This document shows positions 1-56,042 of a DNA stretch of 56,042 nt, one piece after another. The notes under the pieces are model-generated. The model saw only the letters and a program-made list of their open reading frames with translations, was not told the DNA's origin and did no database searches. Numbering within the stretch: position 1 is the stretch's first letter; each line of letters starts with the position of its first letter. The translations under genes and the position numbers were made by a program. Origin of the DNA: an uncultured Clostridia bacterium (lineage in GTDB: Bacteria > Bacillota > Clostridia > Oscillospirales > CAG-272); the NCBI GenBank assembly GCA_947625265.1, contig CANQNM010000001.1:1-56042 (forward strand), in the 5' to 3' direction.

Positions 1-448
1 GGAGGCACTGGGAAAAATCAAAAAAGATTTGAATTTTGAATGCTACGCCTCGGATATCGACAGAGAGTGCGTGAAACTGACAAGAGAAAACATTCGCCGC
101 GCGGGGATGGGTAAATATATCAAGGCCTTTGAAAGGGACGCTCTGCAAATCAAAACCGGCGGCAGACGCGGCACGTTGGTCTGCAATCCGCCCTACGGCG
201 AACGGTTGATGACTCCGGAGGAGTGCGCCGAACTCTACAGAAAAATGGGCGCGCATTTCGCCACGCTTGACAATTGGCAGATTTACATCCTCTCGGCAAG
301 CGAGAATTTTGAAAAACTCTATGGCAGAAAGGCGGACAAGGTGAGAAAACTGTATAACGGCATGATTCGCTGCGGATTTTACCAGTATTTCAAACCGGAG
401 AACCGTCAAAGAACGTTTCCCAAAGGCGGAACTGCCGTGGGCAGTTGA
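1..448 (+). CDS. Class I SAM-dependent RNA methyltransferase (RlmL/YpsC-like), C-terminal part; 5' end lies outside the window
   Basis: The ORF is open to the window edge. It carries the NPPYGERL catalytic motif and a typical methyltransferase C-terminal region. Confidence 0.7.
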   Translation, partial: EALGKIKKDLNFECYASDIDRECVKLTRENIRRAGMGKYIKAFERDALQIKTGGRRGTLVCNPPYGERLMTPEECAELYRKMGAHFATLDNWQIYILSASENFEKLYGRKADKVRKLYNGMIRCGFYQYFKPENRQRTFPKGGTAVGS

Positions 449-688
449 CGTTTTTTCCTGGTGGGCGGATTTCAATCCCGCACGCACGTCTGCCGCTGAA
501 AAACCTCGAAGTTTCGAAACCGTCTTCTTAATAGTTGCGGCAGGTCTTCTGGAATTTATGCGAGAGCCTTTATCCTTTGCGGGAAAATGGCGGACGGCAA
601 AGAGATTCGCAGCATTTTGACCTTTTTGGCTTTTTCTTCTTTTCTGCGTTACCTTGTCGTTTTTGGCTTGTGAACAGTGAAAAACAAA

Positions 689-724
689 GACGGCACAGAG
701 AGCGATTTCGCTTTCTGTGCCGTC
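689..724 (-). terminator. Intrinsic terminator downstream of alaS
   Basis: A 16-bp stem (gacggcacagagagcg / cgctttctgtgccgtc, one mismatch) is followed by a T-rich run on the minus strand. Confidence 0.6.
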
Positions 725-842
725 CTCTGCATTTCATGGATGGAATGCCTGGCCGTGTTTTGATCGTTGTTTTCAAACGGCGGATCCGCGCCTTATGCCG
801 CCTGTCTTGCGGCTGCACGGATATGCGGCGAAAAATGCATCG

Positions 843-3473
843 TCATGTTGCCGCGTCTTTGATTTGTTTTTTTACCGCTTCAAAGGCTTCAGGAAGTTTT
901 TCGATGTTCTTTCCTCCGGCAATGGCGGAGTCCGGCCTTCCGCCGCCGCCTCCTCCGCAAATAACTGCGGCGGTTTTGACGAGAGCCCCGGCGTTCATTC
1001 CCTTTGCCTGCGCTTCCTTGCCCACCGAGCAGATCAGATTCAGTTTTTCACTGTTGACAACCGCCAGCAGTACCACGCAAAGGGGATCTTTTGCCCTCAA
1101 ATCGTCGCAGAAATTTCTTGCGGCGTCCGCCGCAATTCCTTCGGTTTGGGCAATGAGCAGATGCAGCGAGCAAAATTCAGTTGTATGGGAAAGCAGGGCG
1201 TTCATCTTTTCGTTTGCAATTCTTGCTTCCAAGGCTTCGATTTTGGATTTTTCACTTTTGATATCGTTTTGCAGCTGCGCGGCCTTTTTGGCAATATCGT
1301 GGGGATTGGGAATTTTCAATTCTTTCGCGGTGTCCAAAATCAGGTTGTCTTTTTCTGCCATGAGTCTGAGCACGCCGTAACCCGTGGTTCCTTCGATCCT
1401 TCTGACTCCCGCCGCCACAGATGTCTCGGCGATGATTTTGAAGAGTCCGATTTTCCCAGTGTTTTCCACATGGGTGCCGCCGCAAAGTTCAGTTGAAAAA
1501 TCGCCCATTTTCACCATGCGCACCACTTTTCCGTATTTTTCGCCGAACAGTGCCATGGCGCCGTGTTTCTTCGCGGTTTCGATATCGGTTTCCACTGTGT
1601 TCACGCACTCTCCCGCAAGGATGTGTCGGTTGACAAGCGTCTCGACCTGAATGAGTTCTTCGGGAGTAAGCGGGGCGTAGTGAGAGAAGTCGAACCGAAC
1701 CCGGTCACTATCCACGTAGGAACCCGCCTGCTCTACATGATTTCCGAGAACTTTTCTCAGCGCCGCCTGCAACAGGTGACAAGCCGAATGGTTGCGGCGG
1801 ATGCTGTTCCTGCGTTCGGCGTCAACGGTGAGAGTCACACTGTCGCCCGTGTTTAATGTTCCGTCGGTTATGTGACATAGGTGGAAAAATACGCCGTCCT
1901 TCTTTTTGGTGTCTGTGATTTCCGCGCTGCAAAGACCTGTTTTGACGGTGCCTCTATCGCCTACCTGGCCGCCGCCCTCGCCGTAGAAAGGCGTTCTGTC
2001 GGTGATTAGCGTGAATTCTCCCTCGGAAACGCTGTCAAGAACTATATCCTCCGCGATGATTCCAAGAACGGTTGCAGAACTTTCGTCTTCCGAATACCCT
2101 GTAAACTCTGTTTTCGGGAAATGCTCAAACAGATCTTTGGATGCTTCGGACCATCCGGAGATGTTGGCTCTTGCTTCTCTTGCGCGGGTTCTTTGGTTTT
2201 CCATCAGGGCTTTAAAAGTTTCTTCATCAATTCCCAGCCCGGATTCCGCTGCAATTTCCCTGGTCAGATCGGAGGGAAAACCGTAGGTGTCGTAGAGTTT
2301 GAAGACGTCCTCCCCGTCGATGCGGGTTTTGTTTTCCTTTTTTGATTTCACGGTTATGGCGGAGAGAATCGAAAGGCCGGAATCGACGGTGGCGGCGAAA
2401 CGCTCTTCCTCAATGCCGATGATTCTCTGAATATATGCCAGTTTTTCGGTAAGTTCCGGATATTCGCTGAAGTTTTCTTTGGCCACGACCGCCGCGATAT
2501 CCGCAAGGAAGGTGCCCCGGATGCCCAGCATTCTCCCATGGCGTGCCGCCCGTCTCATCAGTCGGCGCAGAACATATCCTCTTCCCTCGTTGGAGGGCAC
2601 CACTCCGTCACAGATCATGAACACCGTGGAACGGATATGGTCGGTGATTACCCTTAAAGAGACGTCGTTTTTTTCATTTTCACCGTACACGACGCCCGCG
2701 CGGTCACATACGCAGAGCATGATGTTTCTGACGGTATCCACCTCAAAAAGACTGTTTACCCCCTGCATGATGCATGCCAACCGTTCCAGGCCCATACCGG
2801 TGTCGATGTTGGGATGGGCGAGACGGGTGTAGTTGCCCTTTCCGTCGTTTTCAAACTGCGTGAAGACATTGTTCCAGAATTCCATGTATCTGTCGCAGTC
2901 GCAGCCCGGTTTGCAATCGGGACTTCCGCAGCCGAAAGCGGGTCCTCTGTCAAAATAAATTTCAGAGCAGGGACCGCAAGGACCGGAACCGTGCTCCCAG
3001 AAGTTGTCTTCCTTTCCCAGATGGACCACCCGTTCGGCAGGCAGTCCGATGTCCTTTGTCCAGATGTCGTATGCCTCGTCGTCATCCTTGTAAACGGTTG
3101 CCCACAGTTTATCCACGGGCATTTCCAGAACCTCGGTGATGTACTCCCATGCCCAGGAGAGCGCTTCCTTCTTGAAATAGTCGCCGAAAGAGAAATTTCC
3201 CAGCATTTCAAAGAAGGTACCGTGGCGCGCGGTGAGCCCCACCCGGTCGATGTCGGGTGTGCGAATGCATTTCTGACAGGTGGTCATTCTGCGCCTGGGA
3301 GGTTCCAGTTCCCCCGTGAAATATTTTTTCAGGGGCGCCATGCCCGCGTTGATGAGCAGCAGGGATTTGTCGTTGACGGGCACAAGAGGGAAACTCTTGT
3401 GCCGGAGATGTCCTTTGGATTCAAAAAAAGTAAGATAACTCTCTCGGAGTTGGTTTACGCCCGTCCATTTCAT
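843..3473 (-). CDS. alaS: Alanine--tRNA ligase
   Basis: The start was chosen at MKWTGVNQLRESYLTFF rather than the longer ORF. Class II motifs are present (FEMLGNFSFGDYFK), as are the editing and zinc motifs HSACHLLQ and CGGTHV and a DHHA1-like C-terminus. Confidence 0.95.
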   Translation of the reverse strand: MKWTGVNQLRESYLTFFESKGHLRHKSFPLVPVNDKSLLLINAGMAPLKKYFTGELEPPRRRMTTCQKCIRTPDIDRVGLTARHGTFFEMLGNFSFGDYFKKEALSWAWEYITEVLEMPVDKLWATVYKDDDEAYDIWTKDIGLPAERVVHLGKEDNFWEHGSGPCGPCSEIYFDRGPAFGCGSPDCKPGCDCDRYMEFWNNVFTQFENDGKGNYTRLAHPNIDTGMGLERLACIMQGVNSLFEVDTVRNIMLCVCDRAGVVYGENEKNDVSLRVITDHIRSTVFMICDGVVPSNEGRGYVLRRLMRRAARHGRMLGIRGTFLADIAAVVAKENFSEYPELTEKLAYIQRIIGIEEERFAATVDSGLSILSAITVKSKKENKTRIDGEDVFKLYDTYGFPSDLTREIAAESGLGIDEETFKALMENQRTRAREARANISGWSEASKDLFEHFPKTEFTGYSEDESSATVLGIIAEDIVLDSVSEGEFTLITDRTPFYGEGGGQVGDRGTVKTGLCSAEITDTKKKDGVFFHLCHITDGTLNTGDSVTLTVDAERRNSIRRNHSACHLLQAALRKVLGNHVEQAGSYVDSDRVRFDFSHYAPLTPEELIQVETLVNRHILAGECVNTVETDIETAKKHGAMALFGEKYGKVVRMVKMGDFSTELCGGTHVENTGKIGLFKIIAETSVAAGVRRIEGTTGYGVLRLMAEKDNLILDTAKELKIPNPHDIAKKAAQLQNDIKSEKSKIEALEARIANEKMNALLSHTTEFCSLHLLIAQTEGIAADAARNFCDDLRAKDPLCVVLLAVVNSEKLNLICSVGKEAQAKGMNAGALVKTAAVICGGGGGGRPDSAIAGGKNIEKLPEAFEAVKKQIKDAAT

Positions 3474-3866
3474 AACGTGTTTTTTCCTTTCTCTTCGCGA
3501 ACGTCTTTTCATTTCCGTGTTCCTGCGGAATGCGGGTTCCCTTTGGCGACAGCCAGGTTTGGCATTTCTGTGTCTCAGCATTCCTTTTATCATGTGAACA
3601 GGACCCCGGAGATTCCGTTTTCCGCGACGTATTCCGCCACGGGCGGTTTTTTGTTTCTATAAACTTTCAGACCTCAAATTTTAAATTTTCAAAGGGAGGA
3701 ATTCTCTTTGCTTGGATGTGCCCTTGGCCCCGAAACCTTCGGGGCGAAGTTTGCGGTTCAACCGTTTAGCCGTCCGTATATCCGTTCGTGGTCCGTTTGT
3801 TTTCTATACCCGTTCATGCGACGTCAGGCCATCCGCGCGTTTGGACGGCGACGCCGCTGTCTCAAA

Positions 3867-5234
3867 TCAAATATCGTCAAAGTCTTTGACGTCAATGCCG
3901 GCGGCAAGAGTTGGGTCAACGTCTGAGGGAGTGCCGTTCACGGCAAGCGTCTGATCCCTGTTGCGCAGATCCGGGGGAGCGCTTCCCACGATTTCCTCAT
4001 AACTCTTATCGGGATGTTGAAGCATTACATCGAGCACTGTGATATATTCCCGCGTGATCTCCCGGGGAGTGATCATACTGTCCGATCCCGCCCGATCGAG
4101 ACATAGGGTGAGAAAATGCAGGATCTGCTCCTCGGTGATGCGGCAGGGACTGCCGTGGTAGAGTCCATGGAGTTCGGTGATTCTGTGACAGAGCGCCAGC
4201 AGTTCATTGTCCGACATTCTTTTCAGTCTGAAAACCGGCCCCATCAGGTTTCTGTACCCGCCCATAGAGGCGATGCGTCCGTCGGACAGACGGCTTTTCA
4301 GCGCTTCATAACTGTACAGGCCTCTCCTAGGATCCTCCAGAAAGGCGGGCGTTCCTCCGAAGTATAGCCCCAGATACGGGGAGCGTCCTTGAAGGGAATC
4401 GTTGTACATGGAAAGAAGTTTCTCGTAGTTGCTCTCTCTGGAAACTCTGTTCACGATTTTATACAGATTGACGCACTCGTCGATGAACACCAGCAGCCCT
4501 GTGTAACCAATTTGCCGGACGAAAACCGCGTAGAGTTTGATAAAATCAAACCAGTTTTCGTCGTCGATGATCATGCCTACGCCCAAGGCGGCGCGCGCCT
4601 CTGTTTTGGTGGTGTATTCTCCTCTCAGCCAGCGCAGACAGGCGCTTTTCTTTCTGTCGTCGTCCTCGGTGAAGGCACGGTGGTACTGCATCAGTACGTT
4701 CGCAAAATCAAATCCACCCACCTGACCTTCCATCAGAGAGGCGACTCCGTAGACCTTTGCCGACAGTTCTTTTTCAAAAGCCGGCGATCCGGGAGCGGAT
4801 CCCGCGGCGGCGATTTCCGACGAGAGATTGTCAAGCCATCGGGAAATGAGACTTTGCATGCCGTTTCCGTCGGGATTGGTTCTGGTGGAAAGGTTTTTGA
4901 TCAGTTCCCTGTAGGTAGCCATTCCCGTGCCGGATTTGCCGCAGATTCTCCTTTCGGGGGAGAGGTCGCAGTCGGCGCATACAAACCCCTTTTCAAGAGC
5001 GTAACCGCGCAGAAGTTGGATGAGGAAGGATTTTCCGCTGCCGTATTTTCCGATGATGAAGCGGGTTTTGCTGCCGCCTTCGGCGATTTCATCCAGATCG
5101 TCCGCGAGAGCGGAGATCTCTTCGGTTCTGCCCATGGCGATATATGGCGCGCCGACCCTGGGTACAACGCCTGCGGACAGCGAAGACAACAGCCCGGAAA
5201 GAATCCTTTTCGGGATTTTCAGTTGCTTATCCAT
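3867..5234 (-). CDS. DUF2791-type P-loop ATPase (BrxD / Shango SngB-like)
   Basis: Walker A is GKYGSGKS and Walker B is LLVFIDEC. The N-terminal pattern RILSGLLSSLSAGVVPRVG...IAMGR is typical of this family. The start codon is overlapped by the upstream small ORF. Confidence 0.7.
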   Translation of the reverse strand: MDKQLKIPKRILSGLLSSLSAGVVPRVGAPYIAMGRTEEISALADDLDEIAEGGSKTRFIIGKYGSGKSFLIQLLRGYALEKGFVCADCDLSPERRICGKSGTGMATYRELIKNLSTRTNPDGNGMQSLISRWLDNLSSEIAAAGSAPGSPAFEKELSAKVYGVASLMEGQVGGFDFANVLMQYHRAFTEDDDRKKSACLRWLRGEYTTKTEARAALGVGMIIDDENWFDFIKLYAVFVRQIGYTGLLVFIDECVNLYKIVNRVSRESNYEKLLSMYNDSLQGRSPYLGLYFGGTPAFLEDPRRGLYSYEALKSRLSDGRIASMGGYRNLMGPVFRLKRMSDNELLALCHRITELHGLYHGSPCRITEEQILHFLTLCLDRAGSDSMITPREITREYITVLDVMLQHPDKSYEEIVGSAPPDLRNRDQTLAVNGTPSDVDPTLAAGIDVKDFDDI

Positions 5235-5383
5235 GACCTGATCTCCTCCTCATAGTCGGGCAAGGTTGAAAAAACTCCCTCCCGCTCTTCAAGAACGATA
5301 TCTCCGATACGTTCCAGCGCTTCTTCGTTGATTTGTCCGGCAAGACTGTGCGGGGATAGAGAAAATTTCTCCGCCATCTTCAT
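5219..5383 (-). CDS. 54-aa acidic ORF resembling the detached C-terminal tail of a TerB-C domain
   Basis: This ORF is not in the supplied track because it is under 60 aa. It translates to MKMAEKFSLSPHSLAGQINEEALERIGDIVLEEREGVFSTLPDYEEEIRSWISN. Its ATG overlaps the TGA of the upstream ORF (ATGA), and its 3' end overlaps the ATPase start by 16 nt. Confidence 0.45.
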   Translation of the reverse strand: MKMAEKFSLSPHSLAGQINEEALERIGDIVLEEREGVFSTLPDYEEEIRSWISN

Positions 5384-6963
5384 GTAGGCCCCCTGCCCGA
5401 TACAAGCGCCGCCAGCGCTTCTCTGTTTTCCCCCGCTTTTTTGTTTTTGACTGCGTCTTCGGCCTCGGAAGATTCTTGTTTGACTCCCGATAACCGGTGC
5501 TCTTCCGGCAGGGGAAAACCGGTTTCGGGTTTTCGAACGTCTTTTGCGAGTCTCCCGTCGGGTTGCCCGTGTATCAGACGGTTTCGGTCGTTTGTGAAAT
5601 CCGCAGAATTCTCAAAATCCGTGCGATCCGTGAAAACCGGAGAAAGCCTGTCGACCACTTTCAAAGACTGTTCCTCGATTTTTCTCGCTTCACCGAAGGA
5701 GAACCCCTTGCTCTCCGGTTCATATTTCTGAGCGTAATCCTCGTATTCGACGGATCTTATCGTGTGGGCTGCGGGAAGATTTTCTTTGAAATATTCCTCG
5801 ATGACCTTTCGCATGGGCGCGGTCAGGGAAGGTGCGGAAAGGCGGGGACGAATGCCGCAGTGCGCACGAACAAAGTTTTCGCAGAGTTTCACGGCGTCGG
5901 TGACAACAGAAAGGGTACCCACCGTGCGCGCGGGCGTATAAAAAATGTCCAACCGTTTTTTTTCTCCGTAAACGCACACCGCTCCGTCATAGGAAGTTCT
6001 ACTGATTTTTTGAAGTTCTGCTTCCTTTTCCTCAAAGCGCGGGTCGTTTTCCAATTGCATGGCCTGAAAGAATCGGTTCATAGCGGCGGGGATATGGGTT
6101 TCGAAAAGCGACGCGTTTTCCTTGGTCATATATTTGCTGTCCCTGTAGGAATAGGAGGATAGAAGAAGATTTGGGTGAAGATGTTCCTCGGCGTTCAGAT
6201 AAAATTCCCTGAAGGAAGAAACCTGTCTGCCTGCCGCGAGCACCTGCTTGAAAAGGTGTTTTTCGGGGCGAACCTGATGGATGAGACAATAGTCAGGGAT
6301 CCACTCGGAGAGATATTTGTCCAGTTTTGGGTAGACCTTTCGATAGTTGATCCAGAGTTTGAGAAGAAACTCCACGCCCTTTTCGGGGGGCAAAACATCC
6401 GGGAGATTGATGATCTCATAGGAAAAAAGGAGCAGATAACTGAAATCCGCCCGCAAGAAAATCTCCTTTTTGAAGGATGTTCGCCAAAAGAGGTAGAAGC
6501 GCAGCTGCTGCGCGGTGAGTTGATGATACTGAGGCATGAAAGAGAAATAGGGAACGGGCGGTGTACTCTCGCCCTCCATGGAGAAAAGCGCGAGGGCGTT
6601 TTTTCTGAAATTCGAGAAGAAAGAGTAGGCGTTTGGCCATGGATAGATCTCCACATGGCGCACAAATCCCGAGGTACAGTCATAGATTTTTTCCGGGCGC
6701 TGTTCGGACGTTGGGAGAACAGAAGGCCCCTCTGCCTTTTCCTGCTCCTGTCGTCCGGTTCCTTCGGGTGGGGGCACGGAGGGAGAAAGAGTCCGCTTAT
6801 AAGACGGCTCCGTACCTGAAAGGGGGCGGCGGGTGAGATTCTTCTTAGAAGACTTTCCGCTTTTCGCAGATTTCCCGAAGTTTTTGTCCGTCGGCATGAG
6901 AGTGTCAATGTCCCAGAAGGAGTCGTCGTCTGTGAAACCGTCGTTTCCGGGCATTTGCTCCAC
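5380..6963 (-). CDS. TerB-N / TerB-C domain protein (Shango SngA-like)
   Basis: The RBS is AAGGAGGTGG. A disordered N-terminus is followed by a TerB-N-like core (PYFSFMPQYHQLTAQQLRFYLFWR...YLLLFSYEIINL) and an acidic TerB-C-like region. Confidence 0.65.
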   Translation of the reverse strand: MEQMPGNDGFTDDDSFWDIDTLMPTDKNFGKSAKSGKSSKKNLTRRPLSGTEPSYKRTLSPSVPPPEGTGRQEQEKAEGPSVLPTSEQRPEKIYDCTSGFVRHVEIYPWPNAYSFFSNFRKNALALFSMEGESTPPVPYFSFMPQYHQLTAQQLRFYLFWRTSFKKEIFLRADFSYLLLFSYEIINLPDVLPPEKGVEFLLKLWINYRKVYPKLDKYLSEWIPDYCLIHQVRPEKHLFKQVLAAGRQVSSFREFYLNAEEHLHPNLLLSSYSYRDSKYMTKENASLFETHIPAAMNRFFQAMQLENDPRFEEKEAELQKISRTSYDGAVCVYGEKKRLDIFYTPARTVGTLSVVTDAVKLCENFVRAHCGIRPRLSAPSLTAPMRKVIEEYFKENLPAAHTIRSVEYEDYAQKYEPESKGFSFGEARKIEEQSLKVVDRLSPVFTDRTDFENSADFTNDRNRLIHGQPDGRLAKDVRKPETGFPLPEEHRLSGVKQESSEAEDAVKNKKAGENREALAALVSGRGPT

Positions 6964-7100
6964 CTCCTTTTTCCGTTCTTTTCATAATACCACAAACAGG
7001 GAAACAAGTCAAGGTTTATTTTATGAAAGAAGTGTCCACGAAGGCGCCGTACATATTTTTCACAAAAATAAAAAAATTTACAGGATTTTTTAAAATAGTA

Positions 7101-7129
7101 TTGACAAATTGGAATTTTTTGTTTATAAT
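7101..7129 (+). promoter_or_regulatory. Consensus sigma-A promoter
   Basis: TTGACA, a 17-nt spacer and TATAAT all match consensus exactly, within an AT-rich intergenic region. Confidence 0.75.
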
Positions 7130-7235
7130 TGTCTTGTTGCAGCATACAAAAATAACAAAAAAGGTGTTTGAAAGAAGAACTGTCATAAAAAAGTATTTTA
7201 TTGCTTGAATCCCTGCGATTTTGGTGTGTGCTTTT

Positions 7236-7526
7236 ATGATTCTCTCATTTACTCTTGAGGCAATTCATTCAATATCTTCAAGCCGCATAGCGTCTGAACC
7301 GGATTGCACGATAGATTATGGAGCGACTACCAACGGTTATGTAGTCTTTGATACTAAAATGGAAAATTCGGTTGCTGTTTACCATGGCTATAACAATGCC
7401 GAAGACTTTAAAAGCGCTTTTGGATTTGGCGCAGGGGCAGTGATGGCAAGAAATACGAGCACCGGAGAAATATTTATAGGTGTCATTTGCTCTGAACACC
7501 GGAACTTCTCTGGGGTTTGGCTTTAA
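7236..7526 (+). CDS. Hypothetical small protein (coding status uncertain)
   Basis: The ORF sits between a perfect promoter and an intrinsic terminator. Its amino-acid composition is protein-like, but there is no convincing RBS, and GC is lower than in the neighbours. Confidence 0.35.
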   Translation: MILSFTLEAIHSISSSRIASEPDCTIDYGATTNGYVVFDTKMENSVAVYHGYNNAEDFKSAFGFGAGAVMARNTSTGEIFIGVICSEHRNFSGVWL

Positions 7527-7551
7527 ATGGCTCGATATCTGAACGGAAAAA

Positions 7552-7586
7552 GGAACCGTGCGGCTGAAAGTCGTGCGGTTCCTTTT
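7552..7586 (+). terminator. Intrinsic terminator
   Basis: An 11-bp stem (ggaaccgtgcg / cgtgcggttcc, with two G-U pairs) is followed by TTTT. Confidence 0.65.
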
Positions 7587-7659
7587 GATGTGAAAAGAGT
7601 TTTCCGAACCGTCTCCTACGGAAAGGCGGGCCTTCGGAGCATTTGAGAGGAAATTTTTC

Positions 7660-8616
7660 TTAGGTCGCAAAGGGAAGGGAGAAATCGCTTTCGATGATTT
7701 TGCGGCACTGAACGGGCGAATAACGCCAGCGGTCAAGGTGTTTCTGCTCTTCCGGAAGAAAATATCGGGGAGGAGCGGGAGGGGCGAAGTCGTTGTAGAA
7801 GTCGATGAGCACCAGTTTGATTTTCATGCGTTCGGGATTGATGCTTTTGATAAATACTGCCGCCTTCTGTCCCACGCTGACTCCTTCTTTATATTCGGCC
7901 AGTCCGGCGAGATTGGCGGTGAGTTCTACGAAGATTCCGTAGTCTTCGATGCTCCGGATGACGCCGGTCACGGTCTGTCCCGGCTCATAAAGCGCCGCGT
8001 TTTCCGCCCAACTGCCCAGCAGTTCTTTGTGGGAAACACAAATGCGTCCGGTAGTTTTGTCTACGCCTTTGACGATCACTTTTATGTAGTCTCCGTTGGA
8101 AAAACGGTCGCTGGGATGGGAAATGCGGGACACCGAGATGCAGTCGATGCTCAGCAGGGAAACGATGCCGCATCCGATATCCACAAAAGCACCGAAAGGT
8201 TCCTCGTGCGTCACTCTGGCGGGCAGGATGTCTCCCGGACAAAGGCGACGCAGGAAATTCTGAAAGCACTCTTCCTGTGCGGCTTTGCGGGAAAGCATGG
8301 CTACCGTTTTTCCAGTGGCGTCCTTCGTAAAACCCGTGATTCTGAAGCACACGGGTTTGCCCACCCGTGAGATCACGGCGATATCCTTTTCCTGCCTGTC
8401 GGGCAGGGGAAGGAATGCCTCGCTTCTTGGGATAATTCCCCAAACTTCGCCGCCGAGAGAAACGGTCAGATCCATTTTGCTGTTGCAGGACAGCGCGATG
8501 CCCTCAAGAATTTTTTGCTGCTGCCACGCCTTCTCCAGTCCTTTCAGGCTGCTGATATACTCCTTGTTTTCGTATGAATTCCACAATACCCCTTCGGGCA
8601 TATATTTTTGCATCAT
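7660..8616 (-). CDS. S1 RNA-binding domain protein (multi-S1)
   Basis: The RBS is GGAGGT. Repeated S1-like segments are present (GDILPARVTHEEPFGAFVDIG, GQTVTGVIRSIEDYGIFVEL). Confidence 0.75.
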   Translation of the reverse strand: MMQKYMPEGVLWNSYENKEYISSLKGLEKAWQQQKILEGIALSCNSKMDLTVSLGGEVWGIIPRSEAFLPLPDRQEKDIAVISRVGKPVCFRITGFTKDATGKTVAMLSRKAAQEECFQNFLRRLCPGDILPARVTHEEPFGAFVDIGCGIVSLLSIDCISVSRISHPSDRFSNGDYIKVIVKGVDKTTGRICVSHKELLGSWAENAALYEPGQTVTGVIRSIEDYGIFVELTANLAGLAEYKEGVSVGQKAAVFIKSINPERMKIKLVLIDFYNDFAPPAPPRYFLPEEQKHLDRWRYSPVQCRKIIESDFSLPFAT

Positions 8617-8831
8617 CTGCTTCTACCTCCGTTCCTTTCGGTCTTACATCTTATGCGGGACGTCTTCTGAAAAGAACGAATTTTACTCTCAGACTGCATA
8701 AAGTTCTGAAATCGGACAAAAATTCTTACAGAATATTTACATCCGGCCGGATTTCAGGAAAAGAACCGGAATTCCGTGGCGCAGGGGCCAAGGGAAAAAG
8801 TTCGAACACCGGCAAGTGAAAGCGAGGAACT

Positions 8832-9290
8832 ATGAGAACAGGAAAAGAAGAATCCGTGAAACCGAAGCGTGAGACGGATAAGGAGGGAAGAAAGAGCACC
8901 GTCGGGGAGTATATCGCGGTGTTCGTGATCGGCGCGGCGCTTTATCCGCTCATTGAGACGGCATTTCGGGGGCACAGCCATTTTTCGATGGTGCCGGTGG
9001 GCGGTCTTTGTCTGTGTTTTATTTACAAAATCTCCTGTGACCGGGCGCTTCCCGTTCTTGTACGGCCTTTGCTGTCGGCGGTGGCGGTGACAGCGGTGGA
9101 ACTGATGGCGGGGTTGCTTTTAAATGTTACGCTGGGTATGGGCGTTTGGGATTATTCGGGGCAGTCTTTCAATGTGATGGGGCAGATCTGTCCGTTGTTT
9201 TCTCTTGCGTGGCTGGGGCTTTGTTTTGCAGCGCTGCCTTTCTGTCTCATGTTTCAACGTGTTTTTCGGGATGCGAAAGAAAGGACTTGA
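8832..9290 (+). CDS. Membrane protein, putative ABC-transporter type IV (PF06541-like) family
   Basis: It has multiple TM segments and the family-typical GVWDYSGQSFN...CPLFSLAW motif. Confidence 0.55.
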   Translation: MRTGKEESVKPKRETDKEGRKSTVGEYIAVFVIGAALYPLIETAFRGHSHFSMVPVGGLCLCFIYKISCDRALPVLVRPLLSAVAVTAVELMAGLLLNVTLGMGVWDYSGQSFNVMGQICPLFSLAWLGLCFAALPFCLMFQRVFRDAKERT

Positions 9291-9354
9291 AAAAAGGAAA
9301 GAAATGTGATATTCTCAAAAAAGATGGTTTTTACGAGGAAAAGAGGAAGAATGC

Positions 9355-10455
9355 ATGGCGACAAAAAAGAGGAGTTCCGGGAAAGGGGAGGAACGCGGGA
9401 AGGTGATTCTGACTGTGGCCCTTGCCCTTGTATGTGTGTTGGCGTCGCTTTTGGGGATATATTTGCGGGGTGGGAATCCATTTGAGGAGATTCTTTCTTT
9501 TTTTAAAGATAGTCCCGGAATTCTGGAAAGCGGGGAATACAAAGAAGATTGTCTGAGCGTCTTTTTTCTTGACGTGGGGCAGGCGGACAGTATTCTTTTG
9601 AGAAGCCCGGAGGGAAAATTTATGCTCATAGACGCGGCAAAGAACGACGGCGCGCCCGCGCTGCTCAGAACTTTAAAAGAATTTGGCGTCAAAGAACTGG
9701 AATATCTGGTGCTAACGCACCCGCACGAGGATCATATTGGCGGAGCGGACGCTGTTCTTGAGCAGTTTGCGGTGAAAACTGTCCTGTCCCCCGATGTGGG
9801 ATCGACGAGCAAAAGTTGGCGGGATGTGTTGGATGCGATCGAGAAAGAGGGCTGCAAGGATCTCATCGCCCGTCCCGGAGATACATATGGATTTTTTGAG
9901 GGCTGCACTTTCACGGTGCTCGGCCCTTATGATACCGACGAGGATTTGAACAATTGCAGTGTGGTTTTCAGGCTGGATTATGGGGAAACTTCCTTTCTTT
10001 TTACGGGGGATGCGGAAGAGCGTGAGGAACTGTCCATTCTTGAAAACGGCGGCTCCTCCTTCCTGAAAGCGGATGTGCTGAAGGTTGGTCATCACGGCTC
10101 CTCTACTTCCACCTGCGAAGAGTTTCTTTCGGCGGTGTCGCCCCGGTGCGCGGTGATCTCCTGCGGTGAAAACAATGAATACGGTCATCCCCATAGGAGC
10201 ACTCTGGACGCGCTTGAGGACAGGGGAATTGAGATTCTGCGCACCGATCTTTCTGGGACAGTGATGGTGCAGAGCGACGGAAAGAATCTCACAGTGTCTA
10301 AAGCCCGGTCGTCTGATGCAGCAATGTCTGGTGCGTCCGGTGCAATGAAGACGTCGGCTGCGGCGAACAGGGAAAGGCTTTTTCAAAGAATTTTTTTAGG
10401 AAGCGTTGGATTTCGGCGTAAACTCCTTTCAGAAACTTTTTTGAAAGGCGCCTGA
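9355..10455 (+). CDS. ComEC/Rec2-related MBL-fold metallo-hydrolase with N-terminal TM anchor
   Basis: THPHEDHIGG and KVGHHGS motifs are present. The last ~10 codons read into repeat copy a. Confidence 0.75.
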   Translation: MATKKRSSGKGEERGKVILTVALALVCVLASLLGIYLRGGNPFEEILSFFKDSPGILESGEYKEDCLSVFFLDVGQADSILLRSPEGKFMLIDAAKNDGAPALLRTLKEFGVKELEYLVLTHPHEDHIGGADAVLEQFAVKTVLSPDVGSTSKSWRDVLDAIEKEGCKDLIARPGDTYGFFEGCTFTVLGPYDTDEDLNNCSVVFRLDYGETSFLFTGDAEEREELSILENGGSSFLKADVLKVGHHGSSTSTCEEFLSAVSPRCAVISCGENNEYGHPHRSTLDALEDRGIEILRTDLSGTVMVQSDGKNLTVSKARSSDAAMSGASGAMKTSAAANRERLFQRIFLGSVGFRRKLLSETFLKGA

Positions 10456-10540
10456 AAAGTTTTTAGGGGACTTTTCCTTAAAAAGCCCCCTAAATAGAGT
10501 GCGGGGCGAAGCCCCATAGAGACATTGTCTTCACTCGGAG
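10425..10540 (+). repeat. MITE-like structured repeat, truncated copy a
   Basis: It shares gtttttaggggacttttcc...gcggggc-gaa-gccccat...ttgtcttcact with copies b and c. Confidence 0.7.
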
Positions 10541-10543
10541 CGG

Positions 10544-12172
10544 TCATTCGCAGTCGTGAATGACCGTTTTTTCTTTGGGAATATCCGAGAATACCCCGCG
10601 ACAGTGGGAAAACTCAGCGGTAAGTTGGCCCCCGGAGCATACGTTTCCCCGGACGGTGACATTTTCAGCGTTGGCGATATTGAAGGCGTATTTCGCACTT
10701 TCCGGGCATCGTACGGTGTTGTTTTCTATGACGATGTCCTTGTGCAGTCCCACAGATGTGGGATCGGGTGAGGAAATGTTGACGCTTACGGCAGAGGCGC
10801 CGTTTGTGCGGCCGTGGAAAGAGAATCCGCAGTTTTCAAAGGTGTTTTCCGCGACGCGCACGTCCTCGCTGGGAATTCCTTCCCGCCAGCCCTCCTCTGC
10901 CGCGATATGTACCGCGGTGCCGGTGCAGTTTCTGAAAAAGTTGTTTTCAATGACTGCGTGGCGGGTTTTGCAGAGGACTCCCCTTGCCAGGTGCGTTGAT
11001 ACGCGGTTTCCCCGAAAGATCAGTTTCGGTGTTTCGGTAAGGTTTGAAAGAAGGTATCCGTTTCCTTCCGGCAGGGGATGGTCCAGTTCGATCCGGCAGA
11101 TCTGACTTTGGGAAGAGGACCGAACTATAAATTCATCTACCGGCGCAAGGGTTCTTCCGTCCACCAACTGCAGCCGGAATCCCGTTTCGGGATAGTCCGG
11201 TTCCAGAGAGTGGGTTTCCGTGTCGGCGGGCACGCGCACGGTGCATTGCGTTCCGCTTTTTTCTAAGATTGCATAGTAGTAATTGTGGATATTCAGCGCG
11301 TCGTCGCCATGTCCGTAAAACTCGCTGTTTTCCACGGACACGGTGCCGGAGCAGCAGGCAAAGTGCGTCGCGTCGGTGTTGGTAGACATATTGTACCCGA
11401 CGGCGGGAACCACACGAAGCCTTGTGATGAAAATATCCTTACTTTTGAATCCCACAAGACCCATTCCGGGCTGTGAGTGAACGGTGACGTCGGTCAGGCG
11501 TGTGCCGAAAGAGTGACTTATGAGAAATGCTGGGCGGAAATGAAGCGCATTGACGATATACAGTTCATTTCCCGTGTCTTCTTGGCTGCATCCGAGACGT
11601 GCGGTCCAGTGTCCGTCGCCTGAAAGTTTTGGTTGACACCGATACCAGTCGATGAATCTTTCACAGAGCCTGTGTGTTTTGCGGTTGTAGAGGTACGCCC
11701 TTGGTGCGGACATTCCGGGCAAGGGCGGGGTATCGGGGTCAAAGGTGATCGCTGTACGCCCCTCGCTGTCCGTGTCTGTGAGGATTCCCCGAAGGAAGGG
11801 CCTGCGCAGATGATCAACAGTCAGTCCCATCACGTGGGTGTTGACGCAGTTCACGATGCTTACCGGTTCCATAAAGCCGTCTATGAGAAACACCGCGCCA
11901 TACGCCGATACGGTGACGTCCCGACAGTCCCGCAGATCAAGTCCAACACTATATTCGAAATCGGCTTTAAACATCCTGTTTTGGGGATTGACGCCGTAAG
12001 CGCCGCTTAAAACGTCCGCCATCACTTGCCTTGCCCGGGGGGTAGTCACGGTGTATGTGCCGGCAGGAATGAAGAGGGTCGCCCCCGGATGCGCGCGCAG
12101 CCACTGCGCTGCCGCGTCAAGTTTTGCCTGTAGATCTCCGTCAAATTCAAGGAGATTGATCCGGTAGTCCAT
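10544..12172 (-). CDS. Right-handed parallel beta-helix repeat protein (probable glycan-active enzyme)
   Basis: The RBS is GGAGGA. Periodic N-x-V/I-x-N-N-x-F motifs occur (VIENNFFRNCTG, VAENTFENCGF, VIENNTVRC). Confidence 0.5.
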   Translation of the reverse strand: MDYRINLLEFDGDLQAKLDAAAQWLRAHPGATLFIPAGTYTVTTPRARQVMADVLSGAYGVNPQNRMFKADFEYSVGLDLRDCRDVTVSAYGAVFLIDGFMEPVSIVNCVNTHVMGLTVDHLRRPFLRGILTDTDSEGRTAITFDPDTPPLPGMSAPRAYLYNRKTHRLCERFIDWYRCQPKLSGDGHWTARLGCSQEDTGNELYIVNALHFRPAFLISHSFGTRLTDVTVHSQPGMGLVGFKSKDIFITRLRVVPAVGYNMSTNTDATHFACCSGTVSVENSEFYGHGDDALNIHNYYYAILEKSGTQCTVRVPADTETHSLEPDYPETGFRLQLVDGRTLAPVDEFIVRSSSQSQICRIELDHPLPEGNGYLLSNLTETPKLIFRGNRVSTHLARGVLCKTRHAVIENNFFRNCTGTAVHIAAEEGWREGIPSEDVRVAENTFENCGFSFHGRTNGASAVSVNISSPDPTSVGLHKDIVIENNTVRCPESAKYAFNIANAENVTVRGNVCSGGQLTAEFSHCRGVFSDIPKEKTVIHDCE

Positions 12173-12250
12173 GTTGTTCCTCCGTTCTGTTTTGGTTTTT
12201 CGCCTGCCCTGATGTTGCGATATTTGATAAAAATTTGAGAAAAAAGGTCA

Positions 12251-12432
12251 GCCGCAGACAAACCCACTTTTCAAAAGGTGAAAAAAGTATCGACCTCTTT
12301 TTTCAAAAGTTTTTGAAGGTTTTTAGGGGACTCAAAAAATCGTTGCACTTCACTTGACAATTCGAGCTAAAAAGTCCCTTAAATGGGGCGCGGGGCAAAG
12401 CCCCGCAAAGACTTTGTCTTCACTCTGAAAAG
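12251..12432 (+). repeat. MITE-like structured repeat, full copy b
   Basis: It has imperfect terminal inverted repeats (GCAGACAAAC ... CTTTGTCTTC) and internal hairpins (AGGGGAC..GTCCCTT; GCGGGGC-AAA-GCCCCGC). Confidence 0.7.
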
Positions 12433-12581
12433 GTTTGCCCGTTTTTTGATTGGCACACTTTTTTTCTTTGCGCTTGTTCCGTTAAGGCGCCGCCGCACGG
12501 TTCCGGCGGTGCGGGTGCAGGCGGATGCGCCGTCGGGGAGTCGATCGTGAACCCGGCGGCGGCGCCTGAAGGGCTCGCTTT

Positions 12582-13820
12582 TTATCTTGCCTTTTCCAGT
12601 TTGTCAAGATCAATCTCGGGCTTCACCATTTTTGTTTTATCCACATGGAAAACCGTGTCCAGCGTGTCGTTTTGGGAGAAGAATCCGCAGTTGTTGAGGT
12701 AGAAGTGGTTGTCCGTAACCCCTCCGCCGTAGTCCTGACGCTGCGCTTTTCTGGCGGTCGTGTCTCCCGTCAGGCGCATACGGTCGATGGGAACCCATTT
12801 TCCGGCCTTGGTTACTGCCCACTGATTGGAAAAATGCACCCTGCGGAAGCGGTGACCGTTGACGTCGATGAAACTTTCAAGGAAGGAATGAGCGCCTTTG
12901 AACCACGTCTGTGTTTCTGGCCGCAGGAAGGAGCAGAACAGTTCCCATTTTCCGGTTTCGGGGAAGAAGAAATAGGACGTAAATTCTGTCTTGTTGTCTT
13001 CTACCGGTCGGATGCGGCAGAGAAAGCGGTAGGTTTCGCCCGAAATCCAGTTGTAGTTCATATAGGACTGTCCTCCCGAACCTTCGTTTCCGAATTCTCC
13101 TGTATGTACTTTAGGATGTTTTTTCAAAACTTTCACCATTTTGTCTTCCGGAATTTCTGAGGGGTCGTCGGTGGCATAGGGGGACCAGACGGAAAACAAC
13201 AGTTTTTTCACCCCGTTGTCGCAGACCTGCATGCCGTAGTATCCCCCGTGAAATCCGATGGCCATTCCGTAGGTTCCGTGGGGATCGTCGCCGGGCATGA
13301 TCGTGACTTCGTTGTAGAACCATTCCACATCGTCTCCCGCGGCCGACATGTCGTACCCGCAATGCACAGAGGGTCCGCGGCGGATCCAATAGAAATCTTT
13401 TTTGTCGCTCTCTCTGGCGTAGGCGGCCATTTCTTCGTCGGAAACGCCTTCTACTTTCAGGGAAGTCGGGAAGGCGAAAACGCTTCCTTCGGCGTTGACG
13501 CCTTTCACGGCGACGTCCACATATCCCGCTTTGACGTCATAGGTTCCCAGAAAAATCTCCTCCGTTCCTTTTTTCACGGGGATTTCGTGTTCAGGCTCGT
13601 GTAAACCTGCCGCGATGGTGGCGTCTGCCTTGGTTTTTTTGCAGAGCAGCGTCAGGCGCAGGGTCGCGTCCACTGCCGGTTTGAAATAAATGTGGTAAAT
13701 GAGGGACGGATTGTTCCAGTGTTCCCAGCCTTCGGGTGTGATGTTGTCTCTGTCGCTTTGGGGTTTGTTTTTGATAAATGAGTTGCCTCCCAGAGGCACG
13801 GTGATGTTTTTGCCTTCCAT
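12582..13820 (-). CDS. DUF3472/DUF5077-like protein (putative carbohydrate-active)
   Basis: The RBS is AAGGAG. The assignment rests on GGYYGMQV...LLFSVWSPY, a pattern I recalled for this family. Confidence 0.45.
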   Translation of the reverse strand: MEGKNITVPLGGNSFIKNKPQSDRDNITPEGWEHWNNPSLIYHIYFKPAVDATLRLTLLCKKTKADATIAAGLHEPEHEIPVKKGTEEIFLGTYDVKAGYVDVAVKGVNAEGSVFAFPTSLKVEGVSDEEMAAYARESDKKDFYWIRRGPSVHCGYDMSAAGDDVEWFYNEVTIMPGDDPHGTYGMAIGFHGGYYGMQVCDNGVKKLLFSVWSPYATDDPSEIPEDKMVKVLKKHPKVHTGEFGNEGSGGQSYMNYNWISGETYRFLCRIRPVEDNKTEFTSYFFFPETGKWELFCSFLRPETQTWFKGAHSFLESFIDVNGHRFRRVHFSNQWAVTKAGKWVPIDRMRLTGDTTARKAQRQDYGGGVTDNHFYLNNCGFFSQNDTLDTVFHVDKTKMVKPEIDLDKLEKAR

Positions 13821-14326
13821 AAAAATATGCTCCTTCGGGAAAATCTTATACTTGGGGTATTGCCTGTCCTTTGCGGATTATAACACGGCACGTTTCAAAT
13901 TTCAAGACGGGTTTTGTAAAGGGGCGGACGGGAGAAAAAATTTTTTTCGCATTTTTTTACTTTTTTCGGGTTTCGGGTTTTCGGGAAAACTGACGGCAGC
14001 CTGTCGTATGTGTCTGCAGCGGGGTAAATTTTCTGGAATGCATACACATAAAATTACAAATACTGAAAATTCTCAATAAATTTCCCTAAAAAAGTTTCTG
14101 CTTTTTCGGTTTGCGGCGGCATATTGAGGTATACTGTTCTTAAACCGGAGGAAGGTTTCGGAAGAAAAGGCCGTTGAAGTAAAGACCTCCGGAAGAAGAC
14201 ACTTTTGAAAAGACGCGTCAAAAATCAAAAGTCAAAGAAATTCGAAGTTCGAAGGCCGACCGAAACCGCGCGCTTTTCAGAAAACCGATTGAAGTTTATT
14301 TTTATTGAAGTTTGAGGAGAAAAATT

Positions 14327-15445
14327 GTGAAAAAAATTCTATCCATGATGCTTGTGGCAATGTGTGTCACGGCGCTTTGCCCCATACTTGCCCCGTCCTG
14401 TGATGCGGATGTGGACGGAGAAGGTTGGAGTTTAAAAGACGGTGTTTTAACTCTGACAAAAGAGATCGGCGGCTCGTACACTCCGGAGGATACCTTCCCT
14501 TGGGCGCAGAACAGATCAGAAATCACGAAGGTGATTGTGGCAAACGGTGTGACAAGAATCGCCGCCCAATCCTTTACGCGTTGTGAGAATCTTGCGGAAG
14601 TGGAAACAGGCAAGGACTGTACCTCCATAGAGGGGGACGCTTTTTCCTATGACGCAAACCTAAAAAAGATCACTTTCGGCTGTCCGATCACAGAATTTGG
14701 ACAGGGCGTTGTGTATTCCAGCAACAATATAGAATCGGTGACCCTTACCGATCAGTCAGTGAATTCCTTCAAACAGATTTCGAGTGCGAAACAGTATAAC
14801 TGGCAAGAGAACGGAGGATTCAGCAACGCGGAGTTCACCGTGGTGGGCACACCCCGTCTGACGCTTACGGCAGCCTATGGAAAAATAGAGAACTATCCTA
14901 AAAACGACAACGCCAAAACCCTGATGATCGTGGGAGGCGTGGACGAGGAAATCGTAAAAAAACTTAACGATGGATCTTACGATCTGAAAAAGGTTGTGAT
15001 TCGCGACGAGACAGACGGGAAAAAGTATACCATTACCGAATATTTCTTCGACGCCTTTGAAAACAGAAATACAGAGGCGGACGTTGGCAACAAACTGCTT
15101 CGTTTGGCGGTCTGTGACTATAGGATCGTGCTCATGCGGGATCACGCCTATACTCTGTCTTTTGAAATTTGGGAAGGCGATGAAAAACTTTACGAGGGTA
15201 TGTCCGCCACCGGCGCTTTTGCGAACAGCACGCAGAGAAACGAAGGGGACTTCCAAAGAGGGTTTGCCGACTACGGATCCATCGTTCCCGAGAATCCGCC
15301 CCACACCTACGAGGAGGCTGGCAGCGATGTGAAGCCGCCCGTGCAGGGGGAACACACGGCGTTCATCGCGCTCATCGCTCTCGGTGCTCTTGCCGCGGCG
15401 GCGGGCTCTCTTGCGGCGGTGCGCAGAAGATTCTCGAACCGGTAA
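14327..15445 (+). CDS. Secreted BspA-type leucine-rich-repeat surface protein, paralog 1
   Basis: A GTG start follows a GAGGAG RBS. It has a signal peptide, LRR_5-like FTRCENLAEVE...IEGDAFSY repeats, and a C-terminal GEHTA + TM + RRRFSNR tail. Confidence 0.7.
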   Translation: MKKILSMMLVAMCVTALCPILAPSCDADVDGEGWSLKDGVLTLTKEIGGSYTPEDTFPWAQNRSEITKVIVANGVTRIAAQSFTRCENLAEVETGKDCTSIEGDAFSYDANLKKITFGCPITEFGQGVVYSSNNIESVTLTDQSVNSFKQISSAKQYNWQENGGFSNAEFTVVGTPRLTLTAAYGKIENYPKNDNAKTLMIVGGVDEEIVKKLNDGSYDLKKVVIRDETDGKKYTITEYFFDAFENRNTEADVGNKLLRLAVCDYRIVLMRDHAYTLSFEIWEGDEKLYEGMSATGAFANSTQRNEGDFQRGFADYGSIVPENPPHTYEEAGSDVKPPVQGEHTAFIALIALGALAAAAGSLAAVRRRFSNR

Positions 15446-15819
15446 CAGTTCGGAATCGACTGTCTGGCCGTTGCGCAGCCGGGCCTGTGCGGCGGGGTCG
15501 CTGTGCGGTGGGGGCGCTGTGCGACCGGGCAGCCAATGCGGCCGTACAACCGTACAAAACCGCGCAGCGTGCGGTGGACTGTCTGACGTTGGAAAGTTTG
15601 AAAGTCGAAAATAGAAGAGAACCGGAGATCGCCGTGTATCGGTGGTTTTCGGTTCCCTTGTCTTCGGTCTTTCTTCTTTCGGTTCCCCTATTCCCCTGTC
15701 GTTGTCTTTTCGCCGATAACCCTTTTTGCAAATTCGAAGCGACCCGGTTCATAGAAAAAAGGAAATGTGACGCTCAGCGGGGGTGAAAGAAAATAGTGAA
15801 ATTTTTTTGAAATTTTCTC

Positions 15820-15848
15820 TTGAAATTTCAATACGGGTATGCTATACT
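15820..15848 (+). promoter_or_regulatory. Sigma-A-type promoter of LRR paralog 2
   Basis: TTGAAA, a 17-nt spacer and TATACT, duplicated almost exactly upstream of paralog 3. Confidence 0.65.
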
Positions 15849-15900
15849 ATAGACAGAGATGGGGAATTCCCCCATGAAAATTTTGTAAAGGAGAAATACT

Positions 15901-16989
15901 ATGAAAAAGACTCTTTCACTGGCGCTTGTAGTTTTGATGGTAGTCGCTGCTTTCTCGGTCTTTACCATCGGCAGTGCTGCTGACGGTGACGGCTGGACTT
16001 TGAAGGACGGCGTTTTAACCGTAACAAAGGAGATAAGCGGCACATATGCTACGGGTAATGATACTTTCCCGTGGGCGGATAAGAGGGACGAGATCACCAA
16101 AGTAGTTGTGGCTGACGGCGTGGAAAAAATCCCCGCTTTTTCGTTCACGCGCTGTAAAAACCTCGCTGAGGTGGAAGTCGGCAAAGACTGCACTACTATT
16201 GAGCAGGATGCCTTTTCCTATTGTGGTGAGATTGCAAGCATCACTTTCAATGGTCCCATCGAATCTATTGGTCAGGGCATTGTGTATTCATCCACTGTTA
16301 AAAAAGTGACTTTGACTGATCAGTCCAAGGAAGCGTTCTTGGCTGTTGCTGCGGTGAAACCCTACAACACTTCTTTTGAGAAGGCGGAGTTCACTGTTAC
16401 CGGAGATGTGGATCCTGTTGTAAAATTGAATGTCGAGCCGTCTCCGTTCGGCGAAATTGAGAACTGGAGTAATGCTACATGGTTCCTTGTTAGCGGAACA
16501 ACCACAGAGATCAGCAACAAACTCAAGAACAAAGAGTTGGATCTGAAGGTTGTGATCGTTGATGTGACTGACCAGAAAACATACACTATTTCCAAGTATG
16601 CGTTTGACAAACCCACAAGCGAAATTTATAGCGATACTAGCGGTAGAAACATGTTGAGAATTGCCGTCTGTGATTATGGCATTGTTCCTGTGAAAGGGCA
16701 CGCCTACACTGTCACGCTTGAACTTTCCGAAGGCGGTACTTTGAAATATGCAGGCACGTCTGAAACGGGTGCGTTTGACAAGGTGTCCGGAAGTTCCAAT
16801 CCTCCCGACGGAAAGGATTTCTGGGTTGTTGAGAATCCTACTCATTACTATGATGAATACAATAACTCCTCTGATGATCCCGTTGATCCTCCGGTAGGTG
16901 GCGAGCACACCGCTATGATCGCGGTTCTCGCAATCGTTGCGCTCTTCGGTTCTGCCGTTGTAGTGTCCAAAAAAGTGCTGAGCAGATAA
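15901..16989 (+). CDS. Secreted BspA-type leucine-rich-repeat surface protein, paralog 2
   Basis: The RBS is AAGGAG. It has a signal peptide (MKKTLSLALVVLMVVAAFSVF), LRR_5-like repeats, and a GGEHTAMIAVLAIVALFGSAVVVSKKVLSR tail. Confidence 0.75.
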   Translation: MKKTLSLALVVLMVVAAFSVFTIGSAADGDGWTLKDGVLTVTKEISGTYATGNDTFPWADKRDEITKVVVADGVEKIPAFSFTRCKNLAEVEVGKDCTTIEQDAFSYCGEIASITFNGPIESIGQGIVYSSTVKKVTLTDQSKEAFLAVAAVKPYNTSFEKAEFTVTGDVDPVVKLNVEPSPFGEIENWSNATWFLVSGTTTEISNKLKNKELDLKVVIVDVTDQKTYTISKYAFDKPTSEIYSDTSGRNMLRIAVCDYGIVPVKGHAYTVTLELSEGGTLKYAGTSETGAFDKVSGSSNPPDGKDFWVVENPTHYYDEYNNSSDDPVDPPVGGEHTAMIAVLAIVALFGSAVVVSKKVLSR

Positions 16990-17008
16990 TTTGCAAACAG
17001 AAAACATA

Positions 17009-17048
17009 AAAGAAAGACTGCCGTTCACGGCGGCCTTTCTTTATTTTT
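17009..17048 (+). terminator. Intrinsic terminator after paralog 2
   Basis: A stem (aaagaaagactgccg ... cggcggcctttcttt) is followed by ATTTTT. Confidence 0.6.
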
Positions 17049-17285
17049 GGTCCAAAAACACCGAACGGGTCGGGTTGCCTTCAATTCGGACTCTTGGAAT
17101 CTCCGCAGACCGTCGCGGTATTTGCGGAATTGACAAACTACTGTGAAAATATGTCGGACTTCTTCAATTTACGGCCAAATGCAAAGAAAAAAGCGGAAAA
17201 ATTCATGAAAAACCCTACATTTTTCATAAGAGAAATAGAATATGTTGAACCGGTGAAAATATTGAAATTTTTTTGAAATTTTCTC

Positions 17286-17314
17286 TTGAAATTTCAATGA
17301 GAGTATGCTATACT
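17286..17314 (+). promoter_or_regulatory. Sigma-A-type promoter of LRR paralog 3
   Basis: TTGAAA, a 17-nt spacer and TATACT. Confidence 0.65.
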
Positions 17315-17366
17315 ACAGACAGAGATGGGGGATCCCCCATGAAAATTTTGTAAAAGGAGAAATACT

Positions 17367-18485
17367 ATGAAAAAGACTCTTTCACTGGCGCTTGTAATTT
17401 TGATGGTAGTAGTTGCTTTCTCGGTATTCACCATCGGCAGTTCCGCTGACGACGGCTGGGAACTGGATAACAACGGCAAGTTGACGCTATCCAAGGATAT
17501 GAAATGCGATTATGATGGCAACCAAAATATTGACAAGTTTCCTTGGGCAAGCAAGAGAAACGACATCAAAGAGGTTGTTATTACTGACGCTGTGACGACG
17601 ATTTTCAAAGGCTCGTTTGCTCACTGTGACAATCTTAAAAAAATCACCACAGGTACTAAGTGCGAAACGATTGAGATGGATGCGTTTGCTTATTGTAAAG
17701 CGCTTGAAGAGATTGTTTTTGGCTGCCCTATCAAAACTTTTGGCCAGGGTGTTGTTTTTGATAGCAATGCAATCAAAAAAGTGACTTTGACTAACCAGAC
17801 TCTGGAAGACTTCAAAGTGGTTTCTACCGTGAACAGTTACAACTGGAAAGAAAAGGGCGGCATGGAAACTGGATTTGACAAGGCGGTGTTCACTGTTGCC
17901 GGAGATGCGGATTCTGTTGTAAAATTGGACGTCAAGCCGTCTCAGTATGGCAAAATTGAAAACTGGACTGGCAATACATGGTTCCTCGTAGGCGGAACAA
18001 CCAAGGAGATCGCTGAACAGTTGAAATCTGGCGCACTAACCATGAAGGTTGTCATCGTTGACGAAACTGCCAAAAAGACATATACTATTTCCAAATACGC
18101 TTTTGATGTGGATAAAGGCAAAGAGATTTATAGTGACGGTACGTTCCTTAGATTGGCTGTCTGCCACTATGGAATCGTTCCTGTGAAGGATCATAAGTAC
18201 ACTGTCACGTTGGAGATGTATTCTGGAGATACGCTGAAGTATAAAGGAACTTCTGCGCAGGGTGCGTTTGATACGATTACGACTTCGACTGCTGCCAATT
18301 CTACTCCTCCCGAGGGAAATGATGTGTGGGTCGTGGAGAATCCCGAGCATCAGTATGACGAATACCAGAAACCTGATGTCAATCCCCCTGCAGGTGGCGA
18401 GCACACCGCTATGATCGCGGTTCTTGCAATCGTTGCGCTCTTCGGATCCGCTGTTGTGGTGTCCAAAAAAGTTTTGAGCAAATAA
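17367..18485 (+). CDS. Secreted BspA-type leucine-rich-repeat surface protein, paralog 3
   Basis: It has the same architecture as paralog 2. The signal-peptide and C-terminal anchor coding regions are near-identical to paralog 2. Confidence 0.75.
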   Translation: MKKTLSLALVILMVVVAFSVFTIGSSADDGWELDNNGKLTLSKDMKCDYDGNQNIDKFPWASKRNDIKEVVITDAVTTIFKGSFAHCDNLKKITTGTKCETIEMDAFAYCKALEEIVFGCPIKTFGQGVVFDSNAIKKVTLTNQTLEDFKVVSTVNSYNWKEKGGMETGFDKAVFTVAGDADSVVKLDVKPSQYGKIENWTGNTWFLVGGTTKEIAEQLKSGALTMKVVIVDETAKKTYTISKYAFDVDKGKEIYSDGTFLRLAVCHYGIVPVKDHKYTVTLEMYSGDTLKYKGTSAQGAFDTITTSTAANSTPPEGNDVWVVENPEHQYDEYQKPDVNPPAGGEHTAMIAVLAIVALFGSAVVVSKKVLSK

Positions 18486-18516
18486 GATTCGTTCTGTGGG
18501 TTAAAAACCCGCGGTG

Positions 18517-18554
18517 CAAAGGCTGCCGCTTGCGGCAGCCTTTGTGATGTTTTA
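18517..18554 (+). terminator. Intrinsic terminator after paralog 3
   Basis: A 13-bp stem (caaaggctgccgc / gcggcagcctttg) is followed by a T-rich tail. Confidence 0.65.
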
Positions 18555-18894
18555 TAAAAACTTTTTTTGGGGAAGATTGAATCCTCTCCCTGTCGGTTCG
18601 TACAAACTGGCGGCAAGGGAAACAAGAATTTCAAAAAAGTTTTTGCTGAGAGGTTCTTGCGGGATGACAGAAAAATTGTGACTGTGGACTTTTGGCTTTC
18701 CTTTTGAATCTCGCTTCGCTCGATTCATAGAATTTCGGCGGAGAATTTAAAAAAACCGTTTCCACTGAAAGATCGGCAATCCTTTAAAATTTCAGATGCT
18801 TTTCAAAAGTCGAAAAGTCGGCTTTTGAAAATCCCTGTGGAAAACACGAAAATTTTTTGTCTTGCGGCCAACGTATCAAATTCAAATAAAGATT

Positions 18895-18946
18895 TAAAAA
18901 AGAGTCCGGGGAAAACTTTTTACCATTGAAAGAGTTTTCTCCGGAC
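18895..18946 (-). terminator. Intrinsic terminator downstream of the GH38 gene
   Basis: A stem of about 17 bp (gtccggggaaaactttt / aaagagttttctccggac) is followed by TTTTTT on the minus strand. Confidence 0.6.
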
Positions 18947-19035
18947 GGTTTGTGTGGATTGTATAGTTCCGAAGTTTTTGGGCGCCCAAAGGCGAAATTT
19001 GCGGCTGCGCGGCGGCACTCCGGAGGTACGGTATC

Positions 19036-22000
19036 CTATTTGAAAATCTGGAAACTGTAAATGCGCGCGTGGCTGTCCCCGTCCCGTGCGGGCGTGAGAA
19101 TTCGCAGCATGACATAGCGCGCCTTTTGTGCGGGGAAGGATCGGAGGGTTACATCCTCTCTGTTGTCGCGCACGCTGTCAATGACTGTCCATGGATCGCC
19201 TGAGCGCACCTTTGTCAGAATGTCGAAATCCACCGTGTTCCACAGTTTGGATTCGACGGTGCCCGCATGGCAGAGAAGATACGAGGAAATTTCTTTTGGC
19301 TCCTCCAGATCTACGGTCAGGGTACAGACTCCCTTCTCATCCCGGTTTCCGCACCATTTGGTATGGCCGTTGCCGTTGAGCGCCAGTTCCGCCCGTTCTC
19401 TTCTGTTGACCTCGTCGTTTGCCCTGCACGGTTTCTGGAATGCCAGGTTTTCGCCCAACTCCTTGTATACCGCTTTCACAAAAAGGTCCTTTTTCCCCAT
19501 TTGTACGACGGTGAAGCATCCGTCGCCGTTCCTCGTTCCGGCGCCTTCAAATCCTTTGAAGATCGCGCCGTTTTTGACATAGGGAGCGCGCAGAAGGATC
19601 AGCGCGCCTTCCGGATAGTCGCCATCCCCTCCGGTGCATCCTTCCGTCGTCAGGCGGTGAACCGGGGGTTGTTCTGCCTCTCCGTAGGAATCGTAGAGTT
19701 CCACTTCGTGGTTGCTGTATTTCCTGTCGGTTTCTGTGGCGGCGAGCAGTACAACGTCTCCGTCTGTCGGAAGAATGACTTCCCTTGCGCCGTCGATGCA
19801 CAGTTCACAGGTGAAGAAATAGGCGAAATCGTAGAAATTGTCCTCTCCTTTTCCGTTATGCGTGTGCGTGAAGACCGCGGCTACCGGATCTTTTGTCACG
19901 TGATTGACGCTGCCCGAGATCACTGATTCGACGCTTCCCACCGGACGGTGCATCGGCTCGATGGAAAGTCGTTCCTTCCTGCCGTCCACCGTGAACACCG
20001 CTTCTTTCCGGCAGTTTTTTGACGCTGCAAGAATTCTCAGATACCTGCGTTTTCCTGTAAGGGCGATTTTTTGCCCCTGGCAGACGCAGGCGTTTTCCTG
20101 ACCCTTTTGCAGGCGGTAGAGAATGCCCGCTGCGCATATCCGGCGGTGAAAGAGTTCCATAGGCAGGTTGATCTCCTCCAAAGCGGTTTCCCCACGATTT
20201 GTGAAAAGCCGAAGATTCATCGGAAGATTTACAGGGAGATCCTCTTTCTTTCTGCTCCTCTTCTTTGGAAGGCGCAGAGCGAAGGTTTTGATTTCATATT
20301 CTGAAAGATCGAAGGTGAACGCCCGCCGTTCATGAGGCAGAGACTCCCCCATCCGTTCGTATCCGTCGCAGGCGTACAACTCCAGAATATCGCAGTGCGG
20401 TAGTTCGACGCGCAGATTTCTTTGCGTTTTGCCTTCGGTTTCCCGCACGCGCACAATGACCAGTTCTCCCTTCTCCTCCTCCTTTACGGCGGTCAGAGCA
20501 GCACCTTCGCCCGAGAGTTTCAAGAAGGAGATAGAAGAGTACGTCCCTTTGTGCGCGCTTGGAACGGCGATGGCCGCGGGAGGGTTGTTCAGCGCTTCGG
20601 CGTGTTGAATTGCCTGGAAGCGTTCCTCTTCCGTGCCGTATCCTTCGATGGCGAAGGTGAAGAGGTTTTGCCCGAAATCCTGCCAATCCTGTCCGGATGC
20701 GGGCAGATACCCGCCTTTCGGCGTATGAATGAGCGCAAGGCAAAGCGTGCGGTCGTCAGGTTTGGTCATGGCGTATTTGCAGTCGTTGGAAAGGATCACG
20801 CCGAACGTCCCCGAGCGATCCTTCTGGTCCGCCCAGAGATGCACGTTGTGCATGAAATAGGGATACCTGTCAGTGTTGTACCCCCCGACCGCGCCAGGGT
20901 CGCTGTCAAACAGCGCGCAGTCATTTTCCGCTGCGAGCGGGAAGCGCATGAACAGGTTGGAAGCGCGCTCATACCAGCGAACCCTGTTTTCAAAAATCAG
21001 TCTGGTACTCCCGTTTGACAATTTGATGGTAGTTTCAAAAATGCTGTCTTTATACTTCCTTGTGATTCTCAGCCCTACGTATACCGGGCGGCAGTCCAGC
21101 ACCTCCAAAGATTCCCCTTTACCCGGAAACGCCGGTCGTTTTTTGAAATCTTCAAAATTGTATTCCCAGGATGGCCAGACGGTGCTGCTGTCGGGGAGAA
21201 TTTCAAAACACACGGGCGCGGAGAGCAGTTCCCTTCCTAACCGTTTGTCATAGATGGAGCAGACGTTGTATTGACGGTTCAAACGAACTCTCAGACAGTC
21301 GTTCTCAAGCAGACTTTTGCCGATTTTCAGGGAAGTCTTTTGTCTTCGCTTTTCATCGCGCAAATGGAAGACCGTGAAGGAGAAGGGCGGAAGAACCGCC
21401 GTGAACGCCGCCTTTTTTTCGGGAACGCCGAGTGTGCCGGAAGCGGCGAATTCTGCGGATGCCGAGGATACCGCAGGTGCCGGGGATGCCGCAGGTGCCG
21501 GGGATGCCGCAGATGCCGCCGATGTCGCGGCAAAGGCGGTGGGAAGACGCTCCTTTCCCCCGTGGGCATAAGCGCAGACATTTTTTCCCTCGAAGGGCAG
21601 TTCCAGCGTTTCCCTGCGTTCAAAAGCGCAGGAGTTGAACACCAGATACGCTTTGCCTTTTCCCCGAGTGTCTAAGATTTCCCCTACTGCCGACAGTGCG
21701 TTTTGCAGTTCACCCCCGAAGAGATTGTGGGCAAGAAGCATATCGTTGTGGGAGTATATATAGGCGTTTGCCACCGACGTTCCGGTGAGATCGTCATGGA
21801 ATTGGTGCCAAAGAAAAGTTTTCCACGCTTCCGTGAGTTTTTCTTTGGGATAGGGCTCTCCCGCAAGGAATTTTGCGGCGATTGCCGCGCGCTCGGTACG
21901 GTCGGCAAGCAGTTCATTCTGACGGTTCAGCCGTTTCATTGCGGTGTGGCTGGTCATCGCCCCGTAACCGTGGGGGATCAGCAGTCCGCCCTCGTATATC

Positions 22001-22962
22001 GGGAGGTTTTGAATCTCTTCTTCGGTCAGTCCCTCATAAATATCCGTGGGGGAGGCGGAAATTACCTCATACGGCGGATATGCGCCGCCAAGGGACTCTG
22101 CGCCGTCAAGAGACTCTGCATCGTGCGAAGCCCCGTGGGATGCGACTGTGCCATTCTTTTGACGATCCAGAGCTTCCTGTAAAAGGCGTGCTGAACCGTC
22201 CGTGCAGGATCCACCATAGTCGCCCGTGCCGAAGTACATGCTTCTTCTGGGAACGCCTGCGTATTTCTCGTTGTGCTCGATGGCGCGGGCGATTTCCTCC
22301 CGTGCCTCCAACGGTCTTTCGTCGCCTTTGGCGTCAAAATTGTAGGTGTAATTTCCCTCTAAAAGCGAAACAAAAATCCACTTGCCGTCTGGACCTTTCC
22401 ATCTGCCCAAATCCATTCTAGGCAGGGAACTTTGCGGCATAGGCGGGAGTACCGCGCCGTCTTTTGAAAGCAGAGGGGACCCGGCGCCCCAGACCAATTT
22501 CTGCGTGGAGAACCCTATCAGCCCCATGTGTGCCGCCACCGAGGGCAGGGACGCCCGGAAACCGAAACAGTCGGGCAGGAAGATGTCTTTGGAGAGTATG
22601 CCGAATTCTTTCTCAAACCAGTTGTTTCCGTAGAGAATCTGGCGCATCAGTGCTTCGCCCGATGGGACGTTGACGTCCATAGCGTCCCACGTTGCCCCTA
22701 CCGGGTTCCAATTTCCCTTGTGTACATATGTTTTGACTTTTGCGTATTTTTGCGGATAGTATTCCTTCATCAAACTGTAACGGAAAGCGCCCTCAAAATT
22801 CAGTTTGTACCCGGGATATTTCTTGAAGAGCGCGAAATTGTAGTCCATTGTGTTCTTGATACAGTCTCGCACGGTGTCTACAACCGTCCAGTTCCATTGG
22901 GTGTCGAGATGTGCGTTGGATACGGCAAAGAATTTTCTCTTTTTCTTCTCTTCTTCACTCAT
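19036..22962 (-). CDS. GH38 alpha-mannosidase with C-terminal F5/8 type C (discoidin) domain
   Basis: The RBS is AGGAG. N-terminal GH38 motifs are present (SNAHLDTQWNW, FLPDCFGF), and the C-terminus is discoidin-like. The protein is 1308 aa. Confidence 0.8.
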   Translation of the reverse strand: MSEEEKKKRKFFAVSNAHLDTQWNWTVVDTVRDCIKNTMDYNFALFKKYPGYKLNFEGAFRYSLMKEYYPQKYAKVKTYVHKGNWNPVGATWDAMDVNVPSGEALMRQILYGNNWFEKEFGILSKDIFLPDCFGFRASLPSVAAHMGLIGFSTQKLVWGAGSPLLSKDGAVLPPMPQSSLPRMDLGRWKGPDGKWIFVSLLEGNYTYNFDAKGDERPLEAREEIARAIEHNEKYAGVPRRSMYFGTGDYGGSCTDGSARLLQEALDRQKNGTVASHGASHDAESLDGAESLGGAYPPYEVISASPTDIYEGLTEEEIQNLPIYEGGLLIPHGYGAMTSHTAMKRLNRQNELLADRTERAAIAAKFLAGEPYPKEKLTEAWKTFLWHQFHDDLTGTSVANAYIYSHNDMLLAHNLFGGELQNALSAVGEILDTRGKGKAYLVFNSCAFERRETLELPFEGKNVCAYAHGGKERLPTAFAATSAASAASPAPAASPAPAVSSASAEFAASGTLGVPEKKAAFTAVLPPFSFTVFHLRDEKRRQKTSLKIGKSLLENDCLRVRLNRQYNVCSIYDKRLGRELLSAPVCFEILPDSSTVWPSWEYNFEDFKKRPAFPGKGESLEVLDCRPVYVGLRITRKYKDSIFETTIKLSNGSTRLIFENRVRWYERASNLFMRFPLAAENDCALFDSDPGAVGGYNTDRYPYFMHNVHLWADQKDRSGTFGVILSNDCKYAMTKPDDRTLCLALIHTPKGGYLPASGQDWQDFGQNLFTFAIEGYGTEEERFQAIQHAEALNNPPAAIAVPSAHKGTYSSISFLKLSGEGAALTAVKEEEKGELVIVRVRETEGKTQRNLRVELPHCDILELYACDGYERMGESLPHERRAFTFDLSEYEIKTFALRLPKKRSRKKEDLPVNLPMNLRLFTNRGETALEEINLPMELFHRRICAAGILYRLQKGQENACVCQGQKIALTGKRRYLRILAASKNCRKEAVFTVDGRKERLSIEPMHRPVGSVESVISGSVNHVTKDPVAAVFTHTHNGKGEDNFYDFAYFFTCELCIDGAREVILPTDGDVVLLAATETDRKYSNHEVELYDSYGEAEQPPVHRLTTEGCTGGDGDYPEGALILLRAPYVKNGAIFKGFEGAGTRNGDGCFTVVQMGKKDLFVKAVYKELGENLAFQKPCRANDEVNRRERAELALNGNGHTKWCGNRDEKGVCTLTVDLEEPKEISSYLLCHAGTVESKLWNTVDFDILTKVRSGDPWTVIDSVRDNREDVTLRSFPAQKARYVMLRILTPARDGDSHARIYSFQIFK
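21466..21535. repeat. 18-nt in-frame tandem repeat inside the GH38 gene
   Basis: The unit ggatgccgcaggtgccgg occurs about 3.5 times and encodes an Ala/Ser/Pro-rich linker (SPAPAASPAPAVS). Confidence 0.7.
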
Positions 22963-23314
22963 AAAACCAATCTCCTATACCCCTTTTTAAAATTTGTTCG
23001 AAAATGTACGGCACCGCCGCCGAGTGTTTTGATGATTGACGGGCTGCAATGATTTTATGGACGCCATGCGCGTCCCAACAGGGGAAAAGCATGTGAAAAA
23101 CAGCAAGGCGTCGCCGCCCCGCCTGTGTCTGTGCCCGTGCCTGCCTTTATTTTTTGTAAAAGGGTTCCCCCACCCGTGTGTTTGTTGTTCCGAAATGCAG
23201 AGAATTCTCTTTGGATTCTTATTTTGAATTTTGAAGTGGATCCAACTGTGCACCCTGCGTCGGTTATCTGCGCAAAATCTTTTCAGCGCGTTTGAGGCGC
23301 GGAAGCGCCTCCAC

Positions 23315-24166
23315 TCAAACAATCTGTTTTTTCAGTTCTTCCGGCAGTTCCGGAACGGCGCCCAGTTTGGTTACCACGTAGTCCGACAGCAGCGTCGCCG
23401 CGGTGAGACAGGTGGGAATGTCGTGCTTCAAAAGATGATGGTAGAGATAGCAGGCGCTGAAAGCGTCGCCTGCGCCCACCGTAGACACGGCAACCGATTG
23501 AGGTTTGGGAGAAAAAAATTTTCCTTTCGTTCTGTCGCAGACCATGGAGCCGTCCTTATCCAGCGTGAGGATCACCTGACGAAGGTGTGGATAGTGGGCC
23601 ATGATGGTGTTGCAATAGTCTTCAGGCGCGGTATAGGGGAGGAGAACAAATGCCTCCTCTCTTGAGATTTTCATCATCGTTGCCTTCTCAATACTTTTTT
23701 CAAGAAGGTTTCTGCTGTAAAAAGGTTTACGCACGTTGACGTCCAGAAAAACATCCTCGTAGCTTCCCTCCAAAAGTCGGTACAGGGTGTTTTGAGATGA
23801 GACAGAGCGCTGTGCCAGCGTTCCAAAATAGAGTGCGTCAAAGTGTTCGTCAATTTGTGGAAGCGGGATGTGGTCAAATGCCACGCCCTCTGCCAGTTTG
23901 TATGTGGGACTTCCGTCTTTGAGTGTTACCTGGCAGTATCCGGTGGGAAGATCGGTTCGCGCTACATATTTGCGTCCCACTTTCTTTTTGTCCAGTTCAA
24001 TCTGCGCCATGTGCGCCAGCGCGTCTTTACCCACCGCGGAAACCAGTTCCGCATCTCCTCCGAGCGAAGCGAAATGCGCGGCAAAGTTGAAGGGAGCGCC
24101 GCCCACTTCTGCCTTTTCTTCAAATAGATCGTATAAAATTTCACCGAAAACAAGAACTTTTTTCAT
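23315..24166 (-). CDS. PfkB-family carbohydrate kinase (fructokinase-like)
   Basis: The N-terminus is FGEILYDLF...GGAPFNFA and a GAGDAF motif lies near the C-terminus. Confidence 0.75.
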   Translation of the reverse strand: MKKVLVFGEILYDLFEEKAEVGGAPFNFAAHFASLGGDAELVSAVGKDALAHMAQIELDKKKVGRKYVARTDLPTGYCQVTLKDGSPTYKLAEGVAFDHIPLPQIDEHFDALYFGTLAQRSVSSQNTLYRLLEGSYEDVFLDVNVRKPFYSRNLLEKSIEKATMMKISREEAFVLLPYTAPEDYCNTIMAHYPHLRQVILTLDKDGSMVCDRTKGKFFSPKPQSVAVSTVGAGDAFSACYLYHHLLKHDIPTCLTAATLLSDYVVTKLGAVPELPEELKKQIV

Positions 24167-24275
24167 GGTGGTTCCGTATCCCCGGCGCGGGGAATTCTCC
24201 TTTCTTTCAAACAGGTTTTCCGGTTTTTAAGGATGGTGTGACGTCCCTTTCGGGAAATACTTTTCCCGGCGAAGA

Positions 24276-24956
24276 CTATTTCGCCGGGGGGTATTCATTG
24301 CACAGAAGTCTGTAGGGGGGCTCATCCTCCTCAATTTCAGGGAAACGCCCCATGTTTTCATAGAATCTGTTGTCGCAGGTGTCGTCGTTGACTTTTGATA
24401 CCTCTCCGATGAGTACTTTTCCGTGTCCTTTCTGTGCCATAAACGAATGGTACAGCCCCGGAGTCAGGGTGACGCTCTCGCCGGGCGTCAGCAGAAGTTC
24501 ATATCCTGCGGGGAAGGTGCGGATCCTTCCGTCGGTAACCACCGTCACCGGCGTTTCGGCAAGACCCTCCTCCTGGTCGCTGTTGAAAAGTTTCACCAGA
24601 AGATTTCCTCCGCCTCTGTTAATGATGTCCTCGGTTTTCTTAAAATGGAAGTGCATGGGCGAGTATTGCTCCTCGTCTGAAATGAGCAACTTTTCGGCAT
24701 AGGTTTTGGGGCAGTCGGGATCCCTGACGTCTCCATTGCGAAGCGTGAAAAGAAAGAGTCCAATTTTTTTGAAATCTCCCTGTCCGTAGTCGGTAACATC
24801 CCATCCCAACATGCGCTCCCGGATTTCGTCGTAAGAATGGTCCAGTGTCTTCCATTTCTCGGGCGTATAGTGGGCAAAAGGCGGAAGTTTAAATCCCATT
24901 TTTTCGATAAACGCATGATTTTCTTTGATCAACGCGTTGATTTCGGATCTTTTCAC
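24276..24956 (-). CDS. D-lyxose/D-mannose family sugar isomerase (cupin)
   Basis: A GTG start 7 nt after AAGGAAG gives VKRSEINALI. Family-typical YAEKLLISDEEQYSPMHFHFKKTEDIINRGGGNL is present. Confidence 0.75.
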   Translation of the reverse strand: MKRSEINALIKENHAFIEKMGFKLPPFAHYTPEKWKTLDHSYDEIRERMLGWDVTDYGQGDFKKIGLFLFTLRNGDVRDPDCPKTYAEKLLISDEEQYSPMHFHFKKTEDIINRGGGNLLVKLFNSDQEEGLAETPVTVVTDGRIRTFPAGYELLLTPGESVTLTPGLYHSFMAQKGHGKVLIGEVSKVNDDTCDNRFYENMGRFPEIEEDEPPYRLLCNEYPPAK

Positions 24957-25082
24957 GACAAATCTTCCTTTCAAAATTCAATTTGCACCCTTAACCTGAC
25001 GGGGATTTGCTTTTCTGACGGTGTTTTGTTCCTTTGGATTACAACGCTCTTTTTAAGACCGCAGCAGTGCCTAACCCCCTTC

Positions 25083-25111
25083 AGTATACCATTCTCTTCT
25101 TCCACTGTCAA
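25083..25111 (-). promoter_or_regulatory. Sigma-A-type promoter of the isomerase-kinase-mannosidase unit
   Basis: On the minus strand: TTGACA, a 17-nt spacer and TATACT, about 125 nt upstream of the GTG start. Confidence 0.65.
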
Positions 25112-25264
25112 CATGAAATTGAACTTTTCCCCTCTTATGTGAATAAATATATTTAATTTTACGAAATCAGGAAATGACGGAGACGAATTTTCCGTGACCG
25201 CTGCGCAGGGTGCGCTGCGCCGAAATCTACGTATGTTTGGACATTTCAATGAAATGCTTTTCTG

Positions 25265-25294
25265 CAAAAAAGGGAAACCGTTTTGGGGTTTCCC
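25265..25294 (-). terminator. Intrinsic terminator after znuB
   Basis: A gggaaacc / ggtttccc stem is followed by TTTTTT on the minus strand. Confidence 0.6.
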
Positions 25295-25302
25295 GAAGAA
25301 TT

Positions 25303-26235
25303 TTACTGTTTGTTTGGATTCTTTACTTTTTCAGACGCATTTTCGGAAGCCAACGGAGTTTCCTTCTTTTTTACGAAACGTTGTGCGCCCATACATAGAA
25401 GCAATGTCAAAGCGTTAAAAAATACCACACAGGGACCGATGGGCAAGGAGGACGTCTGCCCCCCGACGCGGAACTCGACAGTGGCGGCAAAAAACAGTCC
25501 CAAAAGAAAGTTCAGCGCTGAAAGTCCCGCGGCGCAAAAGATCACCTGCCGGAACCGTTTACAGATGCGCATGGCGGAAAGAGCCGGAAAGACGATCAGG
25601 GCAGAGATCATGATTGCGCCGATCATTTTCATGCCTACCACAACGGTCACAGCGCTGAGCACCGCCAAAAGAATATTTAGGGGAGAAACCGGTACGCCGG
25701 AGGATCGGGCGAACACCGGATCAAAGGTAACGGCGAAAATTTTTGAAAAGAGCAGAACAAAGACGAGAAGGACGCCTGTGGCAAGAAGTACGCTGAGGGT
25801 CACATCCATATTTTGCAGTGTGAGAATGGAGGCGCCGAACAGCGAGGAACAGATATCGCCCGCGCCCTGTCCTGTGATGTTCAGAATGATATATCCCGCC
25901 GCAACCGATCCGGTACTGATGAGGGCAATGGCGGCGTCACCTTTGATTTTTCCGCTCTCGGAGAGAAGAAGAAGGAATATGGCCGCCAGAATTACAATCG
26001 GAAGGGCGGCGAGCATTCGGGAGGAGGGACTGACGCCAAGCGCCGTGACGATGGCAAGAGCGCCGAACCCCACGTGCGACAGCCCGTCGCCGATCATGGA
26101 ATAGCGCTTGAGAACGAGAGGAACGCCGAGAATGGCAGAGCAGACGGCGGTGAGAAGACCCACCACAAGCGCTTTGAGAAGCAGGGGAGCGAGGTTGGAA
26201 CTGAAAAGCGTCTCAAGAGAAATTTCGATCTGCAT
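25303..26235 (-). CDS. znuB: Metal (zinc/manganese) ABC transporter permease, ABC-3 family
   Basis: The protein is polytopic and contains SMIGDGLSHVGFGA. It overlaps the upstream ATPase gene. Confidence 0.8.
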   Translation of the reverse strand: MQIEISLETLFSSNLAPLLLKALVVGLLTAVCSAILGVPLVLKRYSMIGDGLSHVGFGALAIVTALGVSPSSRMLAALPIVILAAIFLLLLSESGKIKGDAAIALISTGSVAAGYIILNITGQGAGDICSSLFGASILTLQNMDVTLSVLLATGVLLVFVLLFSKIFAVTFDPVFARSSGVPVSPLNILLAVLSAVTVVVGMKMIGAIMISALIVFPALSAMRICKRFRQVIFCAAGLSALNFLLGLFFAATVEFRVGGQTSSLPIGPCVVFFNALTLLLCMGAQRFVKKKETPLASENASEKVKNPNKQ

Positions 26236-26923
26236 TCTTACTTTCCTCCTTTAGGGAAGATTCCGGATCGAATTCCGACGTTGGGCCGAAATATTGCATT
26301 GTTTGTCCCAACTGCAGAACGTGAGAGGAAACGGGGAGCGCGCGGTCGAGGTCATGTGAAACCATCACGACGGTCATGCCGTCCTTCCGGAGATCGGCGA
26401 TGGTTTCGTACAGTTTTTCGTTGACGATGGGATCCAGTCCCGCCGCCGGTTCGTCTAAAAGAAGCATGCGGGTGGCGGCGCACAGAGCCCTTGCCAAAAG
26501 CACGCGCTGTCTTTGACCGCCGGACAGTTCCTTAAACGAACGGTTTGCCAAATGGGTGATCTGCATTTTCTCCATGTTTTCTTCCACTAGTTGTTTTTCC
26601 TTTGCTGTGTAGAAGGAAAAGAATTTTTTTCTGCCCTGGAAGGCCGAAAGCACGATTTCCCGTACACTCGCGGGGAAATCGTTTTGTGCGGGCTGCTGTT
26701 GGGGCAAATATCCGACGGCATTTTTCAGAGTCCCGTCCTTTATGATTTTTCCCTGCATCGGAGAGACGAATCCCAGCAACGCTTTGACCAAAGTGGATTT
26801 TCCGGAGCCGTTTTGCCCCGTCACGCACAGGCAGTCCCCCTGAAAGATTTCAAAACTTATATCTTTTACGACAGGTTGTCCCTGATATCCCAGTGTGACG
26901 TCCCTAAAACAAATCAGCGACAT
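26213..26923 (-). CDS. znuC: Metal ABC transporter ATP-binding protein
   Basis: Walker A is GQNGSGKST, the ABC signature is LSGGQRQR, and Walker B is LLLDEP. Confidence 0.85.
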   Translation of the reverse strand: MSLICFRDVTLGYQGQPVVKDISFEIFQGDCLCVTGQNGSGKSTLVKALLGFVSPMQGKIIKDGTLKNAVGYLPQQQPAQNDFPASVREIVLSAFQGRKKFFSFYTAKEKQLVEENMEKMQITHLANRSFKELSGGQRQRVLLARALCAATRMLLLDEPAAGLDPIVNEKLYETIADLRKDGMTVVMVSHDLDRALPVSSHVLQLGQTMQYFGPTSEFDPESSLKEESKNADRNFS

Positions 26924-27053
26924 GGCTGTTTTACCGCTTTCCCCGAAAAAATGTAACTGTACCGGGGTAACCTTCCCTAAATTTTATATTTATAACTTCG
27001 CCTGCCGTGCTTTTCCGCTTTTTGTCCTTTGCGGACTGCCCGTGTTTTCGGCT

Positions 27054-28040
27054 TTATTCCCCCGAACCCAATGCAACTTTCAACGTTTCGATATTCTGAC
27101 GCTGCATAGAAAGGTATGTTGCCGTTTGAAATTCTTTTGCCGATATTTCATGACAGGAATGCAGCAAAAGTGCTTTTCCGCCGATTTTTTGCGCAAGATT
27201 TTCGGCGTATGACCGGTCGCCGGTTTCGGTATAAAGAATGGCGGGTAAACGCAAATCCATCGCTTTTTCGTAGAGGCGGTTCAGTGTCATCAGCGACGGT
27301 TCCACGGCGGTGGAACATCCTTCAAAGGCGGCGTCTGCCTCGATACCGTAGTCGTGGCAGAGGTATCGAAAGGGAAAACGGTCCGCAAAAATCAGGGTTC
27401 TGAATTTTGCACCCGAAACCGTATCTTCCAAAAGTCGGTCCAGTTCCTCAAGTTGGGAAAGGTACTCCCGGGCGTTTTCGCGATAGAACGCCTGGTTGTT
27501 CGGATCGGTTTCGCAGATTTCGTCAGTTAGTTTGGCTACAATCGCGCATGCTCTCTTAGGCGAGGTCCACACATGACCGTCGTAGTCCTCCTCGCTCTCA
27601 GAGCGGTGCACCTCATCTTTTTTCGAATCTTCCCCGTTTTCTGCTTCGGATTCCAAAAGAAGTTCGCCTGCAAATTGGGTGAGTTCAGCAAAACGGACCG
27701 ACTGGGGCAGCATCTTTTTTAGTTCCTTCTCCAACTGTTCGTCGATTTCGCCCCCCGCGCACACAAAGAGGTCGGCGTTGTACAGTTCGTCGATTTTTTT
27801 TACCGAAAGATCCTTTAGCCCGAAGGCGTGCGTTTCCGCACCTGGAGGGATCAGAAGTTCCACTGTGGCTTTGTCTCCCGTGATATTGCGCACAAAATCA
27901 TACTGCGGAAAAACGGTACAGACAATGTACGGTTTTTCTTTTTTCTCTCTGTCTTTCAGAGAAACGGATTGGCAGGATGAGAGGGAAACAAAAACCGAAA
28001 AAAGCAGGAAAACAGAAACGAACTTTAAAAATTTTTTCAT
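27054..28040 (-). CDS. znuA: Metal ABC transporter substrate-binding lipoprotein (TroA/ZnuA family)
   Basis: It has a lipobox (LSSC) and an acidic/His loop (ESEAENGEDSKKDEVHRSESEEDYDGH). Confidence 0.8.
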   Translation of the reverse strand: MKKFLKFVSVFLLFSVFVSLSSCQSVSLKDREKKEKPYIVCTVFPQYDFVRNITGDKATVELLIPPGAETHAFGLKDLSVKKIDELYNADLFVCAGGEIDEQLEKELKKMLPQSVRFAELTQFAGELLLESEAENGEDSKKDEVHRSESEEDYDGHVWTSPKRACAIVAKLTDEICETDPNNQAFYRENAREYLSQLEELDRLLEDTVSGAKFRTLIFADRFPFRYLCHDYGIEADAAFEGCSTAVEPSLMTLNRLYEKAMDLRLPAILYTETGDRSYAENLAQKIGGKALLLHSCHEISAKEFQTATYLSMQRQNIETLKVALGSGE

Positions 28041-28167
28041 GAATTGGATTCTTCCTTTTTGGAAATGAAAACGGGCATTCAGGAATTGGATTCTTTCTTT
28101 TTAGAAATGAAAACGGGCATTCAGAAATTGGACTCTTCCTTTATGGAAATGAAAACAGGGAATTCAG
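28041..28167. repeat. Three tandem copies (42, 42, 43 nt) of the znuA 5' region
   Basis: The units span 28041-28082, 28083-28124 and 28125-28167. The unit abutting the znuA ATG contains its RBS. Confidence 0.85.
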
Positions 28168-28196
28168 GCGTTTTTGGACATACCCCGCAGGCTTTT

Positions 28197-28736
28197 TTAT
28201 TTTTGATGCTTCGATGCGTGCCCGCCCTGACAGGCCGGTTTGTATAGGAAAGCGTCCGCCCGCTCCGCGTTTTCGAAAGAGAACCGTCCGGGGGAATCTT
28301 CTGCAAAAGAACCTTTCTCAAGGGAGTTGTTCTTGCATGAGGCGCAGAGTCCGTAAAGCACCGTGGCGTTGTTGTCCACTTCAAAGGCGTGTACCTTTTC
28401 AATATGTGTAAGAAGTTCTTTGCTCATTCCGCATTCAAGATGCAGAAGTTTTCCGCAGCGGTTGCATTTCAGGTGCAGATGACCGCAGCAGTCGGACATT
28501 TGGTGGTATTGATACAGCCAGCCCCGTCCCTCGTTTTTTGGAAAACGGCGCAGAACACCTTCCTTCGTAAGATCGGATACCAGGCGATATACCGTGCTTT
28601 TGCCCGGAACTTTTCCTTCCGCGAAAATGTCCTGTGACAACAGTTCCGAGAGCTGCTCCGCGGAAAATTGCCTGTTTTTGTGTTCTCGCATATAGGAAAT
28701 CAGGCGTTTTTTCTGTTCCGTCTGATATTTCCCCAT
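28197..28736 (-). CDS. zur: Fur-family transcriptional regulator (probable Zur)
   Basis: The start at MGKYQTEQKK follows an AGGAGGAG RBS. CxxC pairs are present (CNRCGK, CASCK), and the gene is adjacent to znuACB. Confidence 0.75.
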   Translation of the reverse strand: MGKYQTEQKKRLISYMREHKNRQFSAEQLSELLSQDIFAEGKVPGKSTVYRLVSDLTKEGVLRRFPKNEGRGWLYQYHQMSDCCGHLHLKCNRCGKLLHLECGMSKELLTHIEKVHAFEVDNNATVLYGLCASCKNNSLEKGSFAEDSPGRFSFENAERADAFLYKPACQGGHASKHQK

Positions 28737-29133
28737 GATACTCCTCCTGAATTTGAGAATTACTCTTGAATTATAGTATGCCGAAGGTCGTTTGTCAAGA
28801 GAAATTTTCAAAGAAATGAAAGAAGTTTTCATAGACGGGTAAAAGGGAAAAATTTTTCGGTTTTGTGAAATTTTCATACTGTACGGTGAAAAAATTCGTT
28901 GACATTTTACAGTAGAAATGCTACAATCTATTCGCATGCTGTTGAAGCAATTAAGAACATTTTTTCAAATATCGGAATTTCCGCGTGCCTTTGAACGAAA
29001 ATCCGACGGTATTTGCTTTTTGTTTTTGTCCCTCATTTCCCTTGTTCCCTATCCCTTATTCCAGACGCTTTTTGGAACGGCATTTTGCGCGGAGGGCGGA
29101 TTTTTAAAGAACCGACAGCGGAATGGTGCTTAC

Positions 29134-29874
29134 ATGTGTCGTTTACAAATTGACGCGGCGCGATTTGAACGCGCCCGGTCGGACGCTGAAAAACGTTCAA
29201 GAGAGAGTATCGGAACCTTGGGAGAAAAGGTTCTTCACGCCACGCTTAAAAATTATTTTTCGGACGCGGGGGATTTGCAGGAGCAGAAGATCGGCAGATA
29301 TGTCGCCGACATCTTCGGAAAAAGGGGAATCATCGAAATTCAGACCGGCGGATATGCGGCATTGAAAAAAAGATTGCCCTCGCTTTTGGAACAATACCCG
29401 GTGACTGTGGTTTGTCCGGTGATGCGCAAAAAAGAACTTTTTTGGATTGATCCCGTCACTGGCGCGGTAGACAAGGGAAGGCGGAGTCCAAAAACAGGAA
29501 GGCTTTGCGACGCACTTCCGGAACTTTTTTACCTGTCGGAATTTTGTGAGAGGGAGAATTTTAAAATTTGGATTTTTCTCTATGACGGCAGGGAATACAA
29601 AATACGGGATGGCTGGGGAAACGGCGGAAAAAGGGGAGCCCATCGGGCCGACAGAGTCCCCTTAACGCCTGTAGATCTCTATGAATTTTCAGTGTCTGAT
29701 GATTTTGCGGCGTTGTTGCCGCCCGGGTGTCCCGACAGTTTTACGGGAGAACAATTTTCCGGACTGATTTCAAAGAAGGGCTACAAACTGTGGGCGTCGC
29801 TGAGGTTTCTTACCGAACGTGGGGTTCTGAGAAGAGAAAAAAGAAATCGTACCTACGTTTACACCGTAGGCTGA
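29134..29874 (+). CDS. Hypothetical protein, possible CoiA-like PD-(D/E)xK nuclease fold
   Basis: RYVADIF...IIEIQTGGY resembles the D...E-x-Q/K core. The start site is uncertain. Confidence 0.4.
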   Translation: MCRLQIDAARFERARSDAEKRSRESIGTLGEKVLHATLKNYFSDAGDLQEQKIGRYVADIFGKRGIIEIQTGGYAALKKRLPSLLEQYPVTVVCPVMRKKELFWIDPVTGAVDKGRRSPKTGRLCDALPELFYLSEFCERENFKIWIFLYDGREYKIRDGWGNGGKRGAHRADRVPLTPVDLYEFSVSDDFAALLPPGCPDSFTGEQFSGLISKKGYKLWASLRFLTERGVLRREKRNRTYVYTVG

Positions 29875-29891
29875 AAGGAGTTCTGTTATTT

Positions 29892-31469
29892 ATGAATCGT
29901 TGTGAGAGAATTCTGATTTCGGGATCGTTGGCTGCAGCAATTTTGCTTTCTTTTTTGGGGTGCACAAGGAAGACTCCCTTTGTAGATTCTACAACAACGG
30001 CGTCGAAGACGTCACAAACCGAACTTTTCACCCATGATGACTCTTCGCCGTCAGGCAGCGGGTTCTCCTTTCCCAGTTCGGGTTTCCCCAATACCTCGGT
30101 TTCCACTCCCGCCTCACCTTCTTCCCAGACGTCGCCATCGAATTCAGGCGTCAACGATGACACTGTGAAGATCAGTCGGATCTCCTTTGATACGGTGTTC
30201 GTAGATCTTGTGATCGGAGAGGAACGGACGGTTTGCCCGATCATTGAACCGGCGAATGCTACGGAAAAGGTGCTGTATACCTCTTCCGACACTGGGGTGA
30301 TGGTCTGCGAAGGAGGAAAACTCCACGCTGTGAAGAAGGGAAACGCTACGCTTGAGGTTTGCTCAAAAAGCGGAGAGTGTTCGGCGAAGATCCCGGTGAC
30401 TGTTAGAGGCAAAAACGATATTCCCAACGGGTTTCGCTATGGAAAGGATGGGCTGCCCGCCTATACGCCAGTTTTGGAGGAGGGCGTGACATATGTGGAC
30501 TTCAACCCGAAAAATGTAAAACATTTGTTTACCCATTGTCTTGTGGCGTATGAGGATTCGGAAGATGTGTTTTACAATGAGTGTTTGACTGTTACGGAAT
30601 TCAGAAGAATGCTCGAACAACTTTACGCAAACGGTTACATACTTATCGACATCGACTACATGTATGAATATTCCTACGACACCGCAGGCACACTGAATGC
30701 AAAAATCAAGGATTCCATCAAGGTGCCCAAAGGGAAAAAACCGATTATTCTCTCAATTGACAATGTGGCGTATCCGCGCTGGGATCACGGAAAGGGCAGA
30801 AGCGACCGGCTGCAGGTCGTTGACGGGAAATTGGTTACCTATACGAAATTCGCGGATGGCAGTGAGTTGTACAGCGATGACAACGAAACCTTCACCATTC
30901 TTTGGAACTTTGTTCAGGAGCATCCCGATTTTTCGCTTTCGGGGGCCATGTGCGTAGTGGCGCCTTCCGGCGGGGAAGGGCTCTTTGGCTGGGGAACCAG
31001 ACCCGGAAGTGCCGACTATACGGAAAGCGTAAAACAGGCTGAAGAAATTGTCCGTTGGTTCAATGAACATGGGTTTGCCTTTGCCTGTCACAGTTACTCC
31101 CACAAGAGTTTCCAGGACATGACCGTTGAGGATATCAGAAAGGATATACAAAAATGGAATGACGAGGTGTATCCCATCGTCGGAAGGACGCATGTCTTTA
31201 TTTATCCTTACGGGATGTTTACACAAAAAAACAGCGATCAGGCGTATGCGCTTTCGAAGGAGGGCTTCGCGGTGTTTTGCGCTACGAGCATGTTGGGCAC
31301 CAACTGGAACGATTTCCCGATAAAAGGAAACGCGTATAATGAGCGCATCATTCTCAGTTCCGAAATGTTGGTGCGCTATAAGGACAAGGAGCCGCTTACT
31401 TTGCTGTTTGATCCGTACACGGTGTATGACAACGATGCACATTCCAAAAAACTGTACAGGGAGGAATGA
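29892..31469 (+). CDS. Lipoprotein with Big_2-like Ig domain and polysaccharide deacetylase-like domain
   Basis: The RBS is AAAGGAG. It has a lipobox (LSFLGC), a Ser/Thr/Pro-rich linker, a Big_2-like segment, and an ACHSYSHKSF-type deacetylase-like region. Confidence 0.55.
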   Translation: MNRCERILISGSLAAAILLSFLGCTRKTPFVDSTTTASKTSQTELFTHDDSSPSGSGFSFPSSGFPNTSVSTPASPSSQTSPSNSGVNDDTVKISRISFDTVFVDLVIGEERTVCPIIEPANATEKVLYTSSDTGVMVCEGGKLHAVKKGNATLEVCSKSGECSAKIPVTVRGKNDIPNGFRYGKDGLPAYTPVLEEGVTYVDFNPKNVKHLFTHCLVAYEDSEDVFYNECLTVTEFRRMLEQLYANGYILIDIDYMYEYSYDTAGTLNAKIKDSIKVPKGKKPIILSIDNVAYPRWDHGKGRSDRLQVVDGKLVTYTKFADGSELYSDDNETFTILWNFVQEHPDFSLSGAMCVVAPSGGEGLFGWGTRPGSADYTESVKQAEEIVRWFNEHGFAFACHSYSHKSFQDMTVEDIRKDIQKWNDEVYPIVGRTHVFIYPYGMFTQKNSDQAYALSKEGFAVFCATSMLGTNWNDFPIKGNAYNERIILSSEMLVRYKDKEPLTLLFDPYTVYDNDAHSKKLYREE

Positions 31470-32185
31470 CTGTGCCTAAACGATATTTGACGAAGAAGGA
31501 AAAAGAGGCGCGCTTGAAAAAAGGATTGGGCGTCGGTGCGATTGTTTTTGTTGTTTTAACGGTGCTGACGGCTCTTTCTGGGATAGGACTTGCGAAACTC
31601 GGAGACATGGAACTGCGATTGCAAATGCAGTTTGACTATTGGAAGGATCCTTGGGACGGAGAAGGAAAATTTGATTTTATTTCTAAAAAGGGAGATGTTT
31701 GGGCATACTATGAAGCGCTGATGTGCGTGGAGGATGATGCCATACGCGCGGGCGGCGAGGGGATTTCCTATGACAGATCGGTGGGTACCGTGCTGTGCGT
31801 AGACACTTCGAGCATTGAAAATGAGAAGGTTCGGAGCGCCGCGGAAAAAATGTATGAGGATTACGCAAAAAGAAAGGGTTTGCGCTTCAGAACGGGAAGT
31901 TTGGAACAACTCAAAGAGGAGGGACTGATTGCGAGCAGCGGTGAATCCTACAAAGAGGGTTGTCTTTTACAGATTTTTGACAACGGTTGGGACAGGGAGA
32001 AGATTTTTTTCACTGTCGATATGTTTTTTTACTATGGGAACACGAACGGTCAGGGGGCAACGGTGATGCTGACCCGTAAAGAGAATCTGAAAGCCATGAA
32101 AGAAGCGGTTCAGGAAGAGCAGATTGAGAAAATCTCCGACGACGGAGAGTGGGCTGCGGTGATTCTTTCCACCATGGTGTCCTGA
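31466..32185 (+). CDS. Membrane-anchored hypothetical protein
   Basis: An ATGA overlap links it to the upstream gene. It has a single N-terminal TM segment. Confidence 0.5.
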   Translation: MTVPKRYLTKKEKEARLKKGLGVGAIVFVVLTVLTALSGIGLAKLGDMELRLQMQFDYWKDPWDGEGKFDFISKKGDVWAYYEALMCVEDDAIRAGGEGISYDRSVGTVLCVDTSSIENEKVRSAAEKMYEDYAKRKGLRFRTGSLEQLKEEGLIASSGESYKEGCLLQIFDNGWDREKIFFTVDMFFYYGNTNGQGATVMLTRKENLKAMKEAVQEEQIEKISDDGEWAAVILSTMVS

Positions 32186-32302
32186 CAGACAGCGAAAAGA
32201 GAAACCTACCGCCGTCCCTTGAATCGGCGGCGGTGGCGCCGCTTCAACCTGAAATCTATATTTTTTAAGTATTTTAAGTTTTAAGTGCAGGTACTGCGCC
32301 AA

Positions 32303-32444
32303 AGTGAAGACAACGTCTTATGCGGAGTTTTGCCCCGCGCCCCATTTAAAGGACTTTTTTAGGAAAAGTCCCCTAAAAACCTTCAAAAACTTTTGAAAAA
32401 AGGGGCAGATACTTTCTTCGCGTCTGAAAAGCGGGTTTGTCTGC
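32303..32444 (-). repeat. MITE-like structured repeat, copy c (inverted relative to b)
   Basis: Its reverse complement aligns with copy b along its length, apart from a ~30-nt internal indel. Confidence 0.7.
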
Positions 32445-32617
32445 AGGCTGGCGCAGATACTGCGCGTGTCTGTTGACGGTACCGAAAAAATTCACGAACC
32501 AGTCGCTAAGAAAGAGAAGATCGGTTGTGGATTTTCAGGGAAACAGAAAAAAACAGATCGCGGAATGACAAAATGTCGGTATGAAAGGAAATAAAAGGAT
32601 GAAAGAGGGGAACGAAT

Positions 32618-33985
32618 ATGCTATCCATGGCAATTTGTGAAGAAGTTTTGGCAAAGGCGCTGTCTACGGGTGCCGACTACGGTGAAATTTTCGCGGAACG
32701 TTCACCGTCCTCCAGTTTGTATATGGTGAATTCCAGACTGGAGGAAATCAACGACTCGGTAGTTTGCGGGGCGGGGATACGCGTAATGCTGGGAACCCGC
32801 ACCGTCTTTGGCTCCACCACCGACCTGACAAAGGAAGGATTGCTGCGCTTGGCGGAGCAGGTCAGCGAAGCGTTGGGACAGGGAAAAACCGGTGTTTCCA
32901 TTCATCTGGAAAGACAAACGGTGGGCAGTTGCTGTCCGGTGGCGAGAATTTCTTCCGAAGTGCCCAAGAGCGAAAAACTGACGGTACTGAAGAGGTGTTA
33001 TTTTGCGGCAAAGGAAAAGGATGCGAGGATTACGCAGGTAAAAGCGCAGCTTATAGACATTGATAGGAATATTCTCATCGCGACAAGTGAAGGAAAATAT
33101 GTGCAGGACCGTCAGGTGCGTACAAGACTTGCCTGCACCTCCATTGCAGAGGATCAAAACGGAACCGAAAGCGGATTCTGCGGACCGGGGAGACGCATGG
33201 GCATGGAAATGTTTGACCGGTTGATCAGTCCGGAGGATACGGGAAGGGAAGCTTCCCGTGTAGCGTTGGCGCGCCTCGGAGCCTCTTTCTGTCCGGCGGG
33301 AAAAATGACGGTTGCGGTGGAAAACGGATTCGGCGGTGTGATTTTCCACGAAGCCTGCGGGCATTCTCTGGAGGCCACGGCCGTTGCGACGGGTACCTCT
33401 CAGATGGCGGGCAAACTGGGCAAACAAATTGCAAACGAAAAGGTCACTGCGATCGATGATCCCACCGAAAAAAACGCTTGGGGAAGCATCGACGTAGACG
33501 ACGAGGGGACGCCTACCCATCCCATTGTACTCATCGAAAAAGGCATTCTGAAATCCTATATGATTGATAAACTGGGCGGTCGAAGAATGGGTATGCCTTC
33601 TACAGGCAGCGCCAGAAGGCAGGATTTCACCTACGAACCCACTTCCCGAATGACCAACACCTATATTGCCAACGGGCCCGATAAAAACGAGGATATCATT
33701 GCTTCCCTTGAAAACGGGTTATATGCGGCGAAAATGGGCGGAGGCTCGGTAAATCCTATCACCGGCGCTTTCAATTTCGGCGTGGACGAAGGGTATTTGG
33801 TAAAGAACGGGAAAATTGTCCAATGCGTCAAGGGCGCGTCGCTCATCGGAACCGGTTCGGAGGTGGAATCATTATTGATCTTATTAGATCAGTTGGGAGT
33901 ATGTTCTTCCAGCGGTTCAGTACCCAATGAGGTAGGGCAGCCTTTGATTCGAATTTCATCTATTACTGTCGGCGGCAGAAACTGA
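32618..33985 (+). CDS. tldD: TldD-family metallopeptidase
   Basis: It has an HEACGHSLE zinc motif and a conserved C-terminal GQP...ITVGG. Confidence 0.85.
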   Translation: MLSMAICEEVLAKALSTGADYGEIFAERSPSSSLYMVNSRLEEINDSVVCGAGIRVMLGTRTVFGSTTDLTKEGLLRLAEQVSEALGQGKTGVSIHLERQTVGSCCPVARISSEVPKSEKLTVLKRCYFAAKEKDARITQVKAQLIDIDRNILIATSEGKYVQDRQVRTRLACTSIAEDQNGTESGFCGPGRRMGMEMFDRLISPEDTGREASRVALARLGASFCPAGKMTVAVENGFGGVIFHEACGHSLEATAVATGTSQMAGKLGKQIANEKVTAIDDPTEKNAWGSIDVDDEGTPTHPIVLIEKGILKSYMIDKLGGRRMGMPSTGSARRQDFTYEPTSRMTNTYIANGPDKNEDIIASLENGLYAAKMGGGSVNPITGAFNFGVDEGYLVKNGKIVQCVKGASLIGTGSEVESLLILLDQLGVCSSSGSVPNEVGQPLIRISSITVGGRN

Positions 33986-33999
33986 AAGGAGGCAGAACC

Positions 34000-35346
34000 A
34001 TGACGGAAGTTTATTTTGATAAACTTTATGAGGCGGCAAGACAAAAAGCGGAGAGTTTGGGCGCGGAAGTGTTTGAATTGTACTATTCAGGTGGGGAGGA
34101 TCTTTCGGCGGAAACTTTCAGAGACGAACTGTCGGGCTTTTCGGCGGGACAGAGCGGCAGACTGTCTGTCAGGATGTTGATCGGCGGAAAAATCGGAACG
34201 GCGTCGAGCACTCTTGCAACGCCTGAGGAAGCGATGGAATTGCTGTCCAAGGCGGCGGAGAATGCCAAACTTGTGGAGAAGGATGAGGAAGCGCTGTTTT
34301 GCGAGGGTGGACAGACGTACAGGGAGGTGAAGAGCGTTCCCTTCACCATGCCCTCTGCAAGAGAGGTAAAAGAAACGGCGATGCGTATGAGAAACGCGGC
34401 GTATGCTTCTTCCGAAAAAATTTCGGATGGAACGTCAGGAGGCGCATATGCGGCGCAGAATGAGATCTTTCTCTATACAAGCAAAGGTTTACGTCTGTCG
34501 GCACACAGCGGAGGCATGGGCGCCTATGTATACAGCGTTCTCGAAGAAGGGGAAGAGAAGAGGGACGGTTTTGAAAGCGCAGCCAAGCCCCTGGAGGAAG
34601 TGTCCGGCGAGGAATTGGCGCAAATTGCTACAAACCGTGCGGCGGAACGTTTCGGCGCAACGTTGCCGCAGAGCGGAAACTACCCCATTGTTTTTGAGGG
34701 TAAGCAGATGCAGCAGATTCTTTCTACCTTCTGCTCGGTATTCTTTGCCAAAGAGGTACAACAGGGACTGTCACTCTTGAAGGACAAGGAAGGAGAGAAA
34801 ATCGCCACGGAACGGTTGACTCTCATCGACGACCCATTTTTTGAGGGAAATCCCATGCAGATTGCCTTTGACGGCGAGGGCACGCCCACTTACACCAAAG
34901 CGGTGATTGAAAACGGCGTGCTGAAGACGTTGCTTTACAATCTTGAGAGCGGAAAAAAGGCGGGGAAAGCCTCTACCGGAAACGGCGCACGGATGACAGC
35001 CGCCATTGGTACAAAGGTGTATAACCTGTATATCGTTCCGGGAAAGAACACAAGGGAAGAACTCTTTAAAATGGCAGAGGGAGGTATATTCGTCACTGGA
35101 ATGAAGGGATTTCACGCAGGCGCGAATGTGGTTTCAGGTGATTTTTCCATAGAGAGCGAGGGCTTCATGATCCGAAACGGGCAAAAGGCGGAGCCTGTAA
35201 AGTCTTTCACTGTTTCGGGAAATTTCTTCGAACTTTTGAAAAACATTGCCGCCATTGGTGGCACCATTGAGGATATGCATCCCGGTTACAGCAAAATCCG
35301 GTGTCCAGACATTCTGATTCCGAGTATGCCGATATCCGGCGCCTGA
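34000..35346 (+). CDS. pmbA: PmbA/TldE-family protein
   Basis: The RBS is GAAAGGAGG. It is paired with tldD and has a family-typical C-terminal SGDFS...G region. Confidence 0.8.
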   Translation: MTEVYFDKLYEAARQKAESLGAEVFELYYSGGEDLSAETFRDELSGFSAGQSGRLSVRMLIGGKIGTASSTLATPEEAMELLSKAAENAKLVEKDEEALFCEGGQTYREVKSVPFTMPSAREVKETAMRMRNAAYASSEKISDGTSGGAYAAQNEIFLYTSKGLRLSAHSGGMGAYVYSVLEEGEEKRDGFESAAKPLEEVSGEELAQIATNRAAERFGATLPQSGNYPIVFEGKQMQQILSTFCSVFFAKEVQQGLSLLKDKEGEKIATERLTLIDDPFFEGNPMQIAFDGEGTPTYTKAVIENGVLKTLLYNLESGKKAGKASTGNGARMTAAIGTKVYNLYIVPGKNTREELFKMAEGGIFVTGMKGFHAGANVVSGDFSIESEGFMIRNGQKAEPVKSFTVSGNFFELLKNIAAIGGTIEDMHPGYSKIRCPDILIPSMPISGA

Positions 35347-35463
35347 GAAGTGCGGACGGGGTGCGGATTATGGCATATGTAACGTGTACAAACTGTAAAA
35401 TATAAACGGAAGCGCAAGTTGGAATGCAGAGGAAACAAAGCAAAAACAGAAAACTGCGCATGA

Positions 35464-35503
35464 GCAGACGTCGCCGGCGGATCATTCCGCCGGCGACGTC
35501 TGC
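35464..35503. terminator. Perfect 18-bp palindrome between convergent genes
   Basis: The stem is gcagacgtcgccggcgga / tccgccggcgacgtctgc with a 4-nt loop. The flank is T-rich on the minus strand. Confidence 0.6.
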
Positions 35504-35548
35504 ATGTATATACATATGGCATACTGCCGATGCGCAGTGTATACTGGT

Positions 35549-36058
35549 TCACTCAGGGCGCACAGTGCTCCACACACGAATGCGTTTTTCGATTTCCTCG
35601 GCAAACTCTTTGCCGCATTCCAGAAATATTTCTTCCTCCCGATCGTCGCATATATAGCGCAGACAATAGATGTTTTTGGGAAACATGGTGGCGCACAGAT
35701 TTTCCGAAGGCATAGGGCCTTTTTTGATTTTGGGGCGAAGTTCTACGGATTTGATGTTGTTGAAAGGAATGCAGTACACCATACGGCTTCCGCTTTTCCT
35801 GATACGGTAGATATTGAGTTTGGGATATTCGGACATGCTGTTTGCGGCGTCGTACAACTGATAGGTATAATCGGTCATGACGAAACGGCTGAGAATCAGG
35901 ATGCAGGCGGTGAACACCACCATTGCCGGAAGGTGAAAACAGTAGGAGGGCAGACCGGTATAGAAGGTGGGAGTCAAAGCAAGGGCCAGACCGAGCGCTG
36001 CCAAAAGGATGGTTACCATCATGGGAATTTTTGTATCAGGGTTTACATTGTATTCCAT
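35549..36058 (-). CDS. Hypothetical membrane protein (2 TM + soluble C-terminal domain)
   Basis: The start at MEYNVNPD follows a GGAGGT RBS. Confidence 0.55.
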   Translation of the reverse strand: MEYNVNPDTKIPMMVTILLAALGLALALTPTFYTGLPSYCFHLPAMVVFTACILILSRFVMTDYTYQLYDAANSMSEYPKLNIYRIRKSGSRMVYCIPFNNIKSVELRPKIKKGPMPSENLCATMFPKNIYCLRYICDDREEEIFLECGKEFAEEIEKRIRVWSTVRPE

Positions 36059-36211
36059 ACATACCTCCAAATATGTCACCTTCATTCTAACTCAAAACTT
36101 TTTTTCTGTCAAGAAAAATCTGTTTTTTATAAAAGGGTGTTTCTGCTTTACAACCTTTTGGAAAAGATGCATAGAATGAAAGTGAGAAGTGTTTTTGAAA
36201 GGAGACAACCG

Positions 36212-36463
36212 GTGGAAATAGATAGAAAAAAACTTGCGGCGGCGATAAACATGCCGGATGAGCAGTTTGCCGCTCTGATATACGCGGTGATCACGGCGGC
36301 GGGTGGAAGTAAAATGCAGGCAATGGCCGCTATGGCAAACGCTTCAAAACTGAAGTCAAAACTTCAATCGACAAACGACGCGGAACTGGACGAAATGACA
36401 AAACGGCTTGATCCAAAACTTTTAAACAGCATTATGAACGCTTTAAAGGATCAGGGAAAATAA
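36212..36463 (+). CDS. Hypothetical small protein
   Basis: A GTG start lies 7 nt after GAAAGGAG. The protein is 83 aa and predicted helical. Confidence 0.45.
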   Translation: MEIDRKKLAAAINMPDEQFAALIYAVITAAGGSKMQAMAAMANASKLKSKLQSTNDAELDEMTKRLDPKLLNSIMNALKDQGK

Positions 36464-36797
36464 ACGCTCCGAAAGGGAAAATTTCGTGAAAGCAAGCAGA
36501 GGAATATAAGGTTCGTTTTAAGGCGTCAACGGATTTTTCGCAGGACGGTATGAAGCGACATTTGCCGTGCCGTCCTTGAGGAAACAGCGCGGCAGGGCAA
36601 AGGGACAAAAATAGAAAAAGGCGATTCGGGGGCGTTTGCGCTGTCGAAACCGAAACTCTGGAGGCGGTTGCGTTTGTCGGAAACCGAAGTTCAAAAGACG
36701 CGCTTTAGAACAACTGCACGGTCCGTGCGCCGGACGGATGGGTGCATATCCGCGCAGAAATCACAGAGATCAATTCAGGAAAGGAATGGTTAGGACA

Positions 36798-37241
36798 ATG
36801 GCGGAACAGGTTCCCGACCTTTCAGCGGCAATCGGGAAACTTCTTGAAAATCCCGAGGCATTGAAAAGCGCCATGGAGATGGCGTCAAACCTAAAAAAAT
36901 CCGGCTTTTTTGATCAATTTTCAGCAAATCAGAAAACTGGAGAGGAAAAAACCGAAAAAAAGGATGAAGCAGAAGAGCAAACTTCAGAGAAACGGAATTT
37001 CCCGTCCTTTTTAGGGGAATATCGGAAAGATGAGAACGCATATACTGAAAAAAACAATGCTGAAAACCGGACGTCGACGCACGGCGGCGACGGATACCGT
37101 GCCGGATCGGCTCAAAGAAAGCAATTGCTCATGGCTCTCAGACCTTATATGAGCAGAGAAAGGCAGGAGCGTATCGACACTGTTCTGAAAATTTTGCGGC
37201 TTTTGGAATTGGCGGAACAATTGGGTGCGCTGAATTTCTGA
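36798..37241 (+). CDS. Hypothetical protein (acidic, low-complexity centre; conserved C-terminal LMALRPYMSRERQERIDTVLKILRLLEL)
   Basis: The ATG follows AGGAAAGGA. The start could instead be at 36786. Confidence 0.5.
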   Translation: MAEQVPDLSAAIGKLLENPEALKSAMEMASNLKKSGFFDQFSANQKTGEEKTEKKDEAEEQTSEKRNFPSFLGEYRKDENAYTEKNNAENRTSTHGGDGYRAGSAQRKQLLMALRPYMSRERQERIDTVLKILRLLELAEQLGALNF

Positions 37242-37290
37242 TCAGGTTTTGCAGAGCGGCATGTCCGGTGCAGGAGAGGGGAGTAAGACA

Positions 37291-37758
37291 ATGTACAGTC
37301 GAAGATTTGCAAATGGCACGCCCGATCTGCCTCCCGATTATGGCGGCGTGGCATACAGAAAAGGGCAGACGGACGACGAAAACGGTACGGAAACAGATAT
37401 AGCGAAATTTGAAGAAGAAAGTAAAGAAAGAACTCAAAGCAGGCCTTTTTCAGCAAGAGGTCCACGAAGGGAGAACAGAAGCAAACCGCAGACCGAAAGA
37501 CGGTACCCGCGGCGTCCGCTGTACGACGAACCCTCTGTGATTCCCCGGCAGAAAAATGAAGGAAAAGAAGCGCGGGAGGAACGCGAAAAAAGCGGCGGAT
37601 TGCTTTCCTCGCTTTTTTCCCTTTCAGGAAGAAGTTTTTCTATGGAGGACATTGTCTTGGCCGGTTTGATTCTCCTGATGATGACCGACAGGAAGGATGG
37701 ACGGGAGCCGGACAGCGAACTTCTTCTGATTCTCGGAATGCTGCTGCTTACGAAATAG
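37291..37758 (+). CDS. Hypothetical protein with C-terminal hydrophobic segment
   Basis: The start at MYSRRFANGTPDLPPDYGG follows an AGGGGAG RBS. Confidence 0.5.
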   Translation: MYSRRFANGTPDLPPDYGGVAYRKGQTDDENGTETDIAKFEEESKERTQSRPFSARGPRRENRSKPQTERRYPRRPLYDEPSVIPRQKNEGKEAREEREKSGGLLSSLFSLSGRSFSMEDIVLAGLILLMMTDRKDGREPDSELLLILGMLLLTK

Positions 37759-37909
37759 TTCAAAAACGCTCCGCTTCTGGCATTTTTCAGAGTATGAGAA
37801 AAAACTTTGGAAAACGCTGAAAGATACTTGAAAAAAATCGGAGGATGGTGTATAATCCCTTCGAAACGCTGAAGTTGCAAAAGTTGCAATGGAAAACAGA
37901 GGGACTGGA

Positions 37910-38962
37910 ATGAAAAAATTGGTGGTGATCGGATACGGCGGCATGGGCGGATGGCATGTCCGGGCGGCGCAAAAAAGCGACGTTTTGACTTTGGGCGGCG
38001 TATACGATATCAAGGAAGAGCGCAACAGGGCCGCAAACGAAGCGGGTGTTTATGCGTATGACTGTTTTGAATCGGTGCTTCGGGATAAAACGGTGGATCT
38101 TGTGACGGTGGCGGTCCCCAACGATGCGCACGAGGAATTGGCGATACGGTCGATGCGCGCGGGAAAACACGTGATCTGCGAAAAACCTGTGACGCTTACG
38201 TCTGAATCTTTGCGCAGAATGATTGCAGTTTCTAAAGAAACGGGAAAACTTTTAACGGTACATCAGAATAGAAGATGGGATGTGGATTATCTTGCGATGC
38301 AGAAAATCGCAGATTCGGGACAAATCGGAAAAGTTTTGAACATCGAATCAAGGATTCACGGCAGCAGAGGCATTCCCAGTGACTGGAGAGGACTCAGGGA
38401 ATATGGCGGTGGAATGCTGTATGACTGGGGAATCCACCTGATCGATCAGGTGCTGCTTGTGATGCGTGGGAAAAAAGTCGTGAAACTCTTCTGCGATTTT
38501 GACCATATTACCAACAAGGAAGTGGACGACGGGTTCAAACTGACGATGTGGTTTGACGACGGCGCAAGTGCTTATGTGGAGGTGGGAACCTACAACTTCA
38601 TTGCAATGCCGCGGTTCTACATGAGGTGCGAACATGGGAGTGCCCTGATTCCCGACTGGACGAAAAAAACACAGATCGTCCGCTGTAAAGCATGGCATGA
38701 AAGCGACGTTTTGCCGGTACAAACCGCCGCGGGTCTGACCAAAACCATGGCGCCCAGAGATGAGATCACTACCGATACATATGAACTCGATCGACCGGCT
38801 TCCGATGTGCATGATTTTTACAGAAATTTCTGTGCCGCTATCGACGGAAAAGAGGAACAGTGCGTGACCCACGAACAAATGCTGCGCAATCTTTTGCTCA
38901 TAGAGGAGGCCTTCCGCAGCGTGCAGTTCGGACAGGTCGTCGCACCGGAAGTTCCGCTTTAA
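37910..38962 (+). CDS. Gfo/Idh/MocA-family oxidoreductase
   Basis: The Rossmann N-terminus is KKLVVIGYGGMGGWH, and the EKP motif (ICEKPV) is present. Confidence 0.8.
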   Translation: MKKLVVIGYGGMGGWHVRAAQKSDVLTLGGVYDIKEERNRAANEAGVYAYDCFESVLRDKTVDLVTVAVPNDAHEELAIRSMRAGKHVICEKPVTLTSESLRRMIAVSKETGKLLTVHQNRRWDVDYLAMQKIADSGQIGKVLNIESRIHGSRGIPSDWRGLREYGGGMLYDWGIHLIDQVLLVMRGKKVVKLFCDFDHITNKEVDDGFKLTMWFDDGASAYVEVGTYNFIAMPRFYMRCEHGSALIPDWTKKTQIVRCKAWHESDVLPVQTAAGLTKTMAPRDEITTDTYELDRPASDVHDFYRNFCAAIDGKEEQCVTHEQMLRNLLLIEEAFRSVQFGQVVAPEVPL

Positions 38963-38969
38963 AAACTCA

Positions 38970-39012
38970 GGCTGCGTTCCCAAAATGCGGGACGCAGCCG
39001 TTTTGTATTTTT
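38970..39012 (+). terminator. Intrinsic terminator
   Basis: A ggctgcgttccc / gggacgcagcc stem is followed by GTTTTGTATTTTT. Confidence 0.65.
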
Positions 39013-39182
39013 GTTCCCTTTTTCTTTTACCTTTAATTCCGAAAGATGACCGACCGGAACGGAAAAAGAAAAGGAAGAGAATTTCCTGAATTGCGCTGTG
39101 TTCCGCGATTGGAGGAAAGAAATATCCAGGGTGTGAAATTTGCGGGGAACCCCATAAATTTCAGAGAAAGAGGAGTTTGAAA

Positions 39183-39872
39183 ATGAAATATGAGGATATA
39201 CGGGAAGGAAAATTTATTGCGCGTCCCAATCGTTTCGTTGCAAGGGTGCTGGTGGACGGAAAGGAGGAACTTTGCCATGTCAAGAACACCGGACGGTGTT
39301 TGGAACTGCTTGTTCCCGGTGCGAAAGTATATTTGGAACGGCCGCACGGTTCCTCCCAAAAACACGGTTCTGCAAGGAAAACTCTTTATGACGTAGTGGC
39401 GGTATACAAAAAGGACGTCCTTTTCAATATAGACAGTTTTGCGCCGAATATTGCAGCGGGAGAATATCTGCGCGGTTGTTTTCCCGGATCTTCCCTTCGT
39501 GCCGAAAAGACTTTTGGAAATTCCAGATTTGATTTTTATATTGAAACACCTGAAAATAAGATCTATGCCGAGGTAAAAGGAGTCACCTTAGAGTACCAGG
39601 GAGTCGCTTTTTTTCCGGACGCACCTACAAAACGGGGCGTGAAACACCTGTCCGAACTTATCCGTGCACGGGAAGAAGGATATGGCGCCATACTTCTTTT
39701 CATTGTTCAAATGAAAGGAACCAGGGGATTTCTTCCGAACGATAAAACAGACCCCGACTTTGGAAGAATGCTGCGGGAGGCGCGGAAAAAGGGAGTGGAA
39801 ATCCGAGCGTTAGAATGTGAGGTTCAAAAAGACGGAATGACCGTTTTGGACGAACTTCCACTTCTTTTCTGA
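39183..39872 (+). CDS. sfsA: Sugar fermentation stimulation protein SfsA
   Basis: The N-terminus GKFIARPNRFVARVLVDGKEELCHVKNTGRCLELL is characteristic of SfsA. Confidence 0.85.
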   Translation: MKYEDIREGKFIARPNRFVARVLVDGKEELCHVKNTGRCLELLVPGAKVYLERPHGSSQKHGSARKTLYDVVAVYKKDVLFNIDSFAPNIAAGEYLRGCFPGSSLRAEKTFGNSRFDFYIETPENKIYAEVKGVTLEYQGVAFFPDAPTKRGVKHLSELIRAREEGYGAILLFIVQMKGTRGFLPNDKTDPDFGRMLREARKKGVEIRALECEVQKDGMTVLDELPLLF

Positions 39873-39921
39873 ATGCGGAGGGAAACCCTTTGTTTCTCTG
39901 AACTGTTCACCTGTCGCCAGT

Positions 39922-42216
39922 CTATCCAACGGAGCATACCTCCACTACCGCTACGCTTCGATCATCCGGCTTTTGTTCATCCTTTTCGGCAATTGCCAAA
40001 ATATCTTCAGCCATCTCCTGAACGTTTTCTCTCAATTTCCCTGAAAGAAGGGAAGAAAGCCATGAGGAGCCTTCCATATCTGTGCAGACGCCGTCGCTCA
40101 TGAGCAGGATTTTGTCACCGGGTTTGAGGTGCAGTGTGATCAATTCACAGTTTACCTCCCTTGCCGCTCCTACGGGCATGCTGGCGGAAGAGAGTTTAAA
40201 GGTGTTTCCACCCCGCAGCACCAACGAAGGGCACGCACCGCATTTGACGAAATCGCATTTTCCGTCATAGAGGTCCAATCTCATCAGATCCACTGTTGTG
40301 CAGCATTCGCAGCTTTGACACAGCAAAAAATCGTTGACGGTTTTGAGCACGGTAGGCAGTGCTCCGCCGCAAAGGGAGAGTTGTTCTACAAAGTGGCAGG
40401 CGATTCTTGATACCAGCGCCGCATCTCTGCCGCTTCCCATACCGTCACAAAGCAAGGCGTAGAAGCAGTGATCCTGTATGAAGGTGTATACGGTGTCTCC
40501 GCAATACTCTTCTCCCTCCTTTCGTTTCGCGGCCGCTCCGAACTTTGCCGAGATTTTTTCTCTCCTTTTAAAGATCAGTTCGTTTCTTTGGGGAGTGCAT
40601 TCAAGTTCAGGGTAAGAAAGCGCAAGTCCGCATTTTTGCTCAAACTGTTTTTGCAATTCCGGCGCGCTTTTTCCCAGGTCCGAGACAGAGACGCCGCTTG
40701 CCCGCAGAACGATGGAGCGTTCGCCTTTGACGAAACAGGATTCGAATCCAATGGACAAACTGTGAAGCGCGCGTTCAAAATCCTTTTGTACCTTCTCGTT
40801 TTGCGCCTGTTCCTGTTTATGAAGAGTTTCCCGATCATGCAAAAGTTCCGATATGCTTTTATAACAGCGCGCGTAGCAGTCCGAACGGTCTGCTTCATAG
40901 AGATGACGCAGGTATGCTGCGTAGTCGTTGTTGACGTTGTCGCAGATCGTTTCCCACTTGGTGCAAGCGGAGGAGAGACGGGAGGGGGGAGATTCTACGC
41001 TGAGTTTGCCGACTTCAAAGAGGGTGTCGGCCAATCTTTTTTTTCGATCTTCTTCTTTGAAACAGCCGCCCTTGCAATTTCCACAGACTCTGTTTAGTCC
41101 TGTTTCACATATACGCCCCGCGTCCTCTCTTGCCGGTAGACGCAATTTGCCGGAGAGTGCGAAAAGTCGCTCGGAAAGCACATCCAATGAGTTTTCCATA
41201 GGATTTTTCGAAAGATTCTCATCACTCTTCTTTTCGTTATCCGCCGTTTTTTCGGCCGATTCGCGTTTATTTTTCAAAAAGAACGTAGAGATCGGAATAT
41301 AAACCAACAGCCCACAGACAAGATCGGGAAGGACATATAGAAATGAGGAACTTCCTCTAGCGTAAAAGGACCAGGCAAATCCCGCAAGAACCCCCAGCCA
41401 GGGCGCCGTACGTTTGCTGTATTTGTAAAGCGCCCCGGAAACCAGACTGAGAAGCGCCAATATCGGTACATACTCCCGCCCACAGGCGATCCCGAGAATC
41501 ACCCCCAGCGCGACGCTGTAGAGCAGATCCCCCTTTTCGCACATAAAAAAACAAAGAAGTGCGGAAAGTGCCACGGCTGGAGAGAAGGCGAGAAAGGAAA
41601 ATCCCTTTACGCTGTATATGAGTGAGAATAGAATCGCGGCGTACGCTCCCTTTTTATAGAGGGGATGTGCGCTGACACCCATGAAGGCGCCGGCGTAGAG
41701 AAAGGTAAAGGCGCCTGCTGAAAGCATGTAGAAGAGCATGGCCATAAGAGCATGAACGGTAAAACCTTCTGACACGCAGCCGTACAGCCCCAGCGAAAAA
41801 GAGAGAACGGTTGCTATTGCTACCCGGATTCCAATGGGAGCGTTTGTGCCGGAGAGCCTGTTTTGCTCTCTATAAAACGCCGACAGTCGGAGCCGCAATG
41901 CCAGCGCCACACTGTATATCGCGGCAAAAAGAATGCCCGCGTTGCCTCTTGTAAAGGACGCGACCAAGCCTCCCGCCCATATATACCACAAATCTTTGGT
42001 GGAAGCGCAAAGAAACGCCACACCCATTGGAAATGTGCCGAAAAGCATTTCACCTGAGGAAAAAAGAAACCCGCCCAGCGCGAAGACCGTGCCTTCCAAA
42101 ATAGACCTTCCCCACGCTTTGCGCAGTTCGCCATCCTTTGTGATTTTTTTAAAGGACGACATATATTTTTCAAACGGCGGAAAATGCCACGGCTTTTTCT
42201 CATCTTTTCTGTTCAC
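39922..42216 (-). CDS. spoIIE: Stage II sporulation protein E (PP2C phosphatase)
   Basis: A GTG start follows AAGGAGGA. The N-terminal half is polytopic, and the C-terminal PP2C domain contains LLCDGMGSG and LLMSDGV. Confidence 0.85.
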   Translation of the reverse strand: MNRKDEKKPWHFPPFEKYMSSFKKITKDGELRKAWGRSILEGTVFALGGFLFSSGEMLFGTFPMGVAFLCASTKDLWYIWAGGLVASFTRGNAGILFAAIYSVALALRLRLSAFYREQNRLSGTNAPIGIRVAIATVLSFSLGLYGCVSEGFTVHALMAMLFYMLSAGAFTFLYAGAFMGVSAHPLYKKGAYAAILFSLIYSVKGFSFLAFSPAVALSALLCFFMCEKGDLLYSVALGVILGIACGREYVPILALLSLVSGALYKYSKRTAPWLGVLAGFAWSFYARGSSSFLYVLPDLVCGLLVYIPISTFFLKNKRESAEKTADNEKKSDENLSKNPMENSLDVLSERLFALSGKLRLPAREDAGRICETGLNRVCGNCKGGCFKEEDRKKRLADTLFEVGKLSVESPPSRLSSACTKWETICDNVNNDYAAYLRHLYEADRSDCYARCYKSISELLHDRETLHKQEQAQNEKVQKDFERALHSLSIGFESCFVKGERSIVLRASGVSVSDLGKSAPELQKQFEQKCGLALSYPELECTPQRNELIFKRREKISAKFGAAAKRKEGEEYCGDTVYTFIQDHCFYALLCDGMGSGRDAALVSRIACHFVEQLSLCGGALPTVLKTVNDFLLCQSCECCTTVDLMRLDLYDGKCDFVKCGACPSLVLRGGNTFKLSSASMPVGAAREVNCELITLHLKPGDKILLMSDGVCTDMEGSSWLSSLLSGKLRENVQEMAEDILAIAEKDEQKPDDRSVAVVEVCSVG

Positions 42217-42584
42217 GGGCTTGTCCTCCTTTTTTGGTAAGTTTACTCCGGTTTTCTCGCATAGACTGTCGAAATCGGGCGCGGTTTTCTGAAAAGATGG
42301 AATTTGCGGAACTTTTTTCGGTTTTGAACATTCATCGGCTTTATCGTGGAACGTGACCCTCTATTGTGCGACGAAAAACTTTCTTATAGGGGCGGAAGGG
42401 GACTTTGCAAGGCAGGAAGGTGTCTTGCTGTGCGGTTTCACTGTGTTCGTGAATGTATGGGAATGTGCGTATGGATGTGTTGAAATTTTGCCTTCATTTT
42501 TCCAAACAAAAAGGGTTTGGAAATTTTTTGAACATTCACACGTGTAAAACAGATTGTGAAATGTAAAGACGGCGCGAAATTTCC

Positions 42585-42625
42585 AAAAAACAACGGCGTC
42601 AAAACTTCAAAGTTTTGCGTCGTTG
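42585..42625 (-). terminator. Intrinsic terminator about 480 nt downstream of recG
   Basis: A stem of about 16 bp (caacggcgtcaaaactt / aagttttgcgtcgttg) is followed by TTTTTT on the minus strand. Confidence 0.6.
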
Positions 42626-42942
42626 TTTCAGAATATAAGGATGGCCGGTTCTTTGACAGTTTTTCACGGCATAACGGCATATACCTGCCCTGGTACATTC
42701 CTGCCGTGGGAAACGCGCGACATGCCTGTCTGCTGTTCGACGGCGCGGCCGGTTCGAGGAATTTGTACGGCGTTGGCAATGTCGGACAATCTATCCCATG
42801 TCGGTTTCCAAAATGGCGCGGGCCGCTTTGAAGGACTTTGAGGGACTTTGAAGGACGTTGCCGCGTGAATAGCCCGTCGCAGGCGCGTTGCCGCGGCATT
42901 CTGTGCGGACTTTCATATCGGGTATTTCATGCTAGGCACCTC

Positions 42943-43095
42943 ATGCCGGTCGTTCCATGCAAGGCGCCTCATGCCGGGCATTTCCATGCCGGGCATTCTA
43001 TGCCGGGCATTTTATGTCGGGCATTCTATGCCGGGCATTTTATGCCGGGCATTTTATGCCGGGCATTCTATGCCGGGCATTCTATGCCGGGCATT
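42943..43095 (+). repeat. Tandem array of a 14-nt unit ATGCCGGGCATTYT
   Basis: I counted about 9 well-formed units from 42971, preceded by 2 degenerate units. The array lies directly downstream of the recG stop. Confidence 0.9.
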
Positions 43096-43108
43096 GTGTG
43101 TTGAACTG

Positions 43109-45247
43109 TTAGTTTATGACATTGTCCGCAATGGAGAAGAGTTTGCACATTCTCATGTAGGTGGGAATATGTTCCTCACTGCTGAGTGTCGGATCTTTTT
43201 CAAGAACTGCTTTCGCAGCCATGGCGGTTTTTTCCGGTATTGAAGCATCCGTGCAGGAGGATGCCAATTTGAAAGAAAATTCGCCGCTTTGTCTGGTCGT
43301 TTTCCCGGACGTTGATGGGAAAAAATCCCCCGGACCGCGCAGTTTCAAATCCTCGTTCGCAATTTCGATGCCTTTCTGTGTTTTGCATACCGTTTGCAGG
43401 CGCTTAAACGCTGTGCTTTCTTTTTGACATTCCGAAACCAGCACGCAATAGGATTGAACTGTTCCTCTTCCTACCCTGCCGCGGAGTTGGTGCAGTTGGG
43501 ACAATCCGAAACGTTCGGCATTTTCTACAATCATCAGGGTCGCGTTGGGCACGTTTACCCCCACCTCGATGACGGTTGTGGACACAAGAACCTGAATTTC
43601 ATTTTTGGCAAAAGCGGTCATGACCTCTTCCTTCTCTTTGGGCTTCATTTTTCCGTGCACGAACCCCACTTTGAGCGAGGGCAGTTCTTTTTGCAGTTCT
43701 TTTGAAAACTGAACGGCGGCTTTCAAAGGCGGGGGCGGCGCGCAGGTTTGCGCGGGGCTGCATTCAAAAACAATCAGTTTACCGTTTTCGCTGTCCTCCT
43801 CGGCATCCACCGCCGGACAGACCACATAGACCTGATGTCCTTCGTCGGTCTGCTTTTTGATAAACCCATTGAGCCTCGTTCTGTAACTCTCGTCTACGGC
43901 ATAGGTAAGCACTTTCTGTCTGCCGGGAGGAAGTTCATCAATGTAAGAGATGTCAAGACCGTTGTACAGAATAAGGGCAAGTGTTCTCGGAATGGGTGTG
44001 GCGGTCATCACCAGCATGTGTACCTGCTTCCCCTTACCGCCAAGGGAGGAACGTTGGTTCACACCGAAACGGTGCTGCTCGTCGGCAATGACCAGCGCCA
44101 GATTATCAAAGACGGTGTCCTCCGTCAAAATGGCGTGAGTACCGATTACCAGATGAACTTCTCCTGACAGGATCTGCGCGCGCACCTTCTTTTTGGCGGC
44201 AGGGGAGAGCGCGCCGATGAGCAGTGCCGTTTTGAATCCCAGTTTTTCAAACAGAGGGGCAAGATCTGAGAAGTGCTGGGAAGCGAGGATTTCGGTGGGA
44301 ACCATCAGCGCAGCCTGTTTGCCGTTTTTCAGCGCGATGTAAATGGCGCCTGCCGCACAGGCAGTTTTTCCCGAGCCCACATCTCCGCAGATCAGTCGGT
44401 TCATGGGAACTTGAGATGTCATATCCTTTCCAATTTCCTCAAGAGTTCTTTGCTGCGCGCCGGTGAGTGTGAAGGACAGCGCAGAGAGAAAGGGAACCAT
44501 GTCCACAGAATGCAGGCGTTCCTCTGTTCGGAGCGCGCGTTTTTCTGCACTTTTTTGCATACCCAGCGAGAAAAGAAAAAGTTCCTCAAAAATGAAACGT
44601 CTGCGCGCCCGATCCAATTCTTCATAGTTCTTTGGAAAGTGCACGGCACGAAAGGCCTCGTTTATGGGCAGAAGGCCGTAGGTTTCACGAATTTCTTCGG
44701 GAATTGGGTCGGGAATCGCGCCGGCAAGATCAAGAGCGGAGGCGACCGCGGCGGAAATGACTTTGCCGTTGAGTCCCTCGGTCAGCGGATAAACCGCCTT
44801 GAAATCAGGAAGGGGACGATTGACGCCGTATGCCTCATATTCTGGGCAGGACATTGAAAAATTTTTCCCTGTTTTTTCCACTCTGCCCCAAAATCTAAAA
44901 ACGGTGCCAAGATAAAAAATATCCCGAACATAGGGCTGATTGAAAAAGGTGATCACACACTTCCCGCTTTCATCGAAGGCCGTGAAACGCGTCATCACAC
45001 GTCCTCCCTTCAATCTTACGGAGGAGGGCTGCGACCCGACGGTGAGAACTGTGGCGCAGTGGTAAGGGAGAAGCGACGCTTCTCCCAGGCGGGAGATCTC
45101 CCCTCTGTTCTGATAGCCTCTTGGAAAGTGATACAGAAGATCGGAAATGCATTCAATGCCCAGTTTTGCAAAGCGCGCTGCCTTTACTCTGCCAACACCC
45201 GGAAGAACGGTGACCGGCTGAGTTACAAAATTCGAATTTTCCGACAT
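43109..45247 (-). CDS. recG: ATP-dependent DNA helicase RecG
   Basis: The start at MSENSNF follows a GGAGGT RBS. Walker A is GDVGSGKT, the DEQH box is DEQHRFG, and QLRGRVGRG is present. Confidence 0.92.
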   Translation of the reverse strand: MSENSNFVTQPVTVLPGVGRVKAARFAKLGIECISDLLYHFPRGYQNRGEISRLGEASLLPYHCATVLTVGSQPSSVRLKGGRVMTRFTAFDESGKCVITFFNQPYVRDIFYLGTVFRFWGRVEKTGKNFSMSCPEYEAYGVNRPLPDFKAVYPLTEGLNGKVISAAVASALDLAGAIPDPIPEEIRETYGLLPINEAFRAVHFPKNYEELDRARRRFIFEELFLFSLGMQKSAEKRALRTEERLHSVDMVPFLSALSFTLTGAQQRTLEEIGKDMTSQVPMNRLICGDVGSGKTACAAGAIYIALKNGKQAALMVPTEILASQHFSDLAPLFEKLGFKTALLIGALSPAAKKKVRAQILSGEVHLVIGTHAILTEDTVFDNLALVIADEQHRFGVNQRSSLGGKGKQVHMLVMTATPIPRTLALILYNGLDISYIDELPPGRQKVLTYAVDESYRTRLNGFIKKQTDEGHQVYVVCPAVDAEEDSENGKLIVFECSPAQTCAPPPPLKAAVQFSKELQKELPSLKVGFVHGKMKPKEKEEVMTAFAKNEIQVLVSTTVIEVGVNVPNATLMIVENAERFGLSQLHQLRGRVGRGTVQSYCVLVSECQKESTAFKRLQTVCKTQKGIEIANEDLKLRGPGDFFPSTSGKTTRQSGEFSFKLASSCTDASIPEKTAMAAKAVLEKDPTLSSEEHIPTYMRMCKLFSIADNVIN

Positions 45248-45390
45248 ATCTCTATGACCTCCCATGAAAATCTAGGCCAAGAATAGCACAAAAATCCTTG
45301 CTTTACAAGGGTTTTTCCCGTCAAAAGCGGTTCAAACCTGAAAATTTAAGAATTTGACTCCATCCCTAACCGGGATTTCCAAAAAAATCC

Positions 45391-45572
45391 GCCCGACAGA
45401 AACCGCCCGACAGAAACCGCCCGGCGGAAACTGCCCGGCGGAAACTGCCCAGCAAAAAATGCCCGGCAGAAACCGCCCGGCAAAAACTGCCCGGCAAAAA
45501 ATGCCCGGCAGAAACCGCCCGGCAAAAACTGCCTGACAAAAACTGCCCGGCAAAAAATGCCCGGCAAAAAAT
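45391..45572 (-). repeat. Tandem array of 13 units of 14 nt (GCCCGGCRRAAAMY on the + strand)
   Basis: I counted 13 units. The reverse complement of the unit (GCCGGGCATTTTTT) matches the unit of the 42943-43095 array. Confidence 0.9.
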
Positions 45573-45587
45573 TGCCGGGCATTTTTT
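45552..45587. terminator. Bidirectional intrinsic terminator (perfect 16-bp palindrome with A- and T-runs)
   Basis: The sequence is aaaaaatgcccggcaa-aaaa-ttgccgggcatttttt. It lies downstream of the 45659-46720 gene and forms the last unit of the 14-nt array. Confidence 0.75.
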
Positions 45588-45658
45588 GTCAAAGCGGCCG
45601 AAAGACCAACAGGGACTACACTTTCTGAAAATCGGTTGGGTACGAAAGTCTCCGCATC

Positions 45659-46720
45659 TCAAGAGAAGACGGATTCTTCCAGCGTTTCCTTTGCGCGGTC
45701 AACAGCGGAAAAATCCATTGCCGAACCGTAGATTTTCTCGATTTCGAAATGATGTTTTGAAATACCGATGAATTCCTTTTGCGCAAGATTCCAAAGATCG
45801 TTTTCGCGCTTTTCCAATTCACGCAGGTACTTCTTTTCATCACCTTTGGGCAGAGCCGCAAGGCGGCGCAGAGAAAGTGCTTTTTCGTTTGTAAGGGAAA
45901 GGGGTTCTCCCCTGCGGATGAGGATCCCTTTTTTTACAAGATAAAGACTGTCTGGATAGAGGGTCAGAGGATCCGGAGAAACCAGCGCCGCGATTCCAAA
46001 CTTCTCCGCGTTCTTTCTCAGTTCTTCAAGAAGAAGGAGATCCACTCCATAAAAACGGGGGAGAGTAAGAATTTTTTTTGCTTCCTGAATGTAAGGTTCT
46101 AAGCAAATAGAACCCTGCATACCGATGGAACAGAGGGGAACCGTCAGCACAGGCGACGGTTCGCAGCGAAGACCATCCGTGCAGAGAATTCTTTTCACGG
46201 TGCGTGCCATTGATTCTTTATTTATATACCGTGAAAGAAGGTTTATGTGGACCTCCAGAAGACTTTCCGCAGCGCGGAGCAGTGAAAACGCACGTCCGTA
46301 AGCGTCACTTTTCTCCTGGTTCAGTTTTTCGACGGTCCTTCGATGTTCCTGAAGTTTTTTTCCGTCCCAGAAAGCGCCAAGGTTCAGGATTTCGCTGTCT
46401 ACGCCCGGAATGTGAGGTTCCGCGACATGTGGGGCGGTACCGTCTACAATGGCGATCTGCCGTTTTCTTAAAATCACACCGTCAAGAGAATCGGGATCGG
46501 AGGAACACCAGATCCTCCAGACATCTTCGCCGCGTTCCTCTGCCTTTCTTGCGATATATGCCATAAGGCCGGATTTACCTGTTCCTGGCCCCCCTTTGAT
46601 GATATAAAGGAATTGAATTTTTTCAAGAAATGTGTCAAAATAGGAGACGAAACCTTTTCCTGAGTTGATACAGGCAAAACTGCCTCCAGCACGTGTTATA
46701 TGCGTATACGGATCTTTCAT
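45659..46720 (-). CDS. P-loop NTPase of unknown function (PRK06851-like, by recollection)
   Basis: The RBS is AAGGAG and Walker A is IIKGGPGTGKS. Confidence 0.5.
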   Translation of the reverse strand: MKDPYTHITRAGGSFACINSGKGFVSYFDTFLEKIQFLYIIKGGPGTGKSGLMAYIARKAEERGEDVWRIWCSSDPDSLDGVILRKRQIAIVDGTAPHVAEPHIPGVDSEILNLGAFWDGKKLQEHRRTVEKLNQEKSDAYGRAFSLLRAAESLLEVHINLLSRYINKESMARTVKRILCTDGLRCEPSPVLTVPLCSIGMQGSICLEPYIQEAKKILTLPRFYGVDLLLLEELRKNAEKFGIAALVSPDPLTLYPDSLYLVKKGILIRRGEPLSLTNEKALSLRRLAALPKGDEKKYLRELEKRENDLWNLAQKEFIGISKHHFEIEKIYGSAMDFSAVDRAKETLEESVFS

Positions 46721-46827
46721 TGTGCCCGCTCCTTTTTCTTTTTTTGTTCCATACAGTATATGTAAAAAATAAAAAAGGGGACAAAGAGAGAAAAAACGGA
46801 CGGGCTATCGGCTCTGATTGTTGACAA

Positions 46828-46861
46828 GGCTTATCCCCAATGGGGGTAGGCCCTGTTTTTT
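46828..46861 (+). terminator. Terminator-like hairpin with T6 tail, with no upstream + strand gene
   Basis: An 11-bp stem (ggcttatcccc / gggggtaggcc, two G-U pairs) is followed by ctgTTTTTT. Confidence 0.35.
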
Positions 46862-47520
46862 GGAGAGTTGAGGACGGTCAAGTTTGTTTGCAGGTGGGTT
46901 TTTACGCCGAAGTGTTCGGCAGGATACCGTCTGTTTCGTTGCGGTTGTTAACAGCGTTGAACAGTCGAAACGGCAATGAATGCGCGCCGTTTTTGAAGGT
47001 CATGAAGTTGTGCCCGCGAGATTTGAACCGTAAACAGAGAGCCGCCATGACGGTTGAAAACCGCTGGGCATGCGGCCGATTAACTATAAGGGGCAACTCT
47101 GTCGATATGTATCGCTTACGGACCGGCGGCGCAGCGGTGACTTCGCCGGAAATGTTTTCACCCGGTAAGTTTGCAAAACCGCTTTACTTTTTTCGCTGAA
47201 AGGAGTATAATGAATCCAGCAAAGAATTCGGACTTTTGGAGAAGAAAAATATAAAAACGAATCCCCAGACAGCCGTTTTTCAATGTGTGTTGGGTCGGAA
47301 GTTGCTGTCGATACAAACAGAGGGGACATATAATTTTTCTTTGATAGCGTGCGCAGAGATCACAAACAAAAAGAACGGAAGATAGGTATCGGCTGTCGGC
47401 ACTGCGGAACGAAGATACTTGAGCGAAATGTAAGAGGGGCAGGCAGATGCACATGAATGACGTCGGCAGGGATGCATACCGTGATGTGAAGGGAACAGAT
47501 CCTTTCTTTGAGGGCTCGCG

Positions 47521-48111
47521 CTACGGGCGCGGTCCCTTTGTTTGTTTCTTTCCCTTCTTTTTGCGCACAGAAAAACCGAAACTGCCCAACTTTTTACCAA
47601 GAGAAAAATAGTCTCCGTGGGCGTAGGCCGCAAGACCGCATTTTTCCAGACGCAGTTTCCCGGAACTGTCCAAAAGTTCTTCCTTCACGGTCACAGCGAC
47701 CACGTCCAACAGGAACATGTGGTGACTGCCCAGTGGGAGGACGTCGAAAACCTTACATTCCAGAGACAGCGGACTTTCAAGCAGGGTAGGCGCGCCCACT
47801 TTCACTGAAGGAATGGGAGTGATGCCGCATTTTTCGAATTTGTCAAGATTTCTGCCGGAACGCACACCGCAGAAATCCGCTGCCCGGACAAGATCCTCGG
47901 TGGTCAGATTGATGACCAGTTCTCCGGAAGTTTTGACAAGTCCGTAAGAAAAACGTTCCGGACGAATAGAGACATAGGTTTTTGGAGGCCTGGTGTTGAT
48001 GATTCCTGTCCATGCGGCGGTCATGATGTTGGGGGTTTCCATACTTCCGCAGGTGATCAGAGCGGGGGGAACCGGCGCCATCAGCGCACCGGAAAATAAA
48101 ATTCTGCCCAT
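47521..48111 (-). CDS. Flavin reductase-like (FMN-binding split-barrel) protein
   Basis: The start at MGRILFSG follows GGAAAGGAG. NIMTAAWTG...VSIRPERFSY is present, and the C-terminal tail is Lys-rich. Confidence 0.6.
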   Translation of the reverse strand: MGRILFSGALMAPVPPALITCGSMETPNIMTAAWTGIINTRPPKTYVSIRPERFSYGLVKTSGELVINLTTEDLVRAADFCGVRSGRNLDKFEKCGITPIPSVKVGAPTLLESPLSLECKVFDVLPLGSHHMFLLDVVAVTVKEELLDSSGKLRLEKCGLAAYAHGDYFSLGKKLGSFGFSVRKKKGKKQTKGPRP

Positions 48112-48408
48112 GGCGCAACTCCTTTCCGACGGGCGTTTCAAAAAATTTCCCTTGTGGGACGCGCCGCCTTTAGAACGGAGATATGATAGCACAAATTCTC
48201 CTCCTTGTCAAAAAAATGTGAAAGAAGATTTGCATGGGTTTGACGGATGTCGGATACGAATCTTCGAGGGGCCAGGCCGTGAAGGTATCAGGTAAGTTCA
48301 CGGAAAGTCCGCAAACCTCCCGTGAACGTCTTCCGGATCCTACGCGGTGCGGCGAATTGAGTGAACAAAGTGAACGCGCCGCACAGAGAAAAGGAGCGAA
48401 GAAAAAAG

Positions 48409-49080
48409 ATGAATATTCTTTTTGAAAATCAGAATTTGGTTGTAGTACTCAAACCCGCGGGCATTCTTTCGGAGGAAGCGGGATATCGGCAAAGCGTTCC
48501 GCTGCTGCTCAAAAAACACTATCGAGAACAGGGAATTTTGAACCCTGAAATATACACGGTGCATCGGCTTGACAGGGATGTGGGCGGGGTGATGGTTTTG
48601 GCAAAGAACCGCCGCATGGCTTCCACACTTTGCAAAGCCGTGGCGGAAAGACGAATGGAGAAGGAGTATGCAGCGGTGCTCTTGGGTTGTCCCCAAGAGA
48701 GTGAGGCAGTTTTGGAGGATTTGCTTTTCAGAGACAGCAAAAGCGGCAAAACCTATGTCACTGACCGGATGCGCGCCGGTGTTCGGGATGCAAAACTTTC
48801 TTACCGTCTTCTTGATACCGTTGAAAGCGAGATCGGACCGCTGTCCCTTGTGAAAGTAAAATTGTATACTGGCCGTACCCACCAGATCAGAGTCCAATTC
48901 GCTTCAAGAAAATTGCCGTTGTACGGAGACGGCCGATACGGCGGCAAAGCGGGAGGATCCATGCCCGCGCTGTTTTCCTGTAGACTGGCAGTTAAAAATC
49001 TGTTTGATTGCAGTTTTTATCCCAAAGAATTCCCGTTTTCTCTGTTTGGAGCAGGAAGTCCCTCTTTGTTTTCCTCCTGA
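48409..49080 (+). CDS. RluA-family pseudouridine synthase
   Basis: The catalytic HRLDRDVGG motif and TGRTHQIRVQ are present. Confidence 0.8.
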   Translation: MNILFENQNLVVVLKPAGILSEEAGYRQSVPLLLKKHYREQGILNPEIYTVHRLDRDVGGVMVLAKNRRMASTLCKAVAERRMEKEYAAVLLGCPQESEAVLEDLLFRDSKSGKTYVTDRMRAGVRDAKLSYRLLDTVESEIGPLSLVKVKLYTGRTHQIRVQFASRKLPLYGDGRYGGKAGGSMPALFSCRLAVKNLFDCSFYPKEFPFSLFGAGSPSLFSS

Positions 49081-49600
49081 ACCAATGGCTGCGGATATGC
49101 ATAAACTGAAAGTGCAGAGTGTTTTTTGACCGGAGAAACGCTTTGTTTCTGAATTTTTTTGAAAATGAATCGGGTATCGCAAAAGTGATAAAAAAAGAAA
49201 GAGAAAAAATATAAAAAAACCCTTTTCAGAAGAAAAAAAATATGATACAATAAATTGGATACACAAAAAAATTTCGATTCCCGAAAGGATTCAGATTGTC
49301 CGGGGTGCCGGACGATCCCGCTTGCACCGCAGTTCAACTTTTCGGTGTGACTCGCTTTACGGATGCACGATGTTTTCGAATGTCTGAGGTTATCCGACGC
49401 GCGGCGTTTTTCAGTGCTACGCTTTTTTGGGCCGTTTGATCTTGTGGAACGGGTTGAGTTGTTTGGATAGCGAGTCCGAGAGATTTTGGGTGATGGAAAA
49501 ACCGTGGGAAAAATCGGCAGAATATATGAGTTAGCGCTGCAGGCAAAACAAGACGAAACAAGCAGAAAGGATTCCGTGCGAACGGACCGTGTACAGATAA

Positions 49601-50869
49601 ATGGAGAAGATTGTGATTCAGGGCGGCAGACCGCTGAACGGTGAAATAGAAATAAGCGGTATGAAAAACGCCGCTTTGCCCATTATATTCGGCTGTCTTT
49701 TGGTAAAGGACCGCTGTGTGATTGAGAATTTGCCGGTGATCGACGATGTGGAAGTGGCGTTGAATATCCTGAAGGATATGGGCGCGGTTGTTGAAAAGAT
49801 CAATAAAAACACTGTGGCAATCGACGCCACGGAAGTCAAGGGCGGTTCCTCTTCGGTGAATCTTGTTCGAAAGATTCGCGCCTCCTACTATCTGCTTGGC
49901 GCGGAGATCGGAAGATATGGCAAGGCGTATGTGGGTGTTCCCGGCGGGTGTGACTTTGGGTGCCGCCCCATTGATCAGCATATCAAGGGCTTTGAAGCGC
50001 TGGGATGCACGGTGCGCATGGATGGCCGATACGTGACTGCTTCTGCTCCGCAGGGACTGAAAGGCGCAAATATTTTTTTTGATATCGTTTCAGTTGGTGC
50101 CACAATGAATGTGATGCTGGCGTCGGTCTGCGCACCGGGGGTCACGGTGATTGAAAACGCCGCAAGGGAACCGCACATTGTGGATTTGGCAAACTTTTTA
50201 AATACCTGTGGCGGTCAGATTTCAGGTGCCGGGACGGATACCATTAAAATTAAGGGTGTAGACAGTCTGCACGGATGCACCTACGCGATCATCCCCGATA
50301 TGATCGAAGCGGGTACATACATGATTGCGGTGGCAGCGACGGGCGGAAAACTGAAAATCACCAACGTCATTCCCAAACATCTTGAATCAATTAGCGCCAA
50401 ACTCTGCGAAATGGGTGTGGAGGTGGAGGAAGGCGATGATTTTGTAACGGTGTCTCGCTGTGGAAGAATTTCGAAGATCAACCTGAAAACCCAACCATAT
50501 CCCGGTTTCCCCACCGATATGCAGCCGCAGATGGCGGCGCTCATGTGCCTTGCAGACGGCATTTCACTGCTTACCGAAGGGGTTTTCGACAACCGTTTTC
50601 GCTACACAGAGGAACTTTTGAGAATGGGTGCAAACATCAAGGTGAACGGAAAAACCGCGATGATCGAGGGCAAAGTCGCCTTGAAACCCGCGCGGGTTCG
50701 GGCGGTGGATCTTCGAGCAGGCGCGGCGATGGTCATCGCGGGACTGGCCACACCTGGAAAAACGGAAATTGAAAATATTTACCTCATTGAACGCGGGTAT
50801 GATGATTTGGTTGGAAAACTCCGCCTTTGCGGAGCGGATATCATAAAAATTAAGGAATTGGAGGATTGA
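49601..50869 (+). CDS. murA: UDP-N-acetylglucosamine 1-carboxyvinyltransferase
   Basis: It has SGMKNAALPI and the active-site region PGGCDFGCRPIDQH, and is full length at 422 aa. Confidence 0.92.
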   Translation: MEKIVIQGGRPLNGEIEISGMKNAALPIIFGCLLVKDRCVIENLPVIDDVEVALNILKDMGAVVEKINKNTVAIDATEVKGGSSSVNLVRKIRASYYLLGAEIGRYGKAYVGVPGGCDFGCRPIDQHIKGFEALGCTVRMDGRYVTASAPQGLKGANIFFDIVSVGATMNVMLASVCAPGVTVIENAAREPHIVDLANFLNTCGGQISGAGTDTIKIKGVDSLHGCTYAIIPDMIEAGTYMIAVAATGGKLKITNVIPKHLESISAKLCEMGVEVEEGDDFVTVSRCGRISKINLKTQPYPGFPTDMQPQMAALMCLADGISLLTEGVFDNRFRYTEELLRMGANIKVNGKTAMIEGKVALKPARVRAVDLRAGAAMVIAGLATPGKTEIENIYLIERGYDDLVGKLRLCGADIIKIKELED

Positions 50870-50871
50870 AT

Positions 50872-52170
50872 ATGCGGGAATACGACCACGCCGCCCTTTC
50901 GGAACGGCTGCTCTCCTTTATCGAGAAGAGCCCCAGCAGTTTTCACGCGGTAGAAAATCTGAAAAAAATGCTTGAGGACAAAGGTTACGTCCAACTTCTG
51001 GAAAACGCGGCGTGGACCTTGGAGGAGGGCAAAGGATATTATGTCACAAGAAACGGAAGTTCGATCATCGCTTTCCGTTACAAAAAAGATTTTTCAGGAT
51101 TTGGGATCAGCGCGTCACACAGCGATTATCCCTGCTTCAAGATCAAAGACAGAGGAGAACTGAACGGCGAGTTTATACGGCTAAACACCGAAAAATACGG
51201 CGGAATGATCTGCTCCACATGGCTCGATCGCCCTTTGTCGGTTGCCGGACGGGTGATTGTAGCGGGGGAAGATCAGGTATGTGTGAAACTTTTGAATTTT
51301 GACAGGGATCTTTTCATGATTCCTTCGGTCGCCATACATATGAACAAGGCGGCCAACGACGGCATGAAATACAATCCCGCGGTAGATACAGTTCCGCTCT
51401 TGGGCGAGAAGAACTGCAAAGGACGGTTCACCGAACTTGTGGCGAAAGAGTTAGACGTACGGGAGGAGGATATTCTCGGAACCGACCTTTATGTGTATTC
51501 CAGGCAAAAGGGGTGCGTTTGGGGGTGCGACGGACAGTATATCTCCTCCAGAGCCCTTGACGACCTCCAATGTGCGTTCTCCAGCATGATGGGATTTCTT
51601 GAGGCCGGAGAAGGCGCATGTTTACCCGTCTGCGCTGTTTTTGACAACGAAGAGGTGGGATCTTCCACAAGACAGGGTGCGGCCTCGACGTTTTTACATG
51701 ATGTCCTTTTCAGAATTTGCAAAACCGAGGAAAACTATCTTATGGCCCTCGCCTCGTCGTTTCTGCTTTCCTGTGACAACGCTCATGCGGTGCATCCCAA
51801 CCACCCGGAATATGCCGATCCTGAAAACAGGGTGTATGTCAACGGCGGCGTGGTTTTGAAGTTCAACGCGGGTCAGAAATATACCACCGACGGCATTTCC
51901 GAGGCTTACGTGAAATATCTATGCAGAAAGAACGCCATCCCCTTTCAAAGTTATGCCAACCGTTCGGACATGGCAGGAGGATCAACCTTGGGGAATATCG
52001 CCGTGACAAAGGTTTCGGTATGTTCGGCGGATGTGGGTATTCCCCAATGGGCAATGCATTCGGCCTACGAGAGCGCGGGGATCAGGGATACCGCCTGTAT
52101 GATTGAATTGTGCAGGGCGCTTTTTGAAGGATGTTTCAAAATGAAGAACGAGGGGTATGACGTCGGTTAA
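50872..52170 (+). CDS. M18-family aminopeptidase
   Basis: The RBS is GGAGGA. FIEKSPSSFHAV and DNAHAVHPNHP motifs are present. Confidence 0.8.
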   Translation: MREYDHAALSERLLSFIEKSPSSFHAVENLKKMLEDKGYVQLLENAAWTLEEGKGYYVTRNGSSIIAFRYKKDFSGFGISASHSDYPCFKIKDRGELNGEFIRLNTEKYGGMICSTWLDRPLSVAGRVIVAGEDQVCVKLLNFDRDLFMIPSVAIHMNKAANDGMKYNPAVDTVPLLGEKNCKGRFTELVAKELDVREEDILGTDLYVYSRQKGCVWGCDGQYISSRALDDLQCAFSSMMGFLEAGEGACLPVCAVFDNEEVGSSTRQGAASTFLHDVLFRICKTEENYLMALASSFLLSCDNAHAVHPNHPEYADPENRVYVNGGVVLKFNAGQKYTTDGISEAYVKYLCRKNAIPFQSYANRSDMAGGSTLGNIAVTKVSVCSADVGIPQWAMHSAYESAGIRDTACMIELCRALFEGCFKMKNEGYDVG

Positions 52171-52483
52171 ACGGAAGGTTTAAACGTCCCGAAACGAGGA
52201 AGAGAAATAGCGCGAAAAAAAGGAAACGGCGGGGAAAAAACATTGCGGAAGAGCGGTTGTTTTCCCGCGCGTTTCCGGTACGCATGGTTTGGAGCCGCGC
52301 GACCTCAGATTCCTTCATCGGGAGGGAATCTGCTGAACGCGAACAGCGAACAGCGAACAGAACAGATAAAAGCGCCGAAACGCGTTTGCATGCTTTCACG
52401 GATTTACAGCCGTGAAAAAAACGTTCAGCCTAGTCGGGCAATGGATCGCGAGCGGTGATCGTGAATCGTGAGGATATAAGCGT

Positions 52484-53023
52484 ATGATGATTTTGCTCCG
52501 TTCTCTTTTTGGATTGTTTGTGACCTTTGTGCTTGCCGGGTATTTTTTTGCGAGCGTGGGAATATACAAACTTATGGAAAACGCAGGAATGGGTCGTAGA
52601 GGGTTGGCGTATGTTCCTCTGTACAGGCTGTGGATTTTGGGCGAGTTGACGGGCCAAGAGAGGTATCTTCCTGCGGCGTTTCTTATTTGTGGCGGATTCC
52701 CTGTTTTGATGTTTCTTCTGTGCGTCTGTTGTCTTGTGATGCTGCTGACTGTTTTCCTTTCCCCTCTTGCACTTGTTCTGGCGCTTCTTTTGGCGCTTCT
52801 TTTTCCCGTGGCGCTCTATGCCTGTCCCATGTTTTTTAACATTTTGCTCTACCGCTTTTTTAAGGAACGCTGCGAGAGGTTCACGGTTGTACTCACAGTT
52901 CTTTCCGTGATCTTTACGTATTTTGGCATATGGCAGTACCTTGTATATTTTGTCTCGGTTGCCGGAAATGCCAACACCGAAGATTCGAAAAAATCCCCGA
53001 AGGAAGAAAAACTTTCCGTCTGA
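52484..53023 (+). CDS. Hypothetical polytopic membrane protein
   Basis: The RBS is GAGGAT. It has 4-5 strongly hydrophobic segments and a charged C-terminal tail. Confidence 0.55.
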   Translation: MMILLRSLFGLFVTFVLAGYFFASVGIYKLMENAGMGRRGLAYVPLYRLWILGELTGQERYLPAAFLICGGFPVLMFLLCVCCLVMLLTVFLSPLALVLALLLALLFPVALYACPMFFNILLYRFFKERCERFTVVLTVLSVIFTYFGIWQYLVYFVSVAGNANTEDSKKSPKEEKLSV

Positions 53024-53190
53024 CGCAAGGGAGGACGTGCCGTGCGGCGGATGTCGGCATATGCCGCGTGATGTGCAACGCACGGCATGCGGCTGTGCGG
53101 TTATGCTGCCTAACTGTTCCTCCGCTATGCGAATACCTGTCGGTTTCCTTCGACCGCCGCTCGGTTTTTCCCTTTCTCCGGGCTGTCGAA

Positions 53191-53270
53191 GCATTCCGAA
53201 ACACTTCGAAACACTTCGAAACACTTCAAAACACTCTGAAATACTCCGACACACTCCGAAATACCTCGAA
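53191..53270. repeat. Tandem array of about 8 units of 10 nt (ACACTTCGAA and variants)
   Basis: The units line up exactly with the 10-nt blocks of the sequence listing. Confidence 0.85.
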
Positions 53271-53307
53271 ACCGGAGGCGGAGCGCCCGGACAGGGGGAA
53301 GCACGCA

Positions 53308-53345
53308 GACTTTGACGCATAATACTGACTTTGACGCATAACACC
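53308..53345. repeat. 19-nt direct repeat x2 (GACTTTGACGCATAAYACY) just upstream of the CBS gene
   Basis: There are two adjacent copies with 2 mismatches. A third partial 'gact' follows. Confidence 0.8.
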
Positions 53346-53383
53346 GACTGTTGTGACAAATGTAGAAAACAGGAGAAAGACTC

Positions 53384-53791
53384 ATGAATGTGGCATTTTT
53401 CATCAAGCCCAAGAGTAAGATCATCTATGTATACGAAGATAACACCCTGAGGCAGGGTCTTGAAAAAATGAGATATCACGGCTACTCCGCCGTGCCGGTA
53501 CTCACAAGGGACGGAAAATATGCGGGATCGGTGAAAGAGGGCGATTTTCTTTGGGCCATTTACGGACAAACCGATCCGAAATTTGAGGAAAAAATCAGAA
53601 TCAGCGAAATTCTTCATAGAGAGGGCAGGGATCCTGTGCGCATTACGGCGGGTATGGATGATCTGCTGCTCAAGGTGATGGACCAGAACTACGTCTCGGT
53701 GGTTGACGATTCAGGATCCTTTGTGGGCATTGTAACGCGTCGGGACATCATGCATTTTTACTATGAAAAGATCAGAGAACTTGGCATCTGA
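53384..53791 (+). CDS. CBS-pair domain protein
   Basis: The RBS is AGGAG. Two CBS-like modules are present (YHGYSAVPVLTRDGKYAGSV; YVSVVDDSGSFVGIVTRRDI). Confidence 0.75.
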   Translation: MNVAFFIKPKSKIIYVYEDNTLRQGLEKMRYHGYSAVPVLTRDGKYAGSVKEGDFLWAIYGQTDPKFEEKIRISEILHREGRDPVRITAGMDDLLLKVMDQNYVSVVDDSGSFVGIVTRRDIMHFYYEKIRELGI

Positions 53792-54209
53792 AAGAACGGA
53801 CAGCATTTCACTCTCTTTTCCCCTTTGTTTTCCGCTTTTTCTTTTTCCGACATGGCGTTTCGGAAAGGGATACACCGAAACCCAAAAAAATTTCATACTT
53901 TCACAGCGTTCCGTTGGGGCACCTTCTGTAGGGAAGGTGCCCCAAGTTGGCTCTTGTATCTAAATATCATTTGATTCTTACCGAGCGATCGGAGATCCGT
54001 TTTAGTGAGAGAACGGCGTGTCCTTTCCTGCGATATGGCGCATAAATCATAATTCCTGTATTTTACCGATTTTTTCGGGAACAAAGACGGCTGCATCTGT
54101 TCAAAACCGCTTTCGGGCGAACAGCACCGATGCCGTTCCTTTGATACTTAGGGAATATAGGATATCCTGCATGATCACAATGGCATGCTGACGCCGCAGG
54201 CACATAGGC

Positions 54210-54220
54210 GGGGGGGGGGG
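54210..54220. repeat. G11 homopolymer (C11 on the minus strand)
   Basis: I counted 11 consecutive G, ending 30 nt 3' of the stop codon of the 54250-55017 gene. Confidence 0.85.
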
Positions 54221-54249
54221 AGCGAAGGGAGAAGAAAAAGTAGACCGTT

Positions 54250-55017
54250 TTATTTTTCTTCGCTTTTGATATATTCCAGTGCACTTTTCATGTACATATC
54301 TTCAATTTTATCGGAATACAAGTTCTCTTCTTTCACGATTTTGCGTGCTTTTTCAATATCGTCCGATTGGGCTTTCTCCAAACCATATTTGGCGAGTATC
54401 CACTGTTTTCCGTGTTCCAGTGACCTGACAATCGCGTCAGCCACCGATTTGTCTTCCCGATTTTTGAACGCGTCTATGGAAATGATCGCCAACGGCGCCT
54501 GCGCAAATTTCCCCTTGACCGTGTTTTTTCGGGGCCCGCATACAATGGAATGATCTTGCTTGCTTTGGTACACTAAAATGTTTTCTCTGGTTTCCGCATC
54601 GGGTATATGGCGAAGTTTATCGCGGACATCAATTTGTCGAGATACCTTTCCGTTGATTTTGGCGACCTTTATTAAAAACGATAAATAGTATTCTTTGAGA
54701 GAAAGGCAAATATCGACGCCGCCCCTGCCAAGTTTGTGGAAATATAACTTTCCGAACCGATCTGCCCCTTTTTGTCTGGGATTTCGATGACAGCTGCAAT
54801 CCATGAATTCATGATTCGTATCTTTATAATAATATGCTTCAACGAGTAACGGTTCAACAGTAACATCATCAATTTGTATATGGTATTCGTTGATCAGTTT
54901 CTTTCCGATTTCTTGCAGTATCTCTATGCGCCTGCGGTTTTCATCGTCCCCGATTCCGTGAATGCCGTCAAGTCGTTCTACCATTTTTTTTAGTTCCGGA
55001 TAATTTGTTTTGCACAT
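54250..55017 (-). CDS. Hypothetical protein with ordered motif similarity to AAG/Mpg-type (PF02245) DNA glycosylases
   Basis: The gene has low GC. Motifs occur in family order: LVEAYYY, D-x3-H (MDCSCH), NPRQKGADRFGKLYFH, GGVDICLS, CGPRKNT. These parallel VETEAY, EDEAAH, TPRN..MF..G.LYVY, YG..FC.N and CSGPSKL of the family. The start was taken at the second ATG, 9 nt after AAGGA. Confidence 0.4.
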   Translation of the reverse strand: MCKTNYPELKKMVERLDGIHGIGDDENRRRIEILQEIGKKLINEYHIQIDDVTVEPLLVEAYYYKDTNHEFMDCSCHRNPRQKGADRFGKLYFHKLGRGGVDICLSLKEYYLSFLIKVAKINGKVSRQIDVRDKLRHIPDAETRENILVYQSKQDHSIVCGPRKNTVKGKFAQAPLAIISIDAFKNREDKSVADAIVRSLEHGKQWILAKYGLEKAQSDDIEKARKIVKEENLYSDKIEDMYMKSALEYIKSEEK

Positions 55018-55156
55018 TTTTAACATTTCCTTTTATTTATAATTTTTTATTCTTGCATTTTTAAATTGGAGTTTCATGCCCCATTGGAAAAATGCAGCCC
55101 ATTTTGCCAAGAAGTTGCTGCGGCATCCGTGTTGTTTTGGTCCAAAACCCCGAGAA

Positions 55157-55321
55157 TCACGACCAGTCTACTGCCTTCGATGGTTTGTCTGTTTCAGTGA
55201 TGGTATAGGATGTATACAGTTTGACGGCGATCAGTTTTCCCCCATGCTTTTTTCCAGTTCCTCTGCCGGTTTTCAGGTTGGCATGTTTTTTAGATCTTTT
55301 GTAAAGACTCCATTGTCTCAT
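55157..55321 (-). CDS. Possible 54-aa highly basic ORF upstream of the glycosylase-like gene
   Basis: The ORF is not in the supplied track. It translates to MRQWSLYKRSKKHANLKTGRGTGKKHGGKLIAVKLYTSYTITETDKPSKAVDWS. There is no clear RBS. Confidence 0.2.
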   Translation of the reverse strand: MRQWSLYKRSKKHANLKTGRGTGKKHGGKLIAVKLYTSYTITETDKPSKAVDWS

Positions 55322-55494
55322 AATTTTTTCTACTGTTTCTGTCCAAATGCTCTGCTCTTACCGATCCTGACAAACAACATTGCAGTATAAGGGCTGCCCG
55401 CGCTCACACAAGCGCGCGGTTTGGGCCATGTTATATGTTGTTCACCGTATTCTGACGGCGCACAAAAAATGTCTTGCGGGTGAAAGTCTGGACG

Positions 55495-55534
55495 GAAAAA
55501 GAAAAATCGGAGAGAGACCATCGAATCTCTCTCC
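55495..55534 (-). terminator. Intrinsic terminator after the PQ-loop-like gene
   Basis: A perfect 9-bp stem (ggagagaga / tctctctcc) is followed by ATTTTTCTTTTT on the minus strand. Confidence 0.65.
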
Positions 55535-55587
55535 TGTGGGAAAGGCGCATCCCCCGCGCTGCGTGACGCAGGCGCGCGGAATGTGGG

Positions 55588-55923
55588 TTATTTCTTTGAA
55601 CTTTTTCCGGCATTCAGTTTGTCCAGTTGCTTATTTTTGAAATAGAGCGCAATGCCAGCCGAAACCATGAGGATATTTACGATATAGAACGCAAAACCAA
55701 GCCATGCGATCCAACTGTCAAAACTGAATGTATGTAGGCACATTTTAATAATTTTGCTGACAATCCCTGTCAGATAGCCGATCCAGATGAAGATCATGAA
55801 CAATACGCTTGTTCCCTTGGCGGTTCTAGCGCGGAGCGCTTTCACGATATTCATCGGCCAGGAAAGACCGAAACAAACGATCATAATCGCTTCAAAGAGT
55901 TCCGCAACATCTCTTGCATTCAT
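55588..55923 (-). CDS. Small 3-TM membrane protein, PQ-loop/SemiSWEET-like
   Basis: The RBS is AAGGAGGA. It has three TM segments, and the GLSWPMNIVKALRARTAKGTS region resembles a PQ-loop. Confidence 0.4.
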   Translation of the reverse strand: MNARDVAELFEAIMIVCFGLSWPMNIVKALRARTAKGTSVLFMIFIWIGYLTGIVSKIIKMCLHTFSFDSWIAWLGFAFYIVNILMVSAGIALYFKNKQLDKLNAGKSSKK

Positions 55924-55941
55924 TTTTGTGTATGTCCTCCT

Positions 55942-56042
55942 TCAATTCAGCAGGCATTTTTCATAAATGCCGGCATTTTTCACTGCTTCCGTCAATGCTT
56001 CTCCAATGCGGTCTGGGGTAGGAGCCACCACTGCTCCGCAAT
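55942..56042 (-). CDS. 3' end of an unidentified gene (5' part outside the window)
   Basis: The frame is open to the window edge and ends ...APTPDRIGEALTEAVKNAGIYEKCLLN*. Its stop lies 18 nt upstream of the next gene's start. Confidence 0.4.
   Translation of the reverse strand, partial: CGAVVAPTPDRIGEALTEAVKNAGIYEKCLLN

Follow-up and report, generated by a model that had tools for sequence, protein, structure and literature searches.

The question raised by the locus described here is whether two genes of a Shango-type operon can be maintained as a pair when no gene for the third component, the SngC helicase, accompanies them. The window, as we call the whole stretch of DNA analysed, is the entire 56-kb contig of a metagenome-assembled genome (MAG). 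A sequence-only reading had described a Shango-like locus without a helicase gene and offered three options: a minimal helicase-less variant, a decaying copy or a system whose helicase is supplied in trans. The description is borne out by profile matches to SngA and SngB and by the absence of SngC from the 56 kb. The first option fits best, since the relatives contain neither a helicase nor a scar and the genes are under purifying selection.

By definition, Shango has three genes, and annotation tools detect it only when all of them are present. Both accessory domains, TerB-N and TerB-C, were reportedly first described with Ter systems, by Anantharaman, Iyer and Aravind in 2012. Phage protection has been demonstrated (Millman et al. 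2022; Johnson et al. 2023) for three-gene Shango operons of E. coli and P. aeruginosa PA14, and no description of a two-gene Shango was found in the literature searched. We consider it probable that the locus is a lineage-fixed two-gene Shango derivative, sngA plus sngB, which lost SngC in an ancestor and has been kept upstream of alaS.

Gene layout and domain content

The open reading frames (ORFs) are on the minus strand, at 5380-6963, 5219-5383, 3867-5234 and, for alaS, 843-3593. Read 5' to 3', the order is sngA, a detached sngA tail, sngB and then alaS. The features are as follows.

6984..7012, minus strand: candidate sigma-70-like promoter before sngA (TTGACT, 17 nt, TG-n-TATTAT)
5380..6954, minus strand: sngA, truncated main part, 524 aa from the more likely start (TerB_N and PADLOC SngA matches)
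5394..5396, minus strand: site of a 4-nt (CGGA) deletion that puts the rest of sngA in the -1 frame (blastn against contig L001)
5219..5383, minus strand: 54-aa ORF, the detached C-terminal end of SngA, or TerB-C tail (SngA and TerB_C profiles)
3867..5234, minus strand: sngB, intact BrxD-family P-loop ATPase, 455 aa (PF10923, PADLOC SngB)
3474..3866, minus strand: sngB-alaS spacer without a helicase remnant (no SngC HSP, no Rfam match)
843..3473, minus strand: alaS, 876 aa, conserved downstream flank (100% identical to P0157; synteny)

The overlapping stop and start codons noted earlier are present, as an ATGA at 5380-5383 and as 16 nt at 5219-5234, where the start of sngB overlaps the sngA tail. 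The candidate promoter matches the consensus at 10 of 12 positions and has a TG extension, and sngA and sngB would be transcribed from it as the single promoter, with the 16-nt overlap possibly coupling their translation. Counted from a GTG, the sngA main part has 527 aa; the ATG at 6954 is the more likely start, because AGGAGG precedes it at 6968-6963 and the resulting 524 aa match the NCBI-called product P0277. Homologues of alaS begin at MKWTG (3473), which gives 876 aa. The GC content of the locus is that of the contig, and there is no integrase or IS element nearby.

The main part of SngA starts with a disordered N-terminus and a TerB-N core; a linker then leads into a TerB-C module, of which only the beginning is read before a premature TGA. 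Its TerB-N-like character, proposed from the sequence, is supported by the Pfam TerB_N match (3.5e-17, 63 bits against a cut-off of 25) and by the PADLOC SngA profile (5.7e-27, positions 81-467 of 528). The 54-aa ORF matches the end of the same profile (positions 477-527 of 528, 1.5e-8) and TerB_C positions 102-148 of 148. Two of the three Pfam matches expected by the sequence-only reading, TerB_N and PF10923, are significant, whereas that to TerB_C (2.7e-4) falls below Pfam's cut-off. None of the locus proteins matches TerB proper (PF05099). A Foldseek search with a confident AF2 model (pLDDT 81) of an intact homologue of SngA returned nothing at E<0.001, and the sole similarity, to the DNA-binding domains of LysR over about 70 winged-helix-like residues (E 0.4-2), is weak.

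The 455-aa ORF is indeed a P-loop ATPase, with a PF10923 match at 5.4e-149 and a PADLOC SngB match at 2.9e-160 that covers 416 of 439 profile positions; the match to BrxD is only 6e-47. Walker A (GKYGSGKS) and Walker B (FIDEC) are present, and the motif residues are invariant in the alignment. A sequence search of the PDB with SngB found no match, exact-sequence look-ups found no record of it, and a genome-contig search with a single SngB query returned only L003, which is distant and truncated.

The break in sngA

The 54-aa acidic ORF had been regarded as a separate gene, but it is the TerB-C tail of SngA, which the loss of 4 nt has separated from the rest. In a blastn comparison with the 98%-identical contig L001, the window has GTATCGGG----CAGGGGGCC where L001 has GTATCGGGCGGACAGGGGGCC, and the ORF lies in the -1 frame because CGGA is missing at about 5394-5396. 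In L001, which is from the same species, sngA is continuous and in frame; programmed frameshifting at the break was ruled out on this ground.

The break at residue 520 corresponds to residue 526 of P0278, a homologue that is intact, and sits within a helix whose modelled pLDDT exceeds 95. As modelled, the deletion leaves the main polypeptide without most of a C-terminal module that is conserved and whose fold is confidently predicted. In the tail, the N, GD and DY positions (alignment columns N550, G558, D559, D574 and Y575) are almost invariant.

The frameshift stems either from a genuine lesion or from an error in the MAG. If it is an error of consensus or assembly, the real gene is an intact sngA of 579 aa, and we regard this as a realistic possibility, though not a probable one. 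The window is a whole MAG contig, and putting the 4 nt back restores a single full-length ORF that aligns end to end with homologues. Moreover, the tail differs from that of L001 by one synonymous and one non-synonymous change, with no excess of changes. However, a 4-nt indel outside a homopolymer is atypical of sequencing error. This copy of sngA has therefore been inactivated recently, is expressed in two pieces or is an assembly artefact, and since it is frameshifted, it may be wholly non-working.

Relatives and the missing helicase

No SngC-like match was found in the 56-kb window with phmmer, with an HMM built from 32 SngC sequences and run on the ORFs, or with tblastn, and the sole SF2 helicase found there is an ordinary RecG. 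As the sequence-only reading had stated, alaS is the next gene downstream and leaves no third large gene; the 393-nt spacer contains no SngC-like remnant.

The same reading considered the cassette to be inserted between alaS and an S1-domain gene. The comparison with relatives overturns this, since SngA-SngB-alaS is an inherited arrangement, retained over relatives with AlaS 63-80% identical, while the S1-domain flank is common to the window and L008 only. All relatives with SngB 62-77% identical have SngA-SngB-alaS without a helicase or a remnant of one, so that the proposed search of orthologous loci for a helicase or a deletion scar came out in favour of a helicase-less lineage. Eight distinct relatives with this order were found via SngB (L002, L004-7/L017, L008/9, L010/11, L016, L025, L036 and L082); one more, L096-98 (13 contigs), has it as well and was found via AlaS, and so it is free of SngB-search ascertainment. 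The pair is not universal, as L099 (AlaS 70% identical) has alaS without upstream SngAB.

Divergence of SngB tracks that of AlaS: identities to the window are 77% and 80% in L002, 76% and 79% in L004, 74% and 79% in L008, and 67% and 63% in L010, for SngB and AlaS, respectively. The window forms a clade with L001, L002, L004-9, L016 and L017 at 100% bootstrap; the wider alaS-linked group reaches 53% in the neighbour-joining (NJ) tree, and the deep branches are weak. Vertical retention for so long is unusual for defence genes.

Helicase-less pairs are under purifying selection as strong as that on triads. Their dN/dS values are 0.06-0.10 for SngB and 0.19-0.25 for SngA, the SngC-bearing pairs have 0.09-0.10 and 0.14-0.19, and the window compared with L001 gives about 0.2. 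These values bear on the option of a dead remnant, i.e., a Shango triad that lost its helicase and of which the rest, including the frameshifted sngA, is decaying. The helicase is absent and sngA is truncated inside a conserved, well-folded module, as such decay would have it. However, dN/dS over the range 0.06-0.25 equals that of intact triads, sngB remains intact and keeps every motif, and L001 has an intact sngA. The helicase-less state is also old, being common to every relative sampled down to an AlaS identity of 73%, and no helicase scar was found. With relatives that are all helicase-less and a SngB that co-diverges with AlaS, a decaying copy is quite unlikely, and there would be at most one newly broken allele.

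Beyond these relatives, SngC is lacking in 36 of the 78 classifiable loci sampled, a sample that holds near-duplicates and metagenome fragments, so that this is not a frequency of independent events. Loci without SngC fall in phylogenetically coherent clades. Three-gene plasmid loci occur in mobile contexts in Klebsiella, Clostridium estertheticum and Paenibacillus, and with the tree rooted on such canonical plasmid loci, the presence of SngC is ancestral and has changed between presence and absence at least seven times. Sister lineages of the same Clostridia radiation have a bona fide SngC (3e-243). On both flanks of the helicase-less pairs, there are unrelated housekeeping genes without PADLOC matches and no consistent third partner in place of the helicase.

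The pair could also need an unlinked helicase encoded elsewhere, either of the SngC/BrxHI/Lhr type or a housekeeping SF2 helicase. SngB and SngC are homologous to the BREX pair BrxD-BrxHI, which suggests that the ATPase normally partners such a helicase, and SngA and SngB are alike in length and domains whether or not a helicase is linked. The view extends over 56 kb here and 7-10 kb around the relatives, which leaves room for a distant gene. However, tblastn at E<=1e-3 found no SngC-like HSP within 7-10 kb on either side of any of the 41 loci without an adjoining SngC, and strict dependence on a helicase does not predict repeated independent loss of the linked gene. A helicase in trans is, in our opinion, somewhat unlikely.

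The recurrent adjacency of alaS raises a further question. SngAB could be in an operon with alaS and act on alanyl-tRNA metabolism or tRNA proofreading instead of on phage. Several SngB lineages have alaS directly 3', including L082 (AlaS 56%) and L036 (AlaS N-terminus only 36%), and the spacers are just 28-60 nt in L008, L082 and L036. In other clades, tRNA-editing genes adjoin SngAB, YbaK-like in L014/15 and Dtd in L022/23. However, TTGACA-17-TATAAT is present in the spacers of most relatives, six in all (L002, L004, L010, L016, L025 and L096), and on account of these promoters, the coupling was dropped; in L004, sngB is also followed by a hairpin with a T-run. With its own consensus promoter, alaS in these relatives would be a separate transcription unit and the linkage positional. 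Many helicase-less loci have unrelated neighbours (beta-galactosidase, FtsK, ABC transporter or capsule genes), L099 has alaS alone, and the SngAB family is otherwise a mobile defence system. A role in tRNA metabolism is thus highly unlikely. The spacer of the window is far longer than the 28-132 nt of its relatives, and no T-box or other known leader was matched in Rfam before alaS (window at gathering scores; 3380-3900 at E<=1).

Kinship with known systems and probable role

As in Shango, a full-length SngB comes after a SngA-like TerB-N/TerB-C protein, with the gene order unchanged and the frames overlapping. SngA is recognised by its TerB_N and PADLOC matches, with the TerB-C tail in a separate frame, and the PF10923 ATPase lies directly 3' of it with Walker A and B intact. 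Missing from both the window and the orthologous loci is SngC, a DEAD/DEAH Lhr/BrxHI-like helicase that belongs to the same operon. Other differences are the split sngA and a vertically inherited position in a housekeeping neighbourhood, fixed upstream of alaS, rather than in a defence island or on a plasmid; the plasmid copies of Shango lie among IS and toxin-antitoxin genes. In addition, published activity is that of all three genes.

Type 2 BREX (Pgl) shares features with Shango, since SngB belongs to the Pfam family of BrxD, PF10923 (BrxC_BrxD), and SngC is homologous to BrxHI (8e-126). However, the SngB of the window scores 162 bits, against the NF033438 equivalog cut-off of 350 for BrxD; its partner is a TerB-N/TerB-C protein, and the neighbours are alaS and the S1-domain gene, with no flanking BREX genes. 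The Ter tellurite-resistance cluster has the TerB-N and TerB-C accessory domains in common with the locus, which lacks TerB proper and any other ter genes.

Returning to the two-gene derivative, we propose that an ancestor lost its dedicated SngC helicase and that the pair was then inherited vertically, at a fixed site immediately 5' of alaS, within a clade of uncultured Clostridia. SngA and SngB would form a complex of a sensor/scaffold plus an NTP-driven switch. This complex would have a selectable function without a helicase of its own, either alone or with a housekeeping helicase. Most likely, the function is still defence-related, because the canonical relatives are anti-phage systems. 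A stronger version, which we advance tentatively as somewhat less likely than not, is that SngA and SngB are an autonomous module without a SngC-type helicase. In a clade of gut Clostridia, this module would be a stable chromosomal resident passed on vertically, either a minimal Shango or a re-use outside of defence.

In conclusion, SngA-SngB pairs persist without a helicase in many lineages, under selection as strong as that on triads. Among gut Firmicutes, current censuses of defence systems probably overlook Shango-related loci as a sizeable class. From these sequences, the functional core would seem to be the sensor/ATPase pair, and such loci would offer a natural experiment for dissecting the roles of the parts. 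If the pair is truly autonomous, the helicase would be an accessory of Shango and not part of its core.

Layout and family assignment of the locus

The window is a whole contig (56,042 bp) from a metagenome-assembled genome at NCBI. SpoIIE-domain and RecG genes (39922-42216 and 43109-45265) mark its origin as a spore-forming Firmicute, and it also encodes large glycoside hydrolases (GH38, 1308 aa, 19036-22962), in keeping with a gut glycan degrader. At the locus, a gene of the SngA family is translationally coupled to one of the SngB family; the ATPase is intact and a dedicated helicase is missing.

Features of the locus
7660-8616: S1-domain gene, beyond the AT-rich patch and upstream of sngA
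6964-7659: AT-rich patch between the S1 gene and sngA
7012-6984, minus strand: sigma-70-like sngA promoter, TTGACT-17-TGnTATTAT, by consensus match
Between this promoter and the 524-aa ORF, minus strand: ribosome-binding site AGGAGG, read from the sequence
6954 (ATG) to 5380 (TGA), minus strand: main part of sngA, 524 aa, NCBI product P0277 (truncated SngA)
6963 (GTG), minus strand: alternative sngA start, 527 aa, an extension in the ORF listing
5383-5219, minus strand: 54-aa ORF, its ATG overlapping the sngA stop as ATGA
5234-3867, minus strand: sngB, 455 aa, overlapping the 54-aa ORF by 16 nt, NCBI product P0122
3474-3866, minus strand: sngB-alaS spacer, 393 nt
3473-843, minus strand: alaS, 876 aa, NCBI product P0157

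The AT-rich patch has a GC content of 0.36 vs 0.50 contig-wide. Its plus strand carries a perfect TTGACA-17-TATAAT promoter (7101-7129) pointing at a 101-aa ORF (7221-7526, plus) with a hydrophobic N-terminus, for which there was no Pfam or PADLOC match and no homologue in the fetched loci. Two small, unrelated ORFs occupy the equivalent position in the homologous locus L008.

Profile searches bear out the families proposed by the sequence-only reading. The long ORF matches Pfam TerB_N (3.5e-17) and covers positions 81-467 of the 528 in the PADLOC SngA profile (5.7e-27). The 455-aa ORF matches PF10923 BrxC_BrxD (5.4e-149) and, along its whole length, PADLOC SngB (2.9e-160); BrxD models score far lower, under the NCBIfam cut-off. 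The 54-aa acidic ORF, which had been presented as a separate component, has matches just to the final 50 positions of the SngA profile (477-527/528, 1.5e-8) and to the tail of TerB_C (102-148/148, 2.7e-4), which makes it the end of SngA rather than an additional component. The observation of a helicase-less Shango-like pair stands, and its interpretation was partly right.

The frameshift in sngA

L001, a contig of 2,868 bp from a different sample, shares 98% DNA identity with the window, and its sngA is a single continuous frame that overlaps sngB by the same 16 nt. The junction differs by four bases alone, L001 having GTATCGGGCGGACAGGGGGCC and the window GTATCGGG----CAGGGGGCC. Restoring these bases gives a 579-aa SngA that aligns end to end with its homologues. 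In the AlphaFold model of P0278, an intact SngA homologue (mean pLDDT 81), the break maps inside a long helix of the small C-terminal module that is predicted with pLDDT >95, and the detached 54-aa piece contains the N, GD and DY positions that hardly vary in the family. The same model has pLDDT <50 at residues 1-10 and 26-91, which agrees with the disordered N-terminus suggested earlier. The 4-nt deletion may be either a true lesion or a consensus error of the metagenome-assembled genome.

Helicase absence and retention of the pair

No SngC was found in the window by phmmer, by a 32-sequence SngC HMM or by relaxed tblastn, as the sequence-only reading had it, and the sole SF2 helicase found there is a standard RecG with a wedge domain. 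Context look-ups of relatives whose SngB is 77, 76, 74 and 67% identical (L002, L004-7, L008/9 and L010/11, respectively) display the same order in every case, a TerB_N/TerB_C protein, the PF10923 ATPase and alaS, again with the helicase missing. Judged from these sequences, its absence in the window is not a local accident. The outer flanks vary among these loci; S1 and metallo-beta-lactamase genes are common to L008 and the window. For L002, L004, L008 and L010, SngB identities to the window of 77/76/74/67% compare with AlaS identities of 80/79/79/63%, a sequence pattern that marks vertical inheritance alongside a core gene. SngA evolves faster (52/46/43/34%). An AlaS-seeded search served as a control without SngB ascertainment: SngA-SngB again lies directly upstream of an AlaS that is 73% identical (L096-98, 13 contigs) and is absent upstream of one that is 70% identical (L099). 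Therefore, the block is long-lived in a lineage, yet not universal.

Scanning metagenomes with a SngB alignment added 80 loci. These, the loci found before and the window were classified by tblastn searches for SngA, SngC, AlaS and a YbaK-like protein. With near-duplicates included in all counts, SngC lies downstream of SngB in 42 loci, alaS takes its place in 15, neither is present in 21, whose downstream sequence extends for at least 2.5 kb and mostly for 7 kb, and 18 are too short to call. L014 encodes a bona fide SngC (PADLOC 3e-243). A neighbor-joining tree built on SngB groups the helicase-less loci in coherent clades, not as scattered tips. Bootstrap support is 100% for the window clade with L001, L002, L004-9, L016 and L017 and 53% for the wider alaS-linked group; L082 is left unplaced. 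Canonical three-gene loci occur on plasmids of Klebsiella, Clostridium estertheticum and Paenibacillus amid IS and toxin-antitoxin genes, and parsimony rooted on them places SngC at the root with at least seven presence/absence changes. Decay of a three-gene locus was a rival considered, with a deletion scar as its expected mark; the 41 loci that lack a neighboring SngC contain no SngC-like HSP at E<=1e-3, and so there are no helicase scars. One locus in an otherwise SngC-bearing clade, L064, has a 740-aa ORF after SngB (3681-5903) with no Pfam or PADLOC match and no SngC similarity; it may encode a partner that replaces SngC, unless the ORF is spurious.

By the Nei-Gojobori method, dN/dS of SngB is 0.06-0.10 in helicase-less and 0.09-0.10 in SngC-bearing pairs; that of SngA is 0.19-0.25 and 0.14-0.19, respectively. 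Between the window and L001, which differ by few substitutions, the ratio is about 0.2 in sngA as well as in sngB. Aligned SngB proteins from loci with and without SngC show no variation at the Walker A (GKYGSGKS) and Walker B (DEC) residues. Thus, the two-gene state is kept by selection and is not decaying; the SngA-SngB pair has been retained vertically for a long time under purifying selection.

The alaS neighborhood and a possible role

Because alaS adjoins sngB in several SngB lineages, including L082 (AlaS 56% identical) and L036, a functional sngAB-alaS operon was considered. It is disfavored by a consensus TTGACA-17-TATAAT promoter between the two genes in each of L002, L004, L010, L016, L025 and L096 and by a hairpin and T-run downstream of sngB in L004. 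The spacers of L008, L082 and L036 (28-60 nt) have no room for a promoter, so read-through is possible there. The alaS leader, 28-132 nt long in relatives, is 393 nt in the window. It includes a pair of strong hairpins, GCCCCGAA-ggt-TTCGGGGC and CCGCC-cgt-GGCGG (the latter at 3634-3646), but no T-box or other Rfam family and, in place of the consensus promoter of the relatives, only a weak promoter-like site. In other helicase-less loci, beta-galactosidase, FtsK, capsule or ABC-transporter genes come after the pair. Given these unrelated neighbors and the spacer promoters, we take the alaS adjacency as positional synteny.

The L036 SngB (61% identical to that of the window) groups with the alaS-linked loci and is followed by alaS (8371-9415), and over its N-terminal 350 residues this AlaS is just 36% identical to the window's. 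This hints that alaS was replaced or that the pair arrived independently upstream of alaS. Other tRNA-proofreading genes also occur nearby: a YbaK-like PF04073 editing gene lies between SngB and SngC in L014 (9403-9879) and L015 (9377-9853), and dtd (D-Tyr-tRNA deacylase) lies one gene downstream of SngB in L022 (9237-9686) and L023. Their recurrence beside SngAB in separate clades, with alaS itself in the window's clade, may be a coincidence.

The locus shares the SngA and SngB families with Shango and differs from it in the missing SngC helicase and the fixed site beside alaS. It is a conserved helicase-less Shango variant, with a local sngA allele that carries a 4-nt frameshift. SngA, in which a flexible linker separates the helical TerB-N core from a small C-terminal module, perhaps winged-helix-like (a weak Foldseek prediction), would act as a scaffold or sensor and SngB as an NTP-driven switch, the two together retaining a selectable activity. 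In the three-gene relatives, the Lhr/BrxHI-like SngC would contribute a nucleic-acid motor; the helicase-less pair would work alone or borrow a host helicase. By homology to tested systems, defense is presumably the default role of the two-gene form. The locus offers a natural dissection of an uncharacterized defense system, and its inheritance is unusually stable.

Follow-up and report, generated by a model that had tools for sequence, protein, structure and literature searches.

Two mutually inverted arrays of a 14-nt unit around recG in an uncultured Clostridia bacterium, possibly minisatellites seeded by an intrinsic terminator

What are two tandem arrays of the same 14-nt unit that lie in mutual inversion on either side of a recG gene, and how did they arise? 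The original prediction on this DNA, a stretch of 56,042 nt from an uncultured, gut-type Clostridia bacterium (hereafter the window), named four options: a binding array for a protein, slipped-strand or cruciform-prone DNA, a substrate for inversion of the recG segment, and a clade-specific minisatellite. The last of these fits best, in a still narrower sense, because the arrays are private to the lineage in all data reached. Our preferred reading, to which we give an even chance, is that an intrinsic terminator seeded both arrays, which would make them minisatellites private to this lineage. Most likely they represent a local curiosity and not a new genetic system.

Table 1. Repeats, genes and signals at the recG locus (positions are those of the window)
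Feature	Position	Strand	Description and evidence
spoIIE, downstream co-directional neighbour	39922..42216	-	Pfam SpoIIE
Outer-flank 11-mer GGCCGCTTTGA, left copy	42821..42831	+	Sole forward copy in the window
10-nt tandem repeat CTTTGAAGGA, x3.5	42826..42860	+	TRF; expanded from the 3' end of the 11-mer
Decayed in-register units of array A	42916..42970	+	n=4, e.g. TGCTAGGCACCTCA, TGCCGGTCGTTCCA; register listing and repeat search
Array A	42971..43097	+	9 clean 14-nt units ATGCCGGGCATTYT; TRF score 206, unit catalogue
recG	43109..45247	-	Pfam RecG_wedge, DEAD, Helicase_C, RecG_dom3_C; homologues named RecG, 712-717 aa
Putative recG promoter	45280..45308	-	Read from the sequence
Array B	45385..45570	-	13 units, minus-strand reading YYGCCGGGCRKTTT; TRF score 220
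Perfect palindrome, predicted bidirectional intrinsic terminator of the upstream gene	45551..45588	-	Repeat search, RNA fold, terminator score on both strands
Mirrored 11-mer, right copy (TCAAAGCGGCC on the plus strand)	45589..45599	-	Directly abuts the terminator palindrome
Upstream co-directional P-loop gene, PRK06851 type	45659..46720	-	NCBIfam PRK06851 1e-39, below cut-off; weak nSTAND3 match

As recG is on the minus strand, the array at 45391 is upstream and the one at 42971 downstream of it, just as had been stated. Array A, the downstream array, starts 12 nt from the recG stop codon, and its unit consists of an 11-bp palindrome (ATGCC-G-GGCAT) and a 3-nt spacer. TRF called it at 42971-43095 with a period of 14, 8.9 copies, 92% matches and the consensus ATGCCGGGCATTCT. 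The array is cleanest toward recG and is prolonged leftwards by decayed units to about 42916, which makes the earlier count of about 11 units from 42943 a fair one. It contains a 28-bp higher-order repeat and is without any opposed arm. For the upstream array B, the TRF call is 45391-45570 (period 14, 12.9 copies, 85% matches, consensus GCCCGGCAAAAACT), with a 42-bp higher-order repeat; its units are cleanest beside the terminator and most decayed beside the recG promoter, and the variants CCGCCGGGCGG and CTGCCGGGCAG remain palindromic. The repeat search returned the two arrays as mutual reverse complements with 140-nt arms that are 79% complementary and 2332 nt apart, which bears out the inverted arrangement claimed around recG. 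With at most one mismatch, the core TGCCGGGCA occurs 52 times in the window versus 14 +/- 3.7 times in shuffled sequences, none of 100 shuffles reached 52, and the whole excess falls within the arrays.

The outer end of array B points to the source of the unit. Seventy nt from the stop codon of the upstream gene lies a palindrome with 17-nt perfect arms (45551-45567 and 45572-45588, repeat search) around a 4-nt loop, flanked by A- and T-tracts, which folds as RNA into a perfect 15-bp hairpin followed by U6. This is the GC-rich stem-loop with a U-tract behind a stop codon that is predicted to act as an intrinsic terminator. A palindromic terminator had been proposed at this end of the array, and its perfection holds; its size does not, as it had been given as 16 bp at 45552-45587. 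The last unit of array B forms the left arm of the palindrome, and a single opposed unit forms the right arm. The 14-nt unit itself corresponds to the descending stem arm (TGCCGGGCA) of this terminator together with its T-tract. Array B is the descending arm in 13 copies, directly behind the intact hairpin. The idea of an amplified terminator half-site fits this structure.

At an overall identity of about 76-79%, the two arrays have no unit variant in common and match exactly, in inverted orientation, over 13 nt at most; the higher-order repeat spans 28 bp in A but 42 bp in B. This argues for independent expansion. Beyond the arrays, we found no homology of the flanks except for one mirrored 11-mer: the reverse complement of GGCCGCTTTGA occurs once in 56 kb, at the outer end of the terminator palindrome. 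In an anchored simulation such a match arose in 79 of 200,000 cases (p about 4e-4), although the test is post hoc and p becomes roughly 2e-3 to 1e-2 when the four array ends and the orientations are allowed for. The presence of this 11-mer outside both arrays suggests an inverted duplication of the terminator segment. The decay gradients of the arrays are not mirror images: the cleanest units of A face recG and those of B face outward, which under such an origin requires later turnover.

We infer the following course of events. The terminator segment, together with 11 nt or more of the flank outside it, would have been duplicated in inverted orientation across recG, and each copy would then have expanded separately by replication slippage or unequal exchange. 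Expansion may have been aided by the complementary half-sites ATGCC and GGCAT in every unit, with which a nascent strand could fold back at any register. Fold-back z-scores of the arrays are -10.4, -6.0 and -6.1, and the minus-strand RNA of array B reaches -137.5 kcal/mol (z = -10.4). The description of the arrays as slipped-strand or cruciform-prone DNA is therefore sound as a physical property, the self-folding of each array reaching z-scores between -6 and -10.

Any two adjacent units could pair into a hairpin with a T-tract at its end, which would turn array B into a stack of back-up terminators. A simple in-silico rule scored eight terminator-like modules on the minus strand of array B (seven of them beyond the hairpin at 45551-45588) and one on the plus strand, and in array A three on the plus strand and none on the minus strand; the modules point inward, toward recG, on both sides. 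The array pair probably acts, by prediction, as a reiterated terminator. The stack in array B might shield the recG promoter from read-through of the upstream gene, while array A would offer a few weaker terminators against antisense (plus-strand) transcription only, and given its lost opposed arm and T-tracts of just U4 its terminator activity may be nil. On the recG mRNA, array A would form a structured 3' UTR without a U-tract. The putative promoter comprises a -35 element TTGTAA (45308-45303), a 17-nt spacer and an extended -10 element TGcTATTCT (45288-45280), and the element TGTGCTATTCT / TGTGTTATTCT is found at the equivalent place upstream of recG in the array-less relatives L002/L003 and L211. 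This conservation argues that array B was added upstream of a pre-existing promoter. The recG start is an ATG preceded by GGAGG, which gives a protein of 712 aa; an alternative ATG lies upstream at 45265. Neither the 718-aa nor the 712-aa version of this RecG had an exact counterpart in the assembly index.

We consider the transcriptional effects incidental or weakly beneficial, rather than those of an evolved device, and likewise consider the link to RecG function coincidental, the recG genes of nine relatives being without arrays. A functional, maintained device (recG-insulating terminator stacks or protein-loading arrays), or a REP/BIME-like element born from a Firmicute terminator arm, appears distinctly unlikely.

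The surroundings of the arrays are those of ordinary chromosomal genes. The upstream P-loop protein has a classical and not a deviant Walker A motif, a flavin reductase gene belongs to the neighbourhood, and array A lies in the 892 nt of non-coding DNA between recG and spoIIE. Order and relative orientation of recG and spoIIE are the same in the relative L001; the neighbours of recG, and its orientation relative to TldD/PmbA genes, vary among the relatives. On the T-rich strand, no stop codon interrupts any of the three reading frames within either array. The 14-nt period is not a multiple of three, the array ORFs have codon-usage scores of -0.17 and -0.23 versus 0.18-0.39 in real genes, and they gave no meaningful Pfam match, so the original prediction was right to treat these open frames as artefacts of a stop-free unit. 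A hidden small gene was sought beside array A, but the ORFs of the gap are non-coding by codon usage and have neither Pfam nor tblastn support. No tRNAs were found, and the search against Rfam gave nothing at the gathering threshold and only far-sub-threshold matches at E<=1.

The known distribution of the arrays is narrow. They were not found at the recG loci of the nine relatives, and a scan of metagenome contigs with the core and a T-rich spacer detected no array of the 14-nt unit. We dismissed the 85 matches in that scan as chance ones: they hold two (at most three) in-register units, and many lie in coding sequence, e.g. in enoyl-CoA-hydratase-like genes. The 14-nt unit had no match in viral contigs, and blastn found none for array B in plasmids or for array A in phages, searches in which the low-complexity filter may have masked some of the query. 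A scan of genome contigs for three in-phase cores with free spacers was too loose, returning more than 119 unrelated and mostly GC-rich genomes, each with short 14-nt tandem repeats of its own in which the spacers are unrelated. The next-closest RecG is 70% identical, and the collections hold no second assembly of the same species. The genome is repeat-prone: tandem repeats, including other non-coding arrays, amount to 3.0 per 10 kb here versus 0-2.5 in the loci of the relatives. Neither terminator-arm arrays nor a recG bracketed by repeats came up in our literature searches.

The same features could have been shaped by selection for a transcriptional insulator, in which inward terminator stacks limit recG to its own promoter and block antisense transcription. 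On both sides T-tracts follow the hairpins only for recG-bound transcription, array B lies exactly between the stop codon of the upstream gene and the conserved recG promoter, and REP clusters of E. coli act as partial terminators and as mRNA stabilisers in 3' UTRs (bioRxiv 10.64898/2026.03.23.713779). However, nine relatives do without the arrays, a single perfect terminator should be enough, and the modules of array A, with U4, are weak. To the left of array A there is no evident plus-strand gene or promoter, the gap ORFs being non-coding, and a terminator-like hairpin is already present there at 42499-42533. As the pattern of unit decay moreover resembles neutral turnover, we regard selected insulation as unlikely, though not negligibly so.

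Alternatively, the two clusters at recG might be two among many in a REP/BIME-like family dispersed over this genome. In favour of this are the GC-rich palindromic core, its extragenic position and the clustering of the units; REPs are often also terminators and commonly occur in nearby clusters (PMC2817692). Yet the 14-nt unit is shorter than the REPs of that study (about 29-35 nt), the units run head-to-tail in one orientation and do not alternate as in BIMEs, and the window ORFs that were scanned contain no RAYT and no Y1 or IS200-like domain. Nor is the unit dispersed: a 13-nt seed is at chance level in the 54 kb outside the arrays (26 matches versus 27.5 expected from shuffles), the exact core occurs there once, within a coding region, and a search of the 56-kb contig for many unrelated intergenic copies found none. 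While a dispersed family may exist elsewhere in the genome, of which our view covers 56 kb, this explanation is improbable.

An array bound by a dimeric protein that recognises the 11-bp ATGCC-S-GGCAT, in the manner of centromere, iteron or nucleoid sites, and that would load on both sides of recG, would be in keeping with the geometry. A near-perfect 11-bp palindrome recurs in every unit with a constant pitch of 14 bp, some array B variants have stayed palindromic, and three units make 42 bp, i.e. four helical turns, equal to the higher-order repeat of array B. Descent from a terminator stem, however, accounts fully for the palindromic symmetry, as block duplication does for the co-variation. 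Elsewhere in the window the motif does not turn up at promoters, the vicinity of the arrays contains no par, rep or small DNA-binding gene, the flanking gap is non-coding, and the arrays are not conserved in relatives. Compared by eye, the core has to our knowledge no convincing match among RacA ram, Noc NBS, parS, sigma-54 -24/-12, Spo0A box, LexA and cre sites. A protein-binding role is unsupported and quite improbable.

That the arrays are the inverted repeats of a recombinational switch, with an invertible 2.3-kb recG segment, is to be regarded as very improbable. Inverted arms of ~140 nt do enclose the whole gene with its promoter, and the variable neighbours and orientation of recG among relatives would be in line with inversion. 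Yet a perfect match of 13 nt at about 76-79% identity is too little for efficient RecA-dependent homologous exchange, and profile searches of the 56-kb window detected no recombinase, transposase, mobile-element or partition genes. The orientation of recG and spoIIE is as in L001, and the promoter would travel with the gene, so that nothing obvious would be switched. The option of an inversion substrate is weakened by the short match, the lack of a recombinase in 56 kb and the L001-like orientation. An artefact in which real short repeats were inflated or rearranged by the metagenome assembler has just as slight a chance: the arrays stand on a single MAG contig without a second assembly of the species, and self-repeats that are exact over 27 nt in A and over 40 nt in B mean that unit counts could be mis-assembled, but the unit heterogeneity is ordered, with decay gradients and higher-order repeats, the unique sequence is ordinary on all four sides, recG is intact, and the variants of A and B are private without a common k-mer >13, which makes cross-joining impossible and leaves presence and orientation of the arrays beyond doubt.

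If the arrays did arise from a terminator as proposed, the locus would be a clear natural case of a terminator arm that became a minisatellite and was copied in inverted orientation, and a plausible first step to palindromic repeat families, the origin of which continues to be debated. A further implication would be that reiteration of a single hairpin arm automatically yields back-up terminators in series. The birth of a REP/BIME-like element, if that reading were true, would bear on the unresolved origin of REPs. About RecG biology the locus apparently says nothing. For annotators, the locus is a warning that all six frames left open by the arrays are spurious, and that unit counts in short-read MAGs are unreliable at this place.

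Among known systems, plasmid centromere and iteron arrays, e.g. parC of R1 or the omega-binding heptad arrays of pSM19035, resemble the present arrays in their contiguous short repeats with a fixed pitch, which sometimes form two clusters or occur in both orientations and lie beside promoters. The arrays differ from them in their chromosomal housekeeping context and lack of conservation, and the neighbours are spoIIE, recG, the PRK06851-type P-loop protein and flavin reductase instead of partition, replication or initiator genes. Invertons of gut bacteria and their gene-altering inversions (PMC9881135) likewise have inverted repeats that enclose a defined segment. Here, flanking inverted repeats are present, but tandem arrays whose perfect identity does not exceed 13 nt, and not long identical repeats, make up the arms. 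The window contains no recombinase, and the enclosed segment comprises an entire gene and its promoter, which leaves no apparent switch logic. A transposon with terminal inverted repeats is not indicated either: recG is the only gene inside and stands beside spoIIE as in L001, and a reading of the sequence revealed no direct repeat outside 42821 or 45599.

REP/BIME elements of proteobacteria are closer in appearance, being extragenic, GC-rich, palindromic and clustered; roles in termination and 3'-UTR structure have been proposed for them, and rayt can be bracketed by inverted copies (PMC2817692; bioRxiv 10.64898/2026.03.23.713779). The listed REPs measure about 29-35 nt, and REPs number >100 per genome, alternate in orientation within BIMEs and bracket a RAYT transposase gene (PMC2817692). 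In contrast, the 14-nt unit is strictly head-to-tail with one orientation per array, apart from the opposed unit that completes the terminator, it shows no high-copy dispersal within the 56-kb contig, and the bracketed gene encodes RecG and not a cognate RAYT.

The locus shares with intrinsic and tandem terminators the textbook GC-rich hairpin at 45551-45588, to which array B is predicted to add hairpin and U-tract modules in series. Unlike tandem terminators, array B repeats only the descending arm (13 copies), and the additional hairpins form between adjacent units. The closest counterparts are bacterial minisatellites or VNTR loci (MIRU-VNTR, MLVA markers): like these, the arrays consist of head-to-tail units in the range of 10-100 nt, are non-coding, free of frame constraint and lineage-specific, and show, as is typical of slippage or unequal exchange, higher-order repeats and gradients of decay. 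They are set apart from VNTR loci in that their unit is recognisable as a terminator arm, and that a second, inverted array of the same unit lies 2.3 kb away with a mirrored unique flank.

The recG gene is bracketed by two arrays of a 14-nt unit, array A downstream and array B upstream, which are mutually reverse-complementary over 140-nt arms (79% complementarity, 2332 nt between them). Decayed in-register units carry array A leftwards to ~42916. At one mismatch or fewer, the unit core occurs 52 times in the window against 14 expected, a number reached in 0 of 100 shuffles, and the excess is confined entirely to the arrays. Tandem Repeats Finder, the inverted-repeat comparison and the shuffles bear out the essentials of the original prediction, which had described the arrays and their inversion around recG. 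In each unit, an 11-bp palindrome whose middle base is unpaired (array A: ATGCC-G-GGCAT) is followed by a 3-nt T-rich spacer; because of the palindrome, only that middle base and the spacer define the unit's orientation. The array-spanning ORFs, already regarded as artefacts, are non-coding by codon usage and lack meaningful Pfam or tblastn support, and the same holds for those in the 700-nt stretch to the left of array A.

Features of the window, with strand where assigned
Feature	Coordinates	Strand	Remarks
BrxC/BrxD-type ATPase and TerB_N-domain genes	3867-6963	minus	adjoining; ATPase PF10923, 5e-149
BspA-type leucine-rich repeat paralogues	14312-18485		three in tandem, 362-377 aa
Short T-rich tandem repeats	15797-15828, 17262-17294		in spacers of the BspA-type paralogues
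Zn/Mn ABC substrate-binding gene	27054-28040	minus	
42-nt repeat	28036-28168		x3.1, non-coding
Fur-family regulator gene	28197-28937	minus	
TldD/PmbA pair	32618-35346		~8 kb from recG
spoIIE	39922-42216	minus	downstream of recG, co-directional
Gap	42217-42915		~700 nt
Terminator-like hairpin	42499-42533	plus	inside the gap
GGCCGCTTTGA	42821-42831	plus	single copy
10-nt repeat CTTTGAAGGA	42826-42860		x3.5
Array A	42971-43095		period 14, 8.9 copies, 92% matches, score 206 (Tandem Repeats Finder)
recG	43109-45247	minus	start is the ATG after GGAGG; the mechanical ORF starts at an in-frame ATG, 45265
Sub-threshold Ysr141 match	44222-44450	plus	38.7 bits, gathering score 196
Putative recG promoter	45308-45280	minus	-35 TTGTAA, 17-nt spacer, extended -10 TGcTATTCT
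Array B	45391-45570		period 14, 12.9 copies, 85% matches, score 220 (Tandem Repeats Finder)
Perfect palindrome	45551-45567 / 45572-45588		17-nt arms, 4-nt loop
GGCCGCTTTGA, reverse complement	45589-45599		single copy
PRK06851-type P-loop gene	45659-46720	minus	upstream of recG, co-directional
Gap	46721-47520		~800 nt
395-aa ORF	52430-53617	minus	covers the repeats below; probably spurious
TTCGAAACAC (10 nt, x8.7), then GACTTTGACGCATAACACC (19 nt, x2.2)	53186-53349		non-coding array at 53186-53272
CBS-domain (CbpB-like) gene	53384-53791		these repeats lie just upstream of it
11-G run	54210-54220		intergenic
ORF	54250-55026	minus	3' end just before the 11-G run

The identity of the bracketed gene as RecG is secure: its product has the domains RecG_wedge, DEAD, Helicase_C and RecG_dom3_C, and its homologues of equal length number in the thousands, several of them carrying the name RecG. 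The window is one complete 56-kb contig of a metagenome assembly; the host is an uncultured spore-forming Clostridia / Ruminococcaceae-like bacterium (GC 0.495), and the closest RecG proteins are just 64-71% identical. A match to the Yersinia sRNA Ysr141 runs antisense to the conserved helicase core and most likely reflects protein-coding conservation, not RNA.

A perfect palindrome closes array B, as had been predicted. On the minus strand, the sense strand of the P-loop gene, recG and spoIIE, the upstream gene's stop codon is followed after 59 nt by GGCCGCTTTGA, the ascending arm AAAAAATGCCCGGCAA, a TTTT loop, thirteen copies of the descending arm with its T-tract (YYGCCGGGCRKTTT) and, after ~80 nt, the putative recG promoter. 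Judging from this order, the 14-nt unit is the descending arm and U-tract of an ordinary, predicted intrinsic terminator, in keeping with the earlier idea of an amplified terminator half-site. Array A, which starts 12 nt past the recG stop codon, reads on the same strand as a series of ascending arms (AGAATGCCCGGCAT) that lack a partner arm.

Outside the arrays, the flanks have no significant similarity to each other apart from one exact 11-mer, GGCCGCTTTGA, which lies left of array A and, as its reverse complement, borders directly on the palindrome at the outer end of array B. In a simulation anchored at the base beside the palindrome, with 300 nt outside array A searched, a match of at least 11 nt arose in 79 of 200,000 resamplings; allowing for other ends and orientations that could have been tried, the chance probability is ~0.002-0.01. 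This suggests that the mirrored structure takes in unique flank, and favours the inverted duplication of a segment with a terminator: a flank in two copies is expected neither from one array split by inversion nor from two terminators alike by chance. The 10-nt repeat is an expansion of the 11-mer's own 3' end, so that the left arm would be a stack of three slippage products.

The two arrays have no unit variant in common: array A units all start with A and have the spacers TCT, TTT or TGT, in array B the first base is T or C, and the G/A variants are private to that array. The higher-order repeat is 28 bp in array A and 42 bp in array B, and the longest exact inverted match between them is 13 nt (TGCCGGGCATTTT). 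By these differences, each array appears to have been expanded and homogenised separately from a short common seed.

The half-sites within every unit are complementary, which lets each array fold on itself regardless of register. The predicted fold of the terminator and array B as minus-strand RNA (-137.5 kcal/mol, z = -10.4) begins with the perfect terminator hairpin, followed by two long imperfect hairpins; array A reaches z = -6.0 as minus-strand RNA and -6.1 as plus-strand DNA. Such fold-back agrees with the suggestion of cruciform-prone DNA and is expected to promote slippage. A terminator module was counted wherever five or more of 7 nt were T (the U-tract) and a hairpin of -8 kcal/mol or lower closed no more than two bases from them. 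By this rule, array B scored eight modules on the minus strand (-15 to -25 kcal/mol) and one on the plus strand, the palindrome itself; array A scored none on the minus strand and three on the plus strand, with U4 tracts only. Given this asymmetry, both arrays look like terminators only to transcription towards recG from outside; by the same rule, recG's own transcript meets a structured region without U-tracts.

The putative recG promoter sits between array B and the start codon. An element (TGTGCTATTCT / TGTGTTATTCT) occupies the equivalent position in the relatives' loci L002/L003 and L211, which have no arrays, and array B thus appears to have been added upstream of an existing promoter. 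The gaps beyond spoIIE and the P-loop gene have no coding potential by codon usage. Rfam returned no family at gathering score anywhere in the window; of the two gaps, the more sensitive E-value scan took in 42217-42915. The hairpin in that gap could signal a small RNA, unannotated and divergent from spoIIE.

In the recG loci of nine relatives (L001-L005, L210-L213), the core is absent in array form and the recG flanks hold no tandem repeat. The recG-spoIIE order is kept in L001 only, and the other neighbours differ in nearly every relative: the neighbourhood is prone to rearrangement and has been rearranged repeatedly in this clade. A TldD/PmbA pair adjoins recG in L002, L003 and L004, in differing relative orientations. 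A metagenome scan for two units with a T-rich spacer yielded 85 loci, each made up of two units in register or three at the most, and many of them lie within coding sequence; the corresponding viral scan returned none, and blastn gave no match for array B among plasmids or for array A among phages. A contig scan of genomes with a loose core pattern gave short 14-nt-period repeats, built on a GCCGGGCA core and differing from the unit in their spacers, in >119 mostly GC-rich genomes (genera including Streptomyces, Nonomuraea, Amycolatopsis and Dyadobacter; seven copies of GCCGGGCATGTGAT in Acrocarpospora); part of these repeats may lie in coding sequence and have a super-period of 42 nt.

Tandem repeats are unusually frequent in the contig, at 3.0 per 10 kb compared with 0-2.5 in the relatives' loci, and include further non-coding arrays. 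One of these, between the Zn/Mn ABC substrate-binding and Fur-family genes, could be an operator or promoter region present in three copies. The 11-G run could have arisen as an artefact of sequencing or assembly, or it could be a tract prone to slippage. L001, the closest NCBI relative, has a 14-nt repeat of its own (CCGACACGGTCCAA, x4.4, 1986-2047) upstream of a lipoprotein gene, equal in period and unrelated in unit. Elsewhere in the window, the BrxC/BrxD-type ATPase and TerB_N genes may be a pair with a role in defence; their vicinity has no further BREX genes.

The best explanation, to which we give an even chance, is that an ordinary terminator was copied in inverted orientation across recG, and that slippage in this repeat-prone genome then expanded one arm of each copy. 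Array B would now be a reiterated terminator before the recG promoter, and array A would form a structured 3' UTR whose antisense terminators are weak. The link of the arrays with recG is regarded as coincidental. The arrays belong to a single lineage, without conservation or a partner gene, and a neutral explanation suffices, the foremost rival being a selected insulator. A dispersed REP-like family would be expected to recur, but the window beyond the two arrays has 26 occurrences of the 13-nt seed at three mismatches or fewer, where 27.5 are expected for the window as a whole; orientation does not alternate, and no RAYT gene turned up among the scanned ORFs. A protein-binding array is a further rival. 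The proposal that the arrays are substrates for inversion of the recG segment is weakened by their exact identity of 13 nt at most, by a recG orientation as in L001, and by the lack of a recombinase among the scanned window ORFs (~150 aa or longer, and several shorter ones beside the arrays), which likewise included no transposase, partition or replication gene; the window has no tRNAs. An assembly artefact is the last of the rivals.

The arrays are real and slightly odd, and in kind they are a bacterial minisatellite / terminator. Our literature search found no description of terminator-arm arrays or of recG bracketed by repeats. REP/BIME elements are defined by copy number, alternating orientation and a RAYT gene (PMC2817692), and the arrays differ from them in each of these features, in copy number as judged within the contig. 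For array function they are nevertheless a useful analogy, since REP325 partially terminates transcription and stabilises mRNA (bioRxiv 10.64898/2026.03.23.713779).
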